Shown here piece after piece: positions 1 to 64,000 of a stretch of 64,000 nt of DNA. Origin of the DNA: an uncultured Chlorobiaceae bacterium (GTDB lineage: Bacteria; Bacteroidota; Ignavibacteria; UBA10030; SZUA-254); NCBI GenBank assembly GCA_964523395.1, contig CAZFXS010000008.1, positions 74,693 through 138,692 on the forward strand, given 5' to 3'. Made by a program: the position numbers and the translations under genes. The notes beneath the pieces were generated by a model. The model had not been told where the DNA came from. It ran no database searches and saw nothing but the letters and a program-made list of their open reading frames with translations. How positions within the stretch are numbered: position 1 is the first letter of the stretch; the number at the start of each line of letters is the position of its first letter.

Positions 1-568
1 TGCCGCCTATGCGCAGGAACAATTTGAACTTCCGCCGCCACCCCCGGCACAAATATTCGATGTGCGCTTTGGCACCGGCGTGTGGCTTGTATCCGTAAAT
101 GCCGGGTATAACGATGAACATTCCATCAGCATTTCGGGATCCTTTTTTCCTGTGAATATCAGTGTTCGAATAAAGGAGGCAGATATTAAAGGAGAGATAC
201 AGGTAGGAACAAACAGCATAACACTTTCTGAATTCACTTCCGCTGAAATTCTGAACCCGGAAGAATATATCGCACTGAGGTTTTCGCCTGCGCAACAGCT
301 TCCTGCTAACTATGTATTGCTTCAAAATTACCCGAACCCATTTAATCCTTCGACGCTGATCCGTTATGGGTTGCCGGAGGAAAGCCGCGTTACATTAAAA
401 ATCATCAACACACTGGGACAGGAAGTTCGTACTCTCGTCGACGAGATCCAAGCTGCCGGTTACAGGTCAGTCAGTGTTGATGCGGATAATTTGCCAAGCG
501 GGGTATACTTTTACCGTTTGCAGGCGGGAAGGTTTACCGACACGAAGAAACTTCTGCTCGTAAAATAG
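1..568 (+). CDS. T9SS C-terminal sorting domain-containing secreted protein (5'-truncated at window edge)
   Basis: The frame is open from base 2 with no upstream stop. The C-terminus [20 protein letters not shown]...[21 protein letters not shown] matches the Por_Secre_tail (T9SS CTD) pattern. Confidence 0.7.
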
Positions 569-793
569 GCCGCCCCTACGGGGCTAACCTGAATTTTGTA
601 TCCATCATTACAAACAGATCGTCCCTAACGGGACTCGAAATCAGCGATTTGTTCTAAGCTCTGCTAACAGATCACTTCTGATGTTATTCCATCCTCATTT
701 CAAACCAAGGGTTGCCGACCAAACCCAAATTTTACCGTATCCCTTACGGGACTCTTATCGCGGAACTTCGATAGGAGCGAACTGTTTCTTTCG

Positions 794-3700
794 TTAATTC
801 CCCGTCCCGGCAATTAGCGCTTCAGCAGGTTGAACCGGCGCGGGCGAATGCATTTCTTCCTGTTGCTCTTCCGATTCATGTTTCTCTTTTATGAAACGTG
901 ACAGAAGCGTGTACAACACCGGCACAAGCACAAGCGTCAGGAACGTGGAGAAAAACATTCCACCGACAACCGCAAGACCCAGCGGACGGCGCGATTCGGC
1001 ACCGGCGCCAAGCCCCAGTGCGATGGGAAGCACGCCGAAGATCGTGGAGAACGATGTCATCAGAATTGGGCGCAACCTGATCGTTGCCGCCTCGATAACG
1101 GCATCAGTCAGCGATTTCCCCTGTTCACGCAACTGGTTCGAGAACTCCACAATCAGAATGGAATTCTTCGTCACCAATCCCACAAGCATGATCAATCCGA
1201 TTTGAGAATAGATGTTCAGGCTTTCCCTGAAAATGAAGAGCGTCAGCAGGGCGCCGAACACCGCCAGCGGCACCGCGAGCAGAATGGTGAACGGATGGAC
1301 AAAACTTTCGAACTGCGCCGCAAGGACCAGGTAAATAAACACAACGGCAAGAAGAAACATAATATAGAGGCTCGAGCTGGAGGATTTAAATTCCAGCGAC
1401 TGCCCGGCGTACTCCCGTTTCATTCCCGCGGGAAGTTTTTCCGCGGCTATCCTGTCGAGATCATCCAGCGCCTGGCCGAGCGTGACACCCGGAACAATAT
1501 TCGCCGTAATCGTCGCCGAGCGGACTCTGTTATGGTGATTGAGTTCCTTCGGTGCAAGCGTTTCGTCAACGCGGACAACATTGGCAAGCTGTACCAGTCC
1601 GCTTTTACTGCGGATATAAATTTCCCTGATGGCGTCCGGCGTCGCCCGCGCGGCGGGTTTCATCTGCAGGATGACATCATACTGCTTTGTGCCGCGCTTG
1701 AAATTCGTCACTGCTCTTCCGCCAAGCAATGTCTCAAGCGTCGTACCGATATCGGAAACCGAAGCGCCGAGACCTGCCGCCCGTTCACGGTCGATAGTGA
1801 GATCAAGCTGCGGCTTATTAAGACGCAGATCAGTATCAAGATTAATAAGATATCCGAGCTTCGATGCTTCGGCAACCATTGTGCCGACAGCCTGATTCAG
1901 TTCTTCATAGCTGTCACCCTGCACAACATATTGCACAGGACTCGAGCTGAAATTTCCACCCAGACTGGGAGGATTGATGACAAACGCCAGAACGCCCGGA
2001 ATCGAAATCAACTGCGGAAAAAGCTCCTGCACAATTTGCTGTTGCGATTTATCCCGCTCGCTTTGTGGCTTTAAATTCAAAAAAATAAATCCGTTGGTCA
2101 CGCGGCCCGGGCCGCCGAAACCAAGTCCGATTGCGGTAAAGAGGGCACGACGCTCCGGAAGAGCGAGCAATCTGCGTTCAACTTCACGCATATATTTATC
2201 AGTGTAATCGAGCGTAGCGCCTTCAGGTGCAATCACAATCCCAAACCCGATGCCCCTGTCCTCCGTTGGCACAAGCTCACTTGGTAAAAATTTAAACAGG
2301 ACAAGACTGAGAACAACGGTAAGCACTGAAGCGACAATCATTAACGCGCGATGGCGCATTGCAAATCTGAGAGTTTTATCGTACACCCTGTTGAGTGATT
2401 CAAAAAACGCGTCGAATGAACGTGAAGCCCAGTTGTTTCCCGTATGATGCAATGGTTTCAGAATCTTTGAACAGAGCATCGGCGTCAGCGTCAACGCAAC
2501 AAATCCTGAAATGAGCACGGATACCGCAAGTGTTACACCAAATTCGTTAAACAATCTTCCAACGGATCCCGTGAGAAACGCGAGCGGAACAAATACCGCA
2601 ACAAGTGTGATCGTCGTTGCTACAACTGCAAAACCGATTTCACTGCTGCCATCGAACGCCGCGCGACGGCGATTCTTTCCCATTTCCATGTGACGGTAAA
2701 CGTTTTCCAGCACGACAATGGCATCGTCAACGACAAGCCCGATAGCAAGCACGAATGCAAGCAATGTGAGGATATTGATGGTGAATCCGGCAAAGTACGC
2801 CACCGCGAGAGCGCCAATAATAGAAATCGGGATTGCAACAGTGGGGATTGTCGTTGCGCGCATGCTTTTCAGGAACGCGAAAACAACCAGAATAACCAGG
2901 CAGAGCGCGATGAGCAGTGATTCTATAACTTCATCGATTGAATCGTTAATGAAATTGGATGAGTCGTACGCGACATCCAGTTTCATTCCTGCCGGCAATA
3001 ATGTTTTCAGATCATCAAGAGCGTTACGCACTTCTTCTGCGACGTCAACTGTACTCGCTTTGGATTGCTTGACGATACCGAGCCCCACCGCCGACTCGCC
3101 GTTATACCGCGCGACGGTCCGCTCATCTTCGGCACCGACACCCACTTCAGCGACATCGCGCAAACGGACGAGATCATCTTTGCTCTGGGAAACGATAATC
3201 GCACCGAATTCTTCCGGTTTGGAAAGCTCACCGCGGGTTTGCACGGAGAATTCACGCTCCGCGCCTTCAATTCTGCCGGCAGGTATTTCCGCGTTTTCCC
3301 TTCTGATCGCGGATTCGACATCCTGTACCGTTAACCCGTGCGCTGCCATACGCAGAGGATCGAGCCAGACTCTCATTGCATAGCGCCGTTCACCGCCGAT
3401 AATCACCGAGCCGACACCCGGCAGGCGTTGTATACGTTCCTTTAAAATACGGTCGGCAACATCGGTTAATTCCAGTCCGTTGTGACGCTCGCTAAACAGC
3501 GCGAGCCAGACAACCGCCTGCGCGTTCGCGTCAACTTTGGAAATAATCGGGTCATCGATTTCGCGGGGAAGGCTTCCGCGTACACGCGACGTTCTGTCAC
3601 GGACATCATTTGCCGCTTCGTCCACATTACGGCCGAGCTCGAACTCAATAGTAATAACAGAACCCTGTTCGCGGCTCGATGAAGTCAGCGTCTTTACCCC

Positions 3701-3925
3701 TTCGAGTGTTGCGTATTGTTCTTCAAGCACATTTGTAATTTCCGTTTCAACAACGCTCGGGCTGGCGCCGCGATAGAATGTTACGACGGAAATAATCGGC
3801 GGATCGATATCCGGATATTCGCGTACGGGTAATCGCGTGAACGCGATGATCCCGAACAGCAGGATGGTAAAGCTCATCACACTGGCAAAGACCGGACGTT
3901 TGATGGATGTGGTACTGATCTTCAT
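794..3925 (-). CDS. RND efflux transporter permease subunit (AcrB/HAE1 family)
   Basis: 1043 aa with a typical 12-TM AcrB-like architecture and conserved AcrB-like sequence blocks throughout. It sits with MFP and TolC genes. Confidence 0.9.
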   Translation of the reverse strand: MKISTTSIKRPVFASVMSFTILLFGIIAFTRLPVREYPDIDPPIISVVTFYRGASPSVVETEITNVLEEQYATLEGVKTLTSSSREQGSVITIEFELGRNVDEAANDVRDRTSRVRGSLPREIDDPIISKVDANAQAVVWLALFSERHNGLELTDVADRILKERIQRLPGVGSVIIGGERRYAMRVWLDPLRMAAHGLTVQDVESAIRRENAEIPAGRIEGAEREFSVQTRGELSKPEEFGAIIVSQSKDDLVRLRDVAEVGVGAEDERTVARYNGESAVGLGIVKQSKASTVDVAEEVRNALDDLKTLLPAGMKLDVAYDSSNFINDSIDEVIESLLIALCLVILVVFAFLKSMRATTIPTVAIPISIIGALAVAYFAGFTINILTLLAFVLAIGLVVDDAIVVLENVYRHMEMGKNRRRAAFDGSSEIGFAVVATTITLVAVFVPLAFLTGSVGRLFNEFGVTLAVSVLISGFVALTLTPMLCSKILKPLHHTGNNWASRSFDAFFESLNRVYDKTLRFAMRHRALMIVASVLTVVLSLVLFKFLPSELVPTEDRGIGFGIVIAPEGATLDYTDKYMREVERRLLALPERRALFTAIGLGFGGPGRVTNGFIFLNLKPQSERDKSQQQIVQELFPQLISIPGVLAFVINPPSLGGNFSSSPVQYVVQGDSYEELNQAVGTMVAEASKLGYLINLDTDLRLNKPQLDLTIDRERAAGLGASVSDIGTTLETLLGGRAVTNFKRGTKQYDVILQMKPAARATPDAIREIYIRSKSGLVQLANVVRVDETLAPKELNHHNRVRSATITANIVPGVTLGQALDDLDRIAAEKLPAGMKREYAGQSLEFKSSSSSLYIMFLLAVVFIYLVLAAQFESFVHPFTILLAVPLAVFGALLTLFIFRESLNIYSQIGLIMLVGLVTKNSILIVEFSNQLREQGKSLTDAVIEAATIRLRPILMTSFSTIFGVLPIALGLGAGAESRRPLGLAVVGGMFFSTFLTLVLVPVLYTLLSRFIKEKHESEEQQEEMHSPAPVQPAEALIAGTGN

Positions 3926-3930
3926 AATAG

Positions 3931-5010
3931 TTACCCTCCGGCTTTCGTTGTATCTTTCTGGCTCATCATCGGCATCACTTTTCCGCCGTCAAACAATTTC
4001 TGATGCCCCGCGCGGACTACGGTCATACCCGGTTCAAGTCCGTTAAGGACTTCCACGACATCGGGGTATCTTGTTCCCAATGTCAGCGGCGCGCGCGCCA
4101 CTGTACTGTCAGCTTTTACAATAAATACAAAGGATTGATTCCCACTGCCGAATACCGCTTCGCTGGGAATCGTTAATGCGTTGGGGCGTTCGCTTAACAC
4201 GGCAGAAATATTGGCGGACATACCTGGGCGGAATTTCCTGCCGGCATTCTGCACACGCGCCACAACGCGCGCACTTCGTGTTGTCGGATCTATAACTGGT
4301 TCCACGACAACTATTTTCCCAGATAACTCAACATCCGAGAACGCGGTTGTGGAAACGGTTACCGTCGCGCCCTGATTTAAACGCGAAAGAAAACGCTCCG
4401 GCGCCGAAAATGTCACCCTGATTTCATCGATGTTCGCAAGTTCTGTGACAGCCTGTCCGCCTCGGAGAAATGTTCCGACGCTTATTTTCCTTGCGCCAAT
4501 AATTCCATCGAACGGCGCGACAATTTTGGTTTTATCAAAGCGGGCTTTTGCAAGGGCAAGGTTTGCCTCCGCTACTTTTAGCGCAGCAGCCGCATCATCT
4601 AAATCCTGCGGTGCACCGGCTTTTTGATCGACGACTGATTTTACGCGGTCATACGTTGACTGGCTTTGCGCGCGTAACGCCTCGGCGCGGGAAAGCTCCG
4701 CGGCAAGTTGAGCATCATCAAGCTGTGCGATGATGCCTCCTTTTTCAATAAATCCACCTTCTCTGAATGGCAACGCTTTCACCGCCGCGTCAATTTCAGA
4801 GACAACAGTAATTGCTTCAATCGCCTCAATTGTGCCGACCGCTTCAAATTTATCATACACTTTTTGTACGGTCACCGGGCTAACCTCCACCGGCATCGGC
4901 GGCATGGAAAATCCGCCACCGGCTTTGTTCCCTCCGCAACCGGCAACAACAGATATCACAAGAACCGCAGAGATAATGAAAATATTTTTTTTCGACAGAG
5001 GATATATCAT
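3931..5010 (-). CDS. RND efflux periplasmic adaptor subunit (membrane fusion protein)
   Basis: Lipoprotein-like N-terminus, coiled-coil and beta-barrel segments typical of AcrA/HlyD-family adaptors. It lies 6 bp upstream of the RND permease. Confidence 0.85.
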   Translation of the reverse strand: MIYPLSKKNIFIISAVLVISVVAGCGGNKAGGGFSMPPMPVEVSPVTVQKVYDKFEAVGTIEAIEAITVVSEIDAAVKALPFREGGFIEKGGIIAQLDDAQLAAELSRAEALRAQSQSTYDRVKSVVDQKAGAPQDLDDAAAALKVAEANLALAKARFDKTKIVAPFDGIIGARKISVGTFLRGGQAVTELANIDEIRVTFSAPERFLSRLNQGATVTVSTTAFSDVELSGKIVVVEPVIDPTTRSARVVARVQNAGRKFRPGMSANISAVLSERPNALTIPSEAVFGSGNQSFVFIVKADSTVARAPLTLGTRYPDVVEVLNGLEPGMTVVRAGHQKLFDGGKVMPMMSQKDTTKAGG

Positions 5011-5046
5011 GAGAGTACCTTTATACCTTTCTCTTAAAGATCAAAC

Positions 5047-6600
5047 TTATTTTGCGGAAGAATACGACCCGGACGTCAGTAACTGTAAATCAACGGCGGC
5101 ATTCGCGCTGCGGATCAACGCCTGAGTGTATCGCTGTTGCGCCACCGCGAAATCTGCACCCAGCCTGACGAGTTCAAAGGCAGTGGTACGGCCGTTTTGA
5201 AATTCGATAATACCTATGCGCACCTGTTCCTGCGCCGCTTCTACGCCGGCACGCGCCGCGCTCAAGCGCGCCCTGCCGTGAGCCAATTCATTGTATGTCG
5301 ACCTCACCTGATCTTCCAGCATTCGTTTCTGCTGAATGTACCGCTGTTCCGCTATGACAACCTCCGCATTCAGCCTGTCTTTTTCCCCGAAACCACTGCG
5401 GAATCCCAATGGAATGCTTACTTCAACTCCAACACTCCACGACGGAAACTTTCTTTCAACCGCCTGGCTCACTGCATCGCTGAAATCTCCGTTCACTGTT
5501 GTCCGCAACGTATCACTTCCGAAAATAACATCCTGCGGTGTTCCGGAAAGTCCGTTCCCCCCCAAGGATCCGACAAGATTTACACTCGGTAATGCTTCCC
5601 ACCATGCGGCACTTGCCAGCGCGCGCTTTGCTTCAACATCAGATTCAGCCGCTTTAATCCCAAGATTATTCTGGATTGCCTGATTGATAAGAACATTTAT
5701 ATCCTGCAAAGGGAAATCTTCCCGGGGATTATCAACAGTAATAAACCGGTGCTGATTTCCTTCAGGGCGCACACCGATGAAGGTCGCAAGCTGATCGGAA
5801 AATCTGTCTAATTGTTCTTCACGTTCTAGGAGAAAAATTTCCTGTTCCGCCAGAAATGTTCTCGCGTTAGCGACCTGGTTCGGTCCCACGAGTCCTGCTT
5901 TCGCGCGCAATTCTGTTTCGCGCAAAAATGCTTCGCCGCGGTCACGGGTAAGTTTCTGCACGGCATAATCACGCTCGGCCGCGTAGAGCGCCCAGTAACT
6001 TTTCTCGGCCTGTGTTGAAGTCGCCAGAACTTCCTGATCGTAACGGGCCTTCGCAGCGTTTAATTCTTCCTCTGATTTTACAACCATTTTCCGCGCGGAA
6101 ACATGGAATCCGCCCAGCAGCGGCTGACGCAACGAGAGCGTCCCGACTGTAGTATATTGAGGATTCAGAAACGCAAACGATGAGTTTGAGTTCAACCTGA
6201 CGGAACTGAGCGATGCTTCAAGCCTTGTTCCGAGCGGAGATTTCCACCGCAGACCGGCACTGCTGTTTGTTTGTACCGTCGCAAGCACCTGCGCGCCGGC
6301 AAAGAACGAAGCCGACGGCTGTTTCTGATCAAAATAATTCAGCGAGAAAAAGAGCTCGGGATCAAATGCGCCTGACTCCCTGCGGTCCGCTCCCTGCGCG
6401 GCAAGAAACGATGCTTCTGCGGTTTTCACCGACGTCGCATTCTCCAGCGCGTATTGTAGCGCGGTTTGCAGCGGCAACGAGGTACCCTCTAATTTGTCGA
6501 GAATATTTTGCAGCGCGCTGTCCGGATTAAAGGCTGACTGACCAAAGCCGGCGTTTATTCCGATGAAGAATACAAGAAAAAATACTACAGAGTATTTCAT
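5047..6600 (-). CDS. TolC family outer membrane efflux protein
   Basis: About 515 aa with a signal peptide (MKYSVVFFLVFFIG...) and two repeated coiled-coil/beta halves typical of TolC/OprM. It is the first gene of the tolC-MFP-RND operon. The start was chosen at the internal Met that begins the signal peptide. Confidence 0.8.
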   Translation of the reverse strand: MKYSVVFFLVFFIGINAGFGQSAFNPDSALQNILDKLEGTSLPLQTALQYALENATSVKTAEASFLAAQGADRRESGAFDPELFFSLNYFDQKQPSASFFAGAQVLATVQTNSSAGLRWKSPLGTRLEASLSSVRLNSNSSFAFLNPQYTTVGTLSLRQPLLGGFHVSARKMVVKSEEELNAAKARYDQEVLATSTQAEKSYWALYAAERDYAVQKLTRDRGEAFLRETELRAKAGLVGPNQVANARTFLAEQEIFLLEREEQLDRFSDQLATFIGVRPEGNQHRFITVDNPREDFPLQDINVLINQAIQNNLGIKAAESDVEAKRALASAAWWEALPSVNLVGSLGGNGLSGTPQDVIFGSDTLRTTVNGDFSDAVSQAVERKFPSWSVGVEVSIPLGFRSGFGEKDRLNAEVVIAEQRYIQQKRMLEDQVRSTYNELAHGRARLSAARAGVEAAQEQVRIGIIEFQNGRTTAFELVRLGADFAVAQQRYTQALIRSANAAVDLQLLTSGSYSSAK

Positions 6601-6669
6601 TGCTATGTTTGAGTTAATAGGAAAAATTATCACTTGCTTATGGTAAGCAGTAAATGGAAAAGATTGTTG

Positions 6670-9084
6670 CTACTTCTTAACCTGTTTTGATGAAGCCCGC
6701 TCTCCGCCAAACACATACGGGATTGCTTCCAGGATAGTTTCAACAGGAACAATGTTCAATCCTTCTTTGACTTTATCCTGAATTTCAACCAGATCCTTTT
6801 CATTTTCTTTTGGAATGAGAACTGTTTTCATGCCGCTCCGTTGCGCGGCAAGCAATTTTTCGTTTAGTCCGCCGATGGCAAGAACATTGCCGCGAAGGGT
6901 TATCTCTCCGGTCATCGCAACATCGTTCCTCGCCGGTTTGTTTGATGCGGCAGAGATCATAGCCATCGCCATTGTAATGCCGGCAGACGGGCCATCTTTA
7001 GAAATAGCGCCTTCCGGCAGATGAATATGAATTTCTTTCTTCTGATAAAACGTCGGCGGAACGCCAAGCTCTTTTGCGTTTGAGCGGATATAACTCAATG
7101 CAGCTTGCGCTGATTCCTTCATTACTTCGCCGAGTTTGCCCGTTAATGTCAACCGCTCATTGCCATTCATTATTGTAACATCAACATTCAGGATATCACC
7201 GCCGACACTCGTCCACGCGAGGCCAACGACAGAACCAACACGCCGTTTTCTGTCAGCGCGCTTGTCCCTGTATTTCGTTACCCCGAGATATTCTTCGACT
7301 TTCTTTTCGTTGATGGTGACAGCTTTGGGGTGATGTTTTTTTCCGTTTTGCTGTTTGCGGAAAACAAGGTCTTTCGCGACTTTCCGGCACACGGAGGCAA
7401 TTTCCCGCTCGAGATTCCTTACTCCGGCTTCCCGTGTGTATTGCTGTATAATTTTGGTGATGGCTTTGTCGTCGAAAATAACTTTTTCTTTCGTTAAACC
7501 ATGCTCTGCGAGTTGTTTTGGAATAATATGCCGTTTTGCGATTTCAATTTTGTCATACTCCAGGTAACCCGGAAGCTCTATCACTTCCATTCTATCTAAA
7601 AGCGGAAGTGGAATATTGTACCGCACATTCGCAGTGGTAATAAACATCACGTGAGAGAGGTCGTAGTCGACATCAAGATAGTGGTCGTTGAACGAGGTGT
7701 TCTGTTCGGGATCAAGAACCTCGAGAAGTGCCGACGCCGGATCGCCGCGGAAGTCCATTGCCATTTTATCAACTTCGTCCATAAGAATGACCGGATTGAC
7801 AACACCGGCACGCCGTAACGATTGAATCAGCTTACCGGGCATTGAGCCGATATACGTACGGCGATGGCCATGAATCTCTGCTTCATCACGGACACCACCC
7901 AATGAAATACGTACAAATTTTCTGCCAAGCGCTCTCGCGATGGATTTACCAAGCGATGTTTTACCGACACCGGGCGGACCGACAAAGCAAAGAATCTGCC
8001 CGCGCATTTCTTTCACAAGATTCAGTACGGCAATATGTTCGAGAATACGTTCTTTCGGTTTTTCAAGTCCGAAATGATCTTCATCCAAAATCTGTTGGAC
8101 ATGCTTGATGTTAAGATCGTCTTCCGTCCGTTTGTACCAGGGAACTGCAATCATCCAGTCAAGATAATTGCGACTGACACCGAACTCAGGCGATTGCGGC
8201 GGAGTCTTTTTTAGTTTGGTGAATTCTTCCATCGCTTTGTCATGCACTTCCTTCGGCATTTTCGCCTCATCGATCTGTCGTTTCAGCTTCTCGAGTTCCG
8301 GCGGCATGATTTCATCGGAGCCAAGCTCATCCTGCAGAACGCGGATTTGTTCCTGCAGTAAAAATTTCTTTTGCGCGCGCTGGATGCTGTCGTGAACTTT
8401 GGTATCGATGTCTTTTTCAATTTTCAGGATGTCGAGTTCCGACGCAAGGATTTTCGCCACCTCAAAGTACTGATCTTTGATGGTGTGCCGCTGAAGTATT
8501 TTTTGTTTCACCTCAACGGTTTGCATGATGTTGGAGGCAATGTAAAACAGCTTATGCTTTGTATCGGTGATTTGTTCAAAGGAACCGAGGATATCCGCGG
8601 GGATGTTGCGGTTCAACTGGGCATACTCTGAGAACAACGACGAAGCATGTCGGATCAGCGCGTCGTTTTCCTGCGTGCTGATATACTCATCGTCGATGAC
8701 TTTAATCTGAGCTTCGAGGAATTCATTGTTCGTCCCGAAAGAGACTATCGATGCATGCGCGACGCCATCGACGAGAATTTTCATCAATCCGTTGGGGAGT
8801 TTTTGTGTCTGGACAATCTTGCCGATGGTTCCATCCCAGTAGATATCGTCCTTGCCCGGATCGTCCATCGTGGAATTTTTTTGCGCGCTGAGGAAGACGT
8901 AGTTCTGGTGACTGATGGCATGCGTTGCCGCGCGGAGGGAGGAGGTTCTTCCGATCAACACCGGGTAAAGCATGTAAGGGAAAAAGACCACATCGCGTAA
9001 CGGGAGGACAGGCAATCGTTCCGGAAATTTGTCATTGGTGACGGTGCGGTCATTAGCCGCAGAATGTGACTCTTTGCGTATCAT
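6670..9084 (-). CDS. lon: ATP-dependent protease Lon (endopeptidase La)
   Basis: 804 aa. It has an N-terminal LON substrate domain, a Walker A motif (GPPGVGKTS), an AAA+ module, and a C-terminal S16 protease region (PKDGPSAGITMAMA). Confidence 0.95.
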   Translation of the reverse strand: MIRKESHSAANDRTVTNDKFPERLPVLPLRDVVFFPYMLYPVLIGRTSSLRAATHAISHQNYVFLSAQKNSTMDDPGKDDIYWDGTIGKIVQTQKLPNGLMKILVDGVAHASIVSFGTNNEFLEAQIKVIDDEYISTQENDALIRHASSLFSEYAQLNRNIPADILGSFEQITDTKHKLFYIASNIMQTVEVKQKILQRHTIKDQYFEVAKILASELDILKIEKDIDTKVHDSIQRAQKKFLLQEQIRVLQDELGSDEIMPPELEKLKRQIDEAKMPKEVHDKAMEEFTKLKKTPPQSPEFGVSRNYLDWMIAVPWYKRTEDDLNIKHVQQILDEDHFGLEKPKERILEHIAVLNLVKEMRGQILCFVGPPGVGKTSLGKSIARALGRKFVRISLGGVRDEAEIHGHRRTYIGSMPGKLIQSLRRAGVVNPVILMDEVDKMAMDFRGDPASALLEVLDPEQNTSFNDHYLDVDYDLSHVMFITTANVRYNIPLPLLDRMEVIELPGYLEYDKIEIAKRHIIPKQLAEHGLTKEKVIFDDKAITKIIQQYTREAGVRNLEREIASVCRKVAKDLVFRKQQNGKKHHPKAVTINEKKVEEYLGVTKYRDKRADRKRRVGSVVGLAWTSVGGDILNVDVTIMNGNERLTLTGKLGEVMKESAQAALSYIRSNAKELGVPPTFYQKKEIHIHLPEGAISKDGPSAGITMAMAMISAASNKPARNDVAMTGEITLRGNVLAIGGLNEKLLAAQRSGMKTVLIPKENEKDLVEIQDKVKEGLNIVPVETILEAIPYVFGGERASSKQVKK

Positions 9085-9301
9085 ATGTGTCGTTTTAAGC
9101 TATTCTATCGATAAAAAAGTCCCGAAGGGAAACGGGACGCAAGAAGGGTGTTTCTTGACTGTAAAAATATACTAAGAACAACCTATGGAAGCAAGACGGG
9201 TGTAAACATATCTCATTCTGTTTGTAACCTTCGTTTTGATTCAACTGTTACAAATAATTTCTTATATTGGTCGTCGAACAGCCATTTCGCTCTATTATTA
9301 T

Positions 9302-10438
9302 ATGAACGATTTCACAAAACTCATTCAGAAATCATACGGCTCATTCAAGGTTAAAGATTTTACCGGCCGGAATTTCAAACCGGCGATGTTCCATTCCCTG
9401 CTCAAGGAACTGATAAAAAAATCCGACGGTATCATCTCACTTGAGCAGGCGGGGACATCATTCGAGAGCCGTCCAATTTATCTTATCCGCGTTGGAACCG
9501 GTGCAACAAAAGTTCTCCTCTGGTCGCAGATGCACGGCGATGAATCGACCGCAACGATGGCGATTGCCGATATATTGAACTACTTCATCCTCAACCGCAA
9601 TACTGATGAAGCACGAACATTGTTTTCATCATTGAGTCTGTATTTCGTCCCGATGCTGAACCCCGACGGAGCGGAACGGTTCCAGCGCCGCACGGCGCAG
9701 AACATCGACATGAACCGCGACGCGCTCGCGCTTGTCACTCCCGAAGCGAGGCTGCTCAAACAATTACAGAACGATCTCAAGCCGGAATTCGGATTCAACC
9801 TGCACGACCAGGAATTAAGCACCGTCAGCCAGGCAAAAGAACTGACGGCCATCGCGCTTCTCGCTCCGGCATTTAACGTGGAGAAATCAGATAATGAAGT
9901 CCGCACAAAAGCGAAACAACTCGGCGCAGTCTTTGCCTCAGCGATGCAGGAAATTATTCCGGGAAAGATGGCGCGCTACGACGACAGCTTTGAGCCGCGC
10001 GCATTCGGCGACAATATGCAAAAATGGGGGACAAGCACATTACTCGTGGAATCGGGACATTCACTGAACGATTCCGAAAAACATTTTATCCGCTCGCTCA
10101 ATGTTATCGGAATACTTTCGTGCTTTCATTCAATAGCTGATAAATCGTACGGGAAAGCGAACACCACGCACTACGAACAACTTCCTTTTAATGGGAAACG
10201 CGCCTATGATATCGTGATCAGAAATATCAGAGTGGATTATGGCGGAGGAAAAACTACAACAGCAGATTTAGGAATCTCATACCAGGTTGACACGCATTCG
10301 GAAACAACACCGAAACTCGTCGACCTCGGTGACCTTCATACATTCATGGGATTGAAAGAAATTGATGGGAAGGAAAAATTAATTTCATCGGCACTGCTTA
10401 CTCTCGGCAGTGCGTTTGAGTGGGAGAGATTTATATAA
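9302..10438 (+). CDS. M14-family zinc carboxypeptidase-like protein
   Basis: HxxE zinc motif (QMHGDE), NPDG and DMNRD motifs, and a later His (NLHDQE), all typical of peptidase M14. The start was placed at the internal ATG (MNDFTKL). Confidence 0.6.
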   Translation: MNDFTKLIQKSYGSFKVKDFTGRNFKPAMFHSLLKELIKKSDGIISLEQAGTSFESRPIYLIRVGTGATKVLLWSQMHGDESTATMAIADILNYFILNRNTDEARTLFSSLSLYFVPMLNPDGAERFQRRTAQNIDMNRDALALVTPEARLLKQLQNDLKPEFGFNLHDQELSTVSQAKELTAIALLAPAFNVEKSDNEVRTKAKQLGAVFASAMQEIIPGKMARYDDSFEPRAFGDNMQKWGTSTLLVESGHSLNDSEKHFIRSLNVIGILSCFHSIADKSYGKANTTHYEQLPFNGKRAYDIVIRNIRVDYGGGKTTTADLGISYQVDTHSETTPKLVDLGDLHTFMGLKEIDGKEKLISSALLTLGSAFEWERFI

Positions 10439-10499
10439 TAAAAAGGTGTCGGAGTTAAACTCCGACACCCTAATTAAACTTCCGACCCCGTAATTGTTA

Positions 10500-10811
10500 T
10501 TACTTACCCCAGCCTAACAGCGAGGCGCACACAATGTAAATGATCCACAACCCGAACACCACCGCCATACTTTTGCCGGCCGGCTGTCCGGTAACTTTTG
10601 ACATTCCGACACCGACAACCGACGTCTGCCAGATGGAAAAAACACTTAACGACGCAAGAAGATTGTGGACAAAATTTCCATGCTCAAACGAATCTTTGAT
10701 AAAAAAGACCGGTCCGGGCTGAGCGTACATCGAATCCATCGAGTACATCATTAAAAGTGAAATTAACGTTCCAAGCAATCCGATAAGAAAGCTCAATCCG
10801 TATACTTCCAA
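10500..10811 (-). CDS. hypothetical membrane protein (possible C-terminal half of a split Yip1-like gene; TTG start)
   Basis: Three predicted TM helices. It begins 12 nt after the upstream ORF's stop in the -1 frame, and that frame stays open upstream. Confidence 0.35.
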   Translation of the reverse strand: MEVYGLSFLIGLLGTLISLLMMYSMDSMYAQPGPVFFIKDSFEHGNFVHNLLASLSVFSIWQTSVVGVGMSKVTGQPAGKSMAVVFGLWIIYIVCASLLGWGK

Positions 10812-10822
10812 CAGTTTTTTTT

Positions 10823-11278
10823 TTACGTACCGGAATATTGCAGTATCACTTTTGAAGCAAGGAGCAGAACGAGCGGCACAAAAAAGAGTGTTGCGGTAAC
10901 AATCACAATCGTTCCGCCGATACCAAATGCCAGAAACATGCCGGGCTTCATAAATGACTCTGCCTGGTCAGCCTGTTCCTGCGTCATCTTTCCTTCCGCA
11001 ACCTGCTTTTGAATAGCATCACGCTGCGGCTGCATGATCTGGTCCTGAAGCGTCTGGTTGGAAAAAAGCGCGAACGTCATCAGGATACCGACAACGATGG
11101 CAAGTATATATGGAATAACCCATGATGTGGTTTGCACCGGAGTGGCAGCAACTTCGGTATACAGTTCCCCGGGAGCCATAAATACATTGGAAGCGCGGGT
11201 CATAAATGAGGAAATCTGGGGTGTTTCGGATGAAATTGAAGTGTTCTGTTCCATAGCCGTCTCCTTATTTTGGGACAA
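10823..11278 (-). CDS. hypothetical membrane protein (N-terminal half of a possible Yip1-like protein)
   Basis: Hydrophilic N-terminus followed by 2 TM helices. The stop codon lies immediately before a 10-nt homopolymer. Confidence 0.4.
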   Translation of the reverse strand: MSQNKETAMEQNTSISSETPQISSFMTRASNVFMAPGELYTEVAATPVQTTSWVIPYILAIVVGILMTFALFSNQTLQDQIMQPQRDAIQKQVAEGKMTQEQADQAESFMKPGMFLAFGIGGTIVIVTATLFFVPLVLLLASKVILQYSGT

Positions 11279-11458
11279 TAATAGAGATTTGAAATGTGAA
11301 TGTCAACTTTCTTTTCCCTCCCTATTGATTTTATAAAATGTCTTTGTTACTTTGTTTGTGTCGATTTTTCTCTCCGAATCTCAGATTGGTTCCGTGCCTA
11401 TACTAAATGGCGGCGGGGGTATCATGCCGGAACATCATGCGGAGTTTCAGCGCGACTT

Positions 11459-12022
11459 ATGTTCATGCCAGCACTTACAGTTGACGAAATACGGCGGCGT
11501 TTCGAACTCTCCAAAGAGTTCAACGAAATCTTTGACGCGTTCCAGCAGGCTCTCTGCCAACGCCTCGAAGACATCGAACTCTACCGCCAGCTCTTCTGGA
11601 ATCACTCGCTCTCACCCGATGAACTTCAGCTCTTCGGCGAAAAACTTGCCAAGGAGTTTTCTTCCATATCGTACGATGTTTATATGTGGCTCGCAAGCGT
11701 TTTTGAAGTCACGTATTCCCGTTGTGATAATTATGAGCTCGCGCTGAAATATTACCGCAAGGCCGCCGCGGTAAAGCCCTTTCAGCCGGACCCGTATCTT
11801 GATGCCGCCGATTGTTATGAACCCGACCTCAACATCCCGCCTGTTTCCGCGCTTATCGCGTTTCTGAAAGAAGGAGTGAAAACCGTCCCTGTTCCCCGCA
11901 CCTTGTATCAGAGATTATCGCATCTCTATGAGATTGCCGGGAATGATGAGATGAGCGATTTTTGCCGTCGCAAGGCGGAAGAAGGTTCACACCCTCCGAC
12001 GGAAACACCTCCCGCGCAATGA
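11459..12022 (+). CDS. hypothetical protein
   Basis: The ORF has no recognisable family hallmarks. The start was chosen at an internal ATG. The stop overlaps the next gene's start (ATGA). Confidence 0.4.
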   Translation: MFMPALTVDEIRRRFELSKEFNEIFDAFQQALCQRLEDIELYRQLFWNHSLSPDELQLFGEKLAKEFSSISYDVYMWLASVFEVTYSRCDNYELALKYYRKAAAVKPFQPDPYLDAADCYEPDLNIPPVSALIAFLKEGVKTVPVPRTLYQRLSHLYEIAGNDEMSDFCRRKAEEGSHPPTETPPAQ

Positions 12023-12900
12023 CATATCTTCGCGGGTATTTTTTCATCATCCTTGCCACTCTCTTCTGGGGCTTCTCGGCTACCATTGCCAAACTGCTAT
12101 TGACACAGCAGATCGATACGATTGTGCTTGTCCAGATGCGCATCACTATTTCCACAATAATTCTTCTTATCTATTTTTTTATTTTCAGGAAAGATGTTTT
12201 TCGTGTCCGCTTAAAAGATCTGTACCGTTTTGCCGCTTTGGGAATTATAGGAATAGCCGGATCCAACTTTTTTTATTACTTCACGATTAAAGAAACAAAT
12301 GTCGCGACGGCAATTTTACTCCAGTACATCGCTCCGCTGTTTGTCCTTTGTTATGCCGCCCTAACCCGCGAAGAAGAATTAACGTTCGTTAAACTTCTAG
12401 CGGGGCTCATTTCACTTGGGGGATGTTTTCTGGCAATCGCGGGGAAAGATTTTTCCGTTCTACACATCAGTACCATAGGGTTGCTGTCCGGTTTGGCGTC
12501 GGCATTTTCGTGGGGATTTACAAACATTTCGCTCAGGCATTTGCTGAAAGATTACAACATCTGGACCGCGCTTATCTATGCCTTTATTGCCGCGACACTG
12601 TTCTGGTTGTTTATTAATCCTCCATGGAATATTATAGAGGCGCACTATTCTTCCGGTGAATGGGGAATATATGTTCTGGTTGCGATTATTTCCGTGCTTA
12701 TCCCTCACTCATGTTATTTCGCGGGAATGAAATATCTGACTCCGTCGCGAGCAATTATCACCGCGACATTTGAACCGATTGTCGCGATTGTCTCCGCATT
12801 TTTTGTGGTGGGGGAAATGCTCGCACCGGTTCAGATTGCAGGTGCGATGCTTGTTATCAGTGCAATTGCGATATTACAGTTGAAGCAGGAAAATTCTTAA
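12019..12900 (+). CDS. EamA/DMT-superfamily transporter
   Basis: 10-TM protein with duplicated EamA-like halves (LFWGFSATIAKLL...; second half ...FEPIVAIVSAFF). Confidence 0.8.
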   Translation: MTYLRGYFFIILATLFWGFSATIAKLLLTQQIDTIVLVQMRITISTIILLIYFFIFRKDVFRVRLKDLYRFAALGIIGIAGSNFFYYFTIKETNVATAILLQYIAPLFVLCYAALTREEELTFVKLLAGLISLGGCFLAIAGKDFSVLHISTIGLLSGLASAFSWGFTNISLRHLLKDYNIWTALIYAFIAATLFWLFINPPWNIIEAHYSSGEWGIYVLVAIISVLIPHSCYFAGMKYLTPSRAIITATFEPIVAIVSAFFVVGEMLAPVQIAGAMLVISAIAILQLKQENS

Positions 12901-12908
12901 AATAAATT

Positions 12909-12960
12909 CACCGCGAAGACGCAGAGGGTATATCCCTGTGTACTCTGCGTCTCTGCGGTG
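12909..12960. repeat. 18-bp-stem palindrome (CACCGCGAAGACGCAGAG...CTCTGCGTCTCTGCGGTG) immediately 3' of the EamA gene
   Basis: A near-perfect inverted repeat read directly from the sequence. It may act as a terminator. Confidence 0.6.
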
Positions 12961-12979
12961 AAAGAATATCATAAGATAT

Positions 12980-13561
12980 ATGACCGAACGACGAAAAGAA
13001 AAAATACTTTCTGTACTTAATCACCGCCAGCCAAACCTCACAATTGTTATGGAGGATATCCACGACCCGCATAATGTCAGTGCGATGCTGCGCTCCGCGG
13101 ATGCGGTTGGTGTTATGGAAGTGCAATTATTATACACTCAAGAGAAGTTCCCGCGGCTCGGAAAGAAAAGCTCCGCCAGCGCAACAAAATGGGTTAGCAG
13201 AAGAAAATTCAGCTCGATACAGGAATGCTATGATACATTGCGGAAGGAAGGGTTTCTGATTTATGCAACGCACATGGGTGCGTCTGCAGTTTCATTATAT
13301 GATCTTGATTTGACAAAGAATGTCGCGCTGGTCTTCGGCAATGAACACCGCGGTGTTTCGGATGAAGCCGCAAAACTCGCCGACGGCAATTTCCTGATAC
13401 CGATGACAGGCATGATTCAAAGCTTAAACGTCTCGGTCGCTTGCGCGGTAACGTTGTACGAGGCCTTCCGCCAGCGTTCATTGTTGCCGCCCAAAAAACG
13501 CGCGTCACTTTCTCCAGATGCTCTCAAATCCACATTTGATGAGTGGATGAAGAAACGATAA
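12980..13561 (+). CDS. TrmH/SpoU-family RNA 2'-O-methyltransferase
   Basis: SPOUT-family conserved blocks: LGNEHRGVS and a C-terminal knot motif (IPMTGMIQSLNVSVA). Confidence 0.85.
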   Translation: MTERRKEKILSVLNHRQPNLTIVMEDIHDPHNVSAMLRSADAVGVMEVQLLYTQEKFPRLGKKSSASATKWVSRRKFSSIQECYDTLRKEGFLIYATHMGASAVSLYDLDLTKNVALVFGNEHRGVSDEAAKLADGNFLIPMTGMIQSLNVSVACAVTLYEAFRQRSLLPPKKRASLSPDALKSTFDEWMKKR

Positions 13562-13643
13562 ACCACACCATCCGGCAACCTGTCACCCTGAGTCCCGCCT
13601 ATAGCGGGACGGGTATTGGCTCAATTTCATTAACATTTTTAAA

Positions 13644-13720
13644 CGCGGAGGCGCAGAGTTCGCAGAGTATCGCAAAGCAATTTATTCTCTGCGTTTCTTT
13701 GCGGTCTCTGCTGCTCTGCG
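13644..13720. repeat. compound palindromic element built from CGCAGAG/CTCTGCG units
   Basis: Contains GCGCAGAGTTCGCAGAG...CTCTGCGTTTCTTTGCGGTCTCTGCTGCTCTGCG. It shares motifs with the palindrome at 12909-12960. Confidence 0.5.
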
Positions 13721-13782
13721 TTATTCTTTTCTTCAAACTGAGCCTGTACCGTGATACGAAGGGTCTTTTTTAAAGATAACAA

Positions 13783-14592
13783 TTGCCAATGCTTGTAAGA
13801 ATTTACGAAACAAAGGTGTATGTTGAACGGCTTGGAACCGGAAAGCCGTTGGTTCTCATCCACGGCCTCGGCACTCCCTCCGTCTGGATGCACGTTCAGC
13901 AGCAACTCTCGCAATCCTTTGATGTCGTCATCATTCATCTTCCCGGATTCGGGCTCTCTGATCCTCCGGTATCACTTCTGACAACCAAACATCACGCAAA
14001 CCTCATAAAAGAAGTTCTCGATCAATTACAGATTCATAAAGTCAGCATTGGGGGAATTTCGTACGGCGGGCAGATTGCGGCTACTTTCTGTCAACTATAT
14101 CCTGAACAAGTTGAACGGCTCGTTCTTATTTGCAGTTCGGGACTCATGAGCCGCTTTAGCTGTCTTCGTTTTTCTTTTCTCCGGCGTATCATTTCTTCGG
14201 CAGCCGCATTTACTATTTTCAAAAGCAAGACACTGGTCCGATTCACAAACAGAGTATTGTATTACGACCCTCATAAACAACCTCCCGAAATAGTTTCCCA
14301 GTTTTACAACACAATGTTGCGAAAAGAAAGAAGAGTAAGTTGGTTTCAGTGCGCATGGAATGCAGCTTATCCCGCAGAAGACTTTGCGGAAAAGCTTTCA
14401 ACACTGAATATTCCAACATTAATTTTATGGGGAAGAAATGACCGCGTTATTCACATGAAGTATGCTGATGAATTTCAACAGCGGATTAATGGATCACAGT
14501 TGAAAATTCTGGGGGAGTGTGGACACGCGTTGCCGATTGAGAAGCCGAAGGAGTTTTATGACGAGGTTAGAAAATTCTTTGGAATTGATTAG
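13783..14592 (+). CDS. alpha/beta-fold hydrolase
   Basis: HGLG oxyanion motif and a GISYGG nucleophile elbow (GxSxG), followed by C-terminal Asp and His (ECGHALPIEKP). Confidence 0.8.
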   Translation: MPMLVRIYETKVYVERLGTGKPLVLIHGLGTPSVWMHVQQQLSQSFDVVIIHLPGFGLSDPPVSLLTTKHHANLIKEVLDQLQIHKVSIGGISYGGQIAATFCQLYPEQVERLVLICSSGLMSRFSCLRFSFLRRIISSAAAFTIFKSKTLVRFTNRVLYYDPHKQPPEIVSQFYNTMLRKERRVSWFQCAWNAAYPAEDFAEKLSTLNIPTLILWGRNDRVIHMKYADEFQQRINGSQLKILGECGHALPIEKPKEFYDEVRKFFGID

Positions 14593-14627
14593 CCACAAAC
14601 TCTTCCTCCCAAGCGACGTATTAATTA

Positions 14628-16847
14628 TTATCTTAAATGAATCATTTTTCGCACAAACATTTCATTCTCCGTTGTCATCCGATACATATAAATTCCACTG
14701 CCAAATTCTTCCATCGACAAAGTTACAGTATATATATCCGGATTATGTACTTCATCTGTAAGAATTCTTAGCACCCTCCCGAGGATATCTATGATTTCCA
14801 ATTTCACCCTAGTTCTTTTTGAAACAGAATATCGAATTACGGACACAGAGTTAAATGGATTGGGGTAATTTTGTAATAAACTATTTTTTTTAGGTAACCC
14901 AAGAATATTATCAGATAGAATTACCGATTGTGTACCATCAACTAGTTGATATACCCCTCCACCATCGGTACCTGCATAGATATTCCCAGCTACACTCTGG
15001 GAGAAAACGTGGATCTTGGATTGAGCCAGTCCCGTTTTAATTAGTTCCCAAGTATCGCCGCCATCAGTTGATCGGTATGCCCCTGAATCTGATGCTACGA
15101 GAACTCCAATTTTAGAATCAGTCAATAGTGAATAATAGGAAGCGGGAGGAAGAGATTTATCAACTCTTGACCAAGTTAACCCGCTATCGTTCGAACGATA
15201 AATTCCGCCGGTTATCCAGAGATAATAAAAATCTCCAGTGGTGGCAATTAAGCGACCTTGAGAATCAAACGATAAACCGGTAACAATCGAACCAGTGGAA
15301 AACGTGGACACTTGGGTAAATGATACACCATTATTCTGCGATCTATAGATTCCCCGGTTAACATACGTTCCAAAATAAATATCTCCATTATCTCCAAAGC
15401 AAAATGAAGTAATAGGGCCTTCATTCGAAACACGCTTTTCAATCCATGTTAGACCATAATTCGTGGACCGGTAGAATTTTCCACCTGTTTCTGCCCCTAA
15501 AAAAATATCCCCCCATGGGCTTATTGAAATACTCCGCACCCCACCTCCACAACCAAAATTAGATGCACACAAGGAATCTAATTGCCATGTTTCACCATTG
15601 TCGACTGTAGAGTTTGAACCCGAAGTAAGAAACCCAGCAAATACTTTACCCCAAGGATGAGAAGCAAAAGAATTGAGAATATTAGAGGACTGGTCAAAAT
15701 TAAGTGAAATGTCTTCCCATGTAACACCATTGTCGGTAGAACGAAATGATGGACAATTATGCCCGCCGGCAAACAAAACACCATTTGAAGAAGAAGTCAG
15801 CGCATAGATTTCAGCTGAGAGAATTCCCTTAGATTTCTTCATCCATGTAACACCATCGTCGGCTGAGAAATAAATTCCGTCCGAAGAAGAAACATAGACA
15901 TAACCTAAACTATCAGTTGCTATATCATAAGCTAAGTGCGGAAATGGAATGTTTAGCCATGTATCGCCATTATTAATAGATCGACTAATGGAACCATCTC
16001 CTCCGTACTTAATAAGAATTAAAGTTTGGTTTTTTGTTATTCTGAGAAGAGGGGCGAATCCAACGGAAAGGAGACCATTGTTAACGTAATCCCATGTTCC
16101 ACCTTCATCGTTCGACCGTAATACTCCAAAAGGGGGGTAACCGGCAAACAAGTACCCGATATCGTTCTGTACTATATTTGGTATTGTATTGGGAATTGAT
16201 CCTACAAAGGAACTTTCCCAACTCACACCGTCGTCAGTTGAGCGAAGGATATACCCATTGGTTGTTGTTCCAAAAATATTGTCGTGCTGACTTTTAAAAA
16301 TACATTTATTGCCGCCACCTAGAAGATGTTCCCAGGTACTACCGTAGTCTGTAGATCGGAAAACTCCGCTGTCACCTGTTGCTATATACATTCTTCCTTG
16401 ATCATCAAATGATATCAACGAAATAAAATCTAAATTTCTAGGGGCCTCACGGATTATTTCCCAAGAGAGTCCATTATCAGTGGACTGAAGAAGTCCCTCT
16501 GAACCTGTCGTAGACGCCGAACTAGCGTAAATAAATCCATTTGGCCCTATTGTCATGGTTTCGAAAGGTAGGGCTGGATTTCCGAGGTTCACCCATGATT
16601 CTGCATGATCTGAAGAAAAGTACAGTGTACCGTACGAGGCGCGGTCTGCTGGATAAAAATAACCCCCTCGTTTCGCGTATGAAAAAAGTTCGCCATTAGG
16701 TTTTATCTCAATCTGAGTCATTTGACCTCCTTCAGGACCGGGCAACTGCTTCCATTGAAGCTGACTTTGGGCCATGGAAAAGGAAAGAAATGAAAATACT
16801 ATCAAGACTATAATGGTCCCTTGTCCTTCGTAAGTAATGTTAATCAA
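14628..16847 (-). CDS. BNR/Asp-box repeat (sortilin/PSII-stability-factor-like) protein with T9SS C-terminal sorting domain
   Basis: Signal peptide, many S-x-D-x-G-x-T-W Asp-box repeats, and a C-terminal [17 protein letters not shown]...GIYMYRM Por_Secre_tail. Confidence 0.75.
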   Translation of the reverse strand: MINITYEGQGTIIVLIVFSFLSFSMAQSQLQWKQLPGPEGGQMTQIEIKPNGELFSYAKRGGYFYPADRASYGTLYFSSDHAESWVNLGNPALPFETMTIGPNGFIYASSASTTGSEGLLQSTDNGLSWEIIREAPRNLDFISLISFDDQGRMYIATGDSGVFRSTDYGSTWEHLLGGGNKCIFKSQHDNIFGTTTNGYILRSTDDGVSWESSFVGSIPNTIPNIVQNDIGYLFAGYPPFGVLRSNDEGGTWDYVNNGLLSVGFAPLLRITKNQTLILIKYGGDGSISRSINNGDTWLNIPFPHLAYDIATDSLGYVYVSSSDGIYFSADDGVTWMKKSKGILSAEIYALTSSSNGVLFAGGHNCPSFRSTDNGVTWEDISLNFDQSSNILNSFASHPWGKVFAGFLTSGSNSTVDNGETWQLDSLCASNFGCGGGVRSISISPWGDIFLGAETGGKFYRSTNYGLTWIEKRVSNEGPITSFCFGDNGDIYFGTYVNRGIYRSQNNGVSFTQVSTFSTGSIVTGLSFDSQGRLIATTGDFYYLWITGGIYRSNDSGLTWSRVDKSLPPASYYSLLTDSKIGVLVASDSGAYRSTDGGDTWELIKTGLAQSKIHVFSQSVAGNIYAGTDGGGVYQLVDGTQSVILSDNILGLPKKNSLLQNYPNPFNSVSVIRYSVSKRTRVKLEIIDILGRVLRILTDEVHNPDIYTVTLSMEEFGSGIYMYRMTTENEMFVRKMIHLR

Positions 16848-16888
16848 GATTCACTAAAAGGCTGGTTAGTATAATCAGGCTTTTTCAT

Positions 16889-18331
16889 TTACACCCTGTC
16901 AACTTTAATCGTATTTGTCGGATGCCCTTCGAACAAGGGAATTCCCGCCAGCATCACAATTGTTTCGCCTTTTGTGATGTAGCCTTCCTGAAGAAGCTGT
17001 TCCTGTATTTTCTTGAATGTCGCGTCGGTGTCTTTCTTTAAGTCTTCGACAATGAGGCCGCGAATGCCCCATATGAGATTAAGACGGCGCATGATTTTTT
17101 CGCGGTCGGTGACCGCAAGGATTTTCGCGGGCGGGCGGAATTTTGCCACGTGCGCCGCAGTTGAGCCGGAATGCGTCAGCACCACTATGGTCGATGCGTG
17201 CAGTTGATCCGCGAGGATGCACGCGGAACGGCTCAACGGATCATACTCATGTGTTGAAGGAATCCAGTCCGGATCAAATTTGGAATTCTGCCGCACCTGC
17301 TCTTCCGTTTTGCGGATGATCCTGTCCATCATGTGAATTGCCTGAAGCGGATACTTCCCGACTGACGTTTCACCGCTCAACATCACCGCGTCGGCGCCGT
17401 CGAGCACCGCGTTGGCAACGTCGCTTGTCTCCGCGCGCGTTGGGGTCGGATTTTGTATCATCGTCTCCAGCATCTGCGTCGCGATAATCACCGGCTTGCC
17501 TTGCTCGTTGCATTTCCTCACGACCATCTTCTGTAACAGCGGGACGTCTTCTGTCGGCAGTTCGACGCCAAGATCGCCGCGCGCCACCATAACAGCATCG
17601 GTTTCTTTCAGAATCTCATCGATATTGGCAATCGCCTCGCCCTTTTCGATCTTCGCGATAATCGGGATTTTTCTTCCTTTCGGTCCATGCTCTATAATAA
17701 AGTCGCGAAGCAGTGCAATATCATGTGCCCGCCTGACAAATGAGAGCGCGACATAGTCCACGTCGTGTTCAAACGCAAAGAGTAAATCTTCTTTGTCTTT
17801 TTCCGTCAGTGAAGGTGCGGAGACGGAAACGCCGGGAAGATTGATTCCTTTGTGGGCACTTAGTACTCCTCCAACGACAACGTTAAGCAGGACGTCATGT
17901 CCTGTTACGCTTGTTACCTGGAGCTCGACTTTTCCGTCATCCAGCAAAACACGGTCACCCGCCTTGACGTCCAGCGGAAGATGCTGATAGGTTGTGGAAA
18001 ATCTTTTCTCATCCCCCACACATTCATCGACGGTAATAGTAACAGGATTTCCAGGAACCAGAACGATTGTCGGAGTTTTCAGTTCACCGATCCGTATTTT
18101 CGGCCCCTGTAAATCCTGAATGATGCCTACCGGCTCACCCATTGCTTTCGACGCAGCTATTACATGTTTCAATGTTTGCTCATGCTCGGCGTGCGTGCCG
18201 TGAGAAAAATTGATTCTTGCGACATCCATTCCCGCACGTACCATCGACATGATCATTTCAAATGACGCTGATGCCGGACCAAGCGTGCAGATAATTTTTG
18301 TTTTCGCGAACGACTGTATATGATGCTGCAT
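16889..18331 (-). CDS. pyk: pyruvate kinase
   Basis: 480 aa with N-terminal KIICTLGPAS and the catalytic MVARGDLGVE block. Confidence 0.95.
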   Translation of the reverse strand: MQHHIQSFAKTKIICTLGPASASFEMIMSMVRAGMDVARINFSHGTHAEHEQTLKHVIAASKAMGEPVGIIQDLQGPKIRIGELKTPTIVLVPGNPVTITVDECVGDEKRFSTTYQHLPLDVKAGDRVLLDDGKVELQVTSVTGHDVLLNVVVGGVLSAHKGINLPGVSVSAPSLTEKDKEDLLFAFEHDVDYVALSFVRRAHDIALLRDFIIEHGPKGRKIPIIAKIEKGEAIANIDEILKETDAVMVARGDLGVELPTEDVPLLQKMVVRKCNEQGKPVIIATQMLETMIQNPTPTRAETSDVANAVLDGADAVMLSGETSVGKYPLQAIHMMDRIIRKTEEQVRQNSKFDPDWIPSTHEYDPLSRSACILADQLHASTIVVLTHSGSTAAHVAKFRPPAKILAVTDREKIMRRLNLIWGIRGLIVEDLKKDTDATFKKIQEQLLQEGYITKGETIVMLAGIPLFEGHPTNTIKVDRV

Positions 18332-18378
18332 GAAATGGTTTCTCTTAATTAGTATCTAAAATTACACTTCGCCTTCGC

Positions 18379-19146
18379 TCAGTGCAGAGTTTGTAAATTC
18401 ACTGATGCTATAGAGGGAAGAATTTTCCCCGAAGCACCAAGCAAAACTTCGTCAGCAACATTGCTGAGCTCAGTAGGTTCAATATTAATTTCCACCAGAA
18501 ACGCGCCTTTTCTCTTTGCCAGAAGCGGAAGCGACGCGGCAGGATAGACAACCGACGACGTTCCGACGGAAAAGAAAATTTCCGCCTGTTCCGCCGCTGC
18601 GACACTTTCGTCCCATTGATCGGCCGGAAGCATTTCACCGAACCAAACAACGTCGGGACGGACCAGCCCGTTGCATACACTGCATCTTGGCGCGGTTTCC
18701 ACCCGAAGAATTTCCTCGTTGGCCATGCTTTTGCCGCAATCGATGCAATAATTCCGCATAATATTTCCGTGAAGCTCATGAACGTTCCGGCTTCCCGCGC
18801 GCTGATGGAGGTTATCAATATTCTGCGTAATCACCGTGACCCGTTTGAACTGCGATTGCAGTTGCGCGAGGGCGTAATGTCCCGCGTTGGGTTGAACACT
18901 TTCGATTAATTGTTTCCGGTGCTTGTACCATTCCCACACTAATTCGGGATTTCTGATAAACGCATCAAAGTTTGCAAGCTCCTCGGGTTTAAACTTTTTC
19001 CACAACCCGTCATCGCCGCGGAACGTTGGCACGCCGCTTTCCGCCGACATACCCGCTCCGGTAAACACAACAATGTGTTCCGCTTCCTGCAATGTTGATT
19101 GCAGACACGGTGAGAGTTTTATAATACTATCAGTCACATTTATCAT
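18379..19146 (-). CDS. cobB: NAD-dependent protein deacylase, Sir2 family
   Basis: GAGMSAESGVPTFRG NAD-binding motif, a Zn-binding Cys pair (CxxC...CxxC), and the HG catalytic motif. Confidence 0.9.
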   Translation of the reverse strand: MINVTDSIIKLSPCLQSTLQEAEHIVVFTGAGMSAESGVPTFRGDDGLWKKFKPEELANFDAFIRNPELVWEWYKHRKQLIESVQPNAGHYALAQLQSQFKRVTVITQNIDNLHQRAGSRNVHELHGNIMRNYCIDCGKSMANEEILRVETAPRCSVCNGLVRPDVVWFGEMLPADQWDESVAAAEQAEIFFSVGTSSVVYPAASLPLLAKRKGAFLVEINIEPTELSNVADEVLLGASGKILPSIASVNLQTLH

Positions 19147-19148
19147 TG

Positions 19149-21569
19149 CTACGGACGAAGTTCAAGTTTATCCCAGCTGCTTTTACGGATTTCATTCCAG
19201 TCGATTGTGACCGAAAGATATCCCCCGTTGCGCCACAACGGGACTTGGTCATCATAATGTTTCTGTAACGGTTGGCCAGACTGTCCCGACGTAATAACAG
19301 TTGCCGCTTCTAACGGATGTGAAAGATCAACAATCTGCCGCATCGACGGACCCACCGAAACCGAATATGGAAGAGTAAATTTATACTCGGTTTTCATTAA
19401 CGTTGTCCCGCCGCCTTGCACAGGAAACGGCCCGACATTAAAAATATTATCAAGCGGTTTACGTGAACCAAACGGATGCTTGAAAGTTACTGTGTGCATC
19501 GTGCCCCATTGCCATGTTTTCATTTCAGAACCGAAAGATTTCTTCAGTTCTTCAATCGCGTCGGCAAGACTTTTCCGCAGCATCTCATCCTTTGTCTCGA
19601 TGGCTTCCGTATGAATATTATCAAACCAGAGTGAATTTTCGGATGCCAGCAACGAACCCGTTACACGATACGGAATTGCGCCAAAAAACACAAAGTCTTT
19701 AAAAAGATCGGGGCCGAGCTCATCTTCGTAAATATTGGAGAGCAGTTTCACAAAAAATGAATTAAATATTGTTGTCGCAACATCATGTTGCGCGAAGCGG
19801 TAATCCCAATTCCGCAAATACGTAATCGCATCTGCCACCGGCTGTTCCTGTTCGGCGTTATCCCTGTATGCATTCAGCAAGACGGAAGTAATATCATGCG
19901 CATACGGAGAAGTTATATCCATCTGAAACTGACGGAAATCCTCCGGTGCAAATTTTTCGCTTGACTGAAGCAATTGCCGGATTCTTGTAATACGCGACGG
20001 CGGCTCCCACAGCGTTGATAAATAGTAGGGATACGATGCATCAGCAATCATCTGGTTCGAACAGGCAATAAATCCTTCAGGAGGATTTTTGAGATGCGGC
20101 AGTTTATCAAACGGTACAAACCCGTTCCACTCGTTATCTGCCGATGCATTTCGCTGGGGCAACATTGCGTTATAATTTCCACGAATGGGGACACGCCCTG
20201 CAGTCCAGTACGCAATATTTCCATCCACATCAGCGTAGACAACCGATTGCCCCGGAACGGTGAGCTCTTTTAATCCCCGCTCAAAATCCTTCGGCGTCGA
20301 AGCTTTATTCATGAGGGAAAAACCGTACAGTTCATCGCTGATGTCAAGCCCGGTCCAGCGCATAGCAACCGGAGAGCGGTGCTGAAGCGAGTCCTGATGT
20401 TTGTGACGGGGATGAACGTCGTTAATGACAGGGCCGTGCTTAGTAGATCGAGTCTGAATAACAACGCTGTCCGAGGATTTAATGTAAATTGTTTCTTCAC
20501 GAAGAGTAAATGGCTCTGAATTTCCATGATAAAGATAATGATTGTTCTTTGCCGTATCTTCCTGCTCTATATAGAAGTCCGCATCATCGAGCATTGCGTT
20601 GGTTAAGCCCCACGCAATCCGGTCGTTGTGGCCTATAACAACAACAGGCATTCCCGGCAGTGAGACACCGGCAACATTCCACCCCTGCGTTGAAAGGTGA
20701 AGAAGATACCATCGCGCCGGCGCCGGCATCGCAAGGTGAGGATCATTTGCCAGCATCGGTTTTCCTGTCAGCGACTTTGTGGAATCAACAGCCCAGGCGT
20801 TGCTTCCTGCCTCCAGTGAACCAAGATTGAACAAGCCGCGATATAATCTGACGGCATCCATAAACTCACGCGCATCTGCCGTTGATTTCGTTCCTTTTAT
20901 TGGCGGAACCGTGACAGCAATGGAATCAGGGACTGTGGGAATGATTTCACGAAGTAATTCCGGAGAAACCTTTTCGGCAATCTCACCGTACGTGAGATCG
21001 GTCCACCAGGCAAGATTCAGCTCCCATGCGATAAGTCTCCCAATGAGAATACTATGTTCCGGTTTCCATGGTTCGGGATTGTATTTCAGCATATCAAATT
21101 CAATCGGATACTTTCCCTGGTGTGTCGCAATAAATGCATTCACTCCTTCCGCATAATCCTCAAGCATCTGTTTTGATTCGGGATGCATATTCGCCTTAAT
21201 CGCAGTGCTGACTTCTTTTATTCCAATTGTACGGAACAGGATATCAATATCCAGCGTGGGCTCACCAAGAATTTCCGATAATCTGCCTTCTCCCGCCCGC
21301 CGCATCAGATCCATCTGCCAGAGGCGGTCCTGCGCATGCACGTATCCCGTTGCCAACATCAAATCATGAGTATCTTCCGCCTCAATATGCGGAACACCAT
21401 ACTCATCTCTGTAAATAGTAACCGGCGAGTGAAGTCCTGCGATGTTTACCGAACCGTTGTATTGCGGAAATGATTTTGTGACAAGGTGATAGAGAAAAAC
21501 CGAAACAGCGATCGCGATGATGAGAAGGGAAAAGCTAATACCAATGAAAGCTTTTGTAAATTTTGACAA
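19149..21569 (-). CDS. penicillin acylase family protein (peptidase S45, Ntn-hydrolase)
   Basis: 806 aa with an N-terminal TM/signal segment. Family conservation runs throughout, including a SNAW-type N-terminal nucleophile region (GSNAWAVD). Confidence 0.85.
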   Translation of the reverse strand: MSKFTKAFIGISFSLLIIAIAVSVFLYHLVTKSFPQYNGSVNIAGLHSPVTIYRDEYGVPHIEAEDTHDLMLATGYVHAQDRLWQMDLMRRAGEGRLSEILGEPTLDIDILFRTIGIKEVSTAIKANMHPESKQMLEDYAEGVNAFIATHQGKYPIEFDMLKYNPEPWKPEHSILIGRLIAWELNLAWWTDLTYGEIAEKVSPELLREIIPTVPDSIAVTVPPIKGTKSTADAREFMDAVRLYRGLFNLGSLEAGSNAWAVDSTKSLTGKPMLANDPHLAMPAPARWYLLHLSTQGWNVAGVSLPGMPVVVIGHNDRIAWGLTNAMLDDADFYIEQEDTAKNNHYLYHGNSEPFTLREETIYIKSSDSVVIQTRSTKHGPVINDVHPRHKHQDSLQHRSPVAMRWTGLDISDELYGFSLMNKASTPKDFERGLKELTVPGQSVVYADVDGNIAYWTAGRVPIRGNYNAMLPQRNASADNEWNGFVPFDKLPHLKNPPEGFIACSNQMIADASYPYYLSTLWEPPSRITRIRQLLQSSEKFAPEDFRQFQMDITSPYAHDITSVLLNAYRDNAEQEQPVADAITYLRNWDYRFAQHDVATTIFNSFFVKLLSNIYEDELGPDLFKDFVFFGAIPYRVTGSLLASENSLWFDNIHTEAIETKDEMLRKSLADAIEELKKSFGSEMKTWQWGTMHTVTFKHPFGSRKPLDNIFNVGPFPVQGGGTTLMKTEYKFTLPYSVSVGPSMRQIVDLSHPLEAATVITSGQSGQPLQKHYDDQVPLWRNGGYLSVTIDWNEIRKSSWDKLELRP

Positions 21570-21608
21570 AGATATTCTTCCTGGCGGTGTGGTCTGTCTG
21601 CTTAAATA

Positions 21609-21638
21609 AAAATCCCGTCACGGTGAATCGTGACGGGA
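21609..21638 (-). terminator. Rho-independent terminator-like hairpin downstream of the FadL-like gene
   Basis: TCCCGTCACG-gtgaat-CGTGACGGGA forms a 10-bp stem. On the minus strand it is followed by a T-tract (A-tract at 21605-21612 on plus). Confidence 0.55.
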
Positions 21639-21674
21639 CAATATACATCTTTGGTGTTATTCTTGCAAAAAGAC

Positions 21675-23108
21675 TTAGAAGCGGTAGGAAACTGTAGAAA
21701 TCAGATTATGTGTTTTGATGTTTTCCACTTTCGTGAATGTTCCGTCATAAATCTGGCGGAAGGTATCCCATGTGCCGTACGCATATCCGAGGTCAACGGC
21801 AACGGAATTTTCAATAAGGAAACCGATACCGCCCGTGATATACTTTTGCGCGAAGTCTGACGGATCGCCATCATACGGAGAGGGGAGATACGCGTACCCG
21901 CCGCGAAGACGTACATCGCTGTTCTGTATCGCGAACTCGGCACCGAACCGGAGGTTAACCGTCGGCCGGTATATTTCTTTTATATCGAGATTATAACTTA
22001 ACAACCGTGCGTTCGCGTTACGAAATTCCATTTGTGTCCAATCTGTATATTCGATATCGCCGGCGAGTGTAAGGTTTTCAATTCCAAAAGAAAGTCCGCC
22101 CGACAAGACATACGGCGTGGTAACATCGTACTCGTTTCCTGTTCCTGGATCACCGTCAACAGGATCATTCCTAACATCACCGTTATCAAACACACTTTGT
22201 GCATCAGATGAATATGTTTCCCGCACAGTTATCCACGAGGGTGTTTTTAACGCAAGACCGAGTTTTCCCTGAGGACTGAATTTATAGAGTAAACCAAATT
22301 TCGCTGTGAATCCGCTAAGGTCTGCATCAATAATATCCCGCACGGTAAGTTCTGAGAAATCAAAGGGAAACGCATTATACCGGTCTGCGAGATCCTGTTC
22401 CATGTATGTCCGGCTGTACGAATACGAGCCTGTGATAAAATTAAGAGTTACGCCGAGGTAAAGATTACGCGCAGCTTCTGCGGCACCAGAGAACGAAACG
22501 TAATTTAGTCCGCCGCCTTCAAGAAGTTTTCCGCTCTGCGTGAGGCTGTCTCTGATCGGACTGATAAATGTTCCGGCATTCGTATCTACGCGTGCAAGCT
22601 CAAGTGCTTCTGCGCGTGTAAGATCCGGAGGATACGGTTGACCATCCGGTGCCCAGACTTGGATAATGCTGCTCAGCGGATTAAATCCTTTGAATGAAAG
22701 TCCGCTCGTGTAATCAGCCTGCTTTCCGTAACCGATACCAAGAACAAGACTTCCCCGGGTCGCGGGAACAACATACGCAAGCCCGAAATTATTGAGACTT
22801 GTCGAGCTGTTGGTAAACGACTGGGAACTGTTCATGAAGGAACTATTATTATTGTGGGAAACGTGTGAAAGCCCAAACGACAGTTCGTTTAATTCAAGCT
22901 GAGCAAGGCCGGCGGGATTCCAGTACGATCCGGAAAAATCATTGGCAAGCGCTGTATAGGCTGTTCCCATTCCGAGGGAGCGGGCCCCGACTCCCAACCC
23001 AAGTGTTGAATACCTTAAGGCATCTTCGGGAAATTGCGCTGAAGTCAGAGAAGTTATTGCCAGAATTGTAATGAAGAGAAATGTTATTCGTGTCGCTATC
23101 GTTTTCAT
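21675..23108 (-). CDS. outer-membrane beta-barrel transport protein, FadL/OmpP1/TodX-like (PorV-like also possible)
   Basis: Signal peptide, an N-terminal hatch-like region (LGLGVGARSLGMGTAYTALAND...GSYWNPAGLAQ), a C-terminal aromatic beta-barrel terminus (VSYRF), and alternating beta-strand periodicity. Confidence 0.55.
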   Translation of the reverse strand: MKTIATRITFLFITILAITSLTSAQFPEDALRYSTLGLGVGARSLGMGTAYTALANDFSGSYWNPAGLAQLELNELSFGLSHVSHNNNSSFMNSSQSFTNSSTSLNNFGLAYVVPATRGSLVLGIGYGKQADYTSGLSFKGFNPLSSIIQVWAPDGQPYPPDLTRAEALELARVDTNAGTFISPIRDSLTQSGKLLEGGGLNYVSFSGAAEAARNLYLGVTLNFITGSYSYSRTYMEQDLADRYNAFPFDFSELTVRDIIDADLSGFTAKFGLLYKFSPQGKLGLALKTPSWITVRETYSSDAQSVFDNGDVRNDPVDGDPGTGNEYDVTTPYVLSGGLSFGIENLTLAGDIEYTDWTQMEFRNANARLLSYNLDIKEIYRPTVNLRFGAEFAIQNSDVRLRGGYAYLPSPYDGDPSDFAQKYITGGIGFLIENSVAVDLGYAYGTWDTFRQIYDGTFTKVENIKTHNLISTVSYRF

Positions 23109-23148
23109 AAATATTCATCAATAAATAATAGTTACAAGATCATACCTG

Positions 23149-24186
23149 TTACGGGCGCCCACCGCGTGTACTGCCGCCGCGGCTGGTTCCTGAATTTGAC
23201 GGCGTTGAACTGCCGCCGCGATTTGACGGAGCCGGCTGGTTTTGCGGTGCCGGCGGAGGTGTGTACGTTGGTGCTTTGTCGCGGGAAGAACCCGCGTCGC
23301 GCGTTCCCGAATCTTTTGTCGGTGGCGCGTACGTCGGCGGCGCTGAAGCTGACCTGTCGCCGCTGCTTCCCTGCTGTGTCGCGGAACCGCGCTGACGATA
23401 CACACGTGATGTGTTCGTGCGTGTTCCTGAACTGCGGGAACTGCCTTCACTTTTTCTTGCCGCGGATCCGCTGCGTGAAACTGTTCCGCGCGAGCTTCCG
23501 TTATCACGCGATCCGTTAATTACTGCCGGATCGGTATTCGCCCGCTGGGAAGAACTATTTGCGCCGCCGATGCGTGAACCTGTCGGAAGCGTTTGCCCGC
23601 TGACGTCAATTCTGTCAACGGAAGGATTGCGTGAACCGGCATCCATTGTCGATCTGTCGCCACGGGTAGTACCGATATCTCTTCCGCCGCGCTGAACCGG
23701 CTTTCCGTTGTACGTGTACCAATAGTTCGGATAGTATCCGTAATACGGATAATACGAAGAGTAATATCCTCCATAAGGGTAGTAACTGACATACGGACTA
23801 CCGCACCACCATGGGTCATAATAATTGTAGCTGTAATACCACGGATCGTATGCGCGGTAATAATGATACGCCCAGGGGTTCGCGTACTCTACCGCGAACG
23901 CGTATGAAGGCCAGTAGGTTGAAGGATAATAATAGGAAAAACCAACACGGGTCCGGTTTTCCCAATCCTGATCATCGTTTGTGTAATATCCGCCATCATC
24001 ATCGTCGTACTCCTGCTCATTTCCGTTGTACGATTCGTTGTCATCTTTCTCGTCATCAGCAGATGAATACTCCTGATTGCGCCGTTCATCTCTCGTAGCT
24101 CCAATCTGTGTATAACATCCGGAGAGGATTATTGATGCCACAATCAGAAGCGACATCAGAACGATAAGTTGTAGTTTCTGTTTCAT
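23149..24186 (-). CDS. low-complexity Tyr/Trp/Pro-rich lipoprotein (hypothetical)
   Basis: Lipobox (LSGC), then an acidic D/E-rich segment, then a roughly 90-aa region with about 40% Tyr plus Trp/Pro, then a long S/R/G/T-rich tail. No recognisable family hallmarks. Confidence 0.55.
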   Translation of the reverse strand: MKQKLQLIVLMSLLIVASIILSGCYTQIGATRDERRNQEYSSADDEKDDNESYNGNEQEYDDDDGGYYTNDDQDWENRTRVGFSYYYPSTYWPSYAFAVEYANPWAYHYYRAYDPWYYSYNYYDPWWCGSPYVSYYPYGGYYSSYYPYYGYYPNYWYTYNGKPVQRGGRDIGTTRGDRSTMDAGSRNPSVDRIDVSGQTLPTGSRIGGANSSSQRANTDPAVINGSRDNGSSRGTVSRSGSAARKSEGSSRSSGTRTNTSRVYRQRGSATQQGSSGDRSASAPPTYAPPTKDSGTRDAGSSRDKAPTYTPPPAPQNQPAPSNRGGSSTPSNSGTSRGGSTRGGRP

Positions 24187-24371
24187 ACGGGCCTGCACTT
24201 TCTTCTAAAATTTCCGCTCTTTTATTAGCAATACCAATGCCAACTCTTATAATTTTCCTACTCGAATTTAGGCATATATTAGCATGAAAACAAGACCCCT
24301 CGTGATATTAGAGGGCTAATGGTGTGTAATGATGTAGACAGGGGGGGTGTAAACGTTGGGATTTCAGCACA

Positions 24372-25154
24372 TTAGAGGGGTTGAATGAACTCGACGGTGA
24401 CCGTCCGGTTTCCCACAGATATGGTCTGTTGGTTGCGGAAAATGTCCTTCAAGTTTACTCCCATAGTTAATCCCGCCCCAAAGGAGGCACGAAGCCCAAC
24501 ATTTAAGTACCCTCTACCGCGACCCAGTGCATCACTGTTTGTATCATTGAGGGCAAGGTCATACTCAGCTATAGCTGAAACAATCGAGCCGATTGTTTTT
24601 TCGATTCCAACAAAAATATCCGGATCGGTATCATCATCGCCGCGTTCAAGGCTATAATTTATTCCGCCATGGAAACTAAGAAATCCCGCCGCATCATAAT
24701 TCTTGCTCGCCACAGCATACAATCCTCTTGATTTGATTGTGTAACGGTCCGGGTTGTTGAGGTATTCTTCTTTACCCTGACTGTCAAACCCAAGTGCAAT
24801 CGCAGGAAATGCGGTTGACTCTTCAATAATCCGTAACCTGATCGCAAAGCCGGGACTGTTATTCCACGATGGGCTTCCGGTTCCAATAATACCAACGCCT
24901 CCGTACGAAATTCCGGCAAGAAGCCGGTTAAACAATCCGATGTTCACTCCCATAAGAAGCCCACCCGATTGGTAGAAATCCAGATCGAGGGCAAGCGTGT
25001 TATTGGGAAGCATTCCGGCAGTGGGAAGATCTATAAGATACCGCGGTTCATAATTTGCCGAACCTCCTGCTGAACCTTGCGCCAACATACATTCCATGTA
25101 TAATAGACATGCCGCGGAAACTATTATCCTGCCGATAAGCCTTTTCGTATTCAT
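24372..25154 (-). CDS. hypothetical outer-membrane beta-barrel protein
   Basis: Signal peptide (MNTKRLIGRIIVSAACLL...), then amphipathic beta-strand periodicity and Gly/aromatic-rich strands. The start was chosen at the internal Met. Confidence 0.45.
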   Translation of the reverse strand: MNTKRLIGRIIVSAACLLYMECMLAQGSAGGSANYEPRYLIDLPTAGMLPNNTLALDLDFYQSGGLLMGVNIGLFNRLLAGISYGGVGIIGTGSPSWNNSPGFAIRLRIIEESTAFPAIALGFDSQGKEEYLNNPDRYTIKSRGLYAVASKNYDAAGFLSFHGGINYSLERGDDDTDPDIFVGIEKTIGSIVSAIAEYDLALNDTNSDALGRGRGYLNVGLRASFGAGLTMGVNLKDIFRNQQTISVGNRTVTVEFIQPL

Positions 25155-25267
25155 GGATATGAATATACGCAAATGATTCTTTTGCGGCAACGATGACATT
25201 ACATTGCATTTTTCTTCAAAAGAATCTACATTAAAATGAACTACCACAAGCATATTCTTCAGACCTT

Positions 25268-26779
25268 ATGAACCAACCCCTGACCATCGGTGAGTTACGA
25301 AAAAGCGGTTATCATGTTCACACCGTTAAAGATGAAATCCGGAATAACCTCATCGCGAAAATCAACCGAAAGGAAACGCTCTTTCCCGGCATCATTGGAT
25401 TCGGGAAAACAGTTATCCCTGCAATCATCAACGCGGTACTCGCCAAGCATGATATCATGTTATTGGGATTACGCGGGCAGGCAAAATCACGAATCGTCCG
25501 CCAGCTTCCTTCATTGCTGGATGAATATATTCCGATCATCAAAGGATGTGAGATTAATGATAACCCGTATCATCCCGTTTGCAAACGATGCACCGATTTA
25601 GTAAAAGAGAATGGAGACAATACTGAGATTGAGTGGCTTCACCGCGATGCAAGACTTGGTGAAAAATTAGCAACGCCTGACGTCACCATTGCCGATTTAA
25701 TCGGCGACATTGACCCGATCAAAGCCGCATCGCAACGGTTACACTATTCTCATGAAGGCGCGATTCACTTCGGCATCATTCCTCGTACAAACCGCGGCAT
25801 CTTCGCCATCAACGAACTTCCCGATCTTCAGCCTCGCATACAAGTAGGACTCTTTAATATCATGCAGGAAAAAGACATTCAGATCAGGGGATTCAATGTA
25901 CGGATCCCTCTCGATATCATGATTGTCTTCACCGCGAACCCCGAAGATTATACCAATCGCGGTAGCATTATCACTCCGCTCAAGGACCGGATAGATTCAC
26001 AAATCTTCACCCATTATCCGAAGACCATTGAAGACGCCATTCACATCACACAGCAGGAAGCGCATATTGAACGTGATGGAAAGGACATCATCATCCCCCA
26101 TTACTTCAAAGAGATTATAGAGCAGATTGCGTTCGAAGCGCGCAAGAGCGAGTTTGTTGATCAGAAATCGGGCGTCAGTGCGCGCATGACGATTGCCGCG
26201 CTGGAAAATCTCGTAAGCAACGCCGAACGCCGCGCGATTTTATTAGGCGACAGGCAAATTGTCCCCCGTGTTTGCGATCTGGCTTCCGTGCTTCCCGGAA
26301 TGACCGGTAAAATAGAGCTTGTATTTGAAGGAGAACAGGAAGGTCCGCTAAAAGTAGGAAAAGCATTGATCGGAAAAGCTGTGCGCGATGTCTTCAAAAA
26401 ATATTTTCCAGACCCGTTGCAGCGACGCCCTGTACGCGGACAATCACAGGAACAGCGCCAGCAACCCGAAGACACGGAGTATGGCAAAATTATTTCGTGG
26501 TTCGAATCGGGAAACAAAATTGAAATTTCTGATGATATGACCATCGATGAGTATATTCATGAGTTACAGAAAGTAAAGAACCTCTCCGATATTACAACAC
26601 GTCACATGAAAATCGCTTCCAACAATAAATATGAGCTTGCCTCTGCGATGGAATTTGTCCTGGACGGGCTGCACCAATTTTCAAAAATCGCAAAGGAGGA
26701 AGCCGAGCACCGCGTGGAATATAAAGACCTTGTGGGAAGTATTTTTACAGGAAGAGGGAAAGGGGAGGAAGATGATTGA
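25268..26779 (+). CDS. AAA+ ATPase, Mg-chelatase ChlI/MoxR-like
   Basis: ChlI-like N-terminal block FPGIIG...VLL.GLRGQAKS (degenerate Walker A) and a Walker B/sensor region (GIFAINELPDL...DIMIVFTANPED). It is paired with a downstream VWA protein. Confidence 0.65.
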   Translation: MNQPLTIGELRKSGYHVHTVKDEIRNNLIAKINRKETLFPGIIGFGKTVIPAIINAVLAKHDIMLLGLRGQAKSRIVRQLPSLLDEYIPIIKGCEINDNPYHPVCKRCTDLVKENGDNTEIEWLHRDARLGEKLATPDVTIADLIGDIDPIKAASQRLHYSHEGAIHFGIIPRTNRGIFAINELPDLQPRIQVGLFNIMQEKDIQIRGFNVRIPLDIMIVFTANPEDYTNRGSIITPLKDRIDSQIFTHYPKTIEDAIHITQQEAHIERDGKDIIIPHYFKEIIEQIAFEARKSEFVDQKSGVSARMTIAALENLVSNAERRAILLGDRQIVPRVCDLASVLPGMTGKIELVFEGEQEGPLKVGKALIGKAVRDVFKKYFPDPLQRRPVRGQSQEQRQQPEDTEYGKIISWFESGNKIEISDDMTIDEYIHELQKVKNLSDITTRHMKIASNNKYELASAMEFVLDGLHQFSKIAKEEAEHRVEYKDLVGSIFTGRGKGEEDD

Positions 26780-26785
26780 TAAAAT

Positions 26786-26829
26786 TGCGAATTTCGGATT
26801 GCGAATTTCGGATTTCATACAATTCGCAA
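26786..26829. promoter_or_regulatory. perfect 14-bp tandem repeat (TGCGAATTTCGGAT x2) plus inverted copy (AATTCGCAA) in the AAA-VWA spacer
   Basis: Read directly from the sequence. The palindromic arrangement TTGCGAATT...AATTCGCAA resembles an operator or attenuator. Confidence 0.35.
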
Positions 26830-26854
26830 TTCACAATCCTCAATTCGAAATCCC

Positions 26855-27955
26855 ATGAGATATATTTACCAAAAATGGACCCCGCAATCCCAGACTGATG
26901 AGCAACGACTCGAACAGTTGACGTCGTTGTTCAGCTATTTGCTTCTGCAAACAAACGGTGATGTTGAAGAGGCAATGGAATGGCTCCGCCAACTTGCCGA
27001 AGAGCATGGTATCTTCGATGAAAACCTGACGATGGATGATCTCATCGATAAATTGCGGGAAATGGGAATCATTGAGGAGATTAACGACACTCCGACATTA
27101 ACCACTAAAGGCCTTCAACGTATCCGCCAGGACGCACTGAAGGAAATTTTCACGTCACTTAAAAAAGGAGGCGTCGGTTCGCACGATACACCGCAAACAG
27201 GAACGGGCGTTGAGCGGTTAAGCGAAACAAAGAAGTGGGCACTCGGCGATGCGCCGACAAATATTGACCTCACATCAACTCTTACCAACGCGTTCAAACG
27301 CGGCGGCATCGATGAGTTCTCACTGAAAGAAGAAGACCTCGAAGTCTACGAAACCGAACATACCACTTCGTGCGCCACAATCCTGATGCTCGATATCAGC
27401 CACAGCATGATTCTGTACGGTGAGGACCGTATTACTCCGGCAAAACAGGTCGCACTTGCTCTTTCCGAACTTATCATGATGAAATACCCGAAAGATTATC
27501 TCGCCCTTGTTGTCTTCGGCAATGAAGCAAGTCTGATGAGTCTCAATGAATTACCTTTCCTTTCCGTAGGACCTTACCATACGAACACGCGAGCGGGATT
27601 ACAGTTGGCGCGGAATCTTTTAAGAAGAAAACGGACGGCAAACAAGCAGATATTCATGATCACCGACGGGAAACCTTCCGCGATGTTCGATGATAACGGG
27701 AGGTTGTACAAAAATTCCTTTGGACTTGACCCGCGAATAGTAAATAAAACACTCGATGAAGCGGTTGCCTGCCGTCGCGAGAAGATTACCATCAGCACAT
27801 TCATGGTCGCGCGCGACCCCTACCTGATTAACTTCGTGGAAGAGCTGACTAAAGCCAACCAAGGACGCGCGTATTATACCGGCTTACAAAATCTTGGTGA
27901 GTTTATTTTTGTGGATTACATCCGGAACAGAAGGAAGAAGTTTGGGACGATGTGA
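26855..27955 (+). CDS. VWA domain-containing protein (CoxE-like)
   Basis: The C-terminal half has MIDAS-type motifs (LDISHSM...T...ITDG). It is partnered with an AAA+ ATPase, as in the ChlI/ChlD, CoxD/CoxE and NorQ/NorD systems. Confidence 0.7.
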   Translation: MRYIYQKWTPQSQTDEQRLEQLTSLFSYLLLQTNGDVEEAMEWLRQLAEEHGIFDENLTMDDLIDKLREMGIIEEINDTPTLTTKGLQRIRQDALKEIFTSLKKGGVGSHDTPQTGTGVERLSETKKWALGDAPTNIDLTSTLTNAFKRGGIDEFSLKEEDLEVYETEHTTSCATILMLDISHSMILYGEDRITPAKQVALALSELIMMKYPKDYLALVVFGNEASLMSLNELPFLSVGPYHTNTRAGLQLARNLLRRKRTANKQIFMITDGKPSAMFDDNGRLYKNSFGLDPRIVNKTLDEAVACRREKITISTFMVARDPYLINFVEELTKANQGRAYYTGLQNLGEFIFVDYIRNRRKKFGTM

Positions 27956-28010
27956 AATGAATTATTATTTAACACTCTTATAAACACTATTTTAAAAGCG
28001 CTGTTTAGCC

Positions 28011-29528
28011 TTAATCTTTCCAGACATAAACACCCCCATTCTGATTTATTCTTTTTAGCCCAACTAACAATCTTTTATTTCCCTTGCTCACATCTACTAC
28101 ATTTGAAAAACCATGAGGCAAACCCATACTGACATCAACCCATTTACATTGCTCACACTTTGAACTGTATACTCCTAAACTCGATGATAGAATTGATTCA
28201 GAAGAATTGAATTGATTAAATTCCAAACCATTGTAACCATCGGCGCTGTCATTTACGGTAATGCGTGTCCAGGAAACACCGTTGTTTTTTGAGACGTAAA
28301 AACCTTGAAAGTCGACACTAGCATATACAACATTCGAATCTGACGGATCAACCTGAACTAATGTAACCACAGATTCGGTTTGACCTAATCCTGTAACACT
28401 CCAATTTGTCCCTCCATCTGTACTCTTAAGTAACAACCCTATCCCCGGAGTTCCGACATAGATAATATTTGGATTCCATGGATTGATAGCTATGCTTACA
28501 ACGCCCTCTCTTAAATAATTATTATTTGACGCAAGGTCGATCCATGTCGTTCCGGCATCAGTACTTTTGTATAAAGACCCTCCAAAAAAACCTCCGGTTC
28601 CGGCAAAAAGGATTGACGGGTTGTTTGGATCAATAGCCAAGCTTTGTAACCGAGTTTCAGGATCGATAAAGATATTACTCGCACTTTCAAACCATGATAC
28701 TCCGCCATCAATACTTTTATACAACGAAAAGGGAATCGTGTACATTGTGTCAGGATGTATAGGATTTAAAATAATATCAAGATAACTCCCGCCGATAAGC
28801 ATGGTATCCCATGAAACTCCCTGGTCAACAGACCTAAAAAGTTTACCGGGAATCCCTTCACTAAAATTATATTGAGAACCGACGAATATTACATTTGAAT
28901 CTGATGGATGTGTCTTAATTGAGACTATGGTTTCTTCTGTCAAACCAACCGACTCCCACCGACCCGTCGAAAACGTGCCGTTAATTTCAGTTCTTATCCA
29001 ATACCCTTTCCCGGGAATTATGGAATCCGTTATTTGATATCCTTTGTTGGGAGTATACGAATACAATACTGTGTGTTCTAGCATGTCAGGCAAAGGAATA
29101 ATACTATCGGTAGATATACTTTGCAAAAATGAGGAAACCATATTCCAGCCATTACCAACAGAGTAGGCTTCAACAAGTGGTTGTGTACCATTAATGAGGA
29201 AGGAATCATTGGAGGGAAACTTTATCCAGTAGCTCTTACCATACTGGAGTGTATCACTTTTCTTGTAGCCCCCATCAAACTCCCATGCCTGAGAAATTGC
29301 TGTTGGAAAAAGTGTGGTTACGCGCGAATCAGGGACTAGAAGCGGAATGGAAACAATATTCCATCCCGAATCAATCAATACATACATCGAGTCGAGAACT
29401 GTGCCTGATGATAAAACACGATTCTCAAGATCTCCACCAACGGCTGACATTACTTCTCTATGGGCAAAGGAACCATTAAACAGAAAAATCAAAGCTGCGG
29501 ACAAGCCGAATGAAAAATAAGGTTTCAT
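28011..29528 (-). CDS. BNR/Asp-box repeat secreted protein (glycosyl-hydrolase/sortilin-like beta-propeller)
   Basis: Signal peptide and multiple S-x-D-x-G-x-T/S-W repeats (SVDQGVSW, SIDGGVSW, STDAGTTW, STDGGTNW, SKNNGVSW). No T9SS tail was detected. Confidence 0.7.
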   Translation of the reverse strand: MKPYFSFGLSAALIFLFNGSFAHREVMSAVGGDLENRVLSSGTVLDSMYVLIDSGWNIVSIPLLVPDSRVTTLFPTAISQAWEFDGGYKKSDTLQYGKSYWIKFPSNDSFLINGTQPLVEAYSVGNGWNMVSSFLQSISTDSIIPLPDMLEHTVLYSYTPNKGYQITDSIIPGKGYWIRTEINGTFSTGRWESVGLTEETIVSIKTHPSDSNVIFVGSQYNFSEGIPGKLFRSVDQGVSWDTMLIGGSYLDIILNPIHPDTMYTIPFSLYKSIDGGVSWFESASNIFIDPETRLQSLAIDPNNPSILFAGTGGFFGGSLYKSTDAGTTWIDLASNNNYLREGVVSIAINPWNPNIIYVGTPGIGLLLKSTDGGTNWSVTGLGQTESVVTLVQVDPSDSNVVYASVDFQGFYVSKNNGVSWTRITVNDSADGYNGLEFNQFNSSESILSSSLGVYSSKCEQCKWVDVSMGLPHGFSNVVDVSKGNKRLLVGLKRINQNGGVYVWKD

Positions 29529-29589
29529 TTGTTTATTAAGTAAAAGTAAACTTCTGTAAAGTACATAAAATTAATTTCATTGCCACTAA

Positions 29590-29710
29590 CCCCACGATTT
29601 ATCGTGGGGTACAAGCAATCCCCAATTCCCGCCCAGTGGCTTCAGCCACTTACGCGGGGGTTAAAACCTATTAACCTACTTTCCCGCAACCCCCAAACTA
29701 AAGTTTGGGG
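29590..29710. repeat. cluster of three perfect GC-clamped hairpins (CCCCACGA-TTTA-TCGTGGGG; CCCGC..GTGGC-TTCA-GCCAC..GCGGG; CCCCAAAC-TAAA-GTTTGGGG)
   Basis: Read directly from the sequence. The same architecture recurs at 50453-50510 and 51351-51395. Confidence 0.6.
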
Positions 29711-29752
29711 TTACGTCCTATACTTCCACTAAAACTGCAAGATTAAATAGAG

Positions 29753-29807
29753 TCTCCATAATCCTATCATTCTTCCGTTTGAATTTCACCTATTTTTTCA
29801 GCATTTT
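29753..29807 (+). promoter_or_regulatory. conserved upstream motif TCTCCAT..CCGTTTGAATTTCACCTATTTTTTCAGCATTTT (copy A)
   Basis: About 31 of 34 nt identical to 37327-37367, and partly similar to 42981-43010. All copies lie upstream of plus-strand operons. Confidence 0.45.
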
Positions 29808-29830
29808 AGGGCTGGCAATATCAAATACTT

Positions 29831-30583
29831 ATGCTTCTTATAATTCCGGCAATAGAAATCAAAGGCGGCAAGTGTGTGCAGATGGTGCAGGGCATCGAGG
29901 GATTTGTCTATTCCGACGATCCCATCGAGATGGCGAAACTCTGGCGCAAGGAAAACGCGAAGTCGCTCCATGTCACCGACGTTGACGGCGCCATCGAAGG
30001 CCGCCTTGTCAACTTCGATGTCATCGAACGGATGGTGAAGACCGTCGATATTCCGGTTGAACTGGGCGGCGGGTTGCGGACATTCGAAGAAATAAAAAGA
30101 GCATTCGACGCAGGCATCTACCGCGTTGTCATCAGCACAATGGTCATCGAAAACCCCGACGAAGCCAAACGCATCATCGAAACATACGGTCCGAGCAAAG
30201 TCATTCTCGGCATCGACGCGAAAAACGGTATTGTAAAGACAAAAGGGTGGGCGGCAGATTCAGGTCTTACGGCAATCAGTGTCGCGCTTAACGCCAAGGC
30301 TCTTGGTTTTAAACGCGTCGCGTATACCGACATCCTCCTCTCCGGCATGATGCGCGGCGTCAACATGGACGCGCTTCATACGCTCGCCGAAAAGACCGGC
30401 ATGCGCATTACCGCTTCGGGCGGCATTTCAAGTCTTGATGATCTTTTGAAATTACAGGAGATGGAATCACTTGGCGTGGACTCGGTCGTCATCGGCAGGG
30501 CATTGTATGAAAATAAATTCGCCTGCCAGGAGTTGTGGAGATTGTGCGAGGCCGGAAATTATCCGTACACCGCAAAGATTTAG
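29831..30583 (+). CDS. hisA: HisA-family (beta/alpha)8 isomerase (ProFAR isomerase-like)
   Basis: N-terminus IIPAIEIKGGKCVQMVQG...VYSDDPIEMAKLW...LHVTDVDGA and a C-terminal GVDSVVIGRALYE motif, both typical of HisA. No other his genes are nearby. Confidence 0.6.
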   Translation: MLLIIPAIEIKGGKCVQMVQGIEGFVYSDDPIEMAKLWRKENAKSLHVTDVDGAIEGRLVNFDVIERMVKTVDIPVELGGGLRTFEEIKRAFDAGIYRVVISTMVIENPDEAKRIIETYGPSKVILGIDAKNGIVKTKGWAADSGLTAISVALNAKALGFKRVAYTDILLSGMMRGVNMDALHTLAEKTGMRITASGGISSLDDLLKLQEMESLGVDSVVIGRALYENKFACQELWRLCEAGNYPYTAKI

Positions 30584-30586
30584 AAC

Positions 30587-31525
30587 ATGACTATCACCGT
30601 CATAGGCCACCTCTGTCTCGACGTCATCCACCACGCTGACGGATCGGAAACGCAAAGTTACGGCGGAATATTTTTCTCCGTCGCGGCACTGGCAAACCTG
30701 CTCGGCCCCGGTGACACCATCCATCCCGTCTTTGGCGTCGGCAAAGATGAGTATCAAGCGTTCATTGAACGTCTCGAACCGTACCCGAACATTGACACTT
30801 CTGGTATTTACAAATTTAACGGTCCCACAAATCAGGTATCCCTCCACTATAAAGACAAGCGAGAGCGGATCGAGTGCTCCAAACATATCTCGGAACCAAT
30901 TCCCCTCAAAAAAATCCGGCCGTATCTCGACGCGGATATGATTCTAATTAACATGATTTCCGGTTTTGACATCACACTCGAAACGCTTGATGAAATTCGG
31001 ATGGAAGTCCGCGAACAGCACACTCCCGTTTATATTGACATTCATAGCTTAACGCTCGGAATCAAAGACGATTTCACGCGCTTTCACCGCCCGGTAGAGC
31101 TATGGCGGCGGTGGCTGTTCATGCTTCACGGCGCGCAGATGAACGAAGAAGAGGCCGCGATTCTCGCGACGGAAAAACTCGACGAAGCAAATCTTGCCAA
31201 ACATATCCTCGCTCTTAATACCAAAACACTCATCGTAACCCGCGGTGAACGCGGTTGCACGGCATACGTCGATGACAAGAAACATATTCATAGAACGGAC
31301 ATCGACGGCATCAATGCCGGCGGAAGCGAAGACCCGACCGGTTGCGGCGACGTATTCGCGGCGGCATACTCAGCGCATTACCTTATGACAAAGGATGTTG
31401 AGGCATCTGCCAACTTTGCCAACAAAGTCGCCGCGCAGAAATCCACAATGAACGGCTCCAACGATATCGACAACCTTTCCACCTTCCGCCTGTCCAAATC
31501 ATCATTGAAAGAAAAAACAGCATGA
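30587..31525 (+). CDS. PfkB-family carbohydrate/nucleoside kinase
   Basis: Ribokinase-like fold with the conserved anion-hole motif (GCGDVFAAAY) and an N-terminal GG dipeptide region. Confidence 0.8.
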   Translation: MTITVIGHLCLDVIHHADGSETQSYGGIFFSVAALANLLGPGDTIHPVFGVGKDEYQAFIERLEPYPNIDTSGIYKFNGPTNQVSLHYKDKRERIECSKHISEPIPLKKIRPYLDADMILINMISGFDITLETLDEIRMEVREQHTPVYIDIHSLTLGIKDDFTRFHRPVELWRRWLFMLHGAQMNEEEAAILATEKLDEANLAKHILALNTKTLIVTRGERGCTAYVDDKKHIHRTDIDGINAGGSEDPTGCGDVFAAAYSAHYLMTKDVEASANFANKVAAQKSTMNGSNDIDNLSTFRLSKSSLKEKTA

Positions 31526-32259
31526 ACATCGCCCTCATCGGATACGGCAAGATGGGAAAAGAAATTGAACGGATTGCGAAAGAACGCCGCATCGCTGTAA
31601 AGAAAATATTTGAGGAGAAGGATAACCTGAACGGACGGGGTATTACGAAAGAGTCAATGAAAGGAATTGACGTTTGCATCGAGTTCTCATCGCCTGCGGC
31701 ATGCGTCGGCAACATCAAAGCTGTCGCGGAATGCGGTGTTAATATCGTCGTCGGAACCACCGGATGGTACGAGCGGCTAGATGATGTGAAGAGACTCATT
31801 AAATCAAAAAAGACCGGGTTGCTTTACTCGCCGAATTTTTCCTTAGGCATGAATGTTTTTGCTAAACTTGTGTCTGATGCCGCGCAGATGATGGATAAAC
31901 TCGATATGTACGACGCCGCGTTACACGAAATCCATCACAAAGGAAAAGCCGACAGTCCCAGCGGCACGGCCCTCATGCTCGGACAAACAATGCTTCAGCA
32001 GATGAAGCGTAAGAAAGAGATCCTGCAGGAAACATCCCACAAAACAATCAAGCCGGATCAATTGCACATTACTTCCGCACGCGTCGGAAATGTTGTCGGC
32101 AAACATCAGGTGATGTTCGATTCCGAGGCCGACACCATCGAACTGACTCACAACGCCAAGAACCGCACCGGCTTCGCTCTCGGCGCGCTCGTTGCGGCTG
32201 AGTGGCTCAAAGGCAAAAAAGGTGTTTATACAATGAACGATGTCATGGCATCACTATGA
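31522..32259 (+). CDS. dapB: 4-hydroxy-tetrahydrodipicolinate reductase
   Basis: N-terminal NAD(P)-binding motif (IALIGYGKMGKEI) and the E.HHKGK.DSPSGTA catalytic block. Confidence 0.9.
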   Translation: MNIALIGYGKMGKEIERIAKERRIAVKKIFEEKDNLNGRGITKESMKGIDVCIEFSSPAACVGNIKAVAECGVNIVVGTTGWYERLDDVKRLIKSKKTGLLYSPNFSLGMNVFAKLVSDAAQMMDKLDMYDAALHEIHHKGKADSPSGTALMLGQTMLQQMKRKKEILQETSHKTIKPDQLHITSARVGNVVGKHQVMFDSEADTIELTHNAKNRTGFALGALVAAEWLKGKKGVYTMNDVMASL

Positions 32260-32879
32260 GCATGATGTTTGTTCTTCTGATTCCATGGTTTTTAAGTACT
32301 TCATGTGAACAAGAATTCACATTACTTGGGTTTATATTGGGAGAACCGTCAACGTTTTGGATTCTTGAAGATGTGGGCGGTGAGTGTAATTATTCCCGCC
32401 TGATCCAAATTTCTTTAAGTAAGGATAGAAAGATTAATGAAGGTGCAAGTTTCTTTGCTCAATACAAGCAGACTAAAAAGTTTCAAGAATCTATTTCGGA
32501 GCTAAACCATGTTAATGTTGATACGTTAATTTCTAAAAATGGGAGGCTAACAGTTCCTTCCAAATCATGGTTATTATCACCACCACCTCTTAACGATTCA
32601 TTATATGGTGAATATTCATATAATGCTAATGCGAATTTTACCCCCGCTCAATGGAATACCGAGAAAGCGGTCAAGGGGATAATGCAACCTAATTTTGAAA
32701 ATTGTACTAGTCAATTACTTTACATATATCCCAACGGCTTGTATGTTAATTATGATTTTGATAAGGGATATTATCTTAGAGATAGAGGTTTGATTATCAT
32801 ATTTACCAAAAATCAACATCGTGGTTCTGGATTAGATTCAATGTATGGATTTCTTATTTATCAGGTTAAGGATGTTTAG
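32256..32879 (+). CDS. hypothetical secreted/lipoprotein (AT-rich orphan inserted in dap operon)
   Basis: Signal-peptide-like N-terminus (MSMMFVLLIPWFLSTSC). Composition is markedly more AT-rich than the flanking dap genes. No recognisable family hallmarks. Confidence 0.45.
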   Translation: MSMMFVLLIPWFLSTSCEQEFTLLGFILGEPSTFWILEDVGGECNYSRLIQISLSKDRKINEGASFFAQYKQTKKFQESISELNHVNVDTLISKNGRLTVPSKSWLLSPPPLNDSLYGEYSYNANANFTPAQWNTEKAVKGIMQPNFENCTSQLLYIYPNGLYVNYDFDKGYYLRDRGLIIIFTKNQHRGSGLDSMYGFLIYQVKDV

Positions 32880-32881
32880 GT

Positions 32882-33778
32882 ATGAAGAACAATAAACTGA
32901 TTTTTAAAGGAACAGGAACCGCACTCGTAACACCGTTTACTGACAGCGGGTCAATCGATGAGCGCGCATTGCGCAGACTTGTTGATTTCCAGATAAAAAA
33001 CGGCGTTGAAGCGTTGCTTCCCACAGGCACCACAGGTGAAAGCGTAACACTTTCGGACGACGAACAATATCATGTCGTTTCAATTGTGGCTGAACAAACC
33101 CGCAACCGTATACCGGTCATTGCCGGTGCGGGAAGTAATTCCACCGAAAAAGCTATTTCCCTTTCAAAGAAAATGCTTGCCGCGGGTGCAGATGGCATAC
33201 TTTCCGTCGGGCCCTACTATAATAAGCCGACGCAGGAAGGGTATTTCCGCCATTACGAAGCAATAGCTTCCTCTATCGATGCTCCTATAATAGTGTACAA
33301 CGTCCCGGGACGAACCGCCTCCAACATCGAACCCGAAACCACATTGCGTATCGCCGAAGAACTTCCCTCCGTTGCCGGCATCAAGGAAGCTTCCGCTAAC
33401 TTTACACAGATCATGGAAATATTGAAACATCGCCCGGCTGGATTTGGTGTTTGGTCGGGGGATGATTCTATCACACTCCCATTGGTTGCACTTGGCGCGG
33501 ACGGAGTTGTCTCCGTTGTTTCAAACGAAACTCCGAAAATGTTTTCCGAACTGGTACGTCTTGCTTTGCGCGGAAAGTTTGCCGAAGCAAATAAACTCCA
33601 GTACAAATTGCTGGCGCTGATGAATTTCAACTTTGTCGAATCAAACCCGATCCCTGTCAAAGCCGCACTCGCGGCGATGGGCATGATTAAAGAGCAGTAC
33701 CGCCTGCCGCTTGTTCCTCTCAGTCAGAAGCATCACCCGAAGCTGAAAGCAATACTGAAAGAGCTGGGGCTGATATAA
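32882..33778 (+). CDS. dapA: 4-hydroxy-tetrahydrodipicolinate synthase
   Basis: DHDPS blocks: GTTGE, the Schiff-base Lys region (AGIKEAS) and YNVPGRT. Confidence 0.9.
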
Positions 33779-34608
33779 TGATACTTGAACAAATCATCAA
33801 CCGGTTGTTTGAGTTCTCCGCGGAAACCGTTGACATCGAAGATGCGCGCCTCGCTGTTCAGCAGTTAAAAGATTTGCTGAACAAAGGTGAAGTCCGCGCC
33901 GCAGAGTATCACGCAGGAACATGGCGGGTCAACACATGGGTGAAAAAAGGAATCCTTCTGGCATTCCGCGTCGGGAAAATTGTGGAATCCACTGACAGCA
34001 TCTTTTCATTTTTCGATAAAGATACGATTCCTCTTAAAAGACTATCGGTAAATGACCGCGTCCGCATCGTGCCGGGCGGCAGTACAATCCGCGACGGCGC
34101 GTATGTGGCGCCGGGCGTTGTCATGATGCCGCCGGCGTATGTCAACATCGGCGCATACATTGACGAGAATACAATGATCGACTCTCATGCGCTCGTGGGT
34201 TCGTGCGCGCAAATCGGGAAGCGTGTTCACCTGAGCGCGGCGGCGCAAATCGGCGGCGTGCTTGAACCGATTGGCTCGATGCCTGTTATAATAGAGGATG
34301 ATGTGTTCATGGGCGGCAATACCGGTATTTATGAAGGAACGATCGTGAAACGCCGCGCCGTTATCGGCGCGGGAGTGATATTGACCGGTTCGACACCTGT
34401 GTATGATTTGGTGAACAAAAAAATCTACAAGAAATCCCCCGATGCACCGCTTGTTATTCCCGCAGGCGCCGTGGTTATTCCCGGCAACCGGCATATCCAT
34501 GACCCGTTCGCAAAGGAACATCACCTCTCGATTTACGCGCCGATCATTATTAAATACCGTGACGAGAAAACCGATGCCGCAACCGTACTCGAAGAAGGAT
34601 TGCGATGA
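33778..34608 (+). CDS. dapD: 2,3,4,5-tetrahydropyridine-2,6-dicarboxylate N-acyltransferase (DapD-like)
   Basis: N-terminal helical domain followed by left-handed beta-helix hexapeptide repeats. It lies in the dapB-dapA context. Whether it is a succinyl- or acetyl-transferase was not resolved. Confidence 0.7.
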
Positions 34609-35546
34609 GCCAGCCGGTTGTACGTGTGCTTATCACGGGCAGTAACGGACTGCTCGGGCAAAAGCTCACCGAATTATTTTCCCACATCAGTTCATTCAAC
34701 TTGATGCTCTGCTCGCGGCAGGATCAGTCTGTGTTTCCCGAGGAAACTCTCACCTACCGGAAGCTCGATATCACCAGCAGAACCGACGTCAAGAAAGTTA
34801 TTGAAGAATTCGAGCCGGATGTGATTGTCAATTCCGCCGCTATCACCAATGTGGACGCGTGCGAAACGGAACGTGAGGTGGCATGGCGGATTAACGTCAG
34901 TGGTGTAGAAAATATTGTGCAGGCGGCAAAGCTGACCGGCTCCAAACTGATTCATGTTTCCACCGATTATGTGTTTGACGGGAAAACCGGACCGTACTCC
35001 GAAGTTGACCGCCCGAACCCGATGAGTTATTACGGCAGGACAAAGCTTGCGAGCGAGAATGTTATCACCACCAGCGGTATTCCTCACGCCATCGTAAGAA
35101 CGATGGTGCTGTATGGGATTGGCTATGGAGTAAAACTCAATTTCGCGCTCTGGCTGTTACGCGAGTTAAGCCAGGAAAATCCCGTGCGTGTTGTTGACGA
35201 CCAGGTCTGTAATCCCACACTTGCCGATGACCTTGCCTACGCGATATTAAAGATTATCGAGTTGAATCGCACAGGACTTTACCACGTCTCCGGCTCCGAC
35301 CTGATGAGTCGCTACGAGTTCGCAATGATGCTCGCGCGCGCGTTCCGCTACAACCGCCGGCTGATAACTCCGGTAAAAACCGCAACACTAAAACAACCCG
35401 CCGTGCGACCGTTGAGGTCAGGGTTTGTCACATTAAAAGCGCAGGTTGATCTTGGCATAAAACCTTCCGGTGTTGAGCAGGGGTTGACGATTTTTAAGAA
35501 TCAGGTGAGTACTTATAGTAAGGAAGAGAATAGTGTTGATCAATAA
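34605..35546 (+). CDS. NAD(P)-dependent sugar-nucleotide reductase, dTDP-4-dehydrorhamnose reductase (RmlD)-like
   Basis: Rossmann motif [11 protein letters not shown], a catalytic YGRTK (YxxxK), and an RmlD-like length. The sugar specificity is not established. Confidence 0.6.
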
Positions 35547-35698
35547 ATAGTTTTTTTTAACACCTTCTCTCCGGCGCTGGCTCACTTTAGGTGAGATTGG
35601 CTCAGTTAGATTTATCCGACAATTACTAGAAAGAGCATGATAAAAGCCCCGATGCCAACGCCCACTATCATTGGAATAATAATTTGTAAAACCATTTC

Positions 35699-36328
35699 AT
35701 GAAGCCCAAAATGCAAATTCTTATTTATGTTGTTGCGAGTCTTAGTGCAATCGTCCTGGCTGTTGGTGGATACGTTTTCGTTTTTCATAAGTCTGCCTCG
35801 ATCTGGATATTCTTCGGAGGAATAGTCTTGGGATTTCTTGCGTTAGCACTTGTCTTGCAAGAAAAAGTTTGGAAAGATAATGAAGCATCTTTGAAAAAGG
35901 AGTATGCTCCGTATGTTAGTTTTCGGGACATAGAATTGATTTCATTTGAAGCTGGTAAGATTCCAACAGCCAAATTGACCTTTAAGAATATTTCTACGGA
36001 CACTCCGGCGTTTCGCTCCTACGTTGAAACTCATATGTCGTTCAGAGCTACTAAGGCTTTCACCGGATTTATGCCACCCAAGTCCACAGAACAACCAACT
36101 AAAGTAGATGTAATGCCCCAAAACGAAATATTTGGATGGGCTACCGGTCCAGTTCTTACGCCTGAACACATACAGGCAGTTAAGGATACCTCGGGATGGC
36201 TCTTTGTTTATGGGTTTATCGCTTACCAAGACCCACTCGGAATAGACCACAAGACCGAATACTGCGTTAGATATGAGCCCGATGTGGGCTCTTTCGGTTA
36301 CTGTGAATCGAATAACACGGCGAAATGA
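35699..36328 (+). CDS. hypothetical membrane protein
   Basis: Two N-terminal TM helices followed by a soluble domain. Composition is AT-rich. No recognisable family hallmarks. Confidence 0.45.
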   Translation: MKPKMQILIYVVASLSAIVLAVGGYVFVFHKSASIWIFFGGIVLGFLALALVLQEKVWKDNEASLKKEYAPYVSFRDIELISFEAGKIPTAKLTFKNISTDTPAFRSYVETHMSFRATKAFTGFMPPKSTEQPTKVDVMPQNEIFGWATGPVLTPEHIQAVKDTSGWLFVYGFIAYQDPLGIDHKTEYCVRYEPDVGSFGYCESNNTAK

Positions 36329-36389
36329 ACATCGCTTATTTTGATACGGAGAGGGAAGCGAGATTTTCAAAACAACTTCCCCTGACCAG

Positions 36390-37253
36390 GTGAAACCAAA
36401 CTACGCCGTCCTCGCTAACATCAAGGTGAACCAAATGAGCCTCTTGAACCTCTCCAGAACCCCTTATCCACATTCCTGTAATTCTTTCTCCCACTCTATC
36501 GCGAAAATATCTTGCCTGATATTTCTGACACTCACCCTTTGCAATATTGCAGATAGTCAAGTTGACAGCTCTGGAACCGCTCTTTTCATATTGCTCAATA
36601 AGGGCAGACTGACAATTGCCACTGAAAGAGGTGTCGGAAGCGGGGGCAAAGTAACTGCAATGAAGGAATCGAAGATCAACGAGGTTAACGGAACCTACAT
36701 TACTGCAACTGGATACTCCACCTTTAGTGATGTTTTGGATACTATTCGCACCGATACCACCCTCACGCTTAAAGAACAGGTTGCCAAGTTTGAGGCTCTT
36801 ATCACGCCAAGACTTACCGCTTATTGCGAAAGGAGCATCAAGAAAGACGGGATTAAATATTTTGACAACGATAGGAACGGAGACCCGCTTTTCATTTTTT
36901 TCGCTAGACGAGCCAAAAGCCAAATAGTTTATATAGCTCTGACTTTTAGAATGGTGGCCGAAGATGGGGGCTACGTTCTTAAGCCTTTCTTTGATAGCTG
37001 TCTTGACTCTATGTGTGCTTCTCAAACGTTTTACACCATCCAACCCTCCACCGCCCTTCAGCAATTCCCAGACTCTACGCTCGAAAGACTTTGGAGGAAC
37101 GAACCCGCCATGCTCTGTTGTTCTTTCATACGCAAGGCTATTGATATGGAACCTAAAAAATACCTTGCCCCAATAGACGTGCTCTTAATTACCCCCGAAA
37201 GCGCACGGTGGTATCTTGATGTGAAAGATTGCAAGAATATAAAATACGAGTAA
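36390..37253 (+). CDS. hypothetical secreted protein
   Basis: Internal signal-peptide-like segment (ISCLIFLTLTLC). Composition is AT-rich. No recognisable family hallmarks. The start is uncertain (36390 or 36435). Confidence 0.4.
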   Translation: MKPNYAVLANIKVNQMSLLNLSRTPYPHSCNSFSHSIAKISCLIFLTLTLCNIADSQVDSSGTALFILLNKGRLTIATERGVGSGGKVTAMKESKINEVNGTYITATGYSTFSDVLDTIRTDTTLTLKEQVAKFEALITPRLTAYCERSIKKDGIKYFDNDRNGDPLFIFFARRAKSQIVYIALTFRMVAEDGGYVLKPFFDSCLDSMCASQTFYTIQPSTALQQFPDSTLERLWRNEPAMLCCSFIRKAIDMEPKKYLAPIDVLLITPESARWYLDVKDCKNIKYE

Positions 37254-37326
37254 GGCCACTCTTATTGGGACGAGTTCTCCCTCATTTCAAACTGAACCAA
37301 TCTTAATCATAATGAGCCAGTACCCT

Positions 37327-37367
37327 CTCTCCATTTCGTTTGAATTTCACCTGTTTTTTCACCATTT
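37327..37367 (+). promoter_or_regulatory. conserved upstream motif TCTCCATTTCGTTTGAATTTCACCTGTTTTTTCACCATTTT (copy B)
   Basis: See copy A at 29753-29807. This copy lies 60 bp upstream of the serS start. Confidence 0.45.
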
Positions 37368-37427
37368 TGGTTTTGCTTTAACATACATTTCTGCTGTAAT
37401 TCGCTCAAACAAAGGAAAAACATATTC

Positions 37428-38690
37428 ATGCTAGATATAAAATTCATACGCGAACACCCCGATCTCGTCAGGGAAGGGATTCGCAACAAAGGGGAACACG
37501 ACACCATCGATGAACTGCTCTCGCTTGATGCGAAGCGGCGCGAGATCATACAAAAAGTCGAGGTGCTTAAAAGCCGCCGCAACACAGTCTCGGAGGAAGT
37601 CGGCAAACTGAAGCGCGAAAAGAAAGACGCTTCCGCTGTCATCGCCGAAATGGAAACCGTTAAGAACGACATCAAGGCGTTCGATGATGAACTCGCGGCC
37701 GTCGATGCCGACCTGAACAAACGTATGCTGACGGTGCCGAACATCCCGCACCCGTCGGTCCCTGTCGGTAAAAATCCCAACGACAACCAGGCAATCGCCA
37801 CATGGGGCGAGCTTCCCGTCATCGATTTCAAACCGAAACCGCACTGGGAGCTTGTCGATAAGCACGACATCATCGACTTCGAGCGCGGCGTCAAAATTAC
37901 CGGCGCGGGATTTCCCGTGTACAAAGGCGCGGGCGCGAAACTCCAGCGCGCGCTCATCAATTTCTTTCTGGATGAAGCCGCGACAAAAGGCTATAAGGAA
38001 ATCCAGCCGCCGCTCATGGTCAATACCGCCAGCGCGACCGGCACAGGACAGCTGCCCGACAAAGAAGACCTGATGTATGTCGCGACAAAAGATGAATTAT
38101 ATCTTGTCCCGACTGCCGAAGTCCCCGTTACGAATATCCACCGCGATGAAATTCTGAACGAAGATGATCTTCCCACAAAGTACTGCGCCTACACTCCATG
38201 CTTCCGTCGTGAGGCAGGATCGTACGGCAAAGATGTCCGTGGATTGAACCGTCTGCATCAGTTTGATAAAGTCGAGCTGGTGAAGTTCGTCCATCCCGGG
38301 GTTTCGTACAACGAACTCGAATCGCTTCGGCAGGACGCGGAACAGCTCCTGCAAAAACTCGGCCTCCGTTACCGTGTGCTGTTGATGTGCACCGGCGATA
38401 TGGGCTTCACGCAGACAAAGAAATATGATTTGGAAGTATGGAGCATCGGCCAGGAACGCTGGCTGGAAGTTTCTTCCATCAGCAACTTTGAGGCGTTCCA
38501 GGCGCGCAGGACAAACATCCGCTTCCGCCCGCGCGGCGGAGGGAAACCTGAATTTGTACATACGCTCAACGGCTCCGGCCTCGCGCTCCCCCGTGTCGTT
38601 GCCGCGCTGATTGAGCAATACCAGACACCGGAAGGCAAAATCATCATCCCGAAAGTCCTGCAAAAATATACCGGCTTCGAGATCATCTAA
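37428..38690 (+). CDS. serS: serine--tRNA ligase
   Basis: N-terminal coiled-coil arm ([12 protein letters not shown]...), followed by class II synthetase motifs (FRRE...[12 protein letters not shown]; GSGLALPR). Confidence 0.95.
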
Positions 38691-38704
38691 CTGCTAAAGT
38701 TTTA

Positions 38705-38773
38705 TTGCCACAAAGACACGAAGGCACAAAGAAAACTTTGTGATCCTTAGTGTCTTTGTGACTTAGTGGCAAC
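38705..38773. repeat. nested palindromic element (TTGCCAC-AAAGACAC..[CACAAAG-aaaa-CTTTGTG]..GTGTCTTTGTG..GTGGCAA) 3' of serS
   Basis: Inverted repeats read directly from the sequence. It may be a terminator or attenuator structure. Confidence 0.5.
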
Positions 38774-38857
38774 ATACTACCTACCCATGCTTTTCTCTCA
38801 ACTCTTTTGTATCTTAAATCATTCAAACAGAACAACAGAAAAGCATTTTCCAGACGA

Positions 38858-40618
38858 ATGAAATCCCTTCTCCGGCTCAAGCCGTACCTTTTCAAATATA
38901 AACGAACGTTAGTCTTAGGGCTTCTCACCGTTGTCGGTAGTAATCTTTTTACGGTCGTCCAACCGAAACTTGTTGGTGAGGCAGTAGATACACTAAAGCA
39001 AGGCATCGAAACCAGCAACATTGATTCAGACGGATTATTACTTTACGCCGGTGCAATTGTCGGACTTTCCCTTGTCGCGGGGATTTTTACATTCCTGACA
39101 CGGCAAACACTTATTGTGATGTCACGGCATATCGAGTTCGATCTCCGCAATGATTTTCTGGGACACATCCAAAAACTTCCGCTTTCGTATTTCCAAAACA
39201 CACCAACAGGCGACCTGATGGCACACGCGACCAACGACATCAGCGCGGTGCGCAACGTGGTGGGACCCGGCGTGATGTACCCGAGCGACACACTCATGAC
39301 ATTCACCATGACGCTCGCGATGATGCTCTGGAGTGACTGGCAGTTAACACTCATGGCGCTCGTTCCTTTGCCACTCGTATCGTACGCTGTGTACCGTTTA
39401 GGAAAACTTATCCATGAAAAATTTGAAGGGCGGCAGGAACAATTTTCCAAACTGACCATGCGCGCACAGGAGAATCTCTCCGGCATCCGCATCGTAAAGG
39501 CATACGTCCGCGAAGAGTACGAAATCAACCGCTTCTTCGACTTGAGTAAGGATTACCTGCGGCGCAACCTTGTCCTCGCGAAAATCCAGTCGCTGATGTG
39601 GCCGTTGATGTTTCTGCTCGTCGGTTTTTCGCTTGTCATTACCGTCTATTATGGTGGATTGCGTGTTATCAACGGAGAAATTTCCATTGGTACGCTCACC
39701 GCCTTCTTCGGATACTTGATTTTACTGATCTGGCCGATGATCGCGTTCGGGTGGGTGACAAACATGCTGCAGCAGGGCGCCGCCTCAATGGAGCGTCTCG
39801 CGAAAATCATGGATACGAAACCGGACATCAGCGATTCTTCGGAAACGGACTACTCTATTAAAGATATCCGGGGTGGAATTGAATTCCGCAACGCGTCGTT
39901 TATGCATAAAAATGCGGTAAAACCGACGCTGGACAATATTAATCTCAAAATCTCTCAGGGACAAACAGTTGCGGTTGTCGGATATACCGGTTCAGGAAAA
40001 TCAACACTTATCAATCTTATTCCCAGATTGTATGATATCACTGCGGGCGACGTGCTGATTGATGGCGTGAACATTAAAAGCATCCCGCTTGATGTGCTGC
40101 GTTCTCATATCGGGTATGTCCAGCAGGAAACATTTTTGTTCTCGGATACTCTGAGCGACAACATTTCTTACGGAACAGATAACGGAACTGAAGGGCATGT
40201 AAAAACCGCGGCGGAAATTTCCCAGATCGCGCGCGATGTGCAGGAGTTTCCCAAAGGTTTCGAGACGATGATCGGCGAGCGGGGCATCACGCTCTCCGGC
40301 GGACAGAAACAACGTACCAGCATCGCCCGCGCCGTCATGCGCAATCCGAAAATTCTGATACTCGACGATGCCTTGTCTGCTGTCGATACTTATACAGAAG
40401 AGGAAATCCTCAAACGCCTCCGCGGCGTGATGAAAAACCGGACAAGCATTATCATCAGCCACCGTATTTCCACAGTAAAAGATGCCGATCTGATTATTGT
40501 TTTGGATAACGGAACGATAAAAGAACGCGGAACGCATGAACAGTTGGTCGCGTTGGGTGGGATCTATGCGGATCTGTATGAGAAGCAGTTGCTGGAGGAG
40601 GAGTTGGAGCAGCTATGA
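38858..40618 (+). CDS. ABC transporter permease/ATP-binding protein (type I exporter half-transporter)
   Basis: 6-TM domain followed by an NBD: Walker A (GYTGSGKST), signature (LSGGQKQR), Walker B (ILILDDALSAVD) and H-loop (SHRIST). Confidence 0.85.
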   Translation: MKSLLRLKPYLFKYKRTLVLGLLTVVGSNLFTVVQPKLVGEAVDTLKQGIETSNIDSDGLLLYAGAIVGLSLVAGIFTFLTRQTLIVMSRHIEFDLRNDFLGHIQKLPLSYFQNTPTGDLMAHATNDISAVRNVVGPGVMYPSDTLMTFTMTLAMMLWSDWQLTLMALVPLPLVSYAVYRLGKLIHEKFEGRQEQFSKLTMRAQENLSGIRIVKAYVREEYEINRFFDLSKDYLRRNLVLAKIQSLMWPLMFLLVGFSLVITVYYGGLRVINGEISIGTLTAFFGYLILLIWPMIAFGWVTNMLQQGAASMERLAKIMDTKPDISDSSETDYSIKDIRGGIEFRNASFMHKNAVKPTLDNINLKISQGQTVAVVGYTGSGKSTLINLIPRLYDITAGDVLIDGVNIKSIPLDVLRSHIGYVQQETFLFSDTLSDNISYGTDNGTEGHVKTAAEISQIARDVQEFPKGFETMIGERGITLSGGQKQRTSIARAVMRNPKILILDDALSAVDTYTEEEILKRLRGVMKNRTSIIISHRISTVKDADLIIVLDNGTIKERGTHEQLVALGGIYADLYEKQLLEEELEQL

Positions 40619-40634
40619 AAAAGCTAAGATAATT

Positions 40635-40664
40635 CAAAAGTCAAAAATAAAAAGTAAAAAGGGA
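40635..40664. repeat. AT-rich repeat (inverted copy) TCAAAAGTCAAAAATAAAAAGTAAAAAGGG upstream of four-helix-bundle ORF
   Basis: Reverse-complement-related to the direct copies at 41051-41087 and 47125-47160. Confidence 0.5.
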
Positions 40665-40670
40665 GGAGTT

Positions 40671-41033
40671 ATGTATCAAGATATCAAGGAGCGGACATTT
40701 TCGTTTGCTGTAGTAATTACGAGATTGGTAAAAACACTGTATAGAAACAGAGAGGATGATGTTTTGACAAAACAGGTATTTCGGTCAGGAACATCAATCG
40801 GCGCAAACGTGGAAGAGGCAGCTGCTTCGTATAGTAGAGATGAATATATTTACAAAATGAACATTGCGCTTAAGGAAGCCAGGGAAACTCACTATTGGCT
40901 TAGAATACTTAGAGAGTCCGAAATTGTTGAAGCAAAGCGTATACAGAATATCATTGATGAAAGTGAAGAAATCAAAAAAGTACTTGGAGCAATTGTAAGT
41001 AAGTTAAGAAACAAATCAAAGGTCAAAAATTAA
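40671..41033 (+). CDS. four-helix-bundle protein (family recalled as TIGR02436, the 23S rRNA intervening-sequence-type protein)
   Basis: About 120 aa with family blocks FRSGTSIGANVEEA and EARETHYWL. A GGAGG RBS precedes it. Composition is AT-rich. Confidence 0.8.
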   Translation: MYQDIKERTFSFAVVITRLVKTLYRNREDDVLTKQVFRSGTSIGANVEEAAASYSRDEYIYKMNIALKEARETHYWLRILRESEIVEAKRIQNIIDESEEIKKVLGAIVSKLRNKSKVKN

Positions 41034-41050
41034 CCATTATCATTAAATCC

Positions 41051-41087
41051 ATTTTTTACTTTTGACTTTTAACTTTTTACTTAATCC
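41051..41087. repeat. AT-rich repeat ATTTTTTACTTTTGACTTTTAACTTTTTACTTAATCC (direct copy 1)
   Basis: Nearly identical to the copy at 47125-47160, and an inverted relative of 40635-40664. Confidence 0.55.
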
Positions 41088-41105
41088 AGACTAAACTTAG
41101 CCCCT

Positions 41106-42884
41106 ATGCAGGAAGAAGAAATACTCGGCAAGGCATACGACAGCCGCCTGATGAAGCGCCTCATCAAGTACCTCTCGCCGTACAAATGGTACGTCGCGCT
41201 GGGGGTGCTGACGAGCGTTGCTGTATCAGGCATGGAAGCGGTGCGGCCGTGGTTTACCAAGCATGCCGTCGATGTGAATATCGCGCAGGGCGATAAGGAA
41301 GGCCTGCTGGTGACAACACTCGGCTTTCTCGGCCTGCTGATTCTGCGCGGCGCGGTTCAATACGCTAACGCGTACCTCACGCAGTGGATCGGGCAAAAAA
41401 CAATCCTCGACCTGCGCATGGAGGTGTTCCGCCATCTTCAAAGCCTCGGACTGAAATTCTTCGACCGGAATCCTATCGGCAGGCTCATCACGCGCGTCAC
41501 CAACGACATCGAGGTGTTGAACGAAATGTTCTCCTCCGGCATCGTCATGGCATTCAGCGATGTGTTTACCATTATCGGCATTCTCTATTTCATGTTCTCG
41601 ATGAACTGGGAACTCGCGCTGATCTCGCTCAGTGTTTTGCCGCTGTTGTTTTACGGGACGTTTCTGTTCAGGAAGAAAGCGCGCGAAGCGTACCGCGAAG
41701 TCCGCATACAACTGGCCCGCATCAACACGTTCATGCAGGAACATATCACCGGAATGATGGTCGATCAGATTTTTAACCGGGAAAAGAAATCCTATGAAAA
41801 ATTCTCCGGCATCAACGCGCTTCACCGCGACGCGAATATCAAATCGATACTGTATTATTCCTTTTTCTATCCCGGTGTTGAATTGATCGGCGCGCTGGCT
41901 GTCGGTTTGATTATCTGGTACGCCGGCGTGGATGCTCTCGGGGGTTCCATCACGATAGGAACAGTGATGGCATTTCTGCAATTCAATGAAATGTTCTGGC
42001 GGCCGATCCGCGACCTTTCGGAGAAATACAACATCATGCAGACCGCCATGGCGTCATCCGAGCGTGTGTTTAAATTGCTGGATGATGATACGCTGGTTCC
42101 GGTTCCTTTATCACCGTCACCGTTACAGGAGCTTCGGGGTGAGATTGAATTCCGCAATGTCTGGTTCGCGTATGTGGATGAAGATTGGGTGCTGAAAAAC
42201 GCATCCTTCACTATTAAGCCGGGAGAAACGGTGGCATTCGTCGGACATACCGGCGCGGGGAAAACGACAATCATTAATCTCCTTACAAGATTCTATGAAT
42301 TTCAACGGGGAGAAATACTTGTTGACGGTATCGATATCCGCAACATTCATCCCCATGAATTACGGAAACATCTCGCCATAGTGTTGCAGGATGTGTTTCT
42401 CTTCTCAGGAGATATTAAATCCAATATCAATCTTGGCAACGATGAAATTTCCCTTGACCGGATCAAAGCCGCTGCAAGAGTGGTGGGCGCGCACCGGTTT
42501 ATCGAACAGCTTCCCAATCAGTACGATCAGGAAGTGAAAGAACGCGGGTCGACATTGTCTGTCGGCCAGAAGCAGTTAATTTCCTTCGCGCGCGCGCTTG
42601 CCGTAAATCCGAAAATCCTCATTCTCGACGAAGCAACATCCAGCATTGATACCGAAACAGAAATCCTTATTCAGCAAGCAATACGCAAGCTTCTGCAGGG
42701 ACGGACATCACTCGTTATCGCGCACCGGCTTTCGACCATACAGCGGGCAAACAAAATTATCGTGATGCACAAGGGGGAAATCCGCGAAATGGGGACGCAT
42801 CAGGAATTGCTTTCGCTTGGAGGAATTTATTATAAATTATATCGATTGCAATACAAAGAACAGGAAATAACGGTCAATAATTAA
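41106..42884 (+). CDS. ABC transporter permease/ATP-binding protein (type I exporter half-transporter, probable heterodimer partner)
   Basis: 6-TM domain followed by an NBD: Walker A (GHTGAGKTT), signature (LSVGQKQL), Walker B (ILILDEATSSID) and H-loop (AHRLST). Confidence 0.9.
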   Translation: MQEEEILGKAYDSRLMKRLIKYLSPYKWYVALGVLTSVAVSGMEAVRPWFTKHAVDVNIAQGDKEGLLVTTLGFLGLLILRGAVQYANAYLTQWIGQKTILDLRMEVFRHLQSLGLKFFDRNPIGRLITRVTNDIEVLNEMFSSGIVMAFSDVFTIIGILYFMFSMNWELALISLSVLPLLFYGTFLFRKKAREAYREVRIQLARINTFMQEHITGMMVDQIFNREKKSYEKFSGINALHRDANIKSILYYSFFYPGVELIGALAVGLIIWYAGVDALGGSITIGTVMAFLQFNEMFWRPIRDLSEKYNIMQTAMASSERVFKLLDDDTLVPVPLSPSPLQELRGEIEFRNVWFAYVDEDWVLKNASFTIKPGETVAFVGHTGAGKTTIINLLTRFYEFQRGEILVDGIDIRNIHPHELRKHLAIVLQDVFLFSGDIKSNINLGNDEISLDRIKAAARVVGAHRFIEQLPNQYDQEVKERGSTLSVGQKQLISFARALAVNPKILILDEATSSIDTETEILIQQAIRKLLQGRTSLVIAHRLSTIQRANKIIVMHKGEIREMGTHQELLSLGGIYYKLYRLQYKEQEITVNN

Positions 42885-42892
42885 CCTCTGTC

Positions 42893-42919
42893 CACGACCT
42901 GAGGGTCGTGGCTTTTTCA
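42893..42919 (+). terminator. Rho-independent terminator
   Basis: CCACGACC-tgag-GGTCGTGG forms a perfect 8-bp stem and is followed by CTTTTTC. Confidence 0.8.
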
Positions 42920-43037
42920 TTTACTACAGTAATGAACAGCCATCATATTTTAAATACATTTGTGGGAACTTTAATATTTCTTCTTCCGTTGAAACTTTGT
43001 ATTTTGTCGCCAACATCCACTTGGAAGGAATTTTGAT

Positions 43038-44540
43038 ATGAAACGCACCGCACTAATCCTTGTATTCCTGTTTAATTTTCAGTTTCTCCTAGCACAAAGC
43101 AAACAATCAAACGCGGGTGAACGGACTTCGGTCGATCTCACCATCTACAATCAAAACTTATCGCTGATACGCGAAGAGCGAACCATCAATATCGCGAAAG
43201 GGCTGAGTAAAGTCGTAATTCCGGATATTCCGGCAACAATCGACGGCACGTCTCTTCACTTCCTCAGCCGTACAGCCCCGGCAGCGGTTAGTGTTCTCGA
43301 GCAAAATTATCAGTATGACCTTGTCAGCCAGGGGAAACTCCTTGAAAAGTACATCGGAAAGGAAGTAGAATTCATCCGTGTTAACGAAGAAACTAAAAAA
43401 GAATACACAGTCAAGGGAAAAATCCTCTCCACCGGTTACCAGGTTCAGCCCATATATGGAAGTTCTGCTACGAATTACGCGTACGTTGGAGGTATGGTAG
43501 CGGAGATTAACGGTAAAATCGAAATGAATCCGGCAGGACGCCTTGTGCTTCCGAGCTTGCCGGAAGGCTTAATACTAAAACCGCAGTTAGAATGGCTGGT
43601 CAGCAATTCACAGCCTGGCGACCACAAAAGTGAAATCAGTTATCTTGCCGGCGGGCTTTCGTGGAACGCGAATTATGTCGCGCTGCTGAATAAAGACGAC
43701 AACCAGCTCGACCTCACGGGATGGGTAACGCTGACAAACAGTTCAGGCACATCGTTTAGTAATGCAGGCTTAAAACTTGTTGCGGGCGATGTTAATGTTG
43801 TACAGGATGAGCTCGCGTTCAGAGGCGGGCGCATGATGGAGACTATGGCAAAATCCGCAGATCAGCAGCAGTTCAAACAAACCGAACTGTTCGAATATAA
43901 ACTTTACTCCCTGCAGCGAAAGACAAATCTGAACAACAATGAAACCAAACAGATTGAGCTTGTCTCCGGGAATAATGTCAGCTCGAAGAAAGTGTTTATT
44001 TATGACGGGCTGGCCGATCAATGGCGTTCATGGTACAATAATTATTCTTACAGAAATCAGGAAAGCTTCGGACAGCAATCGAATACGAAAGTCGGAGTGT
44101 TCGTTACATTTAAAAATGACGAGAAATCAGGACTGGGTATTCCACTCCCGAAAGGGAAAGTCCGCGTTTACAAACGGGATGATGATGGAAAAGAGCAGTT
44201 CATCGGCGAGGATCAGATTGATCATACACCGAAAGATGAAGAGTTACGATTATATCTCGGCAATGCATTTGATCTTGTGGGTGAACGCGCGCAGACAAAT
44301 TTCAAATCATTCCCCGGCGGACGGATGATTGAAGAGACCGTTCAGATAAAAGTCCGCAACCATAAAAATGAAACTGCAGAAGTTCAGGTATATGAGCATC
44401 CCTGGCGGTGGAGCCAGTGGGAAATTACCAAAAGCAGTACTGAGTACGTGAAGGTGGATCAGTCGACTGTGAAATTTCCAGTGAAGATTGAAAAGGATGG
44501 AGAGAAGGTGGTAACCTATACCATCAGATACAGTTGGTAA
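43038..44540 (+). CDS. hypothetical secreted protein (DUF4139/MuiA-like, tentative)
   Basis: Signal peptide. The general layout matches DUF4139-type proteins as recalled. No catalytic motifs were seen. Confidence 0.4.
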   Translation: MKRTALILVFLFNFQFLLAQSKQSNAGERTSVDLTIYNQNLSLIREERTINIAKGLSKVVIPDIPATIDGTSLHFLSRTAPAAVSVLEQNYQYDLVSQGKLLEKYIGKEVEFIRVNEETKKEYTVKGKILSTGYQVQPIYGSSATNYAYVGGMVAEINGKIEMNPAGRLVLPSLPEGLILKPQLEWLVSNSQPGDHKSEISYLAGGLSWNANYVALLNKDDNQLDLTGWVTLTNSSGTSFSNAGLKLVAGDVNVVQDELAFRGGRMMETMAKSADQQQFKQTELFEYKLYSLQRKTNLNNNETKQIELVSGNNVSSKKVFIYDGLADQWRSWYNNYSYRNQESFGQQSNTKVGVFVTFKNDEKSGLGIPLPKGKVRVYKRDDDGKEQFIGEDQIDHTPKDEELRLYLGNAFDLVGERAQTNFKSFPGGRMIEETVQIKVRNHKNETAEVQVYEHPWRWSQWEITKSSTEYVKVDQSTVKFPVKIEKDGEKVVTYTIRYSW

Positions 44541-44545
44541 GTTGA

Positions 44546-44655
44546 CAGCGGATTAAGGGATAATATCGGATAAAGCAAATGACAACAGATGACAGCGAAT
44601 GAAGAGAAATAAAAAGATTTGTTGATCCATTCGTAACCCTTTTATCCGCTGTAAT
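44546..44655. repeat. palindromic repeat region built on TGACAGCGGAT units (direct copies 44546-44562, 44583-44600; inverted copy 44636-44655)
   Basis: TGACAGCGGATTAAGGG versus the reverse complement of CCCTTTTATCCGCTGT. A further inverted copy, ATCCGTTGTCA, lies at 45096-45106 on the far side of the GxxExxY gene. Confidence 0.5.
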
Positions 44656-45064
44656 CTTTTAATCCACTGTTACGTTGCTGCCACTTTTTAGGAGGAAGGA
44701 TTCGTTTATACTGCAACTTACCTTGCCCAAAATTGACTAGGAGCCCCACCCTTAGATTAGTGAGCTGGAGATATTTAAGAACCTGAAATAAATGAAGATC
44801 GGTAAGTTCTTTGACAGATTTAATTTCCAGTATCAAACAATTATCAATTTCGAAATCGAAAAAGTTTTTCCCGATCTGCACATTTTTATACTTCATTGAA
44901 AAGTGTTTTTGCGGTGTTGCGGTAAGTTGTTGATTTGAAAACTCGAGTTGAAGTGCTCTTTGGTAATACCTTTCATGAAACCCCGGTCCAATCTCCCTGT
45001 GAACCTCCATGCAGATCCCGATTACTTTATAAGTGAGATCAGTAATATCCTTCCCTAACTCCAT
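44642..45064 (-). CDS. GxxExxY protein (PD-(D/E)XK-like small protein family)
   Basis: N-terminal KVIGICMEVHREIGPGFHERYYQ matches the GxxExxY signature, and a C-terminal LLVNFGQGKLQYKRI block is present. Confidence 0.75.
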   Translation of the reverse strand: MELGKDITDLTYKVIGICMEVHREIGPGFHERYYQRALQLEFSNQQLTATPQKHFSMKYKNVQIGKNFFDFEIDNCLILEIKSVKELTDLHLFQVLKYLQLTNLRVGLLVNFGQGKLQYKRILPPKKWQQRNSGLKDYSG

Positions 45065-45124
45065 TTATCCTCCCATTTAATTCGATCTAATCCATTTATC
45101 CGTTGTCAATCATGTAATCCGCCG

Positions 45125-46135
45125 TCACCTTTTTCCCTGAAGAAACTCTTCGCAAAGTTTTACATCTTCTTCACTGCCCAGGAATACCGGAGTATGCTGA
45201 TGCAACGATGTCGGCTGTACGTTGAGGATGCTTGTTTTACCGTTACTGGATTTTCCTCCGGCCTGTTCAATGATATAGGCCATCGGATTGCACTCATACA
45301 TCAGACGCAGTTTGCCGTCAGGATTTTTCTTATCGCCGGGGTAGGCAAAGATTCCTCCATAGAGAAGCGTACGGTGTGCATCGCCGACCATTGTGCCGAT
45401 ATAGCGGAGAGAGTACGGACGGTTCGTGGCTTTGTCGGGAGTTTTTAAATATTGAATATATTTTTGCATCCCTTCATCCCAATTCCCGTAATTGCCTTCA
45501 TTCATGCTGTAGATTTTTCCCTTCTTGGGAATTCTAATATTCTCATGAGACAGCAAAAACTCTCCGACACTGGGATCCAGAGTAAATCCGTGAACACCTT
45601 TCCCTGTTGAATACACAAAAATTGTGCTTGAGCCATAGATAATATATCCTGCCGCAACCTGCTTGTAGCCGGGCTGGAGACAGTCTTCGCGCGTTCCTTT
45701 TCCGCTTGTCGTTACACGCTTGAAGATGCTGAAAATAGAACCGATGGTAATGTTAGCATCGATGTTTGAAGAACCATCCAGCGGATCATAGAGAAGAACG
45801 TATTTTCCGGCAAAATACTCGTCGGGAATATGCAGAATGTCTTCGTTTTCTTCCGACGCCATCACGCACACATGTCCGCCGTGATCCATCGCCTTGAAAA
45901 TGGTTTCGTCGGCAAACACATCCAGTTTCTTTACGATATCGCCGCTGGTATTCGTCTGATCTGTCGTGCCGAGAACATCCACAAGTCCCGCTTTACTCAC
46001 TTCGCGCCAGACAAGTTTTGCCGCAAGAGAAAGATCGTGAAGCAAACCGGAAAATTCACCGGTCGCACCAGGATGCATTTCTTCCTGTTCGTTGATAAAA
46101 CGTTCGAGTGTCATGAATTTTTTCGGCGGCGCCAT
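45125..46135 (-). CDS. fbp: fructose-1,6-bisphosphatase class 1
   Basis: FBPase-1 blocks: DPLDGSSN metal-binding motif and a GKLRLMYECNPMA block. Length is 336 aa. Confidence 0.9.
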   Translation of the reverse strand: MAPPKKFMTLERFINEQEEMHPGATGEFSGLLHDLSLAAKLVWREVSKAGLVDVLGTTDQTNTSGDIVKKLDVFADETIFKAMDHGGHVCVMASEENEDILHIPDEYFAGKYVLLYDPLDGSSNIDANITIGSIFSIFKRVTTSGKGTREDCLQPGYKQVAAGYIIYGSSTIFVYSTGKGVHGFTLDPSVGEFLLSHENIRIPKKGKIYSMNEGNYGNWDEGMQKYIQYLKTPDKATNRPYSLRYIGTMVGDAHRTLLYGGIFAYPGDKKNPDGKLRLMYECNPMAYIIEQAGGKSSNGKTSILNVQPTSLHQHTPVFLGSEEDVKLCEEFLQGKR

Positions 46136-46327
46136 ACTTTTCTTCCCGGTGATTAAACGTGAGTGAGATTGCCTTCAGAACGGAAAAATGTAGCAAAATC
46201 CGCTCTGAGTTGCAAGGCGGTTTCTTGCCTTTCTGATGAAATCTCGGTATATTTGTCGTGCAACTACGAGGGTCTCTTCACATGAATGCCTCTCTCAGCA
46301 ACATCACATACTCACAAGAACTGAACC

Positions 46328-47074
46328 ATGAAATGTATAGTTTGTGTTAATCACGTTCCCGACACTGAAACAAAAGTAAAAATCGGCAATGACGGCAAAG
46401 TCATTGATAAAGCGGGCGTGAACTTTATGCTCAACCCCTACGACGAGTTTGCCATCGAGGCGGCATTAAAACTCAAGGAAAAATTCGGCGGTGACACACT
46501 CGCGATTTCGCTCGGCGGTGACAGTCATAAGGAAACACTCCGTAAGGCATTGGCAATGGGTGTGGACAAGGCCGTGTTACTTAAAGATGAAACCCCTCGT
46601 GATTCATATTCAATTGCACGCGCCCTTGCAGAAGAACTGAAAACACTTTCCCCCGATTGTGTGCTATTCGGCAAACAGTCGATTGATTATTCTGATGAAC
46701 AACTGCCGGGACTTGTCGCGGAATTCCTGGGATTTCCTTCCGTTTCCGTCGCGGTAAAATTAGATGTTCAGGATGGTAAAGTCATGTGTGAACGCGAAAT
46801 CGAAGGCGGGCATGAAGTCGTAGAAACAAAATTACCTGCGGTTATTTCAGCACAAAAAGGATTGAACGAACCCCGCTATCCATCACTTAAAGGAATCATG
46901 GCGGCGAAAACAAAACCGATTGAAGAGCGCCAGCCGAAAGCGTTCCCTTCAGCGGTGGAAGTTGTTACAATGAACAAACCCCCAGCAAAGCAGGCCGGCA
47001 AAGTGGTGGGAACCGATGCGACAGCCGTACCGGAGTTGGTAAGATTGCTGCATGAAGAAGCAAAGGTGATCTAA
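46328..47074 (+). CDS. etfB: electron transfer flavoprotein subunit beta
   Basis: N-terminus MKCIVCVNHVPDTETKVKI, typical of ETF-beta. Paired with etfA. Confidence 0.85.
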   Translation: MKCIVCVNHVPDTETKVKIGNDGKVIDKAGVNFMLNPYDEFAIEAALKLKEKFGGDTLAISLGGDSHKETLRKALAMGVDKAVLLKDETPRDSYSIARALAEELKTLSPDCVLFGKQSIDYSDEQLPGLVAEFLGFPSVSVAVKLDVQDGKVMCEREIEGGHEVVETKLPAVISAQKGLNEPRYPSLKGIMAAKTKPIEERQPKAFPSAVEVVTMNKPPAKQAGKVVGTDATAVPELVRLLHEEAKVI

Positions 47075-47124
47075 TACATTTACGATTTTCAATTGCCAGT
47101 TTACAATTTTTTATACAAAACTCA

Positions 47125-47160
47125 AATCTTTTTACTTTTGACTTTTTAATTTTTACTTGA
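47125..47160. repeat. AT-rich repeat AATCTTTTTACTTTTGACTTTTTAATTTTTACTTGA (direct copy 2)
   Basis: About 29 of 31 nt identical to 41051-41087. It lies in the etfB-etfA spacer immediately before the etfA ATG. Confidence 0.55.
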
Positions 47161-47162
47161 TT

Positions 47163-48137
47163 ATGAACATACTCGCATTTGCGGAACAACGCGAAGGAAA
47201 ATTTAAGAAATCGGCGTATGAAGTAACCCAGGCGGCGAAGAAAGCTGCCGATCAACTTGGGGGAGAACTTATCACTGTTGTCGTTGGTGATAATATTGCC
47301 GGAATTGCACCTCAACTCGGATCATATGGGGCGACAAAGGTGCTCGCCGTTCAGGATCCCCGCCTTCATTTTTACTCTACATCAGCATACGCTAAAGTTA
47401 TTGCCGACATCGCGAAACAGCATCAGGCGACTGTTCTGTTCTTTCCCGCAAGCCAGATGGGAAAGGATCTTGCGCCTCGCGTCGCGGCAAAACTTGATGC
47501 GGGACTTGCGGCTGATTGTGTCGCGCTGAATGCTTCGGGCGGCGATATTGTTGCTACCCGGCCGGTATATGCCGGAAAAGCATCTGTGGATGTAAAAGTC
47601 GTTACACCAGTAAAAGTATTTACGCTCCGGCCCAATGTGTTTACCGCATCCGCTGCAAATAATTCATCCGCAACGGTTGAATCGGCAAATGTAGTACTAT
47701 CCGATTCTGATTTCTCGGTAAAAGTCACCGGTGTTAAAATCGCCGAAGGGCGCCCCGACGTCACCGAAGCAGGCATTATTGTTTCCGGTGGCAGGGGAAT
47801 GAAAGGTCCCGAACATTTTCATCTCGTGGAAAAACTCGCAGACGTTCTTGGCGGAGCAGTAGGGGCCTCGCGTGCTGTAGTCGACGCAGGCTGGCGTCCT
47901 CACGACGAGCAAGTCGGGCAAACCGGAAAAACTGTTTCTCCCTCTCTGTATATCGCATGCGGAATATCCGGTGCGGTCCAGCATCTTGCGGGAATGTCAT
48001 CTTCTAAGTATATTGTTGCCATCAATAAAGATAAAGACGCACCGATTTTTCAGATAGCGGATTACGGTGTTGTCGGGGATGTGTTTGAAATACTTCCCGC
48101 GCTGACAGACGAACTTAAAAAAACACTTGGTAAATAA
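47163..48137 (+). CDS. etfA: electron transfer flavoprotein subunit alpha
   Basis: FAD-binding C-terminal domain with [19 protein letters not shown]. Confidence 0.85.
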
Positions 48138-48152
48138 TCGGGCAGAGAGATT

Positions 48153-48719
48153 GTGGAAAAAATTCAGGTAGATATTCTGGGACTTTCAACAAGTCCCGCA
48201 AGCGGCGGAGCGTACGCGTTGATTCTGAAGGAGGTCAACGGAAACCGGAGATTACCGATTATCATCGGTGCATTCGAAGCACAATCTATTGCTCTGGAAA
48301 TGGAAGGAATAAAACCTCCCCGGCCGCTCACGCACGACCTGATGAAGAACATCATCGAATCGATGGGTACGGAACTCGCCGAAATAGTTATCAGCGAACT
48401 GCGTGACGGAACATTTTACGCCAAGCTTGCTTTCGACGGCCAGGAAGTCGACGCACGGCCTAGCGATGCGATTGCACTTGCCGTCAGATTTGGAGCGCCT
48501 ATTTTTGTTTCCGACAAAGTGATGGAGGAAGCCGCCTTCCTTCCCGAGAATGAAGAACAGGAAGGCGTCGAAGGAACGGGTCAATCAAAAGGAAAAGAGG
48601 GTAAACTGACAAAAGTTGAAGCCCTCCGCGCACAGTTAAAAGAAGCTATTGAACGGGAGGATTATGAAAAGGCAGCTCATCTGCGGGATGAAATCAGGAA
48701 TATAGAGCAGAAGCACTAA
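48153..48719 (+). CDS. bifunctional nuclease (DUF151/BFN) family protein with C-terminal UVR motif
   Basis: BFN-domain N-terminus (GLSTSPASGGAYALILKE...PIIIGAFEAQSIA) and a UvrB/C-like C-terminal helix (DYEKAAHLRDEI). GTG start. Confidence 0.65.
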   Translation: MEKIQVDILGLSTSPASGGAYALILKEVNGNRRLPIIIGAFEAQSIALEMEGIKPPRPLTHDLMKNIIESMGTELAEIVISELRDGTFYAKLAFDGQEVDARPSDAIALAVRFGAPIFVSDKVMEEAAFLPENEEQEGVEGTGQSKGKEGKLTKVEALRAQLKEAIEREDYEKAAHLRDEIRNIEQKH

Positions 48720-48807
48720 GAGCAGTCAATAGTAACCGGTCAGCGGCCAAGAGGGATCAGCAATTTTCTGACGAATATCTGACATCGAACATCTTTCTAC
48801 TTCAATT

Positions 48808-49518
48808 TCAGTTTACTAAATCCACCATTTCCTTTACCGCATTTTCCAGCCCCACTTCTAGCGCCCGCACAATAACAGCGTGTCCAATACTGACTTCTTC
48901 AATGTCCCGTATCGCAGCGACACGATGGATATTAGTGTAATCAAGGCCGTGCCCCGCATTTACAACTATCCCTAACGATCTTCCGAATGAAGCCATTGCT
49001 TTGATACGTTTCAAATGAAATTCCGATTGCCGGGTACTTTTCGCATCAGCATATTCACCGGTATGGATTTCAATCATATCGGCACCTATCTCTTTTGATG
49101 TTTCCACCTGATCGCGGTCAGGATCGATAAAGAGGCTGACCGGTATACCCTTATTATGAAATTCCGCAATTACTTTTTGAAGATGTTTTTTCAACCTGAC
49201 AACATCCAAACCTCCTTCTGTCGTCAGCTCTTTTCTTTTTTCGGGGACAAGAGTAACCAAATCCGGTTTGATTTTTTTTGCAATCGCAATAATTTCCGGA
49301 GTTGCCGCCATTTCAAGATCAAGTTGAGTGGTAACACTCTTGCGAAGACGTATTACATCCGCATCACGGATATGACGGCGGTCTTCCCGCAAATGGCAGA
49401 CAATGCCGTCGGCGCCGGCTTTTTCCGCAATAAGCGCCGCTTTAACAGGATCAGGAACAATACCGCCACGCGCATTACGCAATGTAGCTATATGATCAAT
49501 ATTGATACAAAGTCTCAA
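48808..49518 (-). CDS. pdxJ: pyridoxine 5'-phosphate synthase
   Basis: N-terminus MRLCINIDHIATLRNARGG and TIM-barrel PdxJ blocks. Length is 236 aa. Confidence 0.9.
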   Translation of the reverse strand: MRLCINIDHIATLRNARGGIVPDPVKAALIAEKAGADGIVCHLREDRRHIRDADVIRLRKSVTTQLDLEMAATPEIIAIAKKIKPDLVTLVPEKRKELTTEGGLDVVRLKKHLQKVIAEFHNKGIPVSLFIDPDRDQVETSKEIGADMIEIHTGEYADAKSTRQSEFHLKRIKAMASFGRSLGIVVNAGHGLDYTNIHRVAAIRDIEEVSIGHAVIVRALEVGLENAVKEMVDLVN

Positions 49519-49522
49519 GAAG

Positions 49523-50446
49523 TTATAACCTTTTGCGTATGATAAACTGCACTCTCTCAGGTTTTCTGCTGATAATTTTTAATTCTTCAGGAATGTTAAG
49601 CATGGGTATAATTGACTCAATTGAATCTTTCGTCAATAACTGATAATTAACAGTTGCCTGAATGCCATCATGTGAGATTGCGGATAGTTTTTCGATCCCG
49701 CCCCGTATGATAATATCAATCTTTGGAGGAGAAAAAATAACCTCCCGATTAGCTGGGACGGCTATTGCTGTTACCGGAACACCTGAAAATATTTTTTCCG
49801 CAAACGGCTGAACATTCATCGAGATATGCGTCAGAGTGCGGTTAATACGTACTGCAAATGTACCGGGTTCTTCGAGCGGAATATCCATGTTCACTGGAAT
49901 TTTCAGGCTCTCAAATTTTTTGTATATCGTCGGCCACTCTGAAATCTGGTCAATTCCGGATGCAGGACCGCCGATGATAACGCTTTCCGGCTGTATTGTT
50001 AAAGGACCAACTTGTCCATATCCTTCATGAAAATCGAACACAATCCGTGAAATAATCTTTACGCGTTTTTCTTTGTACTCCTCCATGGCAAGCACGAGAG
50101 TGTCAGGTTTAATGTCGGTAACCTGAACCGAAACAGGGAGTTTGATATGTTCGAGGACGTCTTTAGAGGTGACGATATATTTTTCCCGGCTTAGCGATGA
50201 GACATCAATATAATATTTGATGTCGGGAGTCAGCGAAAGCGCGGCAAGCATCCATCCGGTCCCGTGAAAGCGAACCATCATCTGTTTTGGAACTGGGTAT
50301 TTTAATGCCATCCCCTCCTTTTCATTTTCAAGCACTATTGGTATACTGCGAAACACCGTATACTCATTCCGCAAATTTACCGATATCCAGGTCACAAGCG
50401 CGAACAGGATCGATGCGATGACGATATGGTAGCGTTTATTTTCCAT
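49523..50446 (-). CDS. hypothetical membrane-anchored protein (possibly YbbR-like)
   Basis: N-terminal TM helix followed by repeated beta-rich segments. The family assignment is tentative. Confidence 0.35.
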   Translation of the reverse strand: MENKRYHIVIASILFALVTWISVNLRNEYTVFRSIPIVLENEKEGMALKYPVPKQMMVRFHGTGWMLAALSLTPDIKYYIDVSSLSREKYIVTSKDVLEHIKLPVSVQVTDIKPDTLVLAMEEYKEKRVKIISRIVFDFHEGYGQVGPLTIQPESVIIGGPASGIDQISEWPTIYKKFESLKIPVNMDIPLEEPGTFAVRINRTLTHISMNVQPFAEKIFSGVPVTAIAVPANREVIFSPPKIDIIIRGGIEKLSAISHDGIQATVNYQLLTKDSIESIIPMLNIPEELKIISRKPERVQFIIRKRL

Positions 50447-50602
50447 ACATAAGGGGCTGAAGCCCCTGTCTTCCTTTGTGTTTCCTTATTCCCCATGCTA
50501 AAGCATGGGGTTATGAAAAACCATGTTGTACTATAACCCTGCTCTTTAGAGTGGGGATCCAACTACAGAACAGTTATGGGCCTTAGCCATGACATGTTAT
50601 AA

Positions 50603-50640
50603 AATAAAAAACTCCATCCGTGATACACAGATGGAGTTTG
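50603..50640 (-). terminator. Rho-independent terminator (bidirectional-type hairpin) downstream of BMC-H gene
   Basis: AACTCCATC-cgtgatacaca-GATGGAGTT, flanked by an A-tract on the plus strand (a T-tract for minus-strand transcripts). Confidence 0.7.
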
Positions 50641-50655
50641 TTTTGTCCAACTACA

Positions 50656-51264
50656 TCATTTCGAAAATTTCGCCTTAATCAACTCCGCAATCAGTTCATC
50701 CCTGTTGGCACGCGAAATTTGCCTGCCAAAAATCGAGAGCCCCTGCACACCCCTTGCGTAATGCCTCAACTGATGGACCGACATCGCTTCAAGTTGCCCG
50801 CGATATGTTTGTTCATCGTTGCTCATTTCCATTGGTTCAGGTGAAGCGGGTGTTTGCTCCTCAGGCTTATTTGCAGTCGGGTCGATGGCAATTACAGCAG
50901 GTTTTTCTCTTTTGGGACGAGCGGGTTGTTTTTTCTCGCGAGCAGAAGTTGAAGGGCTTTCCTCGCGCGGCTTTTCTTTTGTTTGTCCGGGAGGCGGGTA
51001 AATCATAATTTCTGTATCATCGTCGGGGCGCGGGATAACATGGACGGAAACCAGCTCACCCACACGCTGTGCCGCTGCTGCACCGGCATCAACGGCGGCT
51101 CGCACTGCAGCGACATCGCCTTTGATTTTTATGGTCATCAATCCGGCATCGGCGCGTTCGCGGCCTACGAGTTCAATGTCGGCGGCTTTCGTTGCGGCAT
51201 CTGCCGCTTCAATTGCACCGATAAGCCCTTTGGTTTCTATGAGTCCTAATGCGTAATCAAGCAT
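50656..51264 (-). CDS. BMC-H (Pfam00936) microcompartment shell protein with Pro/Glu/Lys-rich linker and C-terminal Rho_N/SAP-like domain
   Basis: N-terminus LGLIETKGLIGAIEAADAATKAA...[32 protein letters not shown] is a canonical BMC domain. The C-terminus LEAMSVHQLRHYARGVQGLSIFGRQISRANRDELIAELI resembles the Rho termination factor N-terminal helix-extended-helix motif. Confidence 0.75.
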   Translation of the reverse strand: MLDYALGLIETKGLIGAIEAADAATKAADIELVGRERADAGLMTIKIKGDVAAVRAAVDAGAAAAQRVGELVSVHVIPRPDDDTEIMIYPPPGQTKEKPREESPSTSAREKKQPARPKREKPAVIAIDPTANKPEEQTPASPEPMEMSNDEQTYRGQLEAMSVHQLRHYARGVQGLSIFGRQISRANRDELIAELIKAKFSK

Positions 51265-51395
51265 GAAAATAATCCTGGAACCTTGTCCTGAGGAGTCCCC
51301 GCGTTAGCAGGAATGACGAAGGACCTGCCCTTGCTGGAGAGGATCCTTCGCCCCGATGAAATCGGGGCTCAGGATGATTCCTGCTAAAGCAGGAA

Positions 51396-51692
51396 TCACT
51401 TGCCTTGGGGACGTTTGGGAAGAATCATCTCCACATCCATGTGCGGACGCGGGATAACATGGACGGAAACCAATTCACCGACACGCTGAGCCGCTGCGGC
51501 TCCGGCATCTGTTGCCGCTTTTACTGCACCGACATCACCGCGCACCATCACCGTGACATATCCGCCGCCGATGACTTCTTTGCCGATGAGCGTAACCTTC
51601 GCGGCTTTTACCATTGCATCGGCTGCTTCGATGGAGCCGACGAGTCCTTTTGTCTCGACCATGCCTAACGCGTCGAGTGAAATATCTGCCAT
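51396..51692 (-). CDS. BMC-H microcompartment shell protein (PduA/EutM/CcmK-like)
   Basis: 98 aa. [25 protein letters not shown]...[35 protein letters not shown] is near-canonical PduA-type sequence. Confidence 0.85.
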
Positions 51693-51824
51693 GTAGAAAC
51701 TCCTTTCCGTCTATTATATATGGCCAAAATACGTGAATCGAATATACTGAATCGGGAGCATATTGTCAATTGCACCGCTTGTTTATGATTTTGGTGAAAA
51801 GCGGTTGATTTCTAATAAAAACAG

Positions 51825-51853
51825 TTGATAGAGACCGGTTTTTTTGGTAATAT
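51825..51853 (+). promoter_or_regulatory. sigma70-like promoter candidate TTGATA-17 bp-TAATAT upstream of mod
   Basis: Read directly from the sequence. It lies about 70 bp upstream of the mod ATG. Confidence 0.35.
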
Positions 51854-51925
51854 GCTCCACACCATACCGTTCAGTTACTTTCTCAAAAGTAAAGCAAAGG
51901 GATATGATTTTTATTAGGAGTGAGG

Positions 51926-53980
51926 ATGAGCTTTAATTCTAAACTAACAGACCTGCTTAAAACTAACCCAAAATTTGTCGACGACAATGATGAATTACTC
52001 ATTGCCGCTGTACAAGACTTTGCATGGAAACTCGACCGGGATTTGATCAAGCTACTCCTTTCAAACGACGACATCAAAGCCAAGTTCTTCACCGAGATAG
52101 AAAAGCACTGGATTTTCAACATTAACACTTTCATTGATTACATCTCACAAAAGAATTTTCTAGACAATTCCTATACGCGTTTCAAAAACCGGATCGGGTT
52201 GACAATTGATGGCAAATATTTGCGCGAACGGGGTGAAGTAGCATTAGTCTGGCCATATAAGGACACAATCCTTGAGGGTGGACAAACAAAGGAAGAAGAA
52301 AAACGCCAGGAAATCTTTTTCAATGAAGTGCTCGCACCAGACGAGATTAACCGCTTGCTTGACCCAAAGGTTTTGACAAGCTTCACACGTTATACCGCTA
52401 AGGGTAAAGAAAACGTTAAGAGCTTCACGCGTGATGAGAACGGCATAATACGCGAAAACTTAATTCTCAAAGGGAACAACCTACTCGCTTTACATACACT
52501 CAAAAGCGAGTTTCGTGGACAAGTCAAATTGATTTATATTGACCCGCCGTACAATCTTGGCAACGATTCATTCGGATATAACGATAGTTTTAATCATTCC
52601 AGTTGGCTTACTTTCATGAAAAGCCGACTTGAAATTGCACATCAACTGTTAGAAAATAATGGGGCAATTTTTATCCAAATTGATTTACATGAATTAGGTT
52701 ACTTACAAGTATTGATGGATGAAATATTTGGCACAGAAAACAGAGTTCAGATTATCGCTGTAAAAACAGCCTCGCCAGCTGGGTTCAAAACAGTTAACCC
52801 TGGACCAATTGATGTTACAGAGTATATTTTGTTTTATACAAAAGATAGGAAATCTTTTAAATTCAGGAGAAATTATGTTGCAGTAGATTACGATGAGAAT
52901 TACGATTTATTCATTGACAACATTGACGACAAACCCGAAAAATGGAAACTCTTTCCATTGAGGGACGTGATTTATAATTTGAATGGTATTGAAATTGGCA
53001 AGACGGCACAGGCCTCATCAACAAATGCAAAAAAGATATGGGGTGAACATTGGAGGATTATTCGTCATCAAGTAATTGCAAAGTTTGCGCTTGAAAATGC
53101 AAATAAAGTTGTAAGTGTGCGGGACCCTCATAAGCCATCAACAAGGCTTAAAGAGGCTTTGCTTCAATCTAAAGAGAATCCTTCAAAAGTTATGGTATTC
53201 AAAAAAAATATTGATGATGATGAAATAAATGAAGACGCCAAAGGTGAAGCTTATTTATACAATGGTGGTGCTCTCTCTTTTTATTCGAACAAAGTCATTA
53301 TGTTGGACGGCGAGAAAACTCCAACTATGCTTTTAACTGATTTCTGGAATGATTTAAGTTGGGATGGTATTGCCAAAGAAGGTGGTGTTAAACTAAAGAA
53401 TGGCAAAAAACCAGAGAAGTTGATAAAAAGAATTATTGAAATGTCAGTTTCAAAAGGAGATGTAGTATTAGACTACCATTTAGGTAGCGGAACAACTGCT
53501 GCTGTAGCCCACAAATTAGGATGTCAGTACATTGGCATTGAACAACTTGATTACGGCGATAATGATAGTGTTAAAAGATTACAAAATGTTATTGAGGGTG
53601 ACACGTCTGGAATATCGAAATCCATTAACTGGCAAGGTGGTGGAAATTTTATTTACTGTGAACTAATGAAATACAACGACGTGTTCATCGATCGCATTCA
53701 GGCGGCAAAGACAAGCAAGGAATTGCTGAAAATCTGGCAAGAGATTGCCGAAGGTTCGTTCCTGAACTGGTATGTCAATCCGGAAATGCCCGATGATGCC
53801 GTGAAGGATTTCGAAGCGTTAGGAAATGAAGAAAACGGCTTTGAAAAACAACAACATTTGCTGGCAAGCCTCCTCGACAAGAACCAGTTATATGTGAATT
53901 ACTCGGAGATTGATGATGCAATGTTCAAGGTCAGCAAAGAAGACAAGGAATTGAACAAGGCGTTCTACGGGGAAATATAA
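51926..53980 (+). CDS. mod: Type III restriction-modification system methyltransferase (Mod) subunit, N6-adenine
   Basis: DPPY motif IV (LIYIDPPYNLG) and an AdoMet-binding region near the C-terminal third (VLDYHLGSGTT). Length is about 685 aa and a Res gene follows immediately. Confidence 0.85.
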   Translation: MSFNSKLTDLLKTNPKFVDDNDELLIAAVQDFAWKLDRDLIKLLLSNDDIKAKFFTEIEKHWIFNINTFIDYISQKNFLDNSYTRFKNRIGLTIDGKYLRERGEVALVWPYKDTILEGGQTKEEEKRQEIFFNEVLAPDEINRLLDPKVLTSFTRYTAKGKENVKSFTRDENGIIRENLILKGNNLLALHTLKSEFRGQVKLIYIDPPYNLGNDSFGYNDSFNHSSWLTFMKSRLEIAHQLLENNGAIFIQIDLHELGYLQVLMDEIFGTENRVQIIAVKTASPAGFKTVNPGPIDVTEYILFYTKDRKSFKFRRNYVAVDYDENYDLFIDNIDDKPEKWKLFPLRDVIYNLNGIEIGKTAQASSTNAKKIWGEHWRIIRHQVIAKFALENANKVVSVRDPHKPSTRLKEALLQSKENPSKVMVFKKNIDDDEINEDAKGEAYLYNGGALSFYSNKVIMLDGEKTPTMLLTDFWNDLSWDGIAKEGGVKLKNGKKPEKLIKRIIEMSVSKGDVVLDYHLGSGTTAAVAHKLGCQYIGIEQLDYGDNDSVKRLQNVIEGDTSGISKSINWQGGGNFIYCELMKYNDVFIDRIQAAKTSKELLKIWQEIAEGSFLNWYVNPEMPDDAVKDFEALGNEENGFEKQQHLLASLLDKNQLYVNYSEIDDAMFKVSKEDKELNKAFYGEI

Positions 53981-56572
53981 ATGCCAGATCAGTTTTTATA
54001 TCAGTCTTTAGACGCTTTCTCACAATTTGGCGGGTTGAAAAAAGAAATTCCCGATTCGATTAAATTGAATCTCAATCCTAAATTCGAGTTGCGCCCTTAT
54101 CAAGTAGAAGCCTTTGCGCGTTTTTTCCATTGCCATAACAATGACTTTCCCAACAAAACATTACCCCTGCATTTCCTCTTCAACATGGCTACGGGAAGCG
54201 GCAAAACACTTATCATGGCAGGACTGATTCTTCATCTTTTTCAGCAAGGCTACCGTAATTTCCTTTTCTTTGTTAATTCCACCAATATCATTGAAAAGAC
54301 CAGGGACAATTTCCTGAACCCGGCTTCCATAAAATACCTTTTCAATTCAGAAATCAATATCGGAAACCGTCATGTTCGCATTACGCCTGTCAACAATTTT
54401 GAAGGGGTAAGCCAAAACGATATTAACATCTGCTTTACCACGATTCAAAAACTCCATTCCGATCTGACGACCGAAAAAGAAAACGCCATTACCTTTGAGG
54501 ATTTCCGCAAGCACAAGGTTGTGCTGATAGCCGATGAAGCACACCATATGAATGTGCAGACAAAGACACAGGAAGAGATGTTTGAAAACTGGGAGAACAC
54601 AGTGCAGAAAATTTTCGAGCAGAACTGGGAAAACCTGTTGCTCGAATTTACCGCAACGCATGATTTTACTTATCCGGCAATGGTAGAAAAATATCGCAAC
54701 AAAGTCATTTTCCGCTACGACCTGCCGGAATTCCGGAATGACCGTTTTTCCAAAGATGTCACGCTGGTATATTCTGACTTTGATTTAAACGAACGGATAC
54801 TTCAGGCGCTGATTCTTAGTCAATACAAACAGGAAGTTGCCGCAAAATATCGAATTAACCTGAAACCGGTTATTCTTTTTAAAGCACAACGGACTATAGC
54901 ACAGTCGCAGGAAAACAAAACCAATTTTCACGCTATCATTGAGGCATTAAACTCAAAGCATATCGCTAAAATCCGCAAATCGGACATTCAAATTATTCAA
55001 CGCGCTTTTCAGTTCTTCGACGAAAACAATATCAGCGATCAGCAGCTTACGGAAAGATTAAGGAGGGAATTTCACAACGATTTTTGCCTGTCAGTCAATG
55101 ACGAAGAAGAAAAGGAAAATTATCAAGTCCTCGTTAATACGCTTGAAGACAAAAACAATCGCATCCGGGCAATTTTTGCAGTACAAAAACTAAATGAAGG
55201 CTGGGACGTTCTAAACCTGTTCGATATTGTTCGCTGTTATGAAACACGCGACGCGCGATATGGAAAACCCGGAAGCACAACGACATCAGAGGCTCAATTG
55301 ATTGGTCGTGGAGCTCGTTATTTTCCGTTTGTTCTTTCTGAAGAGTTTAGCATCAGCGGGATTGAAGCAAACGACCGTTTCCGCCGAAAGTTTGACGGTA
55401 ATCTTGATCACGAGCTGCGGGTTATAGAAGAGTTGCACTATCATAGTATCAACGACAATCGTTATATCCCCGAAATAACACGCGCACTCATTGAGCATGG
55501 TATCATCGATGAGACGGAGATTACAAAAGAAATTAAACTCAAAGAATCTTTCAAGAAAGCGGAGTTTTATAAATATGGCCTGGTCTTCATAAACGATCGG
55601 ATAAAAAAGGATTATCAGAGCGTTCATTCTTTTTCAGACTTAGGTGTAAAGAAAAGGAATTATATACACGTTATCGCCACCGGCCACGGAGGCGCTCAAG
55701 CTGTTTTGGCGAAGAGTAATAAAGGTACGATTACTAAGGAGGAAACCAGAAAAGATATACCTCTCAAACAAATCGAAACTAACATTACACAATCAGCTAT
55801 TGCCAGAAATCCCTTCTATCGATTTAGCACACTCAAGCAATACTTTCCCCACCTCGAATCCATGCGGGAATTTATTTTATCTGAGCAATATCTTGGCGGA
55901 TTGGAAATTACATTTCAAGGCAACGTTTATCAAATTGAAAACAATAAGATTGAAAAGCTAAATGCCGTGCAGGCTTTGCTCGGGGAAATTGAAGCAGGGA
56001 TCCGCCAACAAATTACAGAGTATCAGGGATCAAAAAACTTTCGAAACAACCGTATTCAAGATGTCTTTACAAACAAGTTGCTAAAATTCTCCAAAGACAA
56101 TGAACGCGGTAAAGACGATAGTCAATTTGAACACTTTGTGTCTACAAAAGACTGGTTTGCCTTCAACACAATTTATGGAACTAGTGAAGAAAAGGCATTT
56201 GTTCGTATGCTGGACAGGCATATTGAGAAACTAAAGGCACAATTTCAAAGCATTTACCTTCTCCGTAACGAAGGTCATTTTGCGATATACAATTTCTCCG
56301 ATGGAAGGGCATTTCAACCTGATTTCGTTTTGTTCATACAAGAAAAAAACGGAAAATCGCTTACCTTTCAATTGTTTATCGAGCCAAAAGGAGCTCATCT
56401 CAAAGAGCACGACCGCTGGAAAGAAACATTCCTGAAGGAAATTAAAGAAGAATTCGGGAACAAGATTTTGAAGATCGAAGATAAATCGAAGTATCGTTTG
56501 ATCGGCGTACCATTTTATAACAATGAGGATGAAAATGATTTTAAGGAAAACCTTTGGAAAGCCATTTCCTAA
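53981..56572 (+). CDS. res: Type III restriction endonuclease (Res) subunit, SF2 helicase-like
   Basis: Walker A (MATGSGKT) and a DEAH box (IADEAHH). Length is 863 aa. The start codon lies 1 nt after the mod stop. Confidence 0.85.
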   Translation: MPDQFLYQSLDAFSQFGGLKKEIPDSIKLNLNPKFELRPYQVEAFARFFHCHNNDFPNKTLPLHFLFNMATGSGKTLIMAGLILHLFQQGYRNFLFFVNSTNIIEKTRDNFLNPASIKYLFNSEINIGNRHVRITPVNNFEGVSQNDINICFTTIQKLHSDLTTEKENAITFEDFRKHKVVLIADEAHHMNVQTKTQEEMFENWENTVQKIFEQNWENLLLEFTATHDFTYPAMVEKYRNKVIFRYDLPEFRNDRFSKDVTLVYSDFDLNERILQALILSQYKQEVAAKYRINLKPVILFKAQRTIAQSQENKTNFHAIIEALNSKHIAKIRKSDIQIIQRAFQFFDENNISDQQLTERLRREFHNDFCLSVNDEEEKENYQVLVNTLEDKNNRIRAIFAVQKLNEGWDVLNLFDIVRCYETRDARYGKPGSTTTSEAQLIGRGARYFPFVLSEEFSISGIEANDRFRRKFDGNLDHELRVIEELHYHSINDNRYIPEITRALIEHGIIDETEITKEIKLKESFKKAEFYKYGLVFINDRIKKDYQSVHSFSDLGVKKRNYIHVIATGHGGAQAVLAKSNKGTITKEETRKDIPLKQIETNITQSAIARNPFYRFSTLKQYFPHLESMREFILSEQYLGGLEITFQGNVYQIENNKIEKLNAVQALLGEIEAGIRQQITEYQGSKNFRNNRIQDVFTNKLLKFSKDNERGKDDSQFEHFVSTKDWFAFNTIYGTSEEKAFVRMLDRHIEKLKAQFQSIYLLRNEGHFAIYNFSDGRAFQPDFVLFIQEKNGKSLTFQLFIEPKGAHLKEHDRWKETFLKEIKEEFGNKILKIEDKSKYRLIGVPFYNNEDENDFKENLWKAIS

Positions 56573-56645
56573 ATAAAAACCGGAACTCGGCTCGGAGGTC
56601 ACAACAATGATGCAGTGTAGTGAAATAAAATAGTGCCGTAAAATC

Positions 56646-57284
56646 ATGCCCGGATCTATCCCGCAACCCACATATATTTACAGAATAGCGCATTATTCCA
56701 ATCTCGAGTTTATTCTTCACAATGGTTTATGCTGTCCAAACCATGAAATACGGGATCCAAATTATATGAACATCGGGCATCGAACACTCATTGATTCCCG
56801 TGGATTACGGGAAGTTCCCATTGCACCGTTTGGGGTTCTTAATGATTACGTACCGTTCTACTTCACCAAGAAATCCCCAATGTTATATGTTATTTCGAAA
56901 CATAATGTCCCTGATTATACCGGTGGACAGGGCGAGATTATTTACCTCGTTAGCTCCGCGCAAGATGTTGCACAGGCGAATATTCCCTTTGTCTTTACCA
57001 ACAGACATTCGAAAATTGGGTACGCTGAATTTCGTAACAATTTGAAGGATCTTTCAATAATCGATTGGGATGTGATTAAAGGAGAACGGTGGAATAATAC
57101 ACCAACAGAGTACGATCGCCAAGAGAAGAAGCAAGCTGAATTCCTGGTGCATCAGCGAATGCCGATTGAACTGGTACGGGGCATCGCTTGCTTTAATGAT
57201 AAAATTTTTCATATTATTCAACAAACGCTCTTAGAAAACAACAAAACAATTCCTGTACGCAAAATGCCGAGCTGGTACTATTGA
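56646..57284 (+). CDS. darT: DarT-like ssDNA thymidine ADP-ribosyltransferase toxin (DUF4433)
   Basis: N-terminus IYRIAHYSNLEFILHNGL matches the DUF4433 start. A conserved Glu lies in the QAEFLV block near the C-terminus. A macrodomain gene follows immediately downstream. Confidence 0.65.
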   Translation: MPGSIPQPTYIYRIAHYSNLEFILHNGLCCPNHEIRDPNYMNIGHRTLIDSRGLREVPIAPFGVLNDYVPFYFTKKSPMLYVISKHNVPDYTGGQGEIIYLVSSAQDVAQANIPFVFTNRHSKIGYAEFRNNLKDLSIIDWDVIKGERWNNTPTEYDRQEKKQAEFLVHQRMPIELVRGIACFNDKIFHIIQQTLLENNKTIPVRKMPSWYY

Positions 57285-57288
57285 TCGC

Positions 57289-58344
57289 ATGATAACAACT
57301 ACAAAAGGAAATATCCTTCAAGCCGATACCGAGGCAATCGTTAATACCGTAAATACGGTCGGTGTTATGGGAAAGGGAATTGCTTTACAATTCAAAGAAA
57401 CTTTCCCTGAAAATTACAAATTATATCGTGATGCAGTCGCAAGAAAAGAAATTGCTGTCGGAAAAGTATTTGTAACCGAGACACATCAACTTTCAAACCC
57501 TAAATACATTATTAACTTTCCGACAAAAACTCATTGGAAAGGAAAATCCAAATACGAATTTATTGAGAAGGGTCTTGAAGACTTATCAAGAATCATTACA
57601 GAAAAAAAGATTCACTCTGTATCGGTTCCTCCCTTAGGATGCGGAAACGGCGGACTCCGCTGGGAAAAAGTCCGGAAATTAATTGTCGAGAAATTGCAGG
57701 GATTGAAGAACGTTACGATTGTACTATATGAACCTATTGCCTTGGTTCCTCAACTGAATAAACAAGAAAAACCTGCTGAGCTTACTCAATCCCGTGCATT
57801 AGTTTTAGCATTGATTAAACGCTATACCATTCTTGGATATGAAGTCACATTACTCGAAATTCAAAAGCTGGCATATTTTCTTCAGCGGTTCGGTGAGCAA
57901 TTAAAACTTCAATATGTAGCTCAAGATTTCGGGCCTTATGCATATAATCTAATGTTTTTGCTGCGCAACCTTGAGGGACCATACCTTACCGGGAAGAAGA
58001 AAATTGCCGATACAAAGCCTTTTGACACAATCAACATCCAGCAAGACAAAATCAATGCTGTCGAAACGTATATTCTAAAAAATTGCACATCTGAGCAACA
58101 ACAAAGACTTCAGACAGTGTATGATCTTATCCAAGGATTCGAATCTCCATTGGGAATGGAACTACTCGCAACCGTCGACTGGATTATGAATAAGACTGCA
58201 AATGACCAACGTACTATTGAAAATACCATTGCAGGCGTACATAGTTGGAATGAGCGTAAAAAGAAGCTTATGAAGGCGCAATACATAAAAGCTGCATACG
58301 ATCGGTTAATTACATTCAACAAAACCCTCTACGCTAATAATTAA
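57289..58344 (+). CDS. darG: DarG-like antitoxin (N-terminal macrodomain + C-terminal DarT-binding domain)
   Basis: Macro domain with GNILQADTEAIVNTVNTVGVMGKGIALQF and PPLGCGNGG. Length is about 350 aa. The start lies 4 nt after the darT stop. Confidence 0.7.
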   Translation: MITTTKGNILQADTEAIVNTVNTVGVMGKGIALQFKETFPENYKLYRDAVARKEIAVGKVFVTETHQLSNPKYIINFPTKTHWKGKSKYEFIEKGLEDLSRIITEKKIHSVSVPPLGCGNGGLRWEKVRKLIVEKLQGLKNVTIVLYEPIALVPQLNKQEKPAELTQSRALVLALIKRYTILGYEVTLLEIQKLAYFLQRFGEQLKLQYVAQDFGPYAYNLMFLLRNLEGPYLTGKKKIADTKPFDTINIQQDKINAVETYILKNCTSEQQQRLQTVYDLIQGFESPLGMELLATVDWIMNKTANDQRTIENTIAGVHSWNERKKKLMKAQYIKAAYDRLITFNKTLYANN

Positions 58345-58429
58345 GTAAGTCGCGATCCTCTCGCTTCTTTGCCTTTCTCCCCTCATTTCAATATATTTTT
58401 ATTGGAAGCAATCCAATAAGGGGACAATC

Positions 58430-60970
58430 ATGGCGTTCACCAGGACAGTAAAAATCTGGACTATCATTCTCGGCATTCCGGTATTTCTCCTCCTCGCCGG
58501 AGTCATATTTGCCAAAGTCTATTTTACATCAGAGCGGCTGAAAGCAATGGTGATCCCGCAAATTGTCGATGCCACGCATAGAGATGTTGGACTAAAAGAT
58601 ATTTCCCTCTCTGTCTTCCCCACGATCGCAGTTTCCATGGAAAGCCTGACAATTGCCAACCCCACAACCGGCACGTTTGAATCCGCTCATTTTATTTCCC
58701 TCGGAGAACTGGATGTTAACGTCAAAATATTGCCATTACTTGGCGGTAGCGTTGAGATCAGCGAAATAATCCTGAACAACCCGCACATTGCACTCGAAGT
58801 AACAAAAGACGGATTGAAGAATTATAAATTTGGCAAAGGAGATGAACCCGCTTCTGCTCCGAAAACATCGGCGGAGGGTTCTTCCGGCGAATTACTCATC
58901 GGAAATTTTCAGATACATAACGGCACTATAGAATCCATCAATAAAAAGTTCGATACGAGGATGCTCATCGAGGGCTTTGAGCAGACAACAAGCGCTGAAA
59001 TGCACCAGGGAGAGAACGCGTTAAAAATTCACGGAAGAACTTCCATCTCAACGTTCAGCTATGGCACACTCGGCGCGTGGTACATCAGCGATCAACCGGT
59101 GACGGCAACTGAAGAGCTTTCCTACTCCGCCGGAAAAGATGTTTTAACATTTGACGCGACTGAAATAAAAATAAGAGACTTGCCTCTGAAAGTGACCGGA
59201 ACAATTGCAGATGTAATGCAGGAAACATTGCAGATGGATCTTGCCGTCACCGCACCGAATGTTACCATGCAGCAGCTTCTTTCGTTGATTCCTCCCGAAA
59301 AACTAAAAGCCGCCGAAGGCATGACAAGCACCGGCGATGTCAGTTTCAGCTTGACGATGAAAGGCCCTTCAAGTGAGACCATGAACCCGGAAACGAAAGG
59401 AACATTTACGATATCAAACGGAACTGTCCAATACTCGGGGTTACCAAAGGCAATTACCGGCATTCAGGTCAACGGCATGTTTGAGCAACCATCCGCGCCG
59501 ATCGATAATAAGGATATCGGCACATTCAGCATCAATCAATTTTCGGCGAAGCTCGGAACAAACACCATCGACGGCAAACTGAAGGTGAATAACTTTAATA
59601 ACCCGACTCTTGCTACAACGCTCAATTGCGCAATGAATCTCGACGAGGTAAAAGAATTTTATCCGCTCGAGAAAGGAACAGAGCTTCACGGACTCATGAA
59701 AGCTGCTGTTACAATTAACGGTAAGCCGAAGATTCAGGAGTCTATCAAAGCCGATGGAAATGTCGAGTTTAAGAACGTGACAATGAAAACCGCGACTTCA
59801 CCGAAACCGTTGCAGAATCTTAACGGCAACATTACATTTAACAACCAAGTGGTCGAATCGAAACAGCTTGCAATGAACATCGGCGAGTCTGATATGAATC
59901 TTTCTTTCAGCGTGAAAAATTACCTTGGCATGGTGATGAAAGATTCTGCAAAGGGCAGCAGCAAGCCAACGGCAGCCCTCACACTAAAATCGAAACAGCT
60001 TCGCATAGCCGACCTCATGTCCGAAGAAAGTGCCGCAGCACCCGCATCATCGGGCGCCGGAAAAAGCGCACCACCTGCTGCAGCGGGCATCCTGCCGGGA
60101 ATGAAAGTCAATGCTGATGTTTCCATCGACAAACTCGTCACAGAAAAATTCACATTTACCAATGCCCGCGGTACTGCCGCCATGTCGGACGGCATTATTA
60201 ACCTCAATCAGTTTTCTGTCAATGCCTTTGACGGCACGATCAATACCAAGGGGATGATCGACCTCCGCGATCCGAAGAAAACTCCGTTTGATTTCAATCT
60301 CGATATCAAGAATGTGGAATCAAGTTCTCTCTTACCGAATTTCACATCGTTTGGCAAATATCTCTTTGGGAAATTTTCCACCTCTACAAAATTGAAGGGC
60401 GATCTGAATGATACGCTTGGATTAGACCCACAGTCATTACTCGGCAATGGCACTGTGTTGATTTCGGAAGGAAAGCTCCTCGGATTGCCGATCATGGAGA
60501 AACTTTCCAATCTTATTAACGTGAGCGAATTGAAGTCGGTGAATTTTAAGGATTGGACAAACGGATTCACCATTGAAAACGGCAGACTAAGCGTAAAAGA
60601 CCTTAAAGTGAATGCAGGAGAAACAGGGTTCTTCCTGAACGGTTCACAAGGGCTTGACGGTTCGTTAGATTATTCTCTGAATGTTAAATTGCCGGAATCA
60701 TTTTCCAACCGGATTAAACTTCCCGGTGTCGGCAATCAGTTATTAGAATATTTCAAGGACAAGGATGGAAAGATCAGTTTGAGTTTTGGTGTCGGCGGCG
60801 CAATGGATAACCCGGCGATCAAAATAGATACTAAGTCGCAGGAGGAAATGGCAAAGCAGGCGCTTGAACAAAAGAAACAAAAAGCGATTGATGACGCGAA
60901 GAAGAAACTTGATGATGAGCTGAAGAAAAAGCTTGGCGACGGGCTCAAGAACATTTTAAAGAAACCGTAA
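58430..60970 (+). CDS. AsmA-family outer-membrane assembly protein
   Basis: N-terminal TM anchor. A long beta-rich periplasmic region with AsmA-like organisation. A C-terminal Lys/Glu-rich helix. Confidence 0.65.
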   Translation: MAFTRTVKIWTIILGIPVFLLLAGVIFAKVYFTSERLKAMVIPQIVDATHRDVGLKDISLSVFPTIAVSMESLTIANPTTGTFESAHFISLGELDVNVKILPLLGGSVEISEIILNNPHIALEVTKDGLKNYKFGKGDEPASAPKTSAEGSSGELLIGNFQIHNGTIESINKKFDTRMLIEGFEQTTSAEMHQGENALKIHGRTSISTFSYGTLGAWYISDQPVTATEELSYSAGKDVLTFDATEIKIRDLPLKVTGTIADVMQETLQMDLAVTAPNVTMQQLLSLIPPEKLKAAEGMTSTGDVSFSLTMKGPSSETMNPETKGTFTISNGTVQYSGLPKAITGIQVNGMFEQPSAPIDNKDIGTFSINQFSAKLGTNTIDGKLKVNNFNNPTLATTLNCAMNLDEVKEFYPLEKGTELHGLMKAAVTINGKPKIQESIKADGNVEFKNVTMKTATSPKPLQNLNGNITFNNQVVESKQLAMNIGESDMNLSFSVKNYLGMVMKDSAKGSSKPTAALTLKSKQLRIADLMSEESAAAPASSGAGKSAPPAAAGILPGMKVNADVSIDKLVTEKFTFTNARGTAAMSDGIINLNQFSVNAFDGTINTKGMIDLRDPKKTPFDFNLDIKNVESSSLLPNFTSFGKYLFGKFSTSTKLKGDLNDTLGLDPQSLLGNGTVLISEGKLLGLPIMEKLSNLINVSELKSVNFKDWTNGFTIENGRLSVKDLKVNAGETGFFLNGSQGLDGSLDYSLNVKLPESFSNRIKLPGVGNQLLEYFKDKDGKISLSFGVGGAMDNPAIKIDTKSQEEMAKQALEQKKQKAIDDAKKKLDDELKKKLGDGLKNILKKP

Positions 60971-60973
60971 CGA

Positions 60974-61792
60974 ATGCGGAAACAGCTCGCAGTCCGCATC
61001 AAACCTAAACAATCCCTTGGGCAGAATTTTCTTGTTGACGATAATATTGTCCGCAATATTGTCAGAGACCTTAATTTACAAAAAGACGATATTGTAGTTG
61101 AAATCGGGCCGGGATTAGGTGCGCTTACCAGGGAACTTGCAAAGAACCTTGAGCGATTGATTGTTGTAGAAATTGATCAACGGGCGGTTGAAAAACTCAC
61201 AAAGGAATTTTCGGGATCAAATGTCACTGTTATCCATGGCGATATACTTGATATTCCTTTCGCGAACATCAGCAAGCAATCAGGCCGCAATATCAGGGTG
61301 ATCGGAAATATCCCGTACCACCTGACAAGTCCAATCCTGTTCAAAGTGTTTGATGAGCACGCCTCCGTCCGCGATCTTACCATCATGATTCAGCGTGAGG
61401 TTGCCAAACGTATACTTGCGGAGCCGGGATCAAAAGAGTACGGAATTTTATCCGTGATAACCCGTTGGCACGGCAAGCCAAGGATGTTATTCAGTGTCTC
61501 GCCAAATTGTTTTTATCCGAAACCGAAAGTAACCTCAGCCGTTATACAGATTACTCTTCATAAAAACGCGCCTTATAATGTAAATAATGTTATATTGACG
61601 ACCATCGTCAAGACCGCGTTTGGAAAAAGACGGAAAGTATTGCGGAACAGTTTGACCTATCTTCCATACGACGAGGCAATTGTACGAAAAATAATTTCCG
61701 AACAACGGGAAATGATGGACCGGCGTCCGGAACAGCTTACATTGGAAGAATTCGCAGAACTCGCAGGAATATTTCAACAGAATATGCAATGA
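60974..61792 (+). CDS. rsmA: 16S rRNA (adenine1518/1519-N6)-dimethyltransferase
   Basis: N-terminus LGQNFLVDDNIV, an AdoMet motif (VVEIGPGLGALT) and the NIPYHLTSPIL block. Confidence 0.9.
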   Translation: MRKQLAVRIKPKQSLGQNFLVDDNIVRNIVRDLNLQKDDIVVEIGPGLGALTRELAKNLERLIVVEIDQRAVEKLTKEFSGSNVTVIHGDILDIPFANISKQSGRNIRVIGNIPYHLTSPILFKVFDEHASVRDLTIMIQREVAKRILAEPGSKEYGILSVITRWHGKPRMLFSVSPNCFYPKPKVTSAVIQITLHKNAPYNVNNVILTTIVKTAFGKRRKVLRNSLTYLPYDEAIVRKIISEQREMMDRRPEQLTLEEFAELAGIFQQNMQ

Positions 61793-63225
61793 CAGAGCAG
61801 CAAAACAACAATATTGATCCGATTATCGTCAGTGAAGATCCGGTTCTTACATCGCAGGTTCGCGGCGTAAAAACCATTGAAGTTGATGATGAGTTGATGG
61901 ATGATATCCGGGAACTTGTGCGCGACCGCGCAGGCGCTATCCTGCTTAACATTATCACAGATCTGCATGCCGCTGACATTGCCGAAATAATCGACCGGCT
62001 CGATGCCGAAGACCGCGCGTTTGTCTTCAACCTGCTCGAGCCATCCGTCGGCAGCGCTGTCCTTCTTGAATTGAACGATGATGTCCGCAGCGCGTTACTC
62101 GAACCGCTGACATCGGAAAAAATCACTTCATATGTTGACACACTCGCTTCGGATGATGCCGCGGATCTTGTCGCAGAACTGCCGCCGAGCGTTGCGGATA
62201 CCGTTCTTCGTTCCATGCCTGCAGAAGATTCCTCCGAAGTCAAAGAGCTCATGCAGTATGGCGAGGACACCGCCGGCGGTATCATGGGAACTGAGTTTAT
62301 CTCGGTAAAAATGAACGACACCGTGAACCAGGCAATACGCGAAGTACGTGCAAGCGCGAAACAGGGAATGCAGATTTATAATGTCTTTGTTGTGAATGAA
62401 GAAGGTGTGCTCGTCGGTGTGCTGCCGCTGCAATCACTGGTGCTTCATTCGCCAAACCGCAGAGTGTATAAAATTATGGAAACAGATGTGAAAAGCATCA
62501 GCACTGATGTGGACCAGGAGGAAGTGGCTTCGATGTTCCGTAAGTACGACCTGATTTCGCTTGCGGTTGTTGACAAAGAGAGTAAACTTGTCGGACGCAT
62601 CACTATCGATGATGTTGTGGACGTTATCGAACAGGAGCACAGCGAGGATGTCGCGCGCTTGGTCGGTTCCGACGCGGAAGAACTTGAACGACGCTCACCT
62701 GCGCAAATTGCGTTACTCCGTTTGCCATGGGTACTAATAACGCTTGCGCTTGAATTCATGGCCGGTATTGTTATCCACTATTTCGATTCAACGCTCAGCC
62801 GCGTAATTTTGCTTGCGTCGTTCATGCCTATTATTTCAGCTATCTCGGGAAATACAGGTTTACAGTCAGCCGCGATTATTGTTCGAGCGATGGCAACAGG
62901 GCATGTTTCTCTCGATCGCTGGTGGCAACCTGTGTGGAAACAGCTTCAAACAACTCTCATCATTGGTTCAGTATGTGGAATTGTCATTGGAGTAGTCGGC
63001 GCAATTTGGCAGGGGAAGTGGGAGTTTGGGCTTGTTGTGGGAGTATCAATGCTCACCTCGATCAATATCTCAGGTGTTGTAGGAACTTGCTCACCGATGC
63101 TTTCTAAACGTTTTGGTTTTGATCCTGCACTTACCGCAGGGCCGTTTGAAACGGCATTCCAGGATGTTGTCGGAATATCGATCTTCCTTTCACTGGCAAC
63201 ATTCCTTCTTCACTGGATAGCGTAA
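61789..63225 (+). CDS. mgtE: magnesium transporter MgtE
   Basis: N-domain, tandem CBS domains, and a C-terminal 5-TM MgtE domain (AGIMGTEF...[14 protein letters not shown]). Confidence 0.9.
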
Positions 63226-63235
63226 TCTTCATATC

Positions 63236-64000
63236 ATGACGGCACTCAGAAATTTTTTCCTGAACCTCAGGCCGGTTGATATTCTTATCATTATATTTCT
63301 TCTTCTTCTCCCTGTTATTCATTTGTTCAACGCTTCGTCTGTGATTGGATGGGGAGCATTATTTTTCCTCAACATCATTATTATCATCCTCATTCAACGA
63401 ATCGCAACCGCGTCAATTTCTTCTCAGTCAAATGCGCTACGCATCGTGTACGATTTTTATCCGGTACCGATGATTCTTTTTGTGTTTAAGGAAATTCATG
63501 TTGTCATACAATCAATGGCAAGGGCTGACCTCGACAATATTTTTATCGCAATTGACCGCGCTATGTTTGGCGTCGACCCGACTGTCTGGATGATGCAGTT
63601 TACAACTCCCGTGCTGACGGAGATTCTCCAGCTTGCATACGTCAGTTATTACTTTCTCATGCTCTTGCTGGGAATCGAACTTTACAGAAAGAAGCAACAC
63701 GACCAGTTTTCTCTTGTGCTCTTTGCCATCGTATATGGATTTTTTCTTTCATATATCGGCTACATCCTTTTTCCCGGAGTGGGTCCCCGTTTTACGCTCC
63801 ACAATTTTACCACACTGAATGATGAATTACCCGGTCTTTGGTTATCAAACGCAATCAGAGATTTTATCAACGCCGGAGAGTCCATACCCAAAGGCGTTGA
63901 AAACGCAATGGCCCTGGCTCAGCGAGACGCGTTCCCGAGCGGCCACACACAAATGACGCTTATTGTTATGTATTACGCACAAAAGTTTTCCATCCGGTCG
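63236..64000 (+). CDS. PAP2-superfamily membrane phosphatase/transferase (3'-truncated at window edge)
   Basis: Multi-TM protein with PAP2 motif 2 (FPSGHT) near the window end. The frame is open to the last base. Confidence 0.55.
   Translation, partial: MTALRNFFLNLRPVDILIIIFLLLLPVIHLFNASSVIGWGALFFLNIIIIILIQRIATASISSQSNALRIVYDFYPVPMILFVFKEIHVVIQSMARADLDNIFIAIDRAMFGVDPTVWMMQFTTPVLTEILQLAYVSYYFLMLLLGIELYRKKQHDQFSLVLFAIVYGFFLSYIGYILFPGVGPRFTLHNFTTLNDELPGLWLSNAIRDFINAGESIPKGVENAMALAQRDAFPSGHTQMTLIVMYYAQKFSIRS

Follow-up and report, generated by a model that had tools for sequence, protein, structure and literature searches.

Three genes for outer-membrane components lie side by side on the minus strand of the window, the whole 64-kb stretch of DNA analysed here. 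The first in the direction of reading is a small outer-membrane beta-barrel gene (24372..25154), which encodes 260 aa from the ATG at 25154; the mechanically called ORF, which begins at an ATG at 25253 and would give 293 aa, is probably too long. Its product has a signal peptide cleaved before a conserved AQGSAG, a conserved N-terminal segment (EPRYLIDLPTAG) and then a 12-14-strand barrel. NCBI gives relatives of this protein the label 'YjbH domain-containing', and for some of them a precomputed PF06082 match exists, while the protein in the window reaches 18.8 bits against Pfam PF06082 (cut-off 24) and covers profile positions 10-99 of 658.

The last of the three is a FadL/Toluene_X-family outer-membrane barrel gene (21675..23108, minus strand; 477 aa), which starts 40 nt past the lipoprotein stop codon. 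The earlier suggestion that such a barrel gene flanks the lipoprotein gene on the same strand held, with the protein passing the Pfam Toluene_X/FadL profile (PF03349, 1.8e-14; 53.5 bits vs. a cut-off of 29.7). The hatch motif (GLG...NPAG) is conserved, the C-terminus carries the outer-membrane protein signature Y-R-F, and there is a conserved N-terminal extension of ~10 residues (QFPEDALRYS) relative to E. coli FadL. Among NCBIfam models the best match is BamG (78.7 bits, 4e-22), below its cut-off of 250 bits, and the N-terminal region matches PorV_fam (53.1 bits, 3.6e-14), again below the cut-off of 90 bits. With a profile of the family, the best match in the PDB is E. coli FadL (2.6e-4) followed by CymD, and the BamG chains deposited there are matched neither by the sequence nor by the profile. 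In one source, a homologue goes under the name 'long-subunit fatty acid transport protein'. The stretch of lipoprotein and FadL-like genes is closed by a strong intrinsic terminator (21612..21639, minus strand) with an 11-bp stem, seven G-C pairs and a T-run, as the sequence-only reading had anticipated.

Between the two barrels lies a lipoprotein gene (23149-24186, minus strand) of 345 aa counted from its ATG, the mechanical ORF starting at a GTG at 24198. A classical lipoprotein signal peptide, MKQKLQLIVLMSLLIVASIILSGC, forms the N-terminus and together with the lipobox (MKQKLQLIVLMSLLIVASIILSG followed by C) occupies 24115..24186; the first residue after cleavage, predicted to be lipidated, is Cys24, and a conserved Y-T-Q comes next. 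In a family alignment of 28 sequences G23, C24, and T26 are invariant and Y25 is nearly so. C-Y-T-[QERKD] is present in 99 of the 101 distant family members scored, and the 14 of these that fall outside the strict lipobox pattern still read GCYT. The first acidic residues near the lipidated Cys of the window protein are found only at +9 and +10.

The mature protein had been described as a chain of three compositional modules, and residue composition and net charge bear this out. The acidic block (residues 25-80; 23947..24114, minus strand) contains 21% Asp and 12% Glu and has a net charge of -13; its charge is negative in 46/46 first-round homologues (-3 to -14), with a median of -7 among distant members. 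The aromatic block (residues 81-165; 23692..23946, minus strand) is 35% Tyr, 7% Trp, and 12% Pro, with Pro at 8-16% throughout and short Pro-free stretches within its aromatic-rich segment. The Tyr-rich segment reported earlier is indeed rich (29 Tyr or 38%, 6 Trp and 9 Pro), but it spans 76 aa (residues 86-161) instead of roughly 90. This block holds the best-conserved motif of the family, R-x-R-V-G-F-S-Y-Y-Y-P-S-x-Y-W-P-S-Y-A-F ... D-P-W ... Y-D-P-W-W-C-G-T-P-Y, the core of which reads GFSYYYPSYYWPSYAF...DPWWCGTPY across members with a Tyr content of 22-35%, as well as a single conserved Cys (C128). Summed over this block, the Wimley-White interfacial free energy is -26 kcal/mol, a strongly favourable value, whereas the sums of the other two blocks are positive.

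The remainder is a basic disordered tail (residues 166-345 plus the stop codon; 23149..23691, minus strand) composed of 19% Ser, 15% Gly, 13% Arg, 11% Thr, and 9% Pro, with a net charge of +15. Lys is almost nil there despite the abundance of Arg, against a genome background of 6.0% Lys and 5.3% Arg. Across the family the composition of the tail is conserved while its sequence varies, apart from the short motifs R-x-F-G-S-T-R-G, L-P-x-G, and P-x-Y-x-P-P, the last of which corresponds to the PTYAPP and PTYTPPP motifs previously picked out in this tail. The C-terminus reads S-R-G-G-S-T-R-G-G-R-P, the tail holds four RGG motifs, and family tails end in GGRR or GGRP. The Tyr richness of the lipoprotein is no chance feature: its maximum Tyr fraction in an 80-aa window is 0.38, compared with 0.12 for the next best of 71 open frames of at least 150 aa in the 64-kb window, and background Tyr is 3.3%. 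AlphaFold, run with the family alignment, returned a mean pLDDT of 49 and a pTM of 0.20, with only the signal peptide modelled confidently, the aromatic block mostly below 50 and the tail below 50 almost throughout. Intrinsic disorder over the whole mature length is thus a well-supported prediction.

It had been stated that the protein shows no recognisable family hallmarks. This is correct for curated libraries, as no relative was found in Pfam, NCBIfam, or the PDB, but profile searching reveals a large conserved family. The word-indexed search returned 46 homologues, and the exhaustive profile search returned 878 cluster representatives at E<=1e-3, 428 at 1e-10, and 98 at 1e-30. These matches are nearly all full-length (about 290-390 aa), and of the top 150 almost every one aligns from end to end. 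The common layout is a lipobox with C-Y-T-Q, then the acidic block, the aromatic block and an Arg/Ser/Gly/Thr/Pro tail; the three-block design is seen in 46/46 first-round homologues and 97/101 of the distant members scored. By sequence comparison, a large and previously unannotated lipoprotein family of Ignavibacteria-type bacteria (FCB group) is well supported.

The gene order 12-14-strand barrel, lipoprotein, FadL-type barrel is maintained in every sufficiently long related locus among about 30 fetched, which come from 25 GTDB species genomes and further metagenome contigs, and it is unchanged in the three loci (3/3) reached from the small-barrel side. Outer neighbours vary between loci, and the conserved unit contains no catabolic genes. 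The most distant locus, L004, retains the module though all of its outer neighbours differ, and the lipoprotein gene is tandemly duplicated there. Barrel identity is 43-76% across loci (34% for the FadL-like barrel of L004), lipoprotein identity is 32-41% over alignments spanning most of its length, and 14-36 nt (median 29) separate the lipoprotein gene from the FadL-like gene. The proposal that the three genes form a unit of outer-membrane components is therefore strengthened by their strictly conserved order, and there is good support for an outer-membrane gene module, hitherto unannotated, that Ignavibacteria-type bacteria share class-wide.

The spacer upstream of the lipoprotein gene, 165-380 nt long across loci, contains regulatory features which the sequence-only reading overlooked, namely a sigma-54 promoter and tandem upstream dyads. 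The -24/-12 element of sigma-54 (RpoN) type, TGGCATTGGTATTGC (TGGCAT-N5-TTGC; 24228..24242, minus strand), ends 41 nt before the lipoprotein ATG and is the sole match to TGGCAY-N5-TTGY within the 64-kb window. Exactly one match occurs at the equivalent position in 26 loci, with a second match elsewhere in L023 alone; the element is also present in the three loci reached from the small-barrel side, and L004 has the variant AGGCCT-N5-TTGC. The -12 part is TTGT, not the canonical TTGC, in 21/28 loci. Neither the window nor any of the fetched loci contains an rpoN gene or a GAFTGA-type activator. Further upstream are two dyads, the first of which (TGTGCTGAAATCCCAACG; 24354..24371, minus strand; family consensus TGT-N12-ACA/G) is a putative enhancer-binding-protein site beginning 1 nt past the small-barrel stop codon. 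The second (TGTCTACATCATTACACA; 24323..24340, minus strand) is an exact TGT-N12-ACA; it begins 31 bp downstream of the start of the first, and 98 bp separate it from the -24 element further downstream. Such a pair with at most one mismatch in total occurs in 23/28 loci vs. 4/5600 shuffled spacers, with a dyad-to-dyad spacing of 31 bp in 18 loci, 32 in seven and 30 in one, and a distance to the -24 element of 86-119 bp (66 bp in the outlier L004).

The spacer alignment also reveals a conserved block between the dyads and the sigma-54 element, CTTGTTTTC...TAAATTCG (24263..24294, minus strand), which may be a second, sigma-70-type promoter or a DNA-bending site. It reads TTGTTT-N17-TAAATT here and a perfect TTGACA-N17-TAGATT in one subclade; -35/-10 scoring across all loci was no better than for shuffles. 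The presence of a 7-G homopolymer in this spacer, noted earlier, is confirmed, with its coordinates shifted by two bases from 24343-24349 to 24341-24347 (C7 on the coding strand). It is one of two G/C runs of at least 7 in the window, and its place is notable, as it takes up most of the 13 nt separating the two conserved enhancer-like dyads, which otherwise keep a constant spacing of 30-32 bp. The tract is missing from all other loci, L006 alone having a C5 run at a different position, which gives no support to its proposed role as an expression modulator and little to phase variation. Considering the conserved sigma-54 promoter and tandem dyads, the lipoprotein and FadL-like genes appear to form their own regulated transcription unit, and with the small barrel gene lying upstream of this promoter the three genes are probably not a single simple operon.

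We tentatively favour, at somewhat less than an even chance, an enhancer-controlled lipoprotein/barrel module in which a sticky Tyr/Arg chain would act at the envelope or cell surface. Conserved DNA motifs suggest that the lipoprotein and FadL-like genes are co-transcribed from the sigma-54 promoter at 24228-24242 to the terminator at 21612-21639, the small barrel gene probably being expressed separately. Such a promoter would require an enhancer-binding activator, probably acting on the two TGT-N12-ACA dyads ~100 bp upstream, and the pair would therefore be switched on by a signal instead of constitutively. Sigma-54 regulons are centred on the cell exterior, lipoproteins included (PMC3162934). 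The lipoprotein would be exported by Sec, lipidated, sorted to the outer membrane and held there by its partner barrel(s), with docking and interface-seeking falling to the lipidated N-terminus, which is invariant, and to the aromatic core, whose sequence is conserved. The actual work would be done by the tail, which as a flexible, polycationic and Tyr-compatible 'sticky brush' could self-associate through Tyr-Arg cation-pi contacts and acidic-to-basic block pairing, and could bind anionic envelope or matrix polymers such as LPS, exopolysaccharide, eDNA, or peptidoglycan. In this way the envelope or cell surface may acquire a cohesive or adhesive layer that can be induced. Surface-exported Bacteroidota lipoproteins are marked by acidic residues directly after the Cys (PMC12578637), and with none there the lipoprotein could face the periplasm.

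Known systems offer partial parallels. The closest is found in Bacteroidota, where a FadL-type barrel anchors a surface lipoprotein in BamG-BamH and BamG2-BamH2 (PMC12611786; PMC12578637), the latter pair forming a putative operon (PMC12578637). Here too an FCB-group bacterium has the barrel gene next to a lipoprotein gene, and the barrel matches BamG best among NCBIfam models and carries the N-terminal extension; the lipidated N-terminus is the most invariant part of the lipoprotein, which fits a barrel groove binding an N-terminal tail as in BamG-BamH. However, the barrel scores far below the BamG cut-off without a sequence match to solved BamG chains, the lipoprotein is predicted to be wholly disordered and Tyr/Arg-rich whereas BamH is a folded two-domain protein, and the module adds an obligatory small barrel and a sigma-54-type promoter. 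PorV and PorQ, which carry or anchor surface proteins in type IX secretion (T9SS), share the barrel superfamily and the PorV_fam match, but the score is below the cut-off, the lipoprotein lacks a T9SS C-terminal domain and the conserved unit lacks T9SS genes. The favoured reading is tempered by these sub-threshold scores and by transporter FadL being the closest solved relative in sequence. The organism does encode a T9SS cargo, a Por_Secre_tail protein at 14628-16847.

In the enterobacterial RcsF-OmpA/OmpC/OmpF complexes, the disordered, positively charged linker of a lipoprotein threads a barrel. The likeness is a disordered basic segment coupled to outer-membrane barrels, and a disordered chain could traverse a narrow one; RcsF differs in being small with a folded signalling domain and in using general porins not encoded beside it, and the module here shows no signs of signalling. 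In FUS-family prion-like/RGG proteins and the adhesive proteins of mussels and sandcastle worms, composition is linked to cation-pi self-association, coacervation and wet adhesion. The likeness is in manner of working only, with Tyr-rich and Arg/Gly/Ser-rich RGG blocks in one disordered chain, a strong preference for Arg over Lys and oppositely charged blocks in one polymer, but there is no homology and our protein is extracytoplasmic and lipid-anchored, with sequence motifs conserved beyond composition. The YjbEFGH and GfcABCD operons (exopolysaccharide and group-4 capsule in E. coli) encode a barrel and a lipoprotein along with a secreted protein of low complexity, and the label of the small-barrel relatives recalls them; the window protein differs in its sub-threshold score, in having 260 aa vs. 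about 700, and in the lack of YjbF/YjbG-like genes.

Another possibility, which we consider doubtful, is a periplasmic tether or spacer, with the lipoprotein in the inner leaflet of the outer membrane as a non-covalent analogue of Lpp, Pal, or the OmpA linker. The aromatic block would rest on the membrane interface or barrel girdles, as its interfacial energy allows, and the long polycationic, Pro-containing tail would extend into the periplasm and bind anionic peptidoglycan. By the published criterion the protein carries no Bacteroidota-type export signal next to its Cys (PMC12578637), and the P-x-Y-x-P-P motifs and ~180-residue disordered Arg-rich tail also suit a spacer. A simple tether would need neither two dedicated, strictly co-inherited barrels nor an enhancer-dependent promoter, and Pfam and NCBIfam contain no recognisable peptidoglycan-binding domain for it.

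Substrate capture is unlikely. The FadL-like channel would import hydrophobic or aromatic compounds that the Tyr/Trp lipoprotein concentrates at its mouth, loosely as SusD serves SusC. Sigma-54-regulated FadL-family channels do occur in aromatic-degradation operons (TbuX, XylN), and the Toluene_X assignment, the retained NPA of the hatch, FadL and CymD as best solved relatives, the homologue named as a fatty acid transporter and the promoter type all agree with import. However, the FadL channels known so far function without lipoprotein partners, the conserved unit lacks catabolic genes amid variable outer neighbours, and the 180-residue polycationic tail is left unexplained. The N-terminal extension recalls non-transporting BamG and not transporters (PMC12578637).

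It is improbable that the pair is a conditional BAM accessory, an alternative BamG/BamH-type pair joining BamA under particular conditions. BamG as best NCBIfam match and the BamG-like extension (PMC12578637) suit this, as does the precedent of BamG2-BamH2, which is unexpressed in rich medium (PMC12578637; PMC12611786). Against it stand the score far below the BamG cut-off, the absence of a PDB match to BamG chains, and the predicted full disorder of the partner in contrast to the folded two-domain BamH; nor does BAM include anything corresponding to the small barrel that is always adjacent here.

The sequence-only reading had likened the lipoprotein to adhesive, amyloid-forming, or phase-separating proteins, a suggestion drawn from composition, and amyloid is the least supported of the three. 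Secretion of a Tyr-rich protein via a FapF-like small barrel into cross-beta fibres like those of curli or Fap (FapC/FapF; CsgA/CsgG) is very improbable: short Pro-free stretches would permit it, but the small barrel resembles FapF only at the level of fold class (6% identity, with KdgM, NanC, and autotransporter barrels matching as well), the candidate subunit is lipid-anchored and Pro-rich without CsgA/FapC-type imperfect repeats, AlphaFold predicts no beta-solenoid or other beta structure, and the conserved unit lacks nucleator, chaperone, or other accessory genes.

Finally, that the low-complexity ORF is an artefact, or that an overlapping frame such as 23118-23507 is the real gene, is effectively refuted by the conservation pattern of the family: the exact protein is missing from a 15-billion-sequence collection which holds same-contig neighbours, and long alternative-frame ORFs occur at the locus, but those ORFs are likewise missing from the collection, an RBS-like block and the conserved promoter lie directly upstream of the lipoprotein gene, hundreds of full-length homologues share the lipobox and motifs with an alignment continuing through the tail to the conserved C-terminus, and frame 0 alone stays open end-to-end in all loci, the other frames being erratic.

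An open reading frame at 23149-24186 on the minus strand, which the sequence-only reading had picked out as a lipobox protein, is present and encodes 345 aa counted from its ATG. Mechanically the frame opens at GTG 24198, which falls within a conserved RBS-like GAAAGTG block, and the homologues start with Met-Lys matching the ATG. The N-terminus (MKQKLQLIVLMSLLIVASIILSG followed by the Cys) is a standard lipoprotein signal, and when judged by a basic n-region, a hydrophobic h-region and a lipobox of the form [LVI][ASTVI][GAS]-C with an invariant Cys, the arrangement MKQK, LQLIVLMSLLIVASIIL, S-G-C predicts a lipoprotein processed as an SPII substrate. G23 and C24 are invariant in the 28 sequences aligned and G-C-Y-T is retained in essentially all 115 full-length distant members. 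It had also been considered that an overlapping ORF in another frame, 23118-23507, might be the real gene; this candidate is ruled out because the lipoprotein frame (frame 0) alone is open end to end at every locus and conservation reaches the lipoprotein C-terminus, while open stretches in the other five frames are erratic across loci, as expected of stop-poor low-complexity coding sequence. The exact lipoprotein sequence, with three starts tried, is absent from a collection of 15 billion proteins, as are six alternative-frame ORFs overlapping it, whereas the proteins of both flanking barrel genes and of a nearby AAA+ gene on the same 213,653-bp NCBI contig are present. This suggests that gene finders skip the lipoprotein gene, and the source annotation probably missed it.

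Computed composition bears out the three modules described earlier: an acidic block (residues 25-80, net charge -13), an aromatic block (residues 81-165; 35% Tyr, 7% Trp and 12% Pro) and a basic tail (residues 166-345; 19% Ser, 15% Gly, 13% Arg, 11% Thr and 9% Pro, net charge +15). The Tyr-rich segment originally quoted is indeed 38% Tyr, but it is 76 residues long rather than about 90. The Tyr content of the lipoprotein is far outside the local background, its richest 80-residue window reaching 38% Tyr; the second of the 71 open frames compared reaches 12%, and the mean is 3.3%. The basicity of the tail comes from Arg (9-20%) with Lys almost nil, in a genome in which Lys (6.0%) exceeds Arg (5.3%). 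The aromatic block has a strongly favorable membrane-interface energy (-26 kcal/mol).

A word-indexed search returned 46 homologues, which range from 214 to 398 aa and carry no Pfam domain. Most are unnamed, and the remainder are labeled “hypothetical protein” and come from Ignavibacteriae/Ignavibacteriales MAGs. Exhaustive comparison of a lipoprotein profile with 1.84 billion cluster representatives gave 878 matches at E<=1e-3, 428 at <=1e-10 and 98 at <=1e-30, and nearly all of the top 150 align end to end at ~290-390 aa, the shorter ones being fragments. The difference between 46 and 878 illustrates how gene finders and word-based homology searches under-detect genes of this kind. The family alignment indicates more than a common composition. 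It starts with the invariant Gly-Cys followed by Tyr-Thr-Gln, continues through a well conserved aromatic core (R-x-R-V-G-F-S-Y-Y-Y-P-S-x-Y-W-P-S-Y-A-F-x-x-A-Y-x-D-P-W-x-Y-D-x-Y-W-x-Y-D-P-W-W-C-G-T-P-Y) and short tail motifs (R-x-F-G-S-T-R-G, L-P-x-G and P-x-Y-x-P-P), and ends in a conserved S-R-G-G-S-T-R-G-G-R-P, with GGRR or GGRP in distant members. Every one of the 46 first-round homologues keeps the three-block design of charge and composition, as do 97 of the 101 distant members scored. The initial view that the protein has no family hallmarks thus holds for Pfam, NCBIfam and PDB sequences, where it has no match, but not beyond them, as it belongs to a large, conserved and unannotated family. 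This is a new lipoprotein family without detectable relatives and with an extreme Tyr/Arg block design, comprising hundreds of 50%-identity clusters in a widespread environmental lineage. For this family we found no Pfam or NCBIfam entry, solved relative or paper; a literature search on Tyr-rich disordered lipoproteins returned nothing relevant. AlphaFold, given the family alignment, modeled the signal-peptide helix alone with confidence (mean pLDDT 49, pTM 0.20), and on this model intrinsic disorder is the best description of the mature lipoprotein, conserved aromatic core included, at least in monomeric form.

The genes on either side are barrel genes, as originally described: a small barrel upstream (24372-25154, minus strand) and a FadL-like barrel downstream (21675-23108, minus strand). 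By way of the lipoprotein, loci were fetched from metagenome contigs and 25 GTDB species genomes, and the order small barrel, lipoprotein, FadL-like barrel is found at every locus long enough to show it. As a control for circularity, we started from three small-barrel homologues chosen independently of the lipoprotein, and each of the three has, next to the small barrel, a gene for a Tyr-rich lipoprotein with G-C-Y-T-Q and then the FadL-like gene. Locus L004, the most distant, keeps the module with outer neighbors that are all different. It also has a tandem duplicate of the lipoprotein, a shorter paralogue (6866-7516, plus strand, ~208 aa) placed after the main lipoprotein and ahead of the FadL-like gene, with a G-C-Y-T-V start, an acidic/Tyr-rich block and an Arg/Gly/Ser-rich tail ending in GGRK; locus L005 carries the same duplication. 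Identity to the window is 43-76% for the barrels (34% for the FadL-like protein of L004) and 32-41% for the lipoprotein over alignments spanning most of its length, a low value typical of a disordered protein constrained in composition and motifs. Genome matches are labeled Ignavibacteria, Bacteroidota or “Chlorobiaceae” MAGs, with the exception of one weak, non-syntenic match in a “Phycisphaeraceae” MAG (L030, 6001-6192; tblastn, 34% identity over lipoprotein residues 65-135, flanking barrels absent), which is probably compositional. Strict genetic linkage therefore joins the lipoprotein to two outer-membrane barrels, and we regard it as close to certain that gene, family and module are real. 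Modules that pair an outer-membrane barrel with a lipoprotein are already known; the obligatory second barrel and the predicted enhancer-dependent promoter are new here.

That promoter lies between the small-barrel and lipoprotein genes, in a spacer of 164-256 nt at most loci and 315-381 nt at two, with a conserved architecture. The sequence-only reading missed both the conserved promoter and the dyads that accompany it. Sigma-54 promoters are defined by a -24 GG and a -12 GC at fixed spacing (TGGCAC-N5-TTGCW), and TGGCATTGGTATTGC at 24228-24242 is the sole TGGCAY-N5-TTGY match in the 64 kb. The element lies ~25-60 nt upstream of the lipoprotein start codon at most loci, and 26 loci have one match at the corresponding position, L023 alone having a second one elsewhere; it is present too in the three loci chosen via the small barrel. 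As a sigma-54 element it carries the caveat that its -12 part reads TTGT in 21 of 28 loci. Upstream activator sites are expected about 80-150 bp from such a promoter, and two TGT-N12-ACA(G) dyads are found 86-119 bp upstream of the -24 element, starting directly after the small-barrel stop codon in most loci. Their spacing is 31 bp in 18 loci, 32 bp in seven and 30 bp in one, equal to three helical turns, and a dyad pair with at most one mismatch in total occurs in 23 of 28 loci vs. 4 of 5,600 shuffled spacers. Read from sequence, the layout is that of a classical enhancer-dependent promoter with tandem activator sites, the dyads being putative binding sites, and sigma-54 control of the lipoprotein is likely. 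TGT-N12-ACA is also the published palindrome recognized by PpsR/CrtJ, proteins with the same Fis-type helix-turn-helix as sigma-54 activators, a likeness that we treat as analogy only and not as identification.

A sigma-54 promoter presupposes rpoN and a GAFTGA-type AAA+ activator somewhere in the genome; neither the window nor any of the loci fetched encodes a GAFTGA protein, and a literature search on sigma-54 in Ignavibacteria returned nothing relevant. Divergent from the small barrel is a gene pair encoding an AAA+ protein (25268-26779, plus strand), MoxR/Mg-chelatase-like with a weak Sigma54_activat match, and a VWA protein (26855-27955, plus strand; VWA_2, with homologues also matching Rv0959_3rd). 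The AAA+ protein was rejected as the sigma-54 activator, having weak AAA matches, no GAFTGA and a VWA partner (MoxR type) and being missing from many loci that retain the promoter. Of the related loci that extend far enough upstream, about half have the pair in synteny and the rest lack it, and its link to the module is consequently loose.

The gap between the lipoprotein and FadL-like genes is short (14-36 nt across loci, 40 nt in the window) and the strong terminator noted after the FadL-like gene is indeed there at 21639-21612; the two genes therefore probably form one sigma-54-dependent bicistron ending at that terminator. No known RNA family was found in the region, and a sub-threshold ncS54 match falls on the terminator. 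The sigma-54 promoter is downstream of the small-barrel gene. The hairpin at 24297-24315 was rejected as a terminator between the small barrel and the lipoprotein, as it is no better than shuffles (z = -1.4), and transcription may thus read through from the small barrel into the lipoprotein unit. A conserved block between the dyads and the sigma-54 element (24263-24294, minus strand; noted also in the spacers of L015, L018, L019, L024, L026, L027 and L028) reads TTGTTT-N17-TAAATT in the window and is a perfect TTGACA-N17-TAGATT in one subclade. As a -35/-10 pair it is no better than shuffles over all loci; a bending site or an additional promoter of sigma-70 type, preceding the sigma-54 one, are both possible readings of it. 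The G homopolymer that had been proposed to modulate expression is real, but lies at 24341-24347, two bases from where it had been placed. The tract is not conserved across loci, so it is not a family feature, and its role as a conserved phase-variation switch is rejected. In the window this C7/G7 run occupies the 13-nt gap between the dyads, and a change in its length would alter their otherwise fixed phasing.

Sigma-54 regulons are centered on the cell exterior (PMC3162934). Our leading reading, to which we would give slightly less than an even chance, is that the lipoprotein is an inducible, barrel-associated, sticky disordered protein whose role is to build, or else to modify, an adhesive or cohesive layer at the surface or envelope; a surface-adhesive mechanism taken alone is rather unlikely. 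The lipoprotein would go to the outer membrane and work with its neighboring barrels, a partnership whose best precedent comes from the same superphylum. The module fits an emerging theme of FCB-group FadL-type barrels acting as lipoprotein holders and not as transporters. Conservation at the sequence level makes the aromatic core and the lipidated start, C-Y-T-Q, the natural docking candidates, and the tail, which is conserved in composition but not in sequence, Arg-rich, Lys-poor and furnished with RGG motifs, would be the working part, a flexible polycationic brush. In FUS-type and adhesive proteins, disordered chains rich in Tyr and Arg are linked to self-association and the binding of anionic polymers. 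Such a chain beside an acidic block could here self-associate through cation-pi and electrostatic contacts and bind anionic polymers.

The strongest rival, though unlikely, is that the lipoprotein faces the periplasm as a tether to peptidoglycan. In Bacteroidota, lipoproteins destined for the surface carry an export signal of at least two acidic residues adjoining the lipidated Cys on its C-terminal side (PMC12578637). The family instead reads C-Y-T-Q-[LIV]-G-x-T-R-[DE]-E, its first acidic residues standing at +9 and +10 and followed by the long acidic block, in a class, the Ignavibacteria, for which the export rule is not established. The absence of acidic residues directly after the Cys favors a tether, which however leaves the dedicated barrels and the promoter unexplained. 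A bolder form of the surface-layer reading, less probable again than the tether, is that a lipid-anchored, extracytoplasmic “Tyr block + RGG block” protein is held or exported by the two barrels and condenses into an adhesive coat, the sigma-54 enhancer switching this gel-like, cohesive coat on. The composition of eukaryotic condensate-forming and adhesive proteins is here joined to a bacterial lipid anchor, and if the coat reading is true the module would give bacteria a surface equivalent of the phase-separating and wet-adhesive proteins of eukaryotes and would represent an envelope system of a new kind. Being compact, with three genes and a defined, clearly readable promoter of the predicted enhancer-dependent type, the module also offers a handle on the role of fully disordered lipoproteins in the bacterial envelope.

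The lipoprotein could otherwise be a capture accessory for a FadL-type uptake channel, a reading slightly less likely than the coat. The barrel is transporter-like in sequence: it passes PF03349 (FadL/Toluene_X) at 53.5 bits (cut-off 29.7, E 1.8e-14), a family defined structurally by a GLG...NPA hatch and a 14-stranded barrel with a lateral opening. As a single sequence it has no match in the PDB, and a profile of 18 orthologues finds weak matches to FadL and CymD only, the E. coli FadL chains at 2.6e-4. N64-P65-A66-G67 is invariant across the FadL-like family, and the hatch motif aligns to FadL residues 10-50 in a segment that is weak at 3.4 bits. Sigma-54 control would also suit a capture accessory, but the tail would go unexplained. 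The PorV/PorQ subfamily cut-off (NF033709, 90 bits) is not reached, with 53.1 bits in the N-terminal region only; PorV is likewise a FadL homologue and has been proposed to bind and shuttle substrates (PMC12578637). We call the window barrel a distinct branch of the FadL superfamily whose nearest solved relative by sequence is FadL.

More doubtful is a conditional BAM accessory pair resembling BamG/BamH. Compared with FadL, BamG is extended at its N-terminus by ~10-12 conserved residues (PMC12578637), reported to block its lateral opening, and the window barrel appears to resemble it in having about 10 extra N-terminal residues within residues 25-43, highly conserved as QFPEDALR(L/Y)S; 19 mature residues precede GLG here vs. 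nine in E. coli FadL, although the alignment segment anchoring this count is weak. The extension fits such a pair; however, the BamG equivalog cut-off (NF053685, 250 bits) is not reached at 78.7 bits, and neither sequence nor profile matches a solved BamG chain in the PDB. BamG binds BamA and a partner, BamH, which is a folded surface lipoprotein, unlike the predicted disordered lipoprotein adjacent to the window barrel.

A Fap- or curli-like amyloid system is highly improbable, its single point in favor being the fold-class match of the small barrel. This protein is modeled confidently as a beta-barrel (pLDDT 83, pTM 0.76) and, as a sequence, has no match in the PDB. It does not reach the YjbH/GfcD cut-off (PF06082, 18.8 bits vs. 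24), the match covering positions 10-99 of a 658-position profile for a protein of 260 aa, and PF06082 is precomputed for some of its homologues. It most likely starts at ATG 25154, since its homologues, 245-265 aa long, begin at the corresponding position; the version in the protein collection (24372-25253, ATG 25253, 293 aa) probably has 33 codons too many at its start. Amyloid subunits such as CsgA and FapC consist of tandem imperfect repeats forming a beta-solenoid and are secreted without a lipid anchor. Against this, the lipoprotein has a lipobox and an aromatic block with 8-16% Pro, the family alignment contains no such repeats, and the AlphaFold model contains no beta structure. That the lipoprotein ORF is an artefact is effectively excluded by its conservation.

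Beyond the module terminator lie genes for a penicillin-amidase-family (Ntn hydrolase) protein (19149-21569, minus strand) and a SIR2 protein (18379-19146, minus strand), which follow the module in many but not all loci and give no sign of belonging to it. The surroundings in the window otherwise comprise housekeeping genes and a type IX secretion system (T9SS) cargo protein. The lipoprotein, lacking a C-terminal sorting domain, was rejected as cargo of this system. Two BNR/Sortilin-repeat proteins are encoded on the minus strand (14628-16847 and 28011-29528), and the first of these bears a C-terminal Por_Secre_tail sorting domain, which marks the organism as a member of the FCB group with type IX secretion.

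Follow-up and report, generated by a model that had tools for sequence, protein, structure and literature searches.

The locus studied here raises the question of why two non-homologous genes, hisA and serS, carry nearly the same short sequence upstream of their start codons, and of what this sequence does for the genes that follow it. The window, by which we mean the whole 64-kb stretch of DNA that was analysed, holds both genes in the same orientation. The analysis covered the extent of the shared sequence, its distribution among related Ignavibacteria, its likeness to the promoters of the same genomes and the other explanations that could be given for it.

Two copies of a short core before hisA and serS

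The first-pass annotation had described a motif shared by the regions upstream of hisA, serS and, in part, a DUF4139 gene. The sequences that it quoted are present where it placed them, and its estimate of about 31 identical positions in 34 for the two main copies was borne out, with 3 mismatches in 34 nt between 29774-29807 and 37335-37368 (31/34 identical). Both main copies do lie in the sense orientation upstream of hisA and serS. When the two copies are merged into a degenerate 34-mer, this matches the 64-kb window at 29774-29807 and 37335-37368 only, two matches were obtained in 0 of 100 dinucleotide-preserving shuffles of the window, and the same pair was recovered independently, as family D2, by a repeat search of the window. 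The spacing to the start codons has to be corrected by one nucleotide in each case, being 23 nt, not 22, from 29807 to hisA and 59 nt, not 60, from 37368 to serS. The features of the two copies and of the genes around them are as follows.

29777-29810, plus strand: copy A, core GTTTGAATTTCACCTATTTTTTCAGCATTTTAGG, upstream of hisA; very probably the ancestral element
29777-29788, plus strand: block GTTTGAATTTCA of copy A, including the -33-like TTG (29779-29781)
29802-29809, plus strand: -7-like box CATTTTAG of copy A (TTG, then N20, then the box)
29831-30583, plus strand: hisA, ATG at 29831 (TIGR00007 above cut-off)
29831-35546, plus strand: hisA-pfkB-dapB-(ORF 32202-32879)-dapA-dapD-rmlD, from Pfam and NCBIfam; genes predicted to be served by copy A
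35560-37315, no strand assigned: strain-specific insert of ~1.75 kb between rmlD and copy B, with two ORFs
37338-37371, plus strand: copy B, core GTTTGAATTTCACCTGTTTTTTCACCATTTTGGT, upstream of serS; very probably a lineage-specific duplicate of copy A
37340-37342, plus strand: TTG of copy B
37363-37370, plus strand: -7-like box CATTTTGG of copy B
37428-38690, plus strand: serS, ATG at 37428 (Pfam); final gene of the ancestral operon, predicted to be served by copy B in the window

The identities of DapB, DHDPS, DapD and SerS were confirmed with Pfam. The homology between copies A and B amounts to a core of ~34-36 nt and ends sharply at the core borders. Local alignments of the flanks (60 nt on the upstream side, 70 nt on the downstream side), made in the window and in the closely related locus L082, scored no better than those of shuffled sequences (p 0.4-0.8). 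Since the flanks align no better than shuffles, both the 'TCTCCAT' match and a 52-nt ungapped extension of the alignment are compositional, and the upstream 'TCTCCAT(N0-14)' part, which had been counted as belonging to the motif, does not rise above chance in these alignments (p 0.4-0.8). A MAFFT alignment hinted that copy B might also carry the 5'UTR and start codon of hisA; this was rejected by the shuffle tests.

The partial copy reported before ORF 43038 belongs to a different element, which is given here as a further feature.

42964-42995, plus strand: GGGAAC-N17-CGTTGAAAC, putative ECF-sigma-type promoter before the DUF4139 gene; covers the supposed partial copy

A profile of the motif does not detect the site at 42981-43008 even at E<=100. 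The likeness of this third site to copy A consists of TTCTTCCGTT, half of which falls within flank bases that are variable in the true copies. The element itself is made up of GGGAAC (42964-42969), N17 and CGTTGAAAC (42987-42995), and GGGAAC-N17-yGTwsAAC occurs at the same place in three relatives, the individual sites (GGGAAC-N17-CGTT/CGTA/TGTT) lying at ~16340-16375 in L083, ~15450-15485 in L085 and ~10575-10610 in L086. The ECF consensus is GGAAC-N17-GTT (10.1101/172254). Among promoters of the form GGAAC-N17-CGT/GTT, the third site fits as GGGAAC-N17-CGTT, whereas the motifs before hisA and serS have no GGAAC at the required distance. The conservation of an ECF-sigma-type promoter at this position suggests that the DUF4139-family gene may belong to a regulon of the envelope-stress type.

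Conservation and ancestry of the two copies

By its SerS homologues the window belongs to the Ignavibacteria (Ignavibacteriales), and nine related loci were compared with it. The SerS of L082 is 99% identical to that of the window, and seven more distant lineages (L083/L084, L085, L086, L087/L088, L089/L090, L091 and L092) have a SerS that is 78-86% identical. The gene string hisA-pfkB-dapB-dapA-dapD-rmlD-serS is common to all the related loci retrieved, and the same gene order is found in P0118, a tenth relative compared as a gene map only. The gap between rmlD and serS measures 8-38 nt in six of the seven distant lineages (L083, L085, L086, L089, L091 and L092) and 213 nt in L087/88; in L082 the spacer between the two genes measures 122 nt.

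The motif was found once per lineage, always before hisA, in 7/7 distant lineages (nhmmer E values from 1e-8 to 6e-6), with 19-45 nt between its end and the ATG of hisA, and it forms the only block conserved between hisA and the gene upstream of it. Before serS, none of the same seven lineages (L083-L092) has the motif, and the second copy is confined to the window and L082 among the relatives compared. The orthologous upstream regions, to which the first-pass annotation had pointed as a place to look, thus hold the motif before hisA in all the relatives examined. Over ~250 kb of sequence from Ignavibacteria, hisA is the only gene preceded by the motif, apart from serS in one lineage; this distribution lends no support to a generic, lineage-specific promoter architecture, which had been one of the explanations offered earlier.

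Across the seven distant lineages the consensus of the motif is GTTTGAATTTCA-N7-TTT-N3-CAnnTT(A/G)G, and the majority consensus of the profile alignment is GTTTGAATTTCAnnnAAATTTTnnGCAnTTTnG. No variation is found in the columns GTTTGAATTT.A, in a single T within the T-run of the spacer, or in the CA..TT that comes after it. The block GTTTGAATTTCA is unchanged in 10 of the 11 instances, the remaining one (L091) showing a single C-to-G change, and the TTG, which stands there as GTTTG, is identical in all 11. Within the box that follows, the A at position 2 and the TT at positions 5-6 are invariant and positions 3-4 are variable, and position 1 is C in every instance.

The relationship between the two copies can be read from the bases in which they differ from the rest. 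Over the core, copy B is identical to copy A at 30/34 positions and to the hisA copies of the relatives at 20-26/34. In the spacer, CACCT(A/G)TTTTTTCA, copy B agrees with copy A at 18/20 positions and with the relatives at 8-15/20, and the copy of every relative is nearer to copy A than to copy B. Because copy B shares the derived spacer of copy A, and because copy A is the nearer of the two to all relatives, copy A is very probably ancestral and copy B would have been duplicated from it on the branch that leads to the species of the window. The motif had earlier been taken as shared between unrelated promoter regions; copy B appears instead to be a recent duplicate of copy A within what was ancestrally one operon.

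The 68 bases of the two cores are the same in the window and L082 (0 substitutions), as against 38/283 differences (~13%) in the non-coding flanks, and the probability that 68 core bases should remain unchanged at the flank rate is ~6e-5. As far as sequence comparison goes, both cores, spacer included, are under purifying selection. The proposal that the motif is a shared cis-regulatory site is supported by these unchanged cores and by the presence of the element before hisA in every relative examined.

In the strain of the window, the region between rmlD and serS has undergone a further change. The 1.75-kb insert that lies there is missing from L082 and from every other relative compared, and its two ORFs (35699-36328 and 36390-37253) match nothing in Pfam and NCBIfam. 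As borders the insert has an imperfectly repeated sequence of 12-13 nt in direct orientation (ACACCTTCTCTCC and TACCCTCTCTCC), of which L082 has a single copy; this could be a target-site duplication, or could reflect a deletion between the repeats in L082. As the insert is located between rmlD and copy B, it separates serS physically from the other genes of the operon in this strain, and the expression of serS there probably depends on copy B.

For genomes as close as those of the window and L082 (SerS 99%), much small-scale indel turnover is seen in the surrounding sequence. The window and L082 differ in a BNR/sortilin-repeat gene (28011-29528, minus strand) between the VWA gene and hisA, in ~620 nt with an unassigned ORF (32260-32881) between dapB and dapA, and in a PD-(D/E)XK gene (44642-45064, minus strand) after the DUF4139 gene. 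The spacer between serS and the ABC genes (38691-38806) shows no relation at all between the two genomes, each of which has its own, different hairpin there. Upstream of copy A, a stretch of ~170 nt (29590-29760; 1200-1370 in L082) is ~87% conserved between the window and L082 and missing in the distant relatives. It contains the hairpins CCCCACGATTTATCGTGGGG and CCCCAAAC-TAAA-GTTTGGGG, has no match in Rfam, and could be the terminator of the upstream VWA gene plus another element.

Two ABC exporter genes downstream of serS are separated by a gene for a four-helix-bundle '23S rRNA intervening sequence protein' (ATG 40672, stop 41033; TIGR02436, E 6e-28), flanked by inverted AT-rich repeats of TTTTTAC-like heptads (window 40631-41085). 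The same cassette is present in L082 (10090-10545), in L087/88 (L087 16547-17040) and in L092 (~13077), and is missing in L083, L085 and L086, where the ABC genes abut. A solo repeat of the cassette (2 mismatches) is found at 47129-47158 of the window, just before the start of ETF-alpha, and contains the -7-like box TACTTTTG. The unit looks like a small mobile cassette, the arms of which may carry promoter-like boxes.

Promoter-like layout and competing explanations

In the window, L087, L089 and L091, hisA and the gene upstream of it are transcribed away from each other, and with such a neighbour the promoter of the operon must lie in the spacer before hisA. The motif in this spacer has the layout TTG-N20-CAyyTT(A/G)G, and both copies of the window end in TTAG and are described by TTG-N20-CAnnTTAG. 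Promoters of Bacteroides and Flavobacterium combine a -33 TTG (TTTG) with a -7 TAnnTTTG, the latter located at -12 to -5 in Flavobacterium (PMC9723704), and the RpoD motif of Chlorobaculum tepidum is TTG-N17-23-TA[ATC][ATC][AT]T (10.1101/172254). Of the 6 positions that each consensus specifies, the box CAnnTT(A/G)G agrees with TAnnTTTG at 4 and with TA[ATC][ATC][AT]T at 5, and its invariant and variable positions fall as they do in the TAnnTTTG template.

Other promoters of the same genomes provide a closer comparison. Footprints were obtained for the promoters of ETF (TTG-N20-TATATTTG, invariant in five lineages), of FBPase (TTG-N20-TACATTTT) and of the AAA-ATPase gene at 25268 (TTG-N20-TACATTA(G/A)), all of which can be written TTG-N20-TAnnTT(T/A)(G/T/A). 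The N20 spacing of the motif equals that of these promoters, which otherwise share the layout only, and the box begins with C in the motif as against T in all three. At the AAA-ATPase/VWA gene pair the footprint reads TTGCAT-N17-TACATTA(G/A) and is located at 25190-25230 in the window, ~2060-2100 in L083 and ~2050-2090 in L085; the footprint of this pair indicates that the TTAG ending of the -7 box is in use elsewhere in these genomes. Counted over the whole window, TTG-N18-21-TAnnTTTn reaches a density between genes that is five times its density within coding sequence. The match in layout between the motif and other promoters of the same genomes is established at the level of sequence.

A scan of the window for sigma-70 promoters of the TTGACA/TATAAT type gave nothing above shuffle expectation and nothing at the motif. 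Sites for sigma-54 (no GG-N10-GC), for a sigma-32-like factor and for ECF factors (no GGAAC), as well as an ArgR box (no ATTCA partner half-site), were tried on the sequences and rejected.

The loose likeness to Bacteroidota -33/-7 promoters that the first-pass annotation had seen holds for the kind of promoter and fails for the boxes assigned to it. TTTG and TAttTTTT were wrongly paired, as only ~10 nt separate them, and the proper box at N20 is CATTTTAG in copy A and CATTTTGG in copy B. We consider it fairly likely that the motif functions as a promoter, and we infer that RNA polymerase initiates transcription at both copies. If the box stands at -12 to -5 as in flavobacteria, transcription of hisA would start at ~29814, leaving a 5'UTR of ~17 nt, and that of serS at ~37375.

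The C at box position 1, the ~12 near-invariant bases and the A/T tract make an overlapping regulator site, or a different sigma factor, possible. The core might chiefly be an operator, bound by a DNA-binding regulator dedicated to it (one responsive to amino acids, say) and overlapping the -33 region and the spacer of the hisA promoter, which we hold to be unlikely; under such an arrangement the duplication would have preserved this control for serS once the gene had become a transcription unit of its own, an outcome that we likewise doubt. The ~12 near-invariant bases of GTTTGAATTTCA around the -33 TTG go beyond the known needs of sigma contact, the A/T tract of the spacer is kept across lineages, and the spacer is identical at 18/20 positions between copies A and B with 0 changes between the window and L082. 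In addition, TGAATTTCA is a 4+1+4 palindrome and forms, together with TGCATTTTA, an imperfect direct repeat 20 nt apart. These signs of a bound protein have to be set against the finding that none of the lineages has a regulator gene linked to the locus, and that the motif stands at one operon per genome in the sequence searched, which for the genome of the window comprised 64 kb, so that no regulon is visible. Moreover, the spacer of the ETF promoter is similarly well conserved across the same lineages, and since that promoter is nearly as conserved as the motif, strong conservation of a whole promoter is not exceptional in these genomes. An operator would also overlap the promoter without excluding it. 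If it were real, an operator-promoter module would have been copied intact and co-regulation kept after the gene had left the operon; an undescribed ignavibacterial regulator binding GTTTGAATTTCA and the A/T-rich spacer, and coupling histidine and lysine synthesis to seryl-tRNA charging, can be imagined on these grounds, with little probability of being correct. Recognition of the motif by an alternative sigma factor would explain the C at box position 1 and the extended -33 block, and in its favour the box reads CAnnTTAG, not TAnnTTTG, in all instances and the motif is absent from other promoters in the window. We nevertheless find this improbable, given that its spacing and conserved positions agree with the footprints of primary-sigma promoters from these genomes, and that the motif has neither the GGAAC/CGT signature of ECF factors, unlike the DUF4139 promoter, nor the GG-N10-GC of sigma-54. 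Housekeeping biosynthesis and tRNA-charging genes are not known as typical targets of alternative sigma factors.

In other phyla, leader RNAs classically act on genes for histidine and lysine synthesis and for seryl-tRNA synthetase, and the motif could accordingly belong to a structured leader (attenuator, riboswitch or T-box) that is transcribed ahead of the amino-acid genes and serS and controls them. A short structured leader had indeed been suggested in the first-pass annotation. This reading is now largely refuted and must be counted as very improbable: Rfam gives 0 matches at the gathering threshold and, at E<=10, unrelated ones only, such as eukaryotic snoRNAs, and the folds of copies A and B and of two orthologues are no more stable than those of shuffled sequences (z-scores from -0.8 to +1.5). 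Nothing is conserved downstream of the motif, where the 19-56 nt to the start codon are too short for known leaders, and no separate conserved promoter lies upstream of it. Least credible of all is a chance similarity, or an interspersed repeat of the REP/MITE kind, with no link to expression. The window has two copies only, and the genome does contain other short AT-rich repeats; no shuffle yields the pair, however, the copies have no terminal inverted repeats, and copy A has an orthologue in each of the relatives, always in the same place ahead of hisA. It is this orthologous conservation of copy A that refutes a chance or generic-repeat origin. In a scan of 185,579 species genomes with TTTGAATTTCACCTNTTTTT, a collection without a lineage having this exact spacer, 59 single matches were found in unrelated taxa, none of them extending past the pattern; they are chance matches. 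A metagenome scan with TTTGAATTTCACCTNTTTTTTCA gave 22 matches, none of which extends, 19 being one AT-rich, mostly marine sequence and 3 unrelated singletons.

Proposed history and relation to known systems

On balance we favour, with some reserve, the reading that copy A is the ancestral -33/-7-type promoter of the operon and that copy B is a lineage-specific duplicate giving serS a promoter of its own. According to this proposal, copy A would be the ancestral promoter region of the hisA-pfkB-dapB-dapA-dapD-rmlD-serS operon in this group of Ignavibacteria, with a -33 TTG within GTTTGAATTTCA and, exactly 20 nt on, a -7-type CAnnTT(A/G)G, in the layout of the primary sigma factor of Bacteroidota and Chlorobi. 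On the branch to the species of the window, copy A would have been duplicated into the spacer between rmlD and serS. The resulting copy B would provide a separate promoter for serS, which had until then been the terminal cistron. Later, the 1.75-kb insert would have landed between rmlD and copy B in the strain of the window.

With the primary-sigma promoters of Bacteroidota and Chlorobi, the motif shares a TTG followed, 20 nt on, by an 8-mer in which positions 2, 5 and 6 are invariant and positions 3-4 variable, and a location 19-56 nt before the start codon. It differs from them in having C, not T, at position 1 of the box and A/G, not T, at position 7, and in the near invariance of ~12 bases around the -33 element. 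The same classes of gene (serS, lys, his) are controlled by T-box leaders and amino-acid riboswitches, but the motif is far too short for one of these, matches nothing relevant in Rfam, forms no stable fold and is followed by no conserved sequence. Unlike REP/MITE repeats, it is present in two copies in 64 kb and has a fixed orthologous position before hisA.

The pair can also be compared with putative mobile promoters, which were surveyed by Matus-Garcia, Nijveen & van Passel 2012 (PMC3488235) at a threshold of >50 nt with 80% identity or better; families of two members were the commonest (68%). As in those cases, homologous upstream sequence stands before non-homologous genes, hisA and serS, with unrelated flanks, and forms a family of two members that is neither an IS element nor a riboswitch. 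In contrast to them, the homology covers ~34 nt at 91%, the 52-nt ungapped alignment having 79% identity and an extension that is not significant, and donor and recipient come from one ancestral operon. As a case of promoter propagation the pair would be a small one, below the 50-nt threshold of that survey, and would stand out only by the origin of donor and recipient. Since both lie in what was a single operon, the effect is to break that operon up and not to rewire a foreign or silent gene.

Taken together, the pair is most likely ordinary promoter reuse and no new kind of element. What the favoured history would offer is a phylogenetically dated operon split, in which the promoter core of an operon was copied before its last gene and a foreign insert was then tolerated between the two. 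The motif also provides comparative evidence that Ignavibacteria use the -33/-7 layout of Bacteroidota and Chlorobi at N20 spacing, and knowledge of this layout would be useful for the annotation and engineering of the Ignavibacteria, a group rich in uncultured members.

Follow-up and report, generated by a model that had tools for sequence, protein, structure and literature searches.

The window analysed here is a stretch of 64,000 nucleotides from an uncultured Chlorobiaceae bacterium, and includes two ABC half-transporter genes, ABC1 and ABC2, that are separated by a spacer of 487 bp with a GC content of 0.33 versus 0.49 for the ABC genes themselves (Table 1). The spacer includes a small gene, here the IVP gene, which lies on the same strand as ABC1 and ABC2 and is thus sense to the host operon. 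In the original prediction this gene was a 121-aa four-helix-bundle ORF in an AT-rich spacer of 480 bp that split an ABC half-transporter pair. The gene and the split pair stand, both flanking ORFs having an ABC_membrane and an ABC_tran domain, but the lengths become 120 aa and 487 bp. The surrounding genes in the window are serS, the two ABC genes, a DUF4139 gene, FBPase, the ETF beta and alpha genes and a bifunctional nuclease.

The predicted assignment of the protein to a TIGR02436-like family was borne out, and the window protein is a member of PF05635/TIGR02436. It matches PF05635 with E=1.4e-22 (80.3 bits, cut-off 33.8) over profile positions 4–105 of 106, and TIGR02436 with E=2.5e-28 (98.5 bits, cut-off 24) over positions 1–108 of 109. 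It also matches PDB 2rld, a solved Bacteroides protein whose entry was deposited with five chains (E=8.6e-25). A profile comparison reached 2rld and, weakly, 2gsc, and did not reach any Avd chain.

A Shine-Dalgarno-like sequence precedes the IVP gene. Shine-Dalgarno 5-mers were found upstream of 31 of 92 IVP starts in the sample described below versus 0 of 71 ABC2 starts. No consensus terminator or promoter was detected between ABC1, the IVP gene and ABC2, and a strong terminator-like hairpin with a T-run follows ABC2. An Rfam scan of positions 40300–41400 at E≤1 gave no matches, and no reverse transcriptase gene was present within approximately 5 kb of the spacer, where the neighbours are either housekeeping genes or have no Pfam match.

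Table 1. Features of the ABC1–ABC2 junction and of the related repeat in the window
Feature	Position	Strand	Details
ABC half-transporter gene 1 (ABC1, upstream host)	38807..40618	+	ABC_membrane 6e-52, ABC_tran 1.9e-31; start codon position uncertain
ABC1 stop codon	40616..40618	+	TGA
Spacer between the ABC half-transporter genes	40619..41105		
Outer stem half GCTAAG	40623..40628	+	pairs with CTTAGC at 41096–41101 in the minimum-free-energy fold
Left arm	40630..40660	+	A-rich, about four heptamers AAAAGTN; TRF period 7, 3.7 copies
Shine-Dalgarno-like GGGAGG	40661..40666	+	4 nt upstream of the IVP ATG; read from the sequence
IVP/four-helix-bundle protein gene	40671..41033	+	120 aa plus stop; PF05635, TIGR02436, PDB 2rld
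A-rich 3′ end of the IVP ORF	41004..41033	+	left-arm-like; can pair locally with the right arm
Right arm	41052..41083 (about)	+	T-rich, about four heptamers TTTTNAC; TRF period 7, 4.3 copies
Outer stem half CTTAGC	41096..41101	+	4 nt upstream of the ABC2 ATG; paired in the minimum-free-energy fold
ABC half-transporter gene 2 (ABC2, downstream host)	41106..42884	+	ABC_membrane 3.7e-53, ABC_tran 1e-32
Terminator-like hairpin with T-run after ABC2	42892..42911	+	strong
Solo T-rich heptamer array, etfB–etfA spacer	47128..47158	+	28/31 identical to the right arm

The IVP gene is flanked by two arms that form an inverted repeat of 31 nt with 84 % complementarity, which the original prediction had placed to within a few bases. 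The alignment score of this repeat lies well outside that of shuffled sequences (z=7.3), and the duplex formed by the arms has an energy of −22.6 kcal/mol compared with −14.6±3.2 kcal/mol for shuffles. As had also been foreseen, a near-identical copy of the right arm, with 3 mismatches in 31, is found in the spacer between etfB and etfA; when the 31-mer of the right arm was used, two matches were found versus zero expected by chance (100 shuffles). Only these three copies of the repeat are present in the 64-kb window, and all three are tandem arrays with a period of 7 (40636–40661, 41053–41082 and 47128–47158), the right-side units being TTTTTAC, TTTTGAC, TTTTAAC and TTTTTAC and the left arm their complement. 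This period-7 structure did not form part of the original prediction. The right arm ends 22 nt before the downstream start codon and the solo array 5 nt before the ATG of etfA. Among nine relatives, only one (L012) has an array comparable to that between etfB and etfA.

In the minimum-free-energy fold of positions 40616–41108 the two arms pair, and a further helix, GCUAAG/CUUAGC, closes the structure, such that its base lies 4 nt past the ABC1 stop codon and 4 nt ahead of the ABC2 start codon. Hence, the long flanking stem that was anticipated is recovered as far as the pairing of the arms is concerned, but the spacer folded in its entirety gains no stability over shuffled sequences (z=−0.72) and only the arm duplex stands out. 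The A-rich 3′ end of the IVP ORF resembles the left arm, forming a direct repeat (D2, 86 %) and an inverted repeat (I2, 30 nt, 77 %), and the local hairpin that it can form with the right arm has an energy of −14.3 kcal/mol (z=−1.7).

A search with ABC2 retrieved 80 loci (designated L and a number) from different Ignavibacteria-like species, sharing 74–86 % identity, and the ABC1–ABC2 junction could be read in 72 of them. A PF05635 gene is present at exactly this position in 20 of the 72, and in 34 the spacer is 60 nt or less, with the stop and start codons overlapping in several. A further 15 loci have spacers of 61–330 nt, several of which are hairpins of inverted heptamer arrays that include no ORF (e.g. 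L007, L022, L027 and L040, with the unit GTACTTN in L022 and GTCATTN in L027), while others are solo T-rich arrays (L032, L049, L050 and L057). The remaining junctions carry other cargo, namely a Y1 transposase gene between GC-rich hairpins in two (L067 and L079) and an unknown membrane ORF between heptamer arms in one (L033).

In the ABC2 tree the occupied junctions are dispersed, and occupancy differs between sister taxa. When the filled junction of L004 was compared to the empty one of L013, a single pair, a clean insertion immediately after the stop codon was seen, without a target duplication. L071 was considered as an empty site to set beside the filled L068 and was discarded, as the position of the cassette is a run of N and the near-identical L090 is filled. 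In all 19 relatives the GC content of the cassette is about 10 points lower than that of its flanks. Relatives that lack the cassette were thus found, and the opposite picture, with related genomes all sharing the same ORF at the same position and with normal base composition, is contradicted by the patchy occupancy, by ORFs that are discordant with the host tree and by the lower GC content. Hence, the cassette is an insertion, which some of the related genomes have and others lack, and which in yet others has decayed or been exchanged.

Metagenome contigs were also scanned with an alignment of IVP proteins, which led to 80 further loci, and a sample of 92 genes was made up of the window gene, those at the ABC site and those from the metagenome loci. 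Inverted flanks (z≥3, within 90 nt of the gene) were found for 78 of the 92 genes. The heptamer unit varies from locus to locus, yet matches between the two arms of any one locus, as in GAATTTA/TAAATTC, GAAGGGT/ACCCTTC, AATGAAT/ATTCATT and AATTACT/AGTAATT. The type of heptamer tracks the clades of the IVP proteins, and one clade carries the T-rich array upstream of the gene. The length of the inverted repeat has a median of 30 nt (interquartile range 25–32), or about 4.3 units; longer arrays of 8–12 units are found in L052, L110 and L028. Only one IVP relative (L161) was found in 2.9 million viral contigs, and there four perfect AATTCGT units flank the gene at either end.

Both neighbouring genes are co-oriented with the IVP gene in 42 of 49 loci. 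In these, the IVP gene mostly starts about 20–70 nt past the upstream ORF, and in many loci the right arm stops a few bases ahead of the ATG of the next gene. The host gene pairs that were identified include pdxA|ksgA, trpE|trpG and the restriction-modification pair res|mod. Twenty metagenome loci were searched for rRNA genes near the cassette and none was found; a tRNA gene lies downstream in two of them. We also considered whether a neighbouring GxxExxY gene occupies the same container. This was not supported: the inverted flanks of the copy in the window are looser and a homologue in L117 is flanked instead by direct copies of a hairpin element. Taken over the sample, this branch of the PF05635 family generally shows the arm-gene-arm architecture.

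IVP divergence is discordant with that of the hosts. L009 and L010 share approximately 98 % identity in ABC2 and 67 % in IVP, while the corresponding values are 93 and 43 % for L046 and L068, and 89 and 93 % for L034 and L066. When the DNA of L009 and L010 was compared, the sequences were 88–95 % identical along 6 kb and 52–69 % identical across the cassette, with the breaks located inside the arms; the two sequences cease to match approximately 20 nt into the left arm and match again over about the last 12 nt of the right arm. Synonymous sites in this pair of IVP ORFs are saturated. Among closer IVP pairs at the same site, dN/dS is 0.05–0.12 and the gene is under purifying selection, though pseudogenes also occur, with an in-frame stop in L064 and frameshifts in L046 and L001. 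The truncated genes of L093 and L098 are probably pseudogenes too.

In a tree of the 92 proteins, those encoded at the ABC site fall largely into one clade, in which a few from other sites are nested (e.g. that at trpE|trpG in L091), and those from the pdxA|ksgA and DUF354 sites each form a clade of their own. The arms are inherited together with the gene, as a unit. From the discordance between the IVP and host proteins, the position of the breaks in L009/L010, the pseudogenes and this tree, the best account of the history of the cassette is therefore that it stays at a site for long periods, is often lost, is replaced laterally among lineages and rarely moves to a new site. As the genes at the ABC site are largely one clade, a single ancient insertion that was later lost in places or replaced by other alleles could explain much of the pattern, without active mobility.

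We conclude that the 487-bp spacer is probably an IVS-type selfish gene cassette that lives in an mRNA operon, with the operon transcript as its host, because its anatomy matches that of the intervening sequence (IVS) in the 23S rRNA of Coxiella burnetii. The original prediction of a small selfish or IVS-like element, or of a repeat that attracts insertions, is likewise supported by the protein family, the pairing of the arms, the insertion polymorphism and the exchange between lineages. The unit would be the PF05635/TIGR02436 gene with its own Shine-Dalgarno sequence between two inverted arrays of about four heptamers. Since neither a consensus promoter nor a consensus terminator was detected in the cassette, it would ride on the operon transcript, in which the arms and the outer GCUAAG/CUUAGC pair are predicted to close an A.U-rich stem of 30–37 bp. 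Such a stem would loop out the whole ORF, and its base would lie 4 nt from both the stop codon of ABC1 and the start codon of ABC2. By analogy with the intervening sequences of 23S rRNA, it is a likely substrate for RNase III, and either cleavage or looping out might make an insertion of 0.5 kb tolerable between cistrons that are in contact or overlap in most relatives. The cassette encodes no recombinase, nuclease or transposase. It may have spread mainly vertically, with frequent loss, lateral replacement through the arms or flanks and, rarely, arrival at new intercistronic sites.

The chance that the repeats are nothing but coincidental similarity within AT-rich, low-complexity spacer DNA is negligible. 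The arms are indeed rich in A/T and the spacer as a whole has an unexceptional fold energy, but the shuffles of the 31-mer, with zero matches expected and two found, and the z score of the inverted repeat exclude it, and the architecture recurs with other heptamers, including the G+C-containing GAAGGGT and AATTCGT. It is also very improbable that the IVP gene is a remnant or an accessory gene (Avd) of a diversity-generating retroelement (DGR). Though PF05635 resembles Avd and is the commonest Pfam beside DGR reverse transcriptases (PMC10053308), there is no reverse transcriptase among the neighbours in the window and this origin was rejected on that ground; moreover, 20 species have such a gene at this junction, beside the same housekeeping genes, and the viral contigs yielded a single relative. 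The complementarity of the arms is due mostly to the use of one heptamer to build both, and is 0.87 in the best register versus 0.68 at a shift of 7, a modest effect. The mismatches are mostly of the transversion type and lie in one heptamer phase (99 observed versus 73.7±3.6 expected), and there is no excess of G.U-type over A.C-type mismatches (43 versus 45), hence no signal of RNA-specific pairing. Slippage of the heptamers makes alignments of the arms ambiguous. From the mismatch spectrum, the phase and the register effect, selection may therefore act on the heptamer array as such, present in both orientations, rather than on the pairing of individual bases, and for this reason two further readings have been kept under consideration.

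According to one of these, which we consider unlikely, the arrays are binding sites on RNA or single-stranded DNA for a pentameric four-helix-bundle ring that the cassette would encode, with about one heptamer per subunit. The cassette would then be a self-recognising unit for autoregulation, protection or mobilisation and the stem would be secondary. That each arm repeats a single heptamer, in which one position is free, and is not a strictly co-evolving stem is in keeping with this, as are the narrow range of array lengths (with exactly four perfect units per side in L161), the strong purifying selection on the protein and the five chains of the closest solved homologue, 2rld; in addition, related proteins (Avd) bind nucleic acid (PMC10053308). 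The heptamer type follows the IVP clade, but co-inheritance of the arms and gene would alone explain this correlation. Some arrays are, however, much longer (8–12 units), and other heptamers are found in hairpins without an ORF and in solo arrays that have no IVP gene nearby. We would give similarly little weight to the broader proposal that PF05635 proteins and their own arrays of about four to five units are self-recognising pairs that promote the maintenance, processing or movement of the cassette. If they were, the cassettes would be widespread autonomous elements, with neither a transposase nor a reverse transcriptase, that colonise transcribed spacers, and the rRNA intervening sequences would merely be the first case to be noticed. 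The other reading, in which the arrays belong to the host and serve as leader elements of the STRR or TAACTGA type, with a translational or other regulatory role immediately ahead of start codons, is also unlikely. The IVP gene would merely be lodged alongside such elements and the inverted symmetry would in itself be without function. Solo T-rich arrays do precede etfA, ABC2 (in the four loci noted above) and ABC1 (L009, L010 and L003), and ABC2 is without a Shine-Dalgarno sequence (0/71). The sequence TACTTTTG in the right arm is a putative match to the Bacteroidetes −7 promoter box, TAnnTTTG, which also counts for leader elements. Direct heptamer repeats a short way upstream of start codons have been described in Beggiatoaceae, Cyanobacteria and Bacteroidetes, and a role in translation was proposed for them (PMC4679880). 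An independent leader would not, however, give a matched inverted partner at 78 of 92 IVP genes, with heptamers specific to each locus. The arrays are also missing from most orthologous spacers and are therefore dispensable for the host genes.

If, as we favour, the IVS-type cassette and the ORF-bearing intervening sequences of 23S rRNA are elements of one kind, the former being resident in mRNA operons, rRNA is just one among many places in which they live. Elements of this type are not specific to rRNA, the same packaging being found in many unrelated operons of other bacteria. They would be defined by inverted heptamer arrays with a PF05635 gene between them, and hundreds of natural insertion, loss and replacement events would be open to study. 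The arrays, a conserved nucleic-acid feature present at 78 of the 92 genes, would also offer a way into the study of the 'four helix bundle protein', a large family to which the DGR protein Avd belongs. The question is also raised of how operons for heterodimeric enzymes, such as ABC1/ABC2 and TrpE/TrpG, tolerate an insertion of 0.5 kb between their cistrons.

Several known systems share some of these features. A literature search, in which few subscription journals were covered, revealed no account of PF05635 cassettes of this type, flanked by heptamer arms, at sites other than rRNA. The cassette has no transposase, and no target-site duplication was seen in the single pair available (L004/L013), which places it apart from insertion sequences and MITEs. 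It shares with DGRs a small four-helix-bundle protein homologous to Avd (PMC10053308) but, in contrast to avd, the gene in the window is not accompanied by a reverse transcriptase, a template or a variable repeat and sits in a housekeeping operon. A likeness to REP/BIME sequences and their RAYT (Y1) genes can also be seen, as both are dispersed intergenic hairpin repeats that enclose a small gene in some places and are ORF-less elsewhere, and a Y1_Tnp gene with GC-rich hairpins even occupies the same ABC junction, though only in L067 and L079. However, the arms in the window are AT-rich heptamer arrays and not GC-rich palindromes, and the gene is of the PF05635 family, which is not a known kind of transposase.

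The STRR of cyanobacteria and the TAACTGA repeats are tandem intergenic heptamers that often lie a few bases ahead of a start codon (PMC4679880). Tandem direct heptamers near start codons are found here too, with a unit sequence that differs from those published, the solo array before etfA being an example. The published repeats are, however, direct, with essentially one unit per genome and one inverted case reported, whereas two inverted arrays bracket the gene in the window and the unit differs between cassette lineages.

Intervening sequences that bear an ORF have been known in 23S rRNA since the 1990s, and are found there in C. burnetii and also in Leptospira, Brucella and Xanthomonas. To our knowledge, neither the role of the protein nor the means by which these sequences spread has been explained. 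In C. burnetii, the IVS has a terminal stem of 28 bp that is cut by RNase III and an S23p ORF in the sense orientation, with two to three tandem heptamers (GACAGAT), the number of which differs between strains, between the cleavage site and the ATG; its GC content is lower than that of the genome and it was acquired horizontally (PMC4990558). RNase III cleavage was demonstrated there, and for the window cassette it is proposed by analogy only. The window cassette differs in that it lies in an intercistronic spacer of a protein-coding operon and not in a helix of 23S rRNA, and in that a strong Shine-Dalgarno sequence precedes its ORF, which is under purifying selection, whereas the ORF of Coxiella appears to be untranslated and decaying. 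In other respects the two correspond closely. The protein belongs to the same PF05635/S23p family and the ORF is sense to the host transcript in both, terminal inverted repeats form a stem of about 28–31 bp around it, tandem purine-rich heptamers, as in Coxiella, lie between the start of the stem and the ATG, the GC content is under that of the host, the distribution is sporadic and the ORF has decayed in some lineages. Hence, by its location outside 23S or 16S rRNA the window cassette falls outside the strict rRNA IVS class, but it shares all other testable features of that class, namely the inverted-repeat stem, the sense ORF and the sporadic presence.

The junction of ABC1 and ABC2, the two half-transporter genes between which the IVP gene lies in the window, serves generally as a landing site for repeats able to fold into hairpins. 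In two related loci (L067 and L079), an IS200-like Y1 transposase gene is found there, with GC-rich hairpins, e.g. GTCGCCCTGAAGGGCGAC, on both sides, and this arrangement is RAYT/REP-like. GC-rich REP-like palindromes, such as GCGCCCTTTAGGGCGC and GAACCTTGCGAAGGTT, but no ORF, were seen in the ABC1-ABC2 spacers of four further relatives (L029, L041, L063 and L072). In another, L033, heptamer arms enclose a cargo other than an IVP gene, a hydrophobic ORF that reaches the curated threshold of no Pfam model. Two metagenome contigs with IVP relatives, L154 and L159, have a tRNA gene nearby (Table).

The Lys/Ser-rich C-terminal tail of the window IVP may have originated in a heptamer array; the DNA of its last codons resembles the left arm (Table). 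This segment is also an alternative local pairing partner for the right arm. In the composite cassette of the related locus L001, a further 500 bp or so follows the second A-rich array and includes a possible second ORF of 80 aa beginning approximately 150 nt beyond it; the frameshifted IVP gene, second array and additional sequence all precede one single right arm.

The window includes a further gene, belonging to the GxxExxY/PDDEXK_3 family, which, like the IVP cassette, is an insertion, since most relatives have merely 30–178 nt at this position. It has a low GC content, lies between a DUF4139 gene and fbp, and is flanked by inverted repeats, with a strong hairpin (-36.2 kcal/mol, z=-3.9) 3' of its stop codon. 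In the metagenome contig L117, a hairpin element in direct orientation, rather than an inverted repeat, is present on both sides of a homologue.

Features of the window and of related loci (L numbers)
Locus	Position	Feature	Details
Window	26784-26853	ORF-less hairpin of inverted heptamers	ATTGCGA/ATTTCGG vs CAATTCG; -23.1 kcal/mol, z=-2.05
Window	38736-38768	18-nt tandem repeat, 1.9 copies	CTTTGTGACCTTAGTGT; shortly upstream of ABC1
Window	41004-41033	Final IVP codons (K S K V K N)	DNA 86 % identical to left arm
Window	44642-45064 (-)	GxxExxY/PDDEXK_3 gene, 140 aa	TIGR04256 4.2e-37, PF13366 3.1e-35
Window	44539-44574, 45098-45131	Inverted-repeat flanks of GxxExxY gene	17 nt at 88 %, 24 nt at 71 %
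L001	5470-5930	Frameshifted IVP gene, then second A-rich array	Shine-Dalgarno-like sequence with array
L003	140-171	T-rich array, cassette-arm type	Just upstream of ABC2; contig stops short of ABC1
L009	3718-3749	T-rich array, cassette-arm type	Just upstream of ABC1
L010	3768-3803	T-rich array, cassette-arm type	Just upstream of ABC1
L003	3567-3608	Heptamer array, unrelated unit	
L008	6984-7017	Heptamer array, unrelated unit	
L046	2065-2110	Heptamer array, unrelated unit	
L068	2010-2066	Heptamer array, unrelated unit	
L033	5541-5906	Heptamer arms around 121-aa hydrophobic ORF	
L067	5323-5997	Y1 transposase gene	PF01797, 1e-11
L079	5419-5946	Y1 transposase gene	PF01797, 7.3e-14
L154	1447-1518	tRNA gene	Few nt after right heptamer arm of IVP cassette
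L159	990-1061	tRNA gene	~100 nt downstream of IVP gene

In the window, a tandem repeat lies upstream of ABC1, and an ORF-less hairpin occupies the 75-nt spacer of two co-oriented ORFs (25268-26779 and 26855-27955), and a unit similar to that of the hairpin is present in the etfB-etfA spacer of the relative L012. T-rich arrays of the cassette-arm type also precede ABC1 (L009 and L010) or ABC2 (L003), and when L009 was compared to L010, the spacer upstream of ABC1 was, besides the IVP cassette, the other segment where similarity is lost. The relatives' genomes also include many tandem heptamer arrays with unrelated units (CCCCAAT, CCCATAA, CCTAAAA and GGTTCGA), among them the four given in the Table; a strict detector found 69 arrays in 0.95 Mb. 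Some of the heptamer units in these relatives resemble those of the STRR sequences of cyanobacteria.

Follow-up and report, generated by a model that had tools for sequence, protein, structure and literature searches.

A probable FRAG1 pair of BMC-H shell genes and the predicted helix-extended-helix tail of its longer protein

The shell gene pair and its surroundings

The stretch of DNA analysed here, 64 kb in length and hereafter the window, carries two adjacent microcompartment (BMC) shell genes on its minus strand, which encode proteins of 98 and 202 aa (Table 1). The preliminary description had placed two BMC-H genes of the PF00936 family at this position, and both open reading frames were recovered with exactly the ends that it gave. 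With 100.3 and 95.5 bits, respectively, both proteins exceed the PF00936 gathering cut-off of 24.5 bits, and by this score each has a single non-permuted BMC-H domain. The 98-aa protein would form the basal hexamer of the shell facets. Its edge motifs are V-K-A-A-K and I-P-R-P-H, and an orthologue of 95-98 aa precedes the tailed gene in all 17 of the FCB-group loci examined. The same protein obtains 135.8 bits with the NCBIfam EutM model (cut-off 133); as a caution for annotation, it should not be named 'EutM' in genomes without eut genes.

The 202-aa protein is composed of a BMC domain, a linker and a C-terminal module, as had been described, and the linker and tail sequences quoted at that time are present. 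The edge motifs of the BMC domain are T-K-A-A-D and I-P-R-P-D, which retain the edge lysine, Lys26, and the P-R-P element (as PRPD); K26, P78, R79 and P80 are invariant among 38 homologues. In the AF2 monomer model this domain has the canonical beta-alpha-beta order at a pLDDT of ~90. The linker is predicted to be disordered, as its pLDDT is ~49-66 and it is modelled without secondary structure, and its length and sequence differ between homologues. Very long and strongly acidic linkers occur in other subfamilies (P0169, P0179, P0259), and in one subfamily the linker contains a second conserved amphipathic motif, D-T-I-S-R-L-R-R-E-A-L-G. Of 120 orthologues, 36 have a GRP (AT-hook-like) core in the linker, which in 30 of them is directly preceded by a basic residue. 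The canonical AT-hook, an R-G-R-P core with basic flanks, is not found in the 202-aa window protein, which has K-K-Q-P-A-R-P-K-R instead.

Table 1. Features of the shell gene pair and its immediate surroundings (coordinates of the window)
Feature	Coordinates	Strand	Remarks
Sigma-70-like promoter candidate, upstream of first shell gene	51741..51769	-	TTGACA-17-TATATT, 11/12 matches
Basal BMC-H hexamer shell protein, 98 aa	51396..51692	-	PF00936 E 5.7e-29; IGGG pore loop; standard edge motifs
Structured 131-nt spacer between the shell genes	51265..51395	-	RNA MFE -60 kcal/mol, z -5.8 (200 shuffles)
Tailed BMC-H protein, 202 aa	50656..51264	-	PF00936 E 1.8e-27
BMC domain of tailed protein, residues 1-88	51001..51264	-	PF00936 at residues 5-80; pore loop R-A-D-A-G
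Pro/Glu/Lys-rich flexible linker, residues 89-146	50827..51000	-	starts with conserved Y-P-P-P-x-Q-T-K-E-K-P
C-terminal helix-extended-helix (Rho_N/SAP-like) domain with acidic lead-in, residues 147-202	50659..50826	-	
Intrinsic-terminator-like hairpin	50609..50639	-	14-bp stem and T-run; 17 nt past stop codon of tailed gene
YbbR/CdaR-family membrane protein, 307 aa	49523..50446	-	N-terminal transmembrane helix; assigned by homologues

The promoter candidate is a consensus pattern match only, and the sigma-70 consensus may not be that of this lineage. In a 92%-identical relative (L087) the homologous spacer is 129 nt long and its base changes preserve the hairpins, while L001 and L004 have a spacer of just 42-48 nt. 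A MITE or REP family was considered for the hairpin-rich intergenic sequences and was not established, as they have no further copies in the 64-kb window and neither they nor the 131-nt spacer matched a family in Rfam.

All six-frame ORFs of the window were searched with phmmer, the probes being E. coli EutN/M/K/L/S and 14 Eut/Pdu proteins of Ca. Formimonas warabiya. No BMC-P, BMC-T, PduS, aldehyde dehydrogenase (AldDH) or PTAC was found in the 64-kb window, nor any other shell or cargo locus within ±10 kb of the pair in the 17 FCB-group loci. The pair is not enclosed by a complete BMC locus within the window, and the lack of vertex, trimer and cargo genes noted in the preliminary description was borne out. 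The neighbours are also those originally named, namely pdxJ (E 2.5e-99; 236 aa, profile coverage 1-233 of 234), a YbbR-like gene and a defence island with type III Mod/Res, DarT and a macro-domain (DarG-like) gene. The pdxJ gene adjoins the pair in the closer relatives checked (L001, L004, L009, L087, L088) and not across phyla; since its adjacency is limited in this way and its product has no terminal extension, pdxJ was rejected as a cargo candidate. The 307-aa neighbour has no Pfam match of its own, but PF07949 (YbbR) is present in many homologues, for which the names YbbR or CdaR are in use. This gene lies directly downstream on the same strand in Ignavibacteria, in Rhodothermales (L015, L027) and in a Bacteroidota MAG (L054). 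It is a conserved downstream neighbour, and its functional link to the pair is only putative. The pair itself keeps its syntenic position in Ignavibacteria, Rhodothermales and Bacteroidota alike. Housekeeping genes (asmA, rsmA, pdxJ, ETF) surround it in conserved synteny.

The C-terminal domain of the tailed protein

The fusion is conserved in relatives, a point for which the preliminary description had asked. More than 120 full-length homologues of the tailed protein, with 60-92% identity at 100% coverage, were found in Ignavibacteria and Bacteroidota MAGs, and the alignment of 38 homologues delineates a conserved domain of ~50 aa after the variable linker. The domain is basic (pI 10.4 for residues 157-202) and has 11 invariant positions among the 38 homologues; Arg167, Arg171 and Arg181 are invariant, and the invariant residues of the tail are mostly exposed arginines. 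From these 11 positions the tail appears to be under strong purifying selection and so would not be incidental. The AF2 model gives it three or four helices at a pLDDT of 89.9, that is, an ordered domain.

The earlier likening of the tail to Rho_N and SAP stood in part. The predicted fold is indeed helix-extended-helix (HeH), but the window copy scores 18.1 bits with Rho_N (PF07498) as the full protein and 22.0-22.5 bits as the isolated tail, under the gathering threshold of 24.9 bits, and it has no match to SAP (PF02037) at E<=10. The Rho_N alignment places residues 157-199 onto model positions 1-38, with an inter-helix loop ~5 residues longer than that of the model. Among 55 homologues, Rho_N is matched by 41 at E<=0.01 (best 1.5e-5) and SAP_RNF34_RFFL by a single one, at 0.002. 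In three dimensions the predicted tail resembles the N-terminal helical subdomain of Rho, which is the closest small-rmsd structure; the HeH fold is common to the tail model, SAP and LEM, and the latter two fit nearly as well as Rho. The window tail differs from Rho_N, SAP and LEM domains in an extra N-terminal helix and the longer inter-helix loop. Foldseek of the tail against the PDB gave no significant match (best Rho, E 3.2), and the tail profile found nothing among PDB sequences at E<=10. Judged by its model, the tail belongs to the HeH fold or superfamily, while strict membership of the Rho_N family fails the Pfam threshold for the window copy.

Not every HeH domain binds nucleic acid; the LEM domain, for instance, binds the protein BAF. 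For the present tail, the pI of 10.4, the invariant arginines and the AT-hook-like motifs of 36 of the 120 orthologues are indirect pointers to DNA binding. Against a DNA tether are the window copy, in which the canonical AT-hook is missing, and the long acidic linkers found elsewhere, which would not favour contact with DNA.

Relation to FRAG1 and to the EutK-slot proteins

Assigned from the pair and the 64-kb window alone, the locus is very probably the BMC-H pair of a FRAG1 ('fragmented') BMC from an Ignavibacteria-like bacterium. FRAG1 was introduced as a shell-protein-only type which is most prominent in Ignavibacteria, and the tailed BMC-H architecture was described for it in the same place (Sutter et al. 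2021, Nat Commun 12:3809, Supplementary Data 2). Its genomes contain a BMC-P triplet (green, grey and orange clades) and often PduS/PduT (Supplementary Data 2), while encapsulation-peptide HMMs found nothing in them (supplement of the same study). Its taxonomic range comprises Ignavibacteria, Kryptonia, Bacteroidetes, Chlorobi and Rhodothermaeota (Sutter et al. 2021), and the shell genes of FRAG types are spread over up to six genomic locations (main text). The window agrees with this description in its Ignavibacteria-type lineage, the signature of two BMC-H genes, the tailed architecture and the dispersal of shell genes without adjacent enzymes, and no contradiction was found. The named homologues of the tailed protein come from Ignavibacteria, Ignavibacteriae or Bacteroidota MAGs, within the range of FRAG1, and the same pair is present in Chlorobiales, Rhodothermales and Bacteroidota loci among the matches listed in the contig scan.

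Two expectations of the preliminary description have to be revised in this light. As one of two options it had suggested satellite genes serving a BMC locus elsewhere, the other being a shell protein with an unusual tethering or nucleic-acid-binding function. No further shell or cargo genes accompany the pair in the window or in the 17 loci; FRAG1, however, has no main locus, and up to six sites share its shell genes. It had also regarded the tail as a module not expected on a shell protein, which does not hold, because the architecture is already part of the FRAG1 description and recurs in a large set of BMC fusions and in the EutK slot of Firmicutes EUT2 loci (see below). The type is already catalogued, and the domain assignment of the tail and its link to Firmicutes proteins are modest additions. 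In the FRAG1 catalogue the ordered domain is neither assigned a fold nor related to proteins of Firmicutes, and the conserved YbbR-like gene beside the pair is not recorded. To our knowledge no cargo or inducer of FRAG1 is known, no compartment has been imaged and the orientation of the shell has never been determined. In a literature search no source other than the 2021 catalogue and its preprint mentioned 'FRAG1'. FRAG-type BMCs count among the least understood microcompartments despite their wide occurrence in Ignavibacteria and allied phyla.

An exhaustive search with the tail profile returned 574 protein clusters (50% identity), nearly all of which are BMC fusions. Among the best 150 of the 574, nearly all have the tail domain at or close to the C-terminus; a recognisable BMC domain accompanies it in 99 of these 150, and the remainder consists mostly of fragments and of divergent proteins that are BMC-like. 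In five Firmicutes, one of them Ca. Formimonas warabiya, the fusion is encoded immediately upstream of an aldehyde dehydrogenase, in complete or near-complete loci with EutABC, EutL, EutN, PduS/T, EutQ, EutM and PTAC. The FRAG1-tail profile matches four of these five Firmicutes tails with 22.9-61.7 bits, and the Blautia tail (L081) has no match at E<=0.01. The BMC-H proteins in the EutK slot of Firmicutes EUT2-type loci (Ca. Formimonas warabiya, Desulfitobacterium, Lutispora; cf. C. difficile CD1916) have the same order of BMC-H, disordered linker and C-terminal HeH domain, and their tails share with FRAG1 the motif M-[TS]-V-x-x-L-R-x-x-A-R...G-R-x-I-S-x-A-N. The BMC domains are only ~38-41% identical to that of the window protein, and the Firmicutes genes lie inside complete cargo-bearing loci (EutABC, AldDH, PTAC, EutN), whereas the window pair stands isolated amid housekeeping genes. 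By sequence comparison, the FRAG1 tail is homologous to that of the Firmicutes EutK-slot protein. As these ethanolamine-utilising Firmicutes are genetically tractable, the homology provides a concrete experimental handle.

Enterobacterial EutK (EUT1 of E. coli and Salmonella) is a similar case, in which a linker joins the BMC-H domain to a small helical domain at the C-terminus that carries positive charge and is a proposed nucleic-acid binder, and R-P-D-D-D-T directly after the BMC domain is common to both proteins. The EutK tail is reportedly a helix-turn-helix or winged-helix-type domain. The NCBIfam EutK model (NF012010) aligns with residues 5-102, the BMC part only, and its 88.8 bits are far under the cut-off of 218; the C-terminal domains have no detectable sequence similarity in hhalign of the tail profile against the single E. 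coli EutK C-terminus (probability 0.3%).

A candidate outward tether and its alternatives

The explanation that we favour, and consider reasonably probable, is a FRAG1 BMC-H pair in which the HeH tail is an outward tether that positions the compartments. The mechanism in its specific form, with nucleic acid as the anchor and positioning as the result, is proposed more tentatively and by analogy. The 202-aa protein would form a further hexamer, presumably a minor one, and by its conserved edge lysine and PRP motifs would tile into the facets together with the basal hexamer. In solved shells, according to the structure of the HO shell, the concave face reportedly points outward. Both termini of BMC-H are on this concave face (PMC5534457). 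Because the C-terminus would emerge on the cytosol-facing side, the disordered linker of ~60 residues is expected to display the tail outside the shell, six copies of a small basic HeH domain per hexamer. The most likely role of the tail would then be to anchor the compartment to a polyanion in the cytosol, probably nucleoid DNA, so that compartments would be distributed within the cell and inherited instead of clumping at the poles. Such a role would be functionally analogous to that of the unrelated C-terminal domain of enterobacterial EutK. In a Salmonella delta-eutK strain the Eut BMCs are polar and static, for which the study puts forward the positively charged tail of EutK as a nucleotide binder and mediator of partitioning; the location of Pdu BMCs likewise depends on PduK, a protein with a C-terminal extension (PMC12487888).

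The tail might instead be a protein-docking module that recruits a cytosolic partner (an enzyme, a ParA/McdA-like ATPase, a cytoskeletal or membrane protein) or cross-links shells or shell proteins during assembly. The near restriction of the domain to BMC proteins would fit a BMC-specific partner, the long acidic linkers of other subfamilies suit a fly-casting tether over a DNA clamp, and the amphipathic linker motif of one subfamily resembles a peptide-docking helix. However, the only consistently adjacent gene encodes the YbbR-like protein, most of which, to judge from CdaR, probably lies outside the cytoplasm; the tail domain is strongly basic with mostly exposed arginines as its invariant residues, and the AT-hook-like motifs of 30% of the close orthologues point to DNA. 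We regard docking as rather unlikely, though worth keeping in mind. That the tail is a genuine Rho-derived module, linking the shell to transcription termination or Rho-dependent RNA handling, is hardly credible, even if Rho_N is its best profile match and Rho its closest structure. Besides the score under threshold and the nearly equal fit of SAP and LEM, hhalign of the tail profile against the single E. coli Rho N-terminus (approximate query sequence) detected no similarity, and the Rho OB-fold and ATPase parts are missing. Rho_RNA_bind was not found in the window protein, where the HeH domain occupies the extreme C-terminus of a BMC-H protein and not the N-terminus before an OB-fold, as in a helicase, or a eukaryotic chromatin protein. 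In Rho, moreover, the helical subdomain is not the RNA-contacting OB fold. A literature search for Rho_N or Rho termination together with microcompartments or EutK returned nothing relevant.

Two further readings concern the compartment rather than the tail. The two hexamers might build no closed compartment and assemble into open sheets, into tubes or into a protein lattice associated with the nucleoid, whose role would be housekeeping or structural; FRAG1 would then not be a metabolosome. It is established that BMC-H proteins alone form sheets and tubes (discussed in PMC5534457), FRAG1 has no known cargo enzyme or encapsulation peptide, and the pair sits amid asmA, rsmA, pdxJ and ETF in conserved synteny. 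The BMC-P triplet and frequent PduS/PduT reported from FRAG1 genomes nevertheless imply closed, redox-connected shells, and genuine EUT metabolosome loci encode a shell protein with a homologous tail, which makes an open lattice improbable. The pair could also be a plain satellite of a conventional main BMC locus in another part of the genome, for example of MIC4 type, to which it would contribute additional hexamers and so tune shell permeability, the tail being incidental. Satellite loci were called common and perhaps permeability-tuning by Sutter et al. (2021), and components of both MIC4 and FRAG1 occur in Melioribacter roseus. This is quite improbable in view of the conserved syntenic position of the pair in Ignavibacteria, Rhodothermales and Bacteroidota, its match to the specific two-BMC-H signature of FRAG1, and the purifying selection on the tail.

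A much wider version of the outward tether can be formulated, which we consider doubtful. HeH-tailed BMC-H proteins might constitute a large unrecognised class (at least 574 clusters at 50% identity), extending from FRAG1 of the FCB group to the EutK slot of Firmicutes, which would anchor BMCs directly to the nucleoid. Positioning and inheritance would then be achieved by one protein and independently of an ATPase, in a manner distinct from McdAB, and in Ignavibacteria the tail would mark a possibly constitutive nucleoid-associated organelle. The link to the recent EutK finding on compartment distribution suggests that a hexamer, a flexible linker and a small binding domain are a recurrent solution for which different domains have been used. 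The proposed outcome is the same for McdAB and PduK, by which BMCs are spread via the nucleoid or another cellular scaffold (PMC12487888). McdAB employs McdB as an adaptor distinct from the shell, along with a ParA-type ATPase on DNA, whereas in the window the putative binding module is fused to the hexamer itself and no ParA-like gene is linked to it.

The shell gene pair and its surroundings

Both BMC-H reading frames of the preliminary description, a basal one and a tailed one, were confirmed in place on the minus strand, and their BMC domains are indeed canonical, scoring 100.3 bits (98 aa) and 95.5 bits (202 aa) with PF00936 against a Pfam cut-off of 24.5 bits. The edge Lys and PRP motifs are kept in both proteins. 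In the 202-aa protein the BMC domain covers residues 5–80 and is followed by the Pro/Glu/Lys-rich linker and the C-terminal module that had been quoted for it. The reported isolation of the pair was borne out by phmmer over all six-frame ORFs of the 64-kb window. The probes were EutN/M/K/L/S of E. coli together with 14 Eut/Pdu proteins of one complete Firmicutes locus; apart from the pair itself, they detected neither a shell protein nor PduS, aldehyde dehydrogenase or PTAC. The neighbours named earlier (pdxJ, a YbbR-like gene and a defence island) are all present in the window.

Coordinates of the shell genes, their signals and their neighbours (window positions, unless a locus from another genome is named)
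Feature	Position	Strand	Remarks
Basal BMC-H gene	51396–51692	minus	98 aa
Tailed BMC-H gene	50656–51264	minus	202 aa
Spacer between shell genes	51265–51395	minus	131 nt, very stable fold
Sigma-70-like promoter candidate	51769–51741	minus	consensus match 11/12
Terminator-like hairpin	50639–50609	minus	strong; 14-bp stem and T-run, just past stop codon of tailed gene
307-aa membrane protein	49523–50446		homologues YbbR/CdaR-family
Defence island	51920–58344		~6.4 kb, inserted between shell genes and asmA
Type III R-M Mod	51920–53980
Type III R-M Res	53981–56572
DarT	56646–57284
Macro-domain DarG-like gene	57289–58344
asmA-rsmA-mgtE	58430–63225
YbbR/CdaR-family neighbour in relatives	L015 3301–4323; L027 3477–4532; L054 6452–7462; others

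With a promoter match upstream and a terminator-like hairpin downstream, the pair looks like a self-contained two-gene unit in this genome. The spacer has a predicted folding energy of −60 kcal/mol (z −5.8) and no match to an Rfam family. The homologous spacer of L087, a locus from a 92%-identical relative, is 129 nt long with base changes that keep the hairpins, and such conservation with hairpin-preserving substitutions is seen in both L087 and the compared locus L088. The spacer length is just 42–48 nt in more distant relatives. The structured spacer might govern how strongly one hexamer is expressed relative to the other; alternatively, a palindromic element may have been inserted here.

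The 98-aa hexamer, like the cluster members P0393–P0404, is publicly named 'ethanolamine utilization microcompartment protein EutM'. It scores 135.8 with the NCBIfam EutM equivalog model, just above the cut-off of 133, and passing this cut-off explains the label on relatives without nearby eut genes. Since no eut gene lies nearby, the name is likely over-specific.

Assignment to FRAG1 and conservation of the locus

The 'fragmented' type FRAG1 is entered in Supplementary Data 2 of Sutter et al. 2021 (Nat Commun 12:3809) with 57 shell-protein-only loci. It is most prominent there in Ignavibacteria and occurs also in Kryptonia, Bacteroidetes, Chlorobi and Rhodothermaeota, and a shell-protein extension had already been noticed. 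This description matches the pair, and therefore the 'orphan' status is the defining property of the catalogued type. The locus belongs to this functionally obscure kind, and its two genes are very probably the FRAG1 BMC-H pair, judged from the 64-kb window and from related loci. In the literature searched, no later FRAG1 paper was found.

The fusion of BMC domain and tail is conserved in relatives; the tailed protein has >120 full-length homologues (60–92% identity, 100% coverage, 190–234 aa), all named ones being from Ignavibacteria, Ignavibacteriae or Bacteroidota MAGs. The preliminary view that such a tail is unexpected on a shell protein is not supported, since the extension is catalogued for FRAG1 and the fusion is widespread.

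The order BMC-H, tailed BMC-H, YbbR-like gene, pdxJ is kept in relatives from several sources. Next come, on the opposite strand, a BFN/UVR nuclease gene and ETF-alpha/beta, and asmA-rsmA lies divergently upstream. The defence island is missing from the syntenic site in L087 and two further loci (L001, L004), in which asmA abuts the BMC-H gene. The pair was also found in Ignavibacteriales, Chlorobiales/Chloroherpetonaceae, Rhodothermales and Bacteroidota genomes, and is the sole shell locus within ±10 kb in 17/17 such loci. A YbbR-like gene stands directly downstream of it in Ignavibacteria, Rhodothermales and one Bacteroidota MAG; this adjacency is unusually deeply conserved, far deeper than that of pdxJ. 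The conserved neighbour, without mention in the consulted passages of the 2021 catalogue, is an addition to existing knowledge.

Fold and distribution of the tail

In the full-length AlphaFold2 model, built from a 38-sequence alignment, residues 1–85 form a confident BMC fold (pLDDT about 90), residues about 90–145 are unstructured (pLDDT about 50), and the C-terminal domain is helical (H151–160, H163–172, H185–199). Modelled on its own with 55 homologous tails, the tail reached pLDDT 89.9 and pTM 0.74; it is thus predicted to be ordered, not disordered. Its score against Rho_N (PF07498; gathering score 24.9 bits) was 18.1 bits within the full-length protein and 22.0–22.5 bits for the tail alone, too low for membership of this Pfam family by its threshold. 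Among the 55 homologous tails, 41 matched Rho_N at E≤0.01 (best 1.5e-5), and no other family recurred in the profile search. The figures for SAP and LEM domains were DEK 5.8, FAN1 5.1, PIAS1 4.1, emerin 3.9, SLX4 3.9, Hcc-1 3.8 and Ku70 3.8. Foldseek gave no significant match with the tail (top, Rho, E 3.2, TMq 0.64), a sequence search against the PDB found none, and hhalign detected no similarity to single Rho and single EutK sequences. Taken together, these results support a helix-extended-helix (HeH) domain of the Rho_N/SAP/LEM superfamily; the earlier Rho_N/SAP-like reading stands at superfamily level, while its Rho_N part stays below the Pfam threshold. Recognising an HeH fold in the 'ordered domain' is an addition to existing knowledge.

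An exhaustive tail-profile search of 1.84 billion representative proteins gave 574 clusters at E≤1e-3 and 84 at E≤1e-10. In nearly all of the best 150 of the 574, the domain is C-terminal or near it; 99 of these 150 carry a recognisable BMC domain, and most of the others are either fragments of genes or proteins whose N-terminus is BMC-like but divergent. Linker length varies between about 40 and about 350 residues, and linker character between basic and extremely acidic.

Tailed BMC-H proteins also occur in five Firmicutes (Ca. Formimonas warabiya, a Bacillota MAG, Lutispora, Desulfitobacterium and Blautia), in all five immediately upstream of an aldehyde dehydrogenase. The loci are complete or near-complete ethanolamine-type, with EutABC, EutL, EutT, EutJ, EutS, EutN, PduS, PduT, EutQ, EutM and PTAC. 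The gene occupies the same slot as 'EutK' of C. difficile (CD1916, 702 nt, between EutL and EutE). The FRAG1-tail profile matches four of the five tails (22.9–61.7 bits); that of Blautia (L081) gave no match at E≤0.01, although it looks similar by eye. Judged from these sequence matches, the HeH module recurs as a homologous extension of shell hexamers, those of bona fide metabolosomes included. This homology to EutK-slot proteins of Firmicutes EUT2-type loci is again new to existing knowledge. The enterobacterial EutK tail, in contrast, is unrelated in sequence to the FRAG1-type tail, and no paper tying EutK or microcompartments to Rho_N was found in the literature searched.

Possible role of the tail and variant architectures

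In solved shells, the concave face of the hexamers reportedly faces the cytosol. Both termini of BMC-H lie on this face (PMC5534457). If the tailed protein co-assembles with the basal hexamer as a minor tile, each tailed hexamer would expose six linker-borne HeH domains on the outer side of the shell, and these could tether the compartment to the nucleoid or nucleic acid and so spread compartments. The best guide to what the tail may bind is functional analogy. In Salmonella delta-eutK, compartments gather at the poles and turn static; the authors proposed that EutK, through its positively charged tail, binds nucleotides to partition BMCs, and PduK, with its C-terminal extension, likewise affects Pdu BMC location (PMC12487888).

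Besides this analogy, three features of the tailed proteins led us to the tether reading. Of the structural neighbours of the tail that are HeH domains, most bind DNA. Residues 157–202 have a pI of 10.4, and the invariant positions, which include R167, R171, R181 and a G-R-x-I-S-x-A-N turn, have arginines consistent with polyanion binding. A GRP core is present in the linker of 36/120 close orthologues (P0007, P0016–P0019, P0031 and P0040 among others), in 30 with a basic residue just before it, and many are AT-hook-like, [KR]-R-G-R-P-[RPK]-K; in the linker of the window copy the motif is degenerate and reads K-K-Q-P-A-R-P-K-R. Counting against a nucleic-acid tether are the acidic linkers of other subfamilies and the fact that some HeH domains are protein binders. 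The main rival is that the tail is a protein-docking module, which we regard as unlikely; we tentatively favour, at somewhat less than even chances, a tether to the nucleoid or to nucleic acid by which compartments are spread.

Several variant architectures were observed. P0169, P0179 and P0259 have extremely Asp/Glu-rich linkers of 270–350 residues between the BMC and HeH domains. A longer Ignavibacteriales subfamily of 220–290 aa (29 of the 150 representatives; L008, L010, L013, L019, L021) carries in its linker a second conserved amphipathic motif, S-x-D-T-I-S-R-L-R-[RK]-E-A-L-G, which resembles an encapsulation-peptide-like helix. In P0146, P0155, P0166, P0188, P0191 and P0216, the same C-terminal HeH domain follows an N-terminal domain that is BMC-like but strongly divergent and escapes the BMC profile made for this analysis; these proteins may form a second, unrecognised shell-like family. 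Rare non-BMC contexts are P0210, a membrane protein with an HeH module and then a SPOR-like C-terminus, and P0184 and P0207, with three tandem HeH-like repeats.
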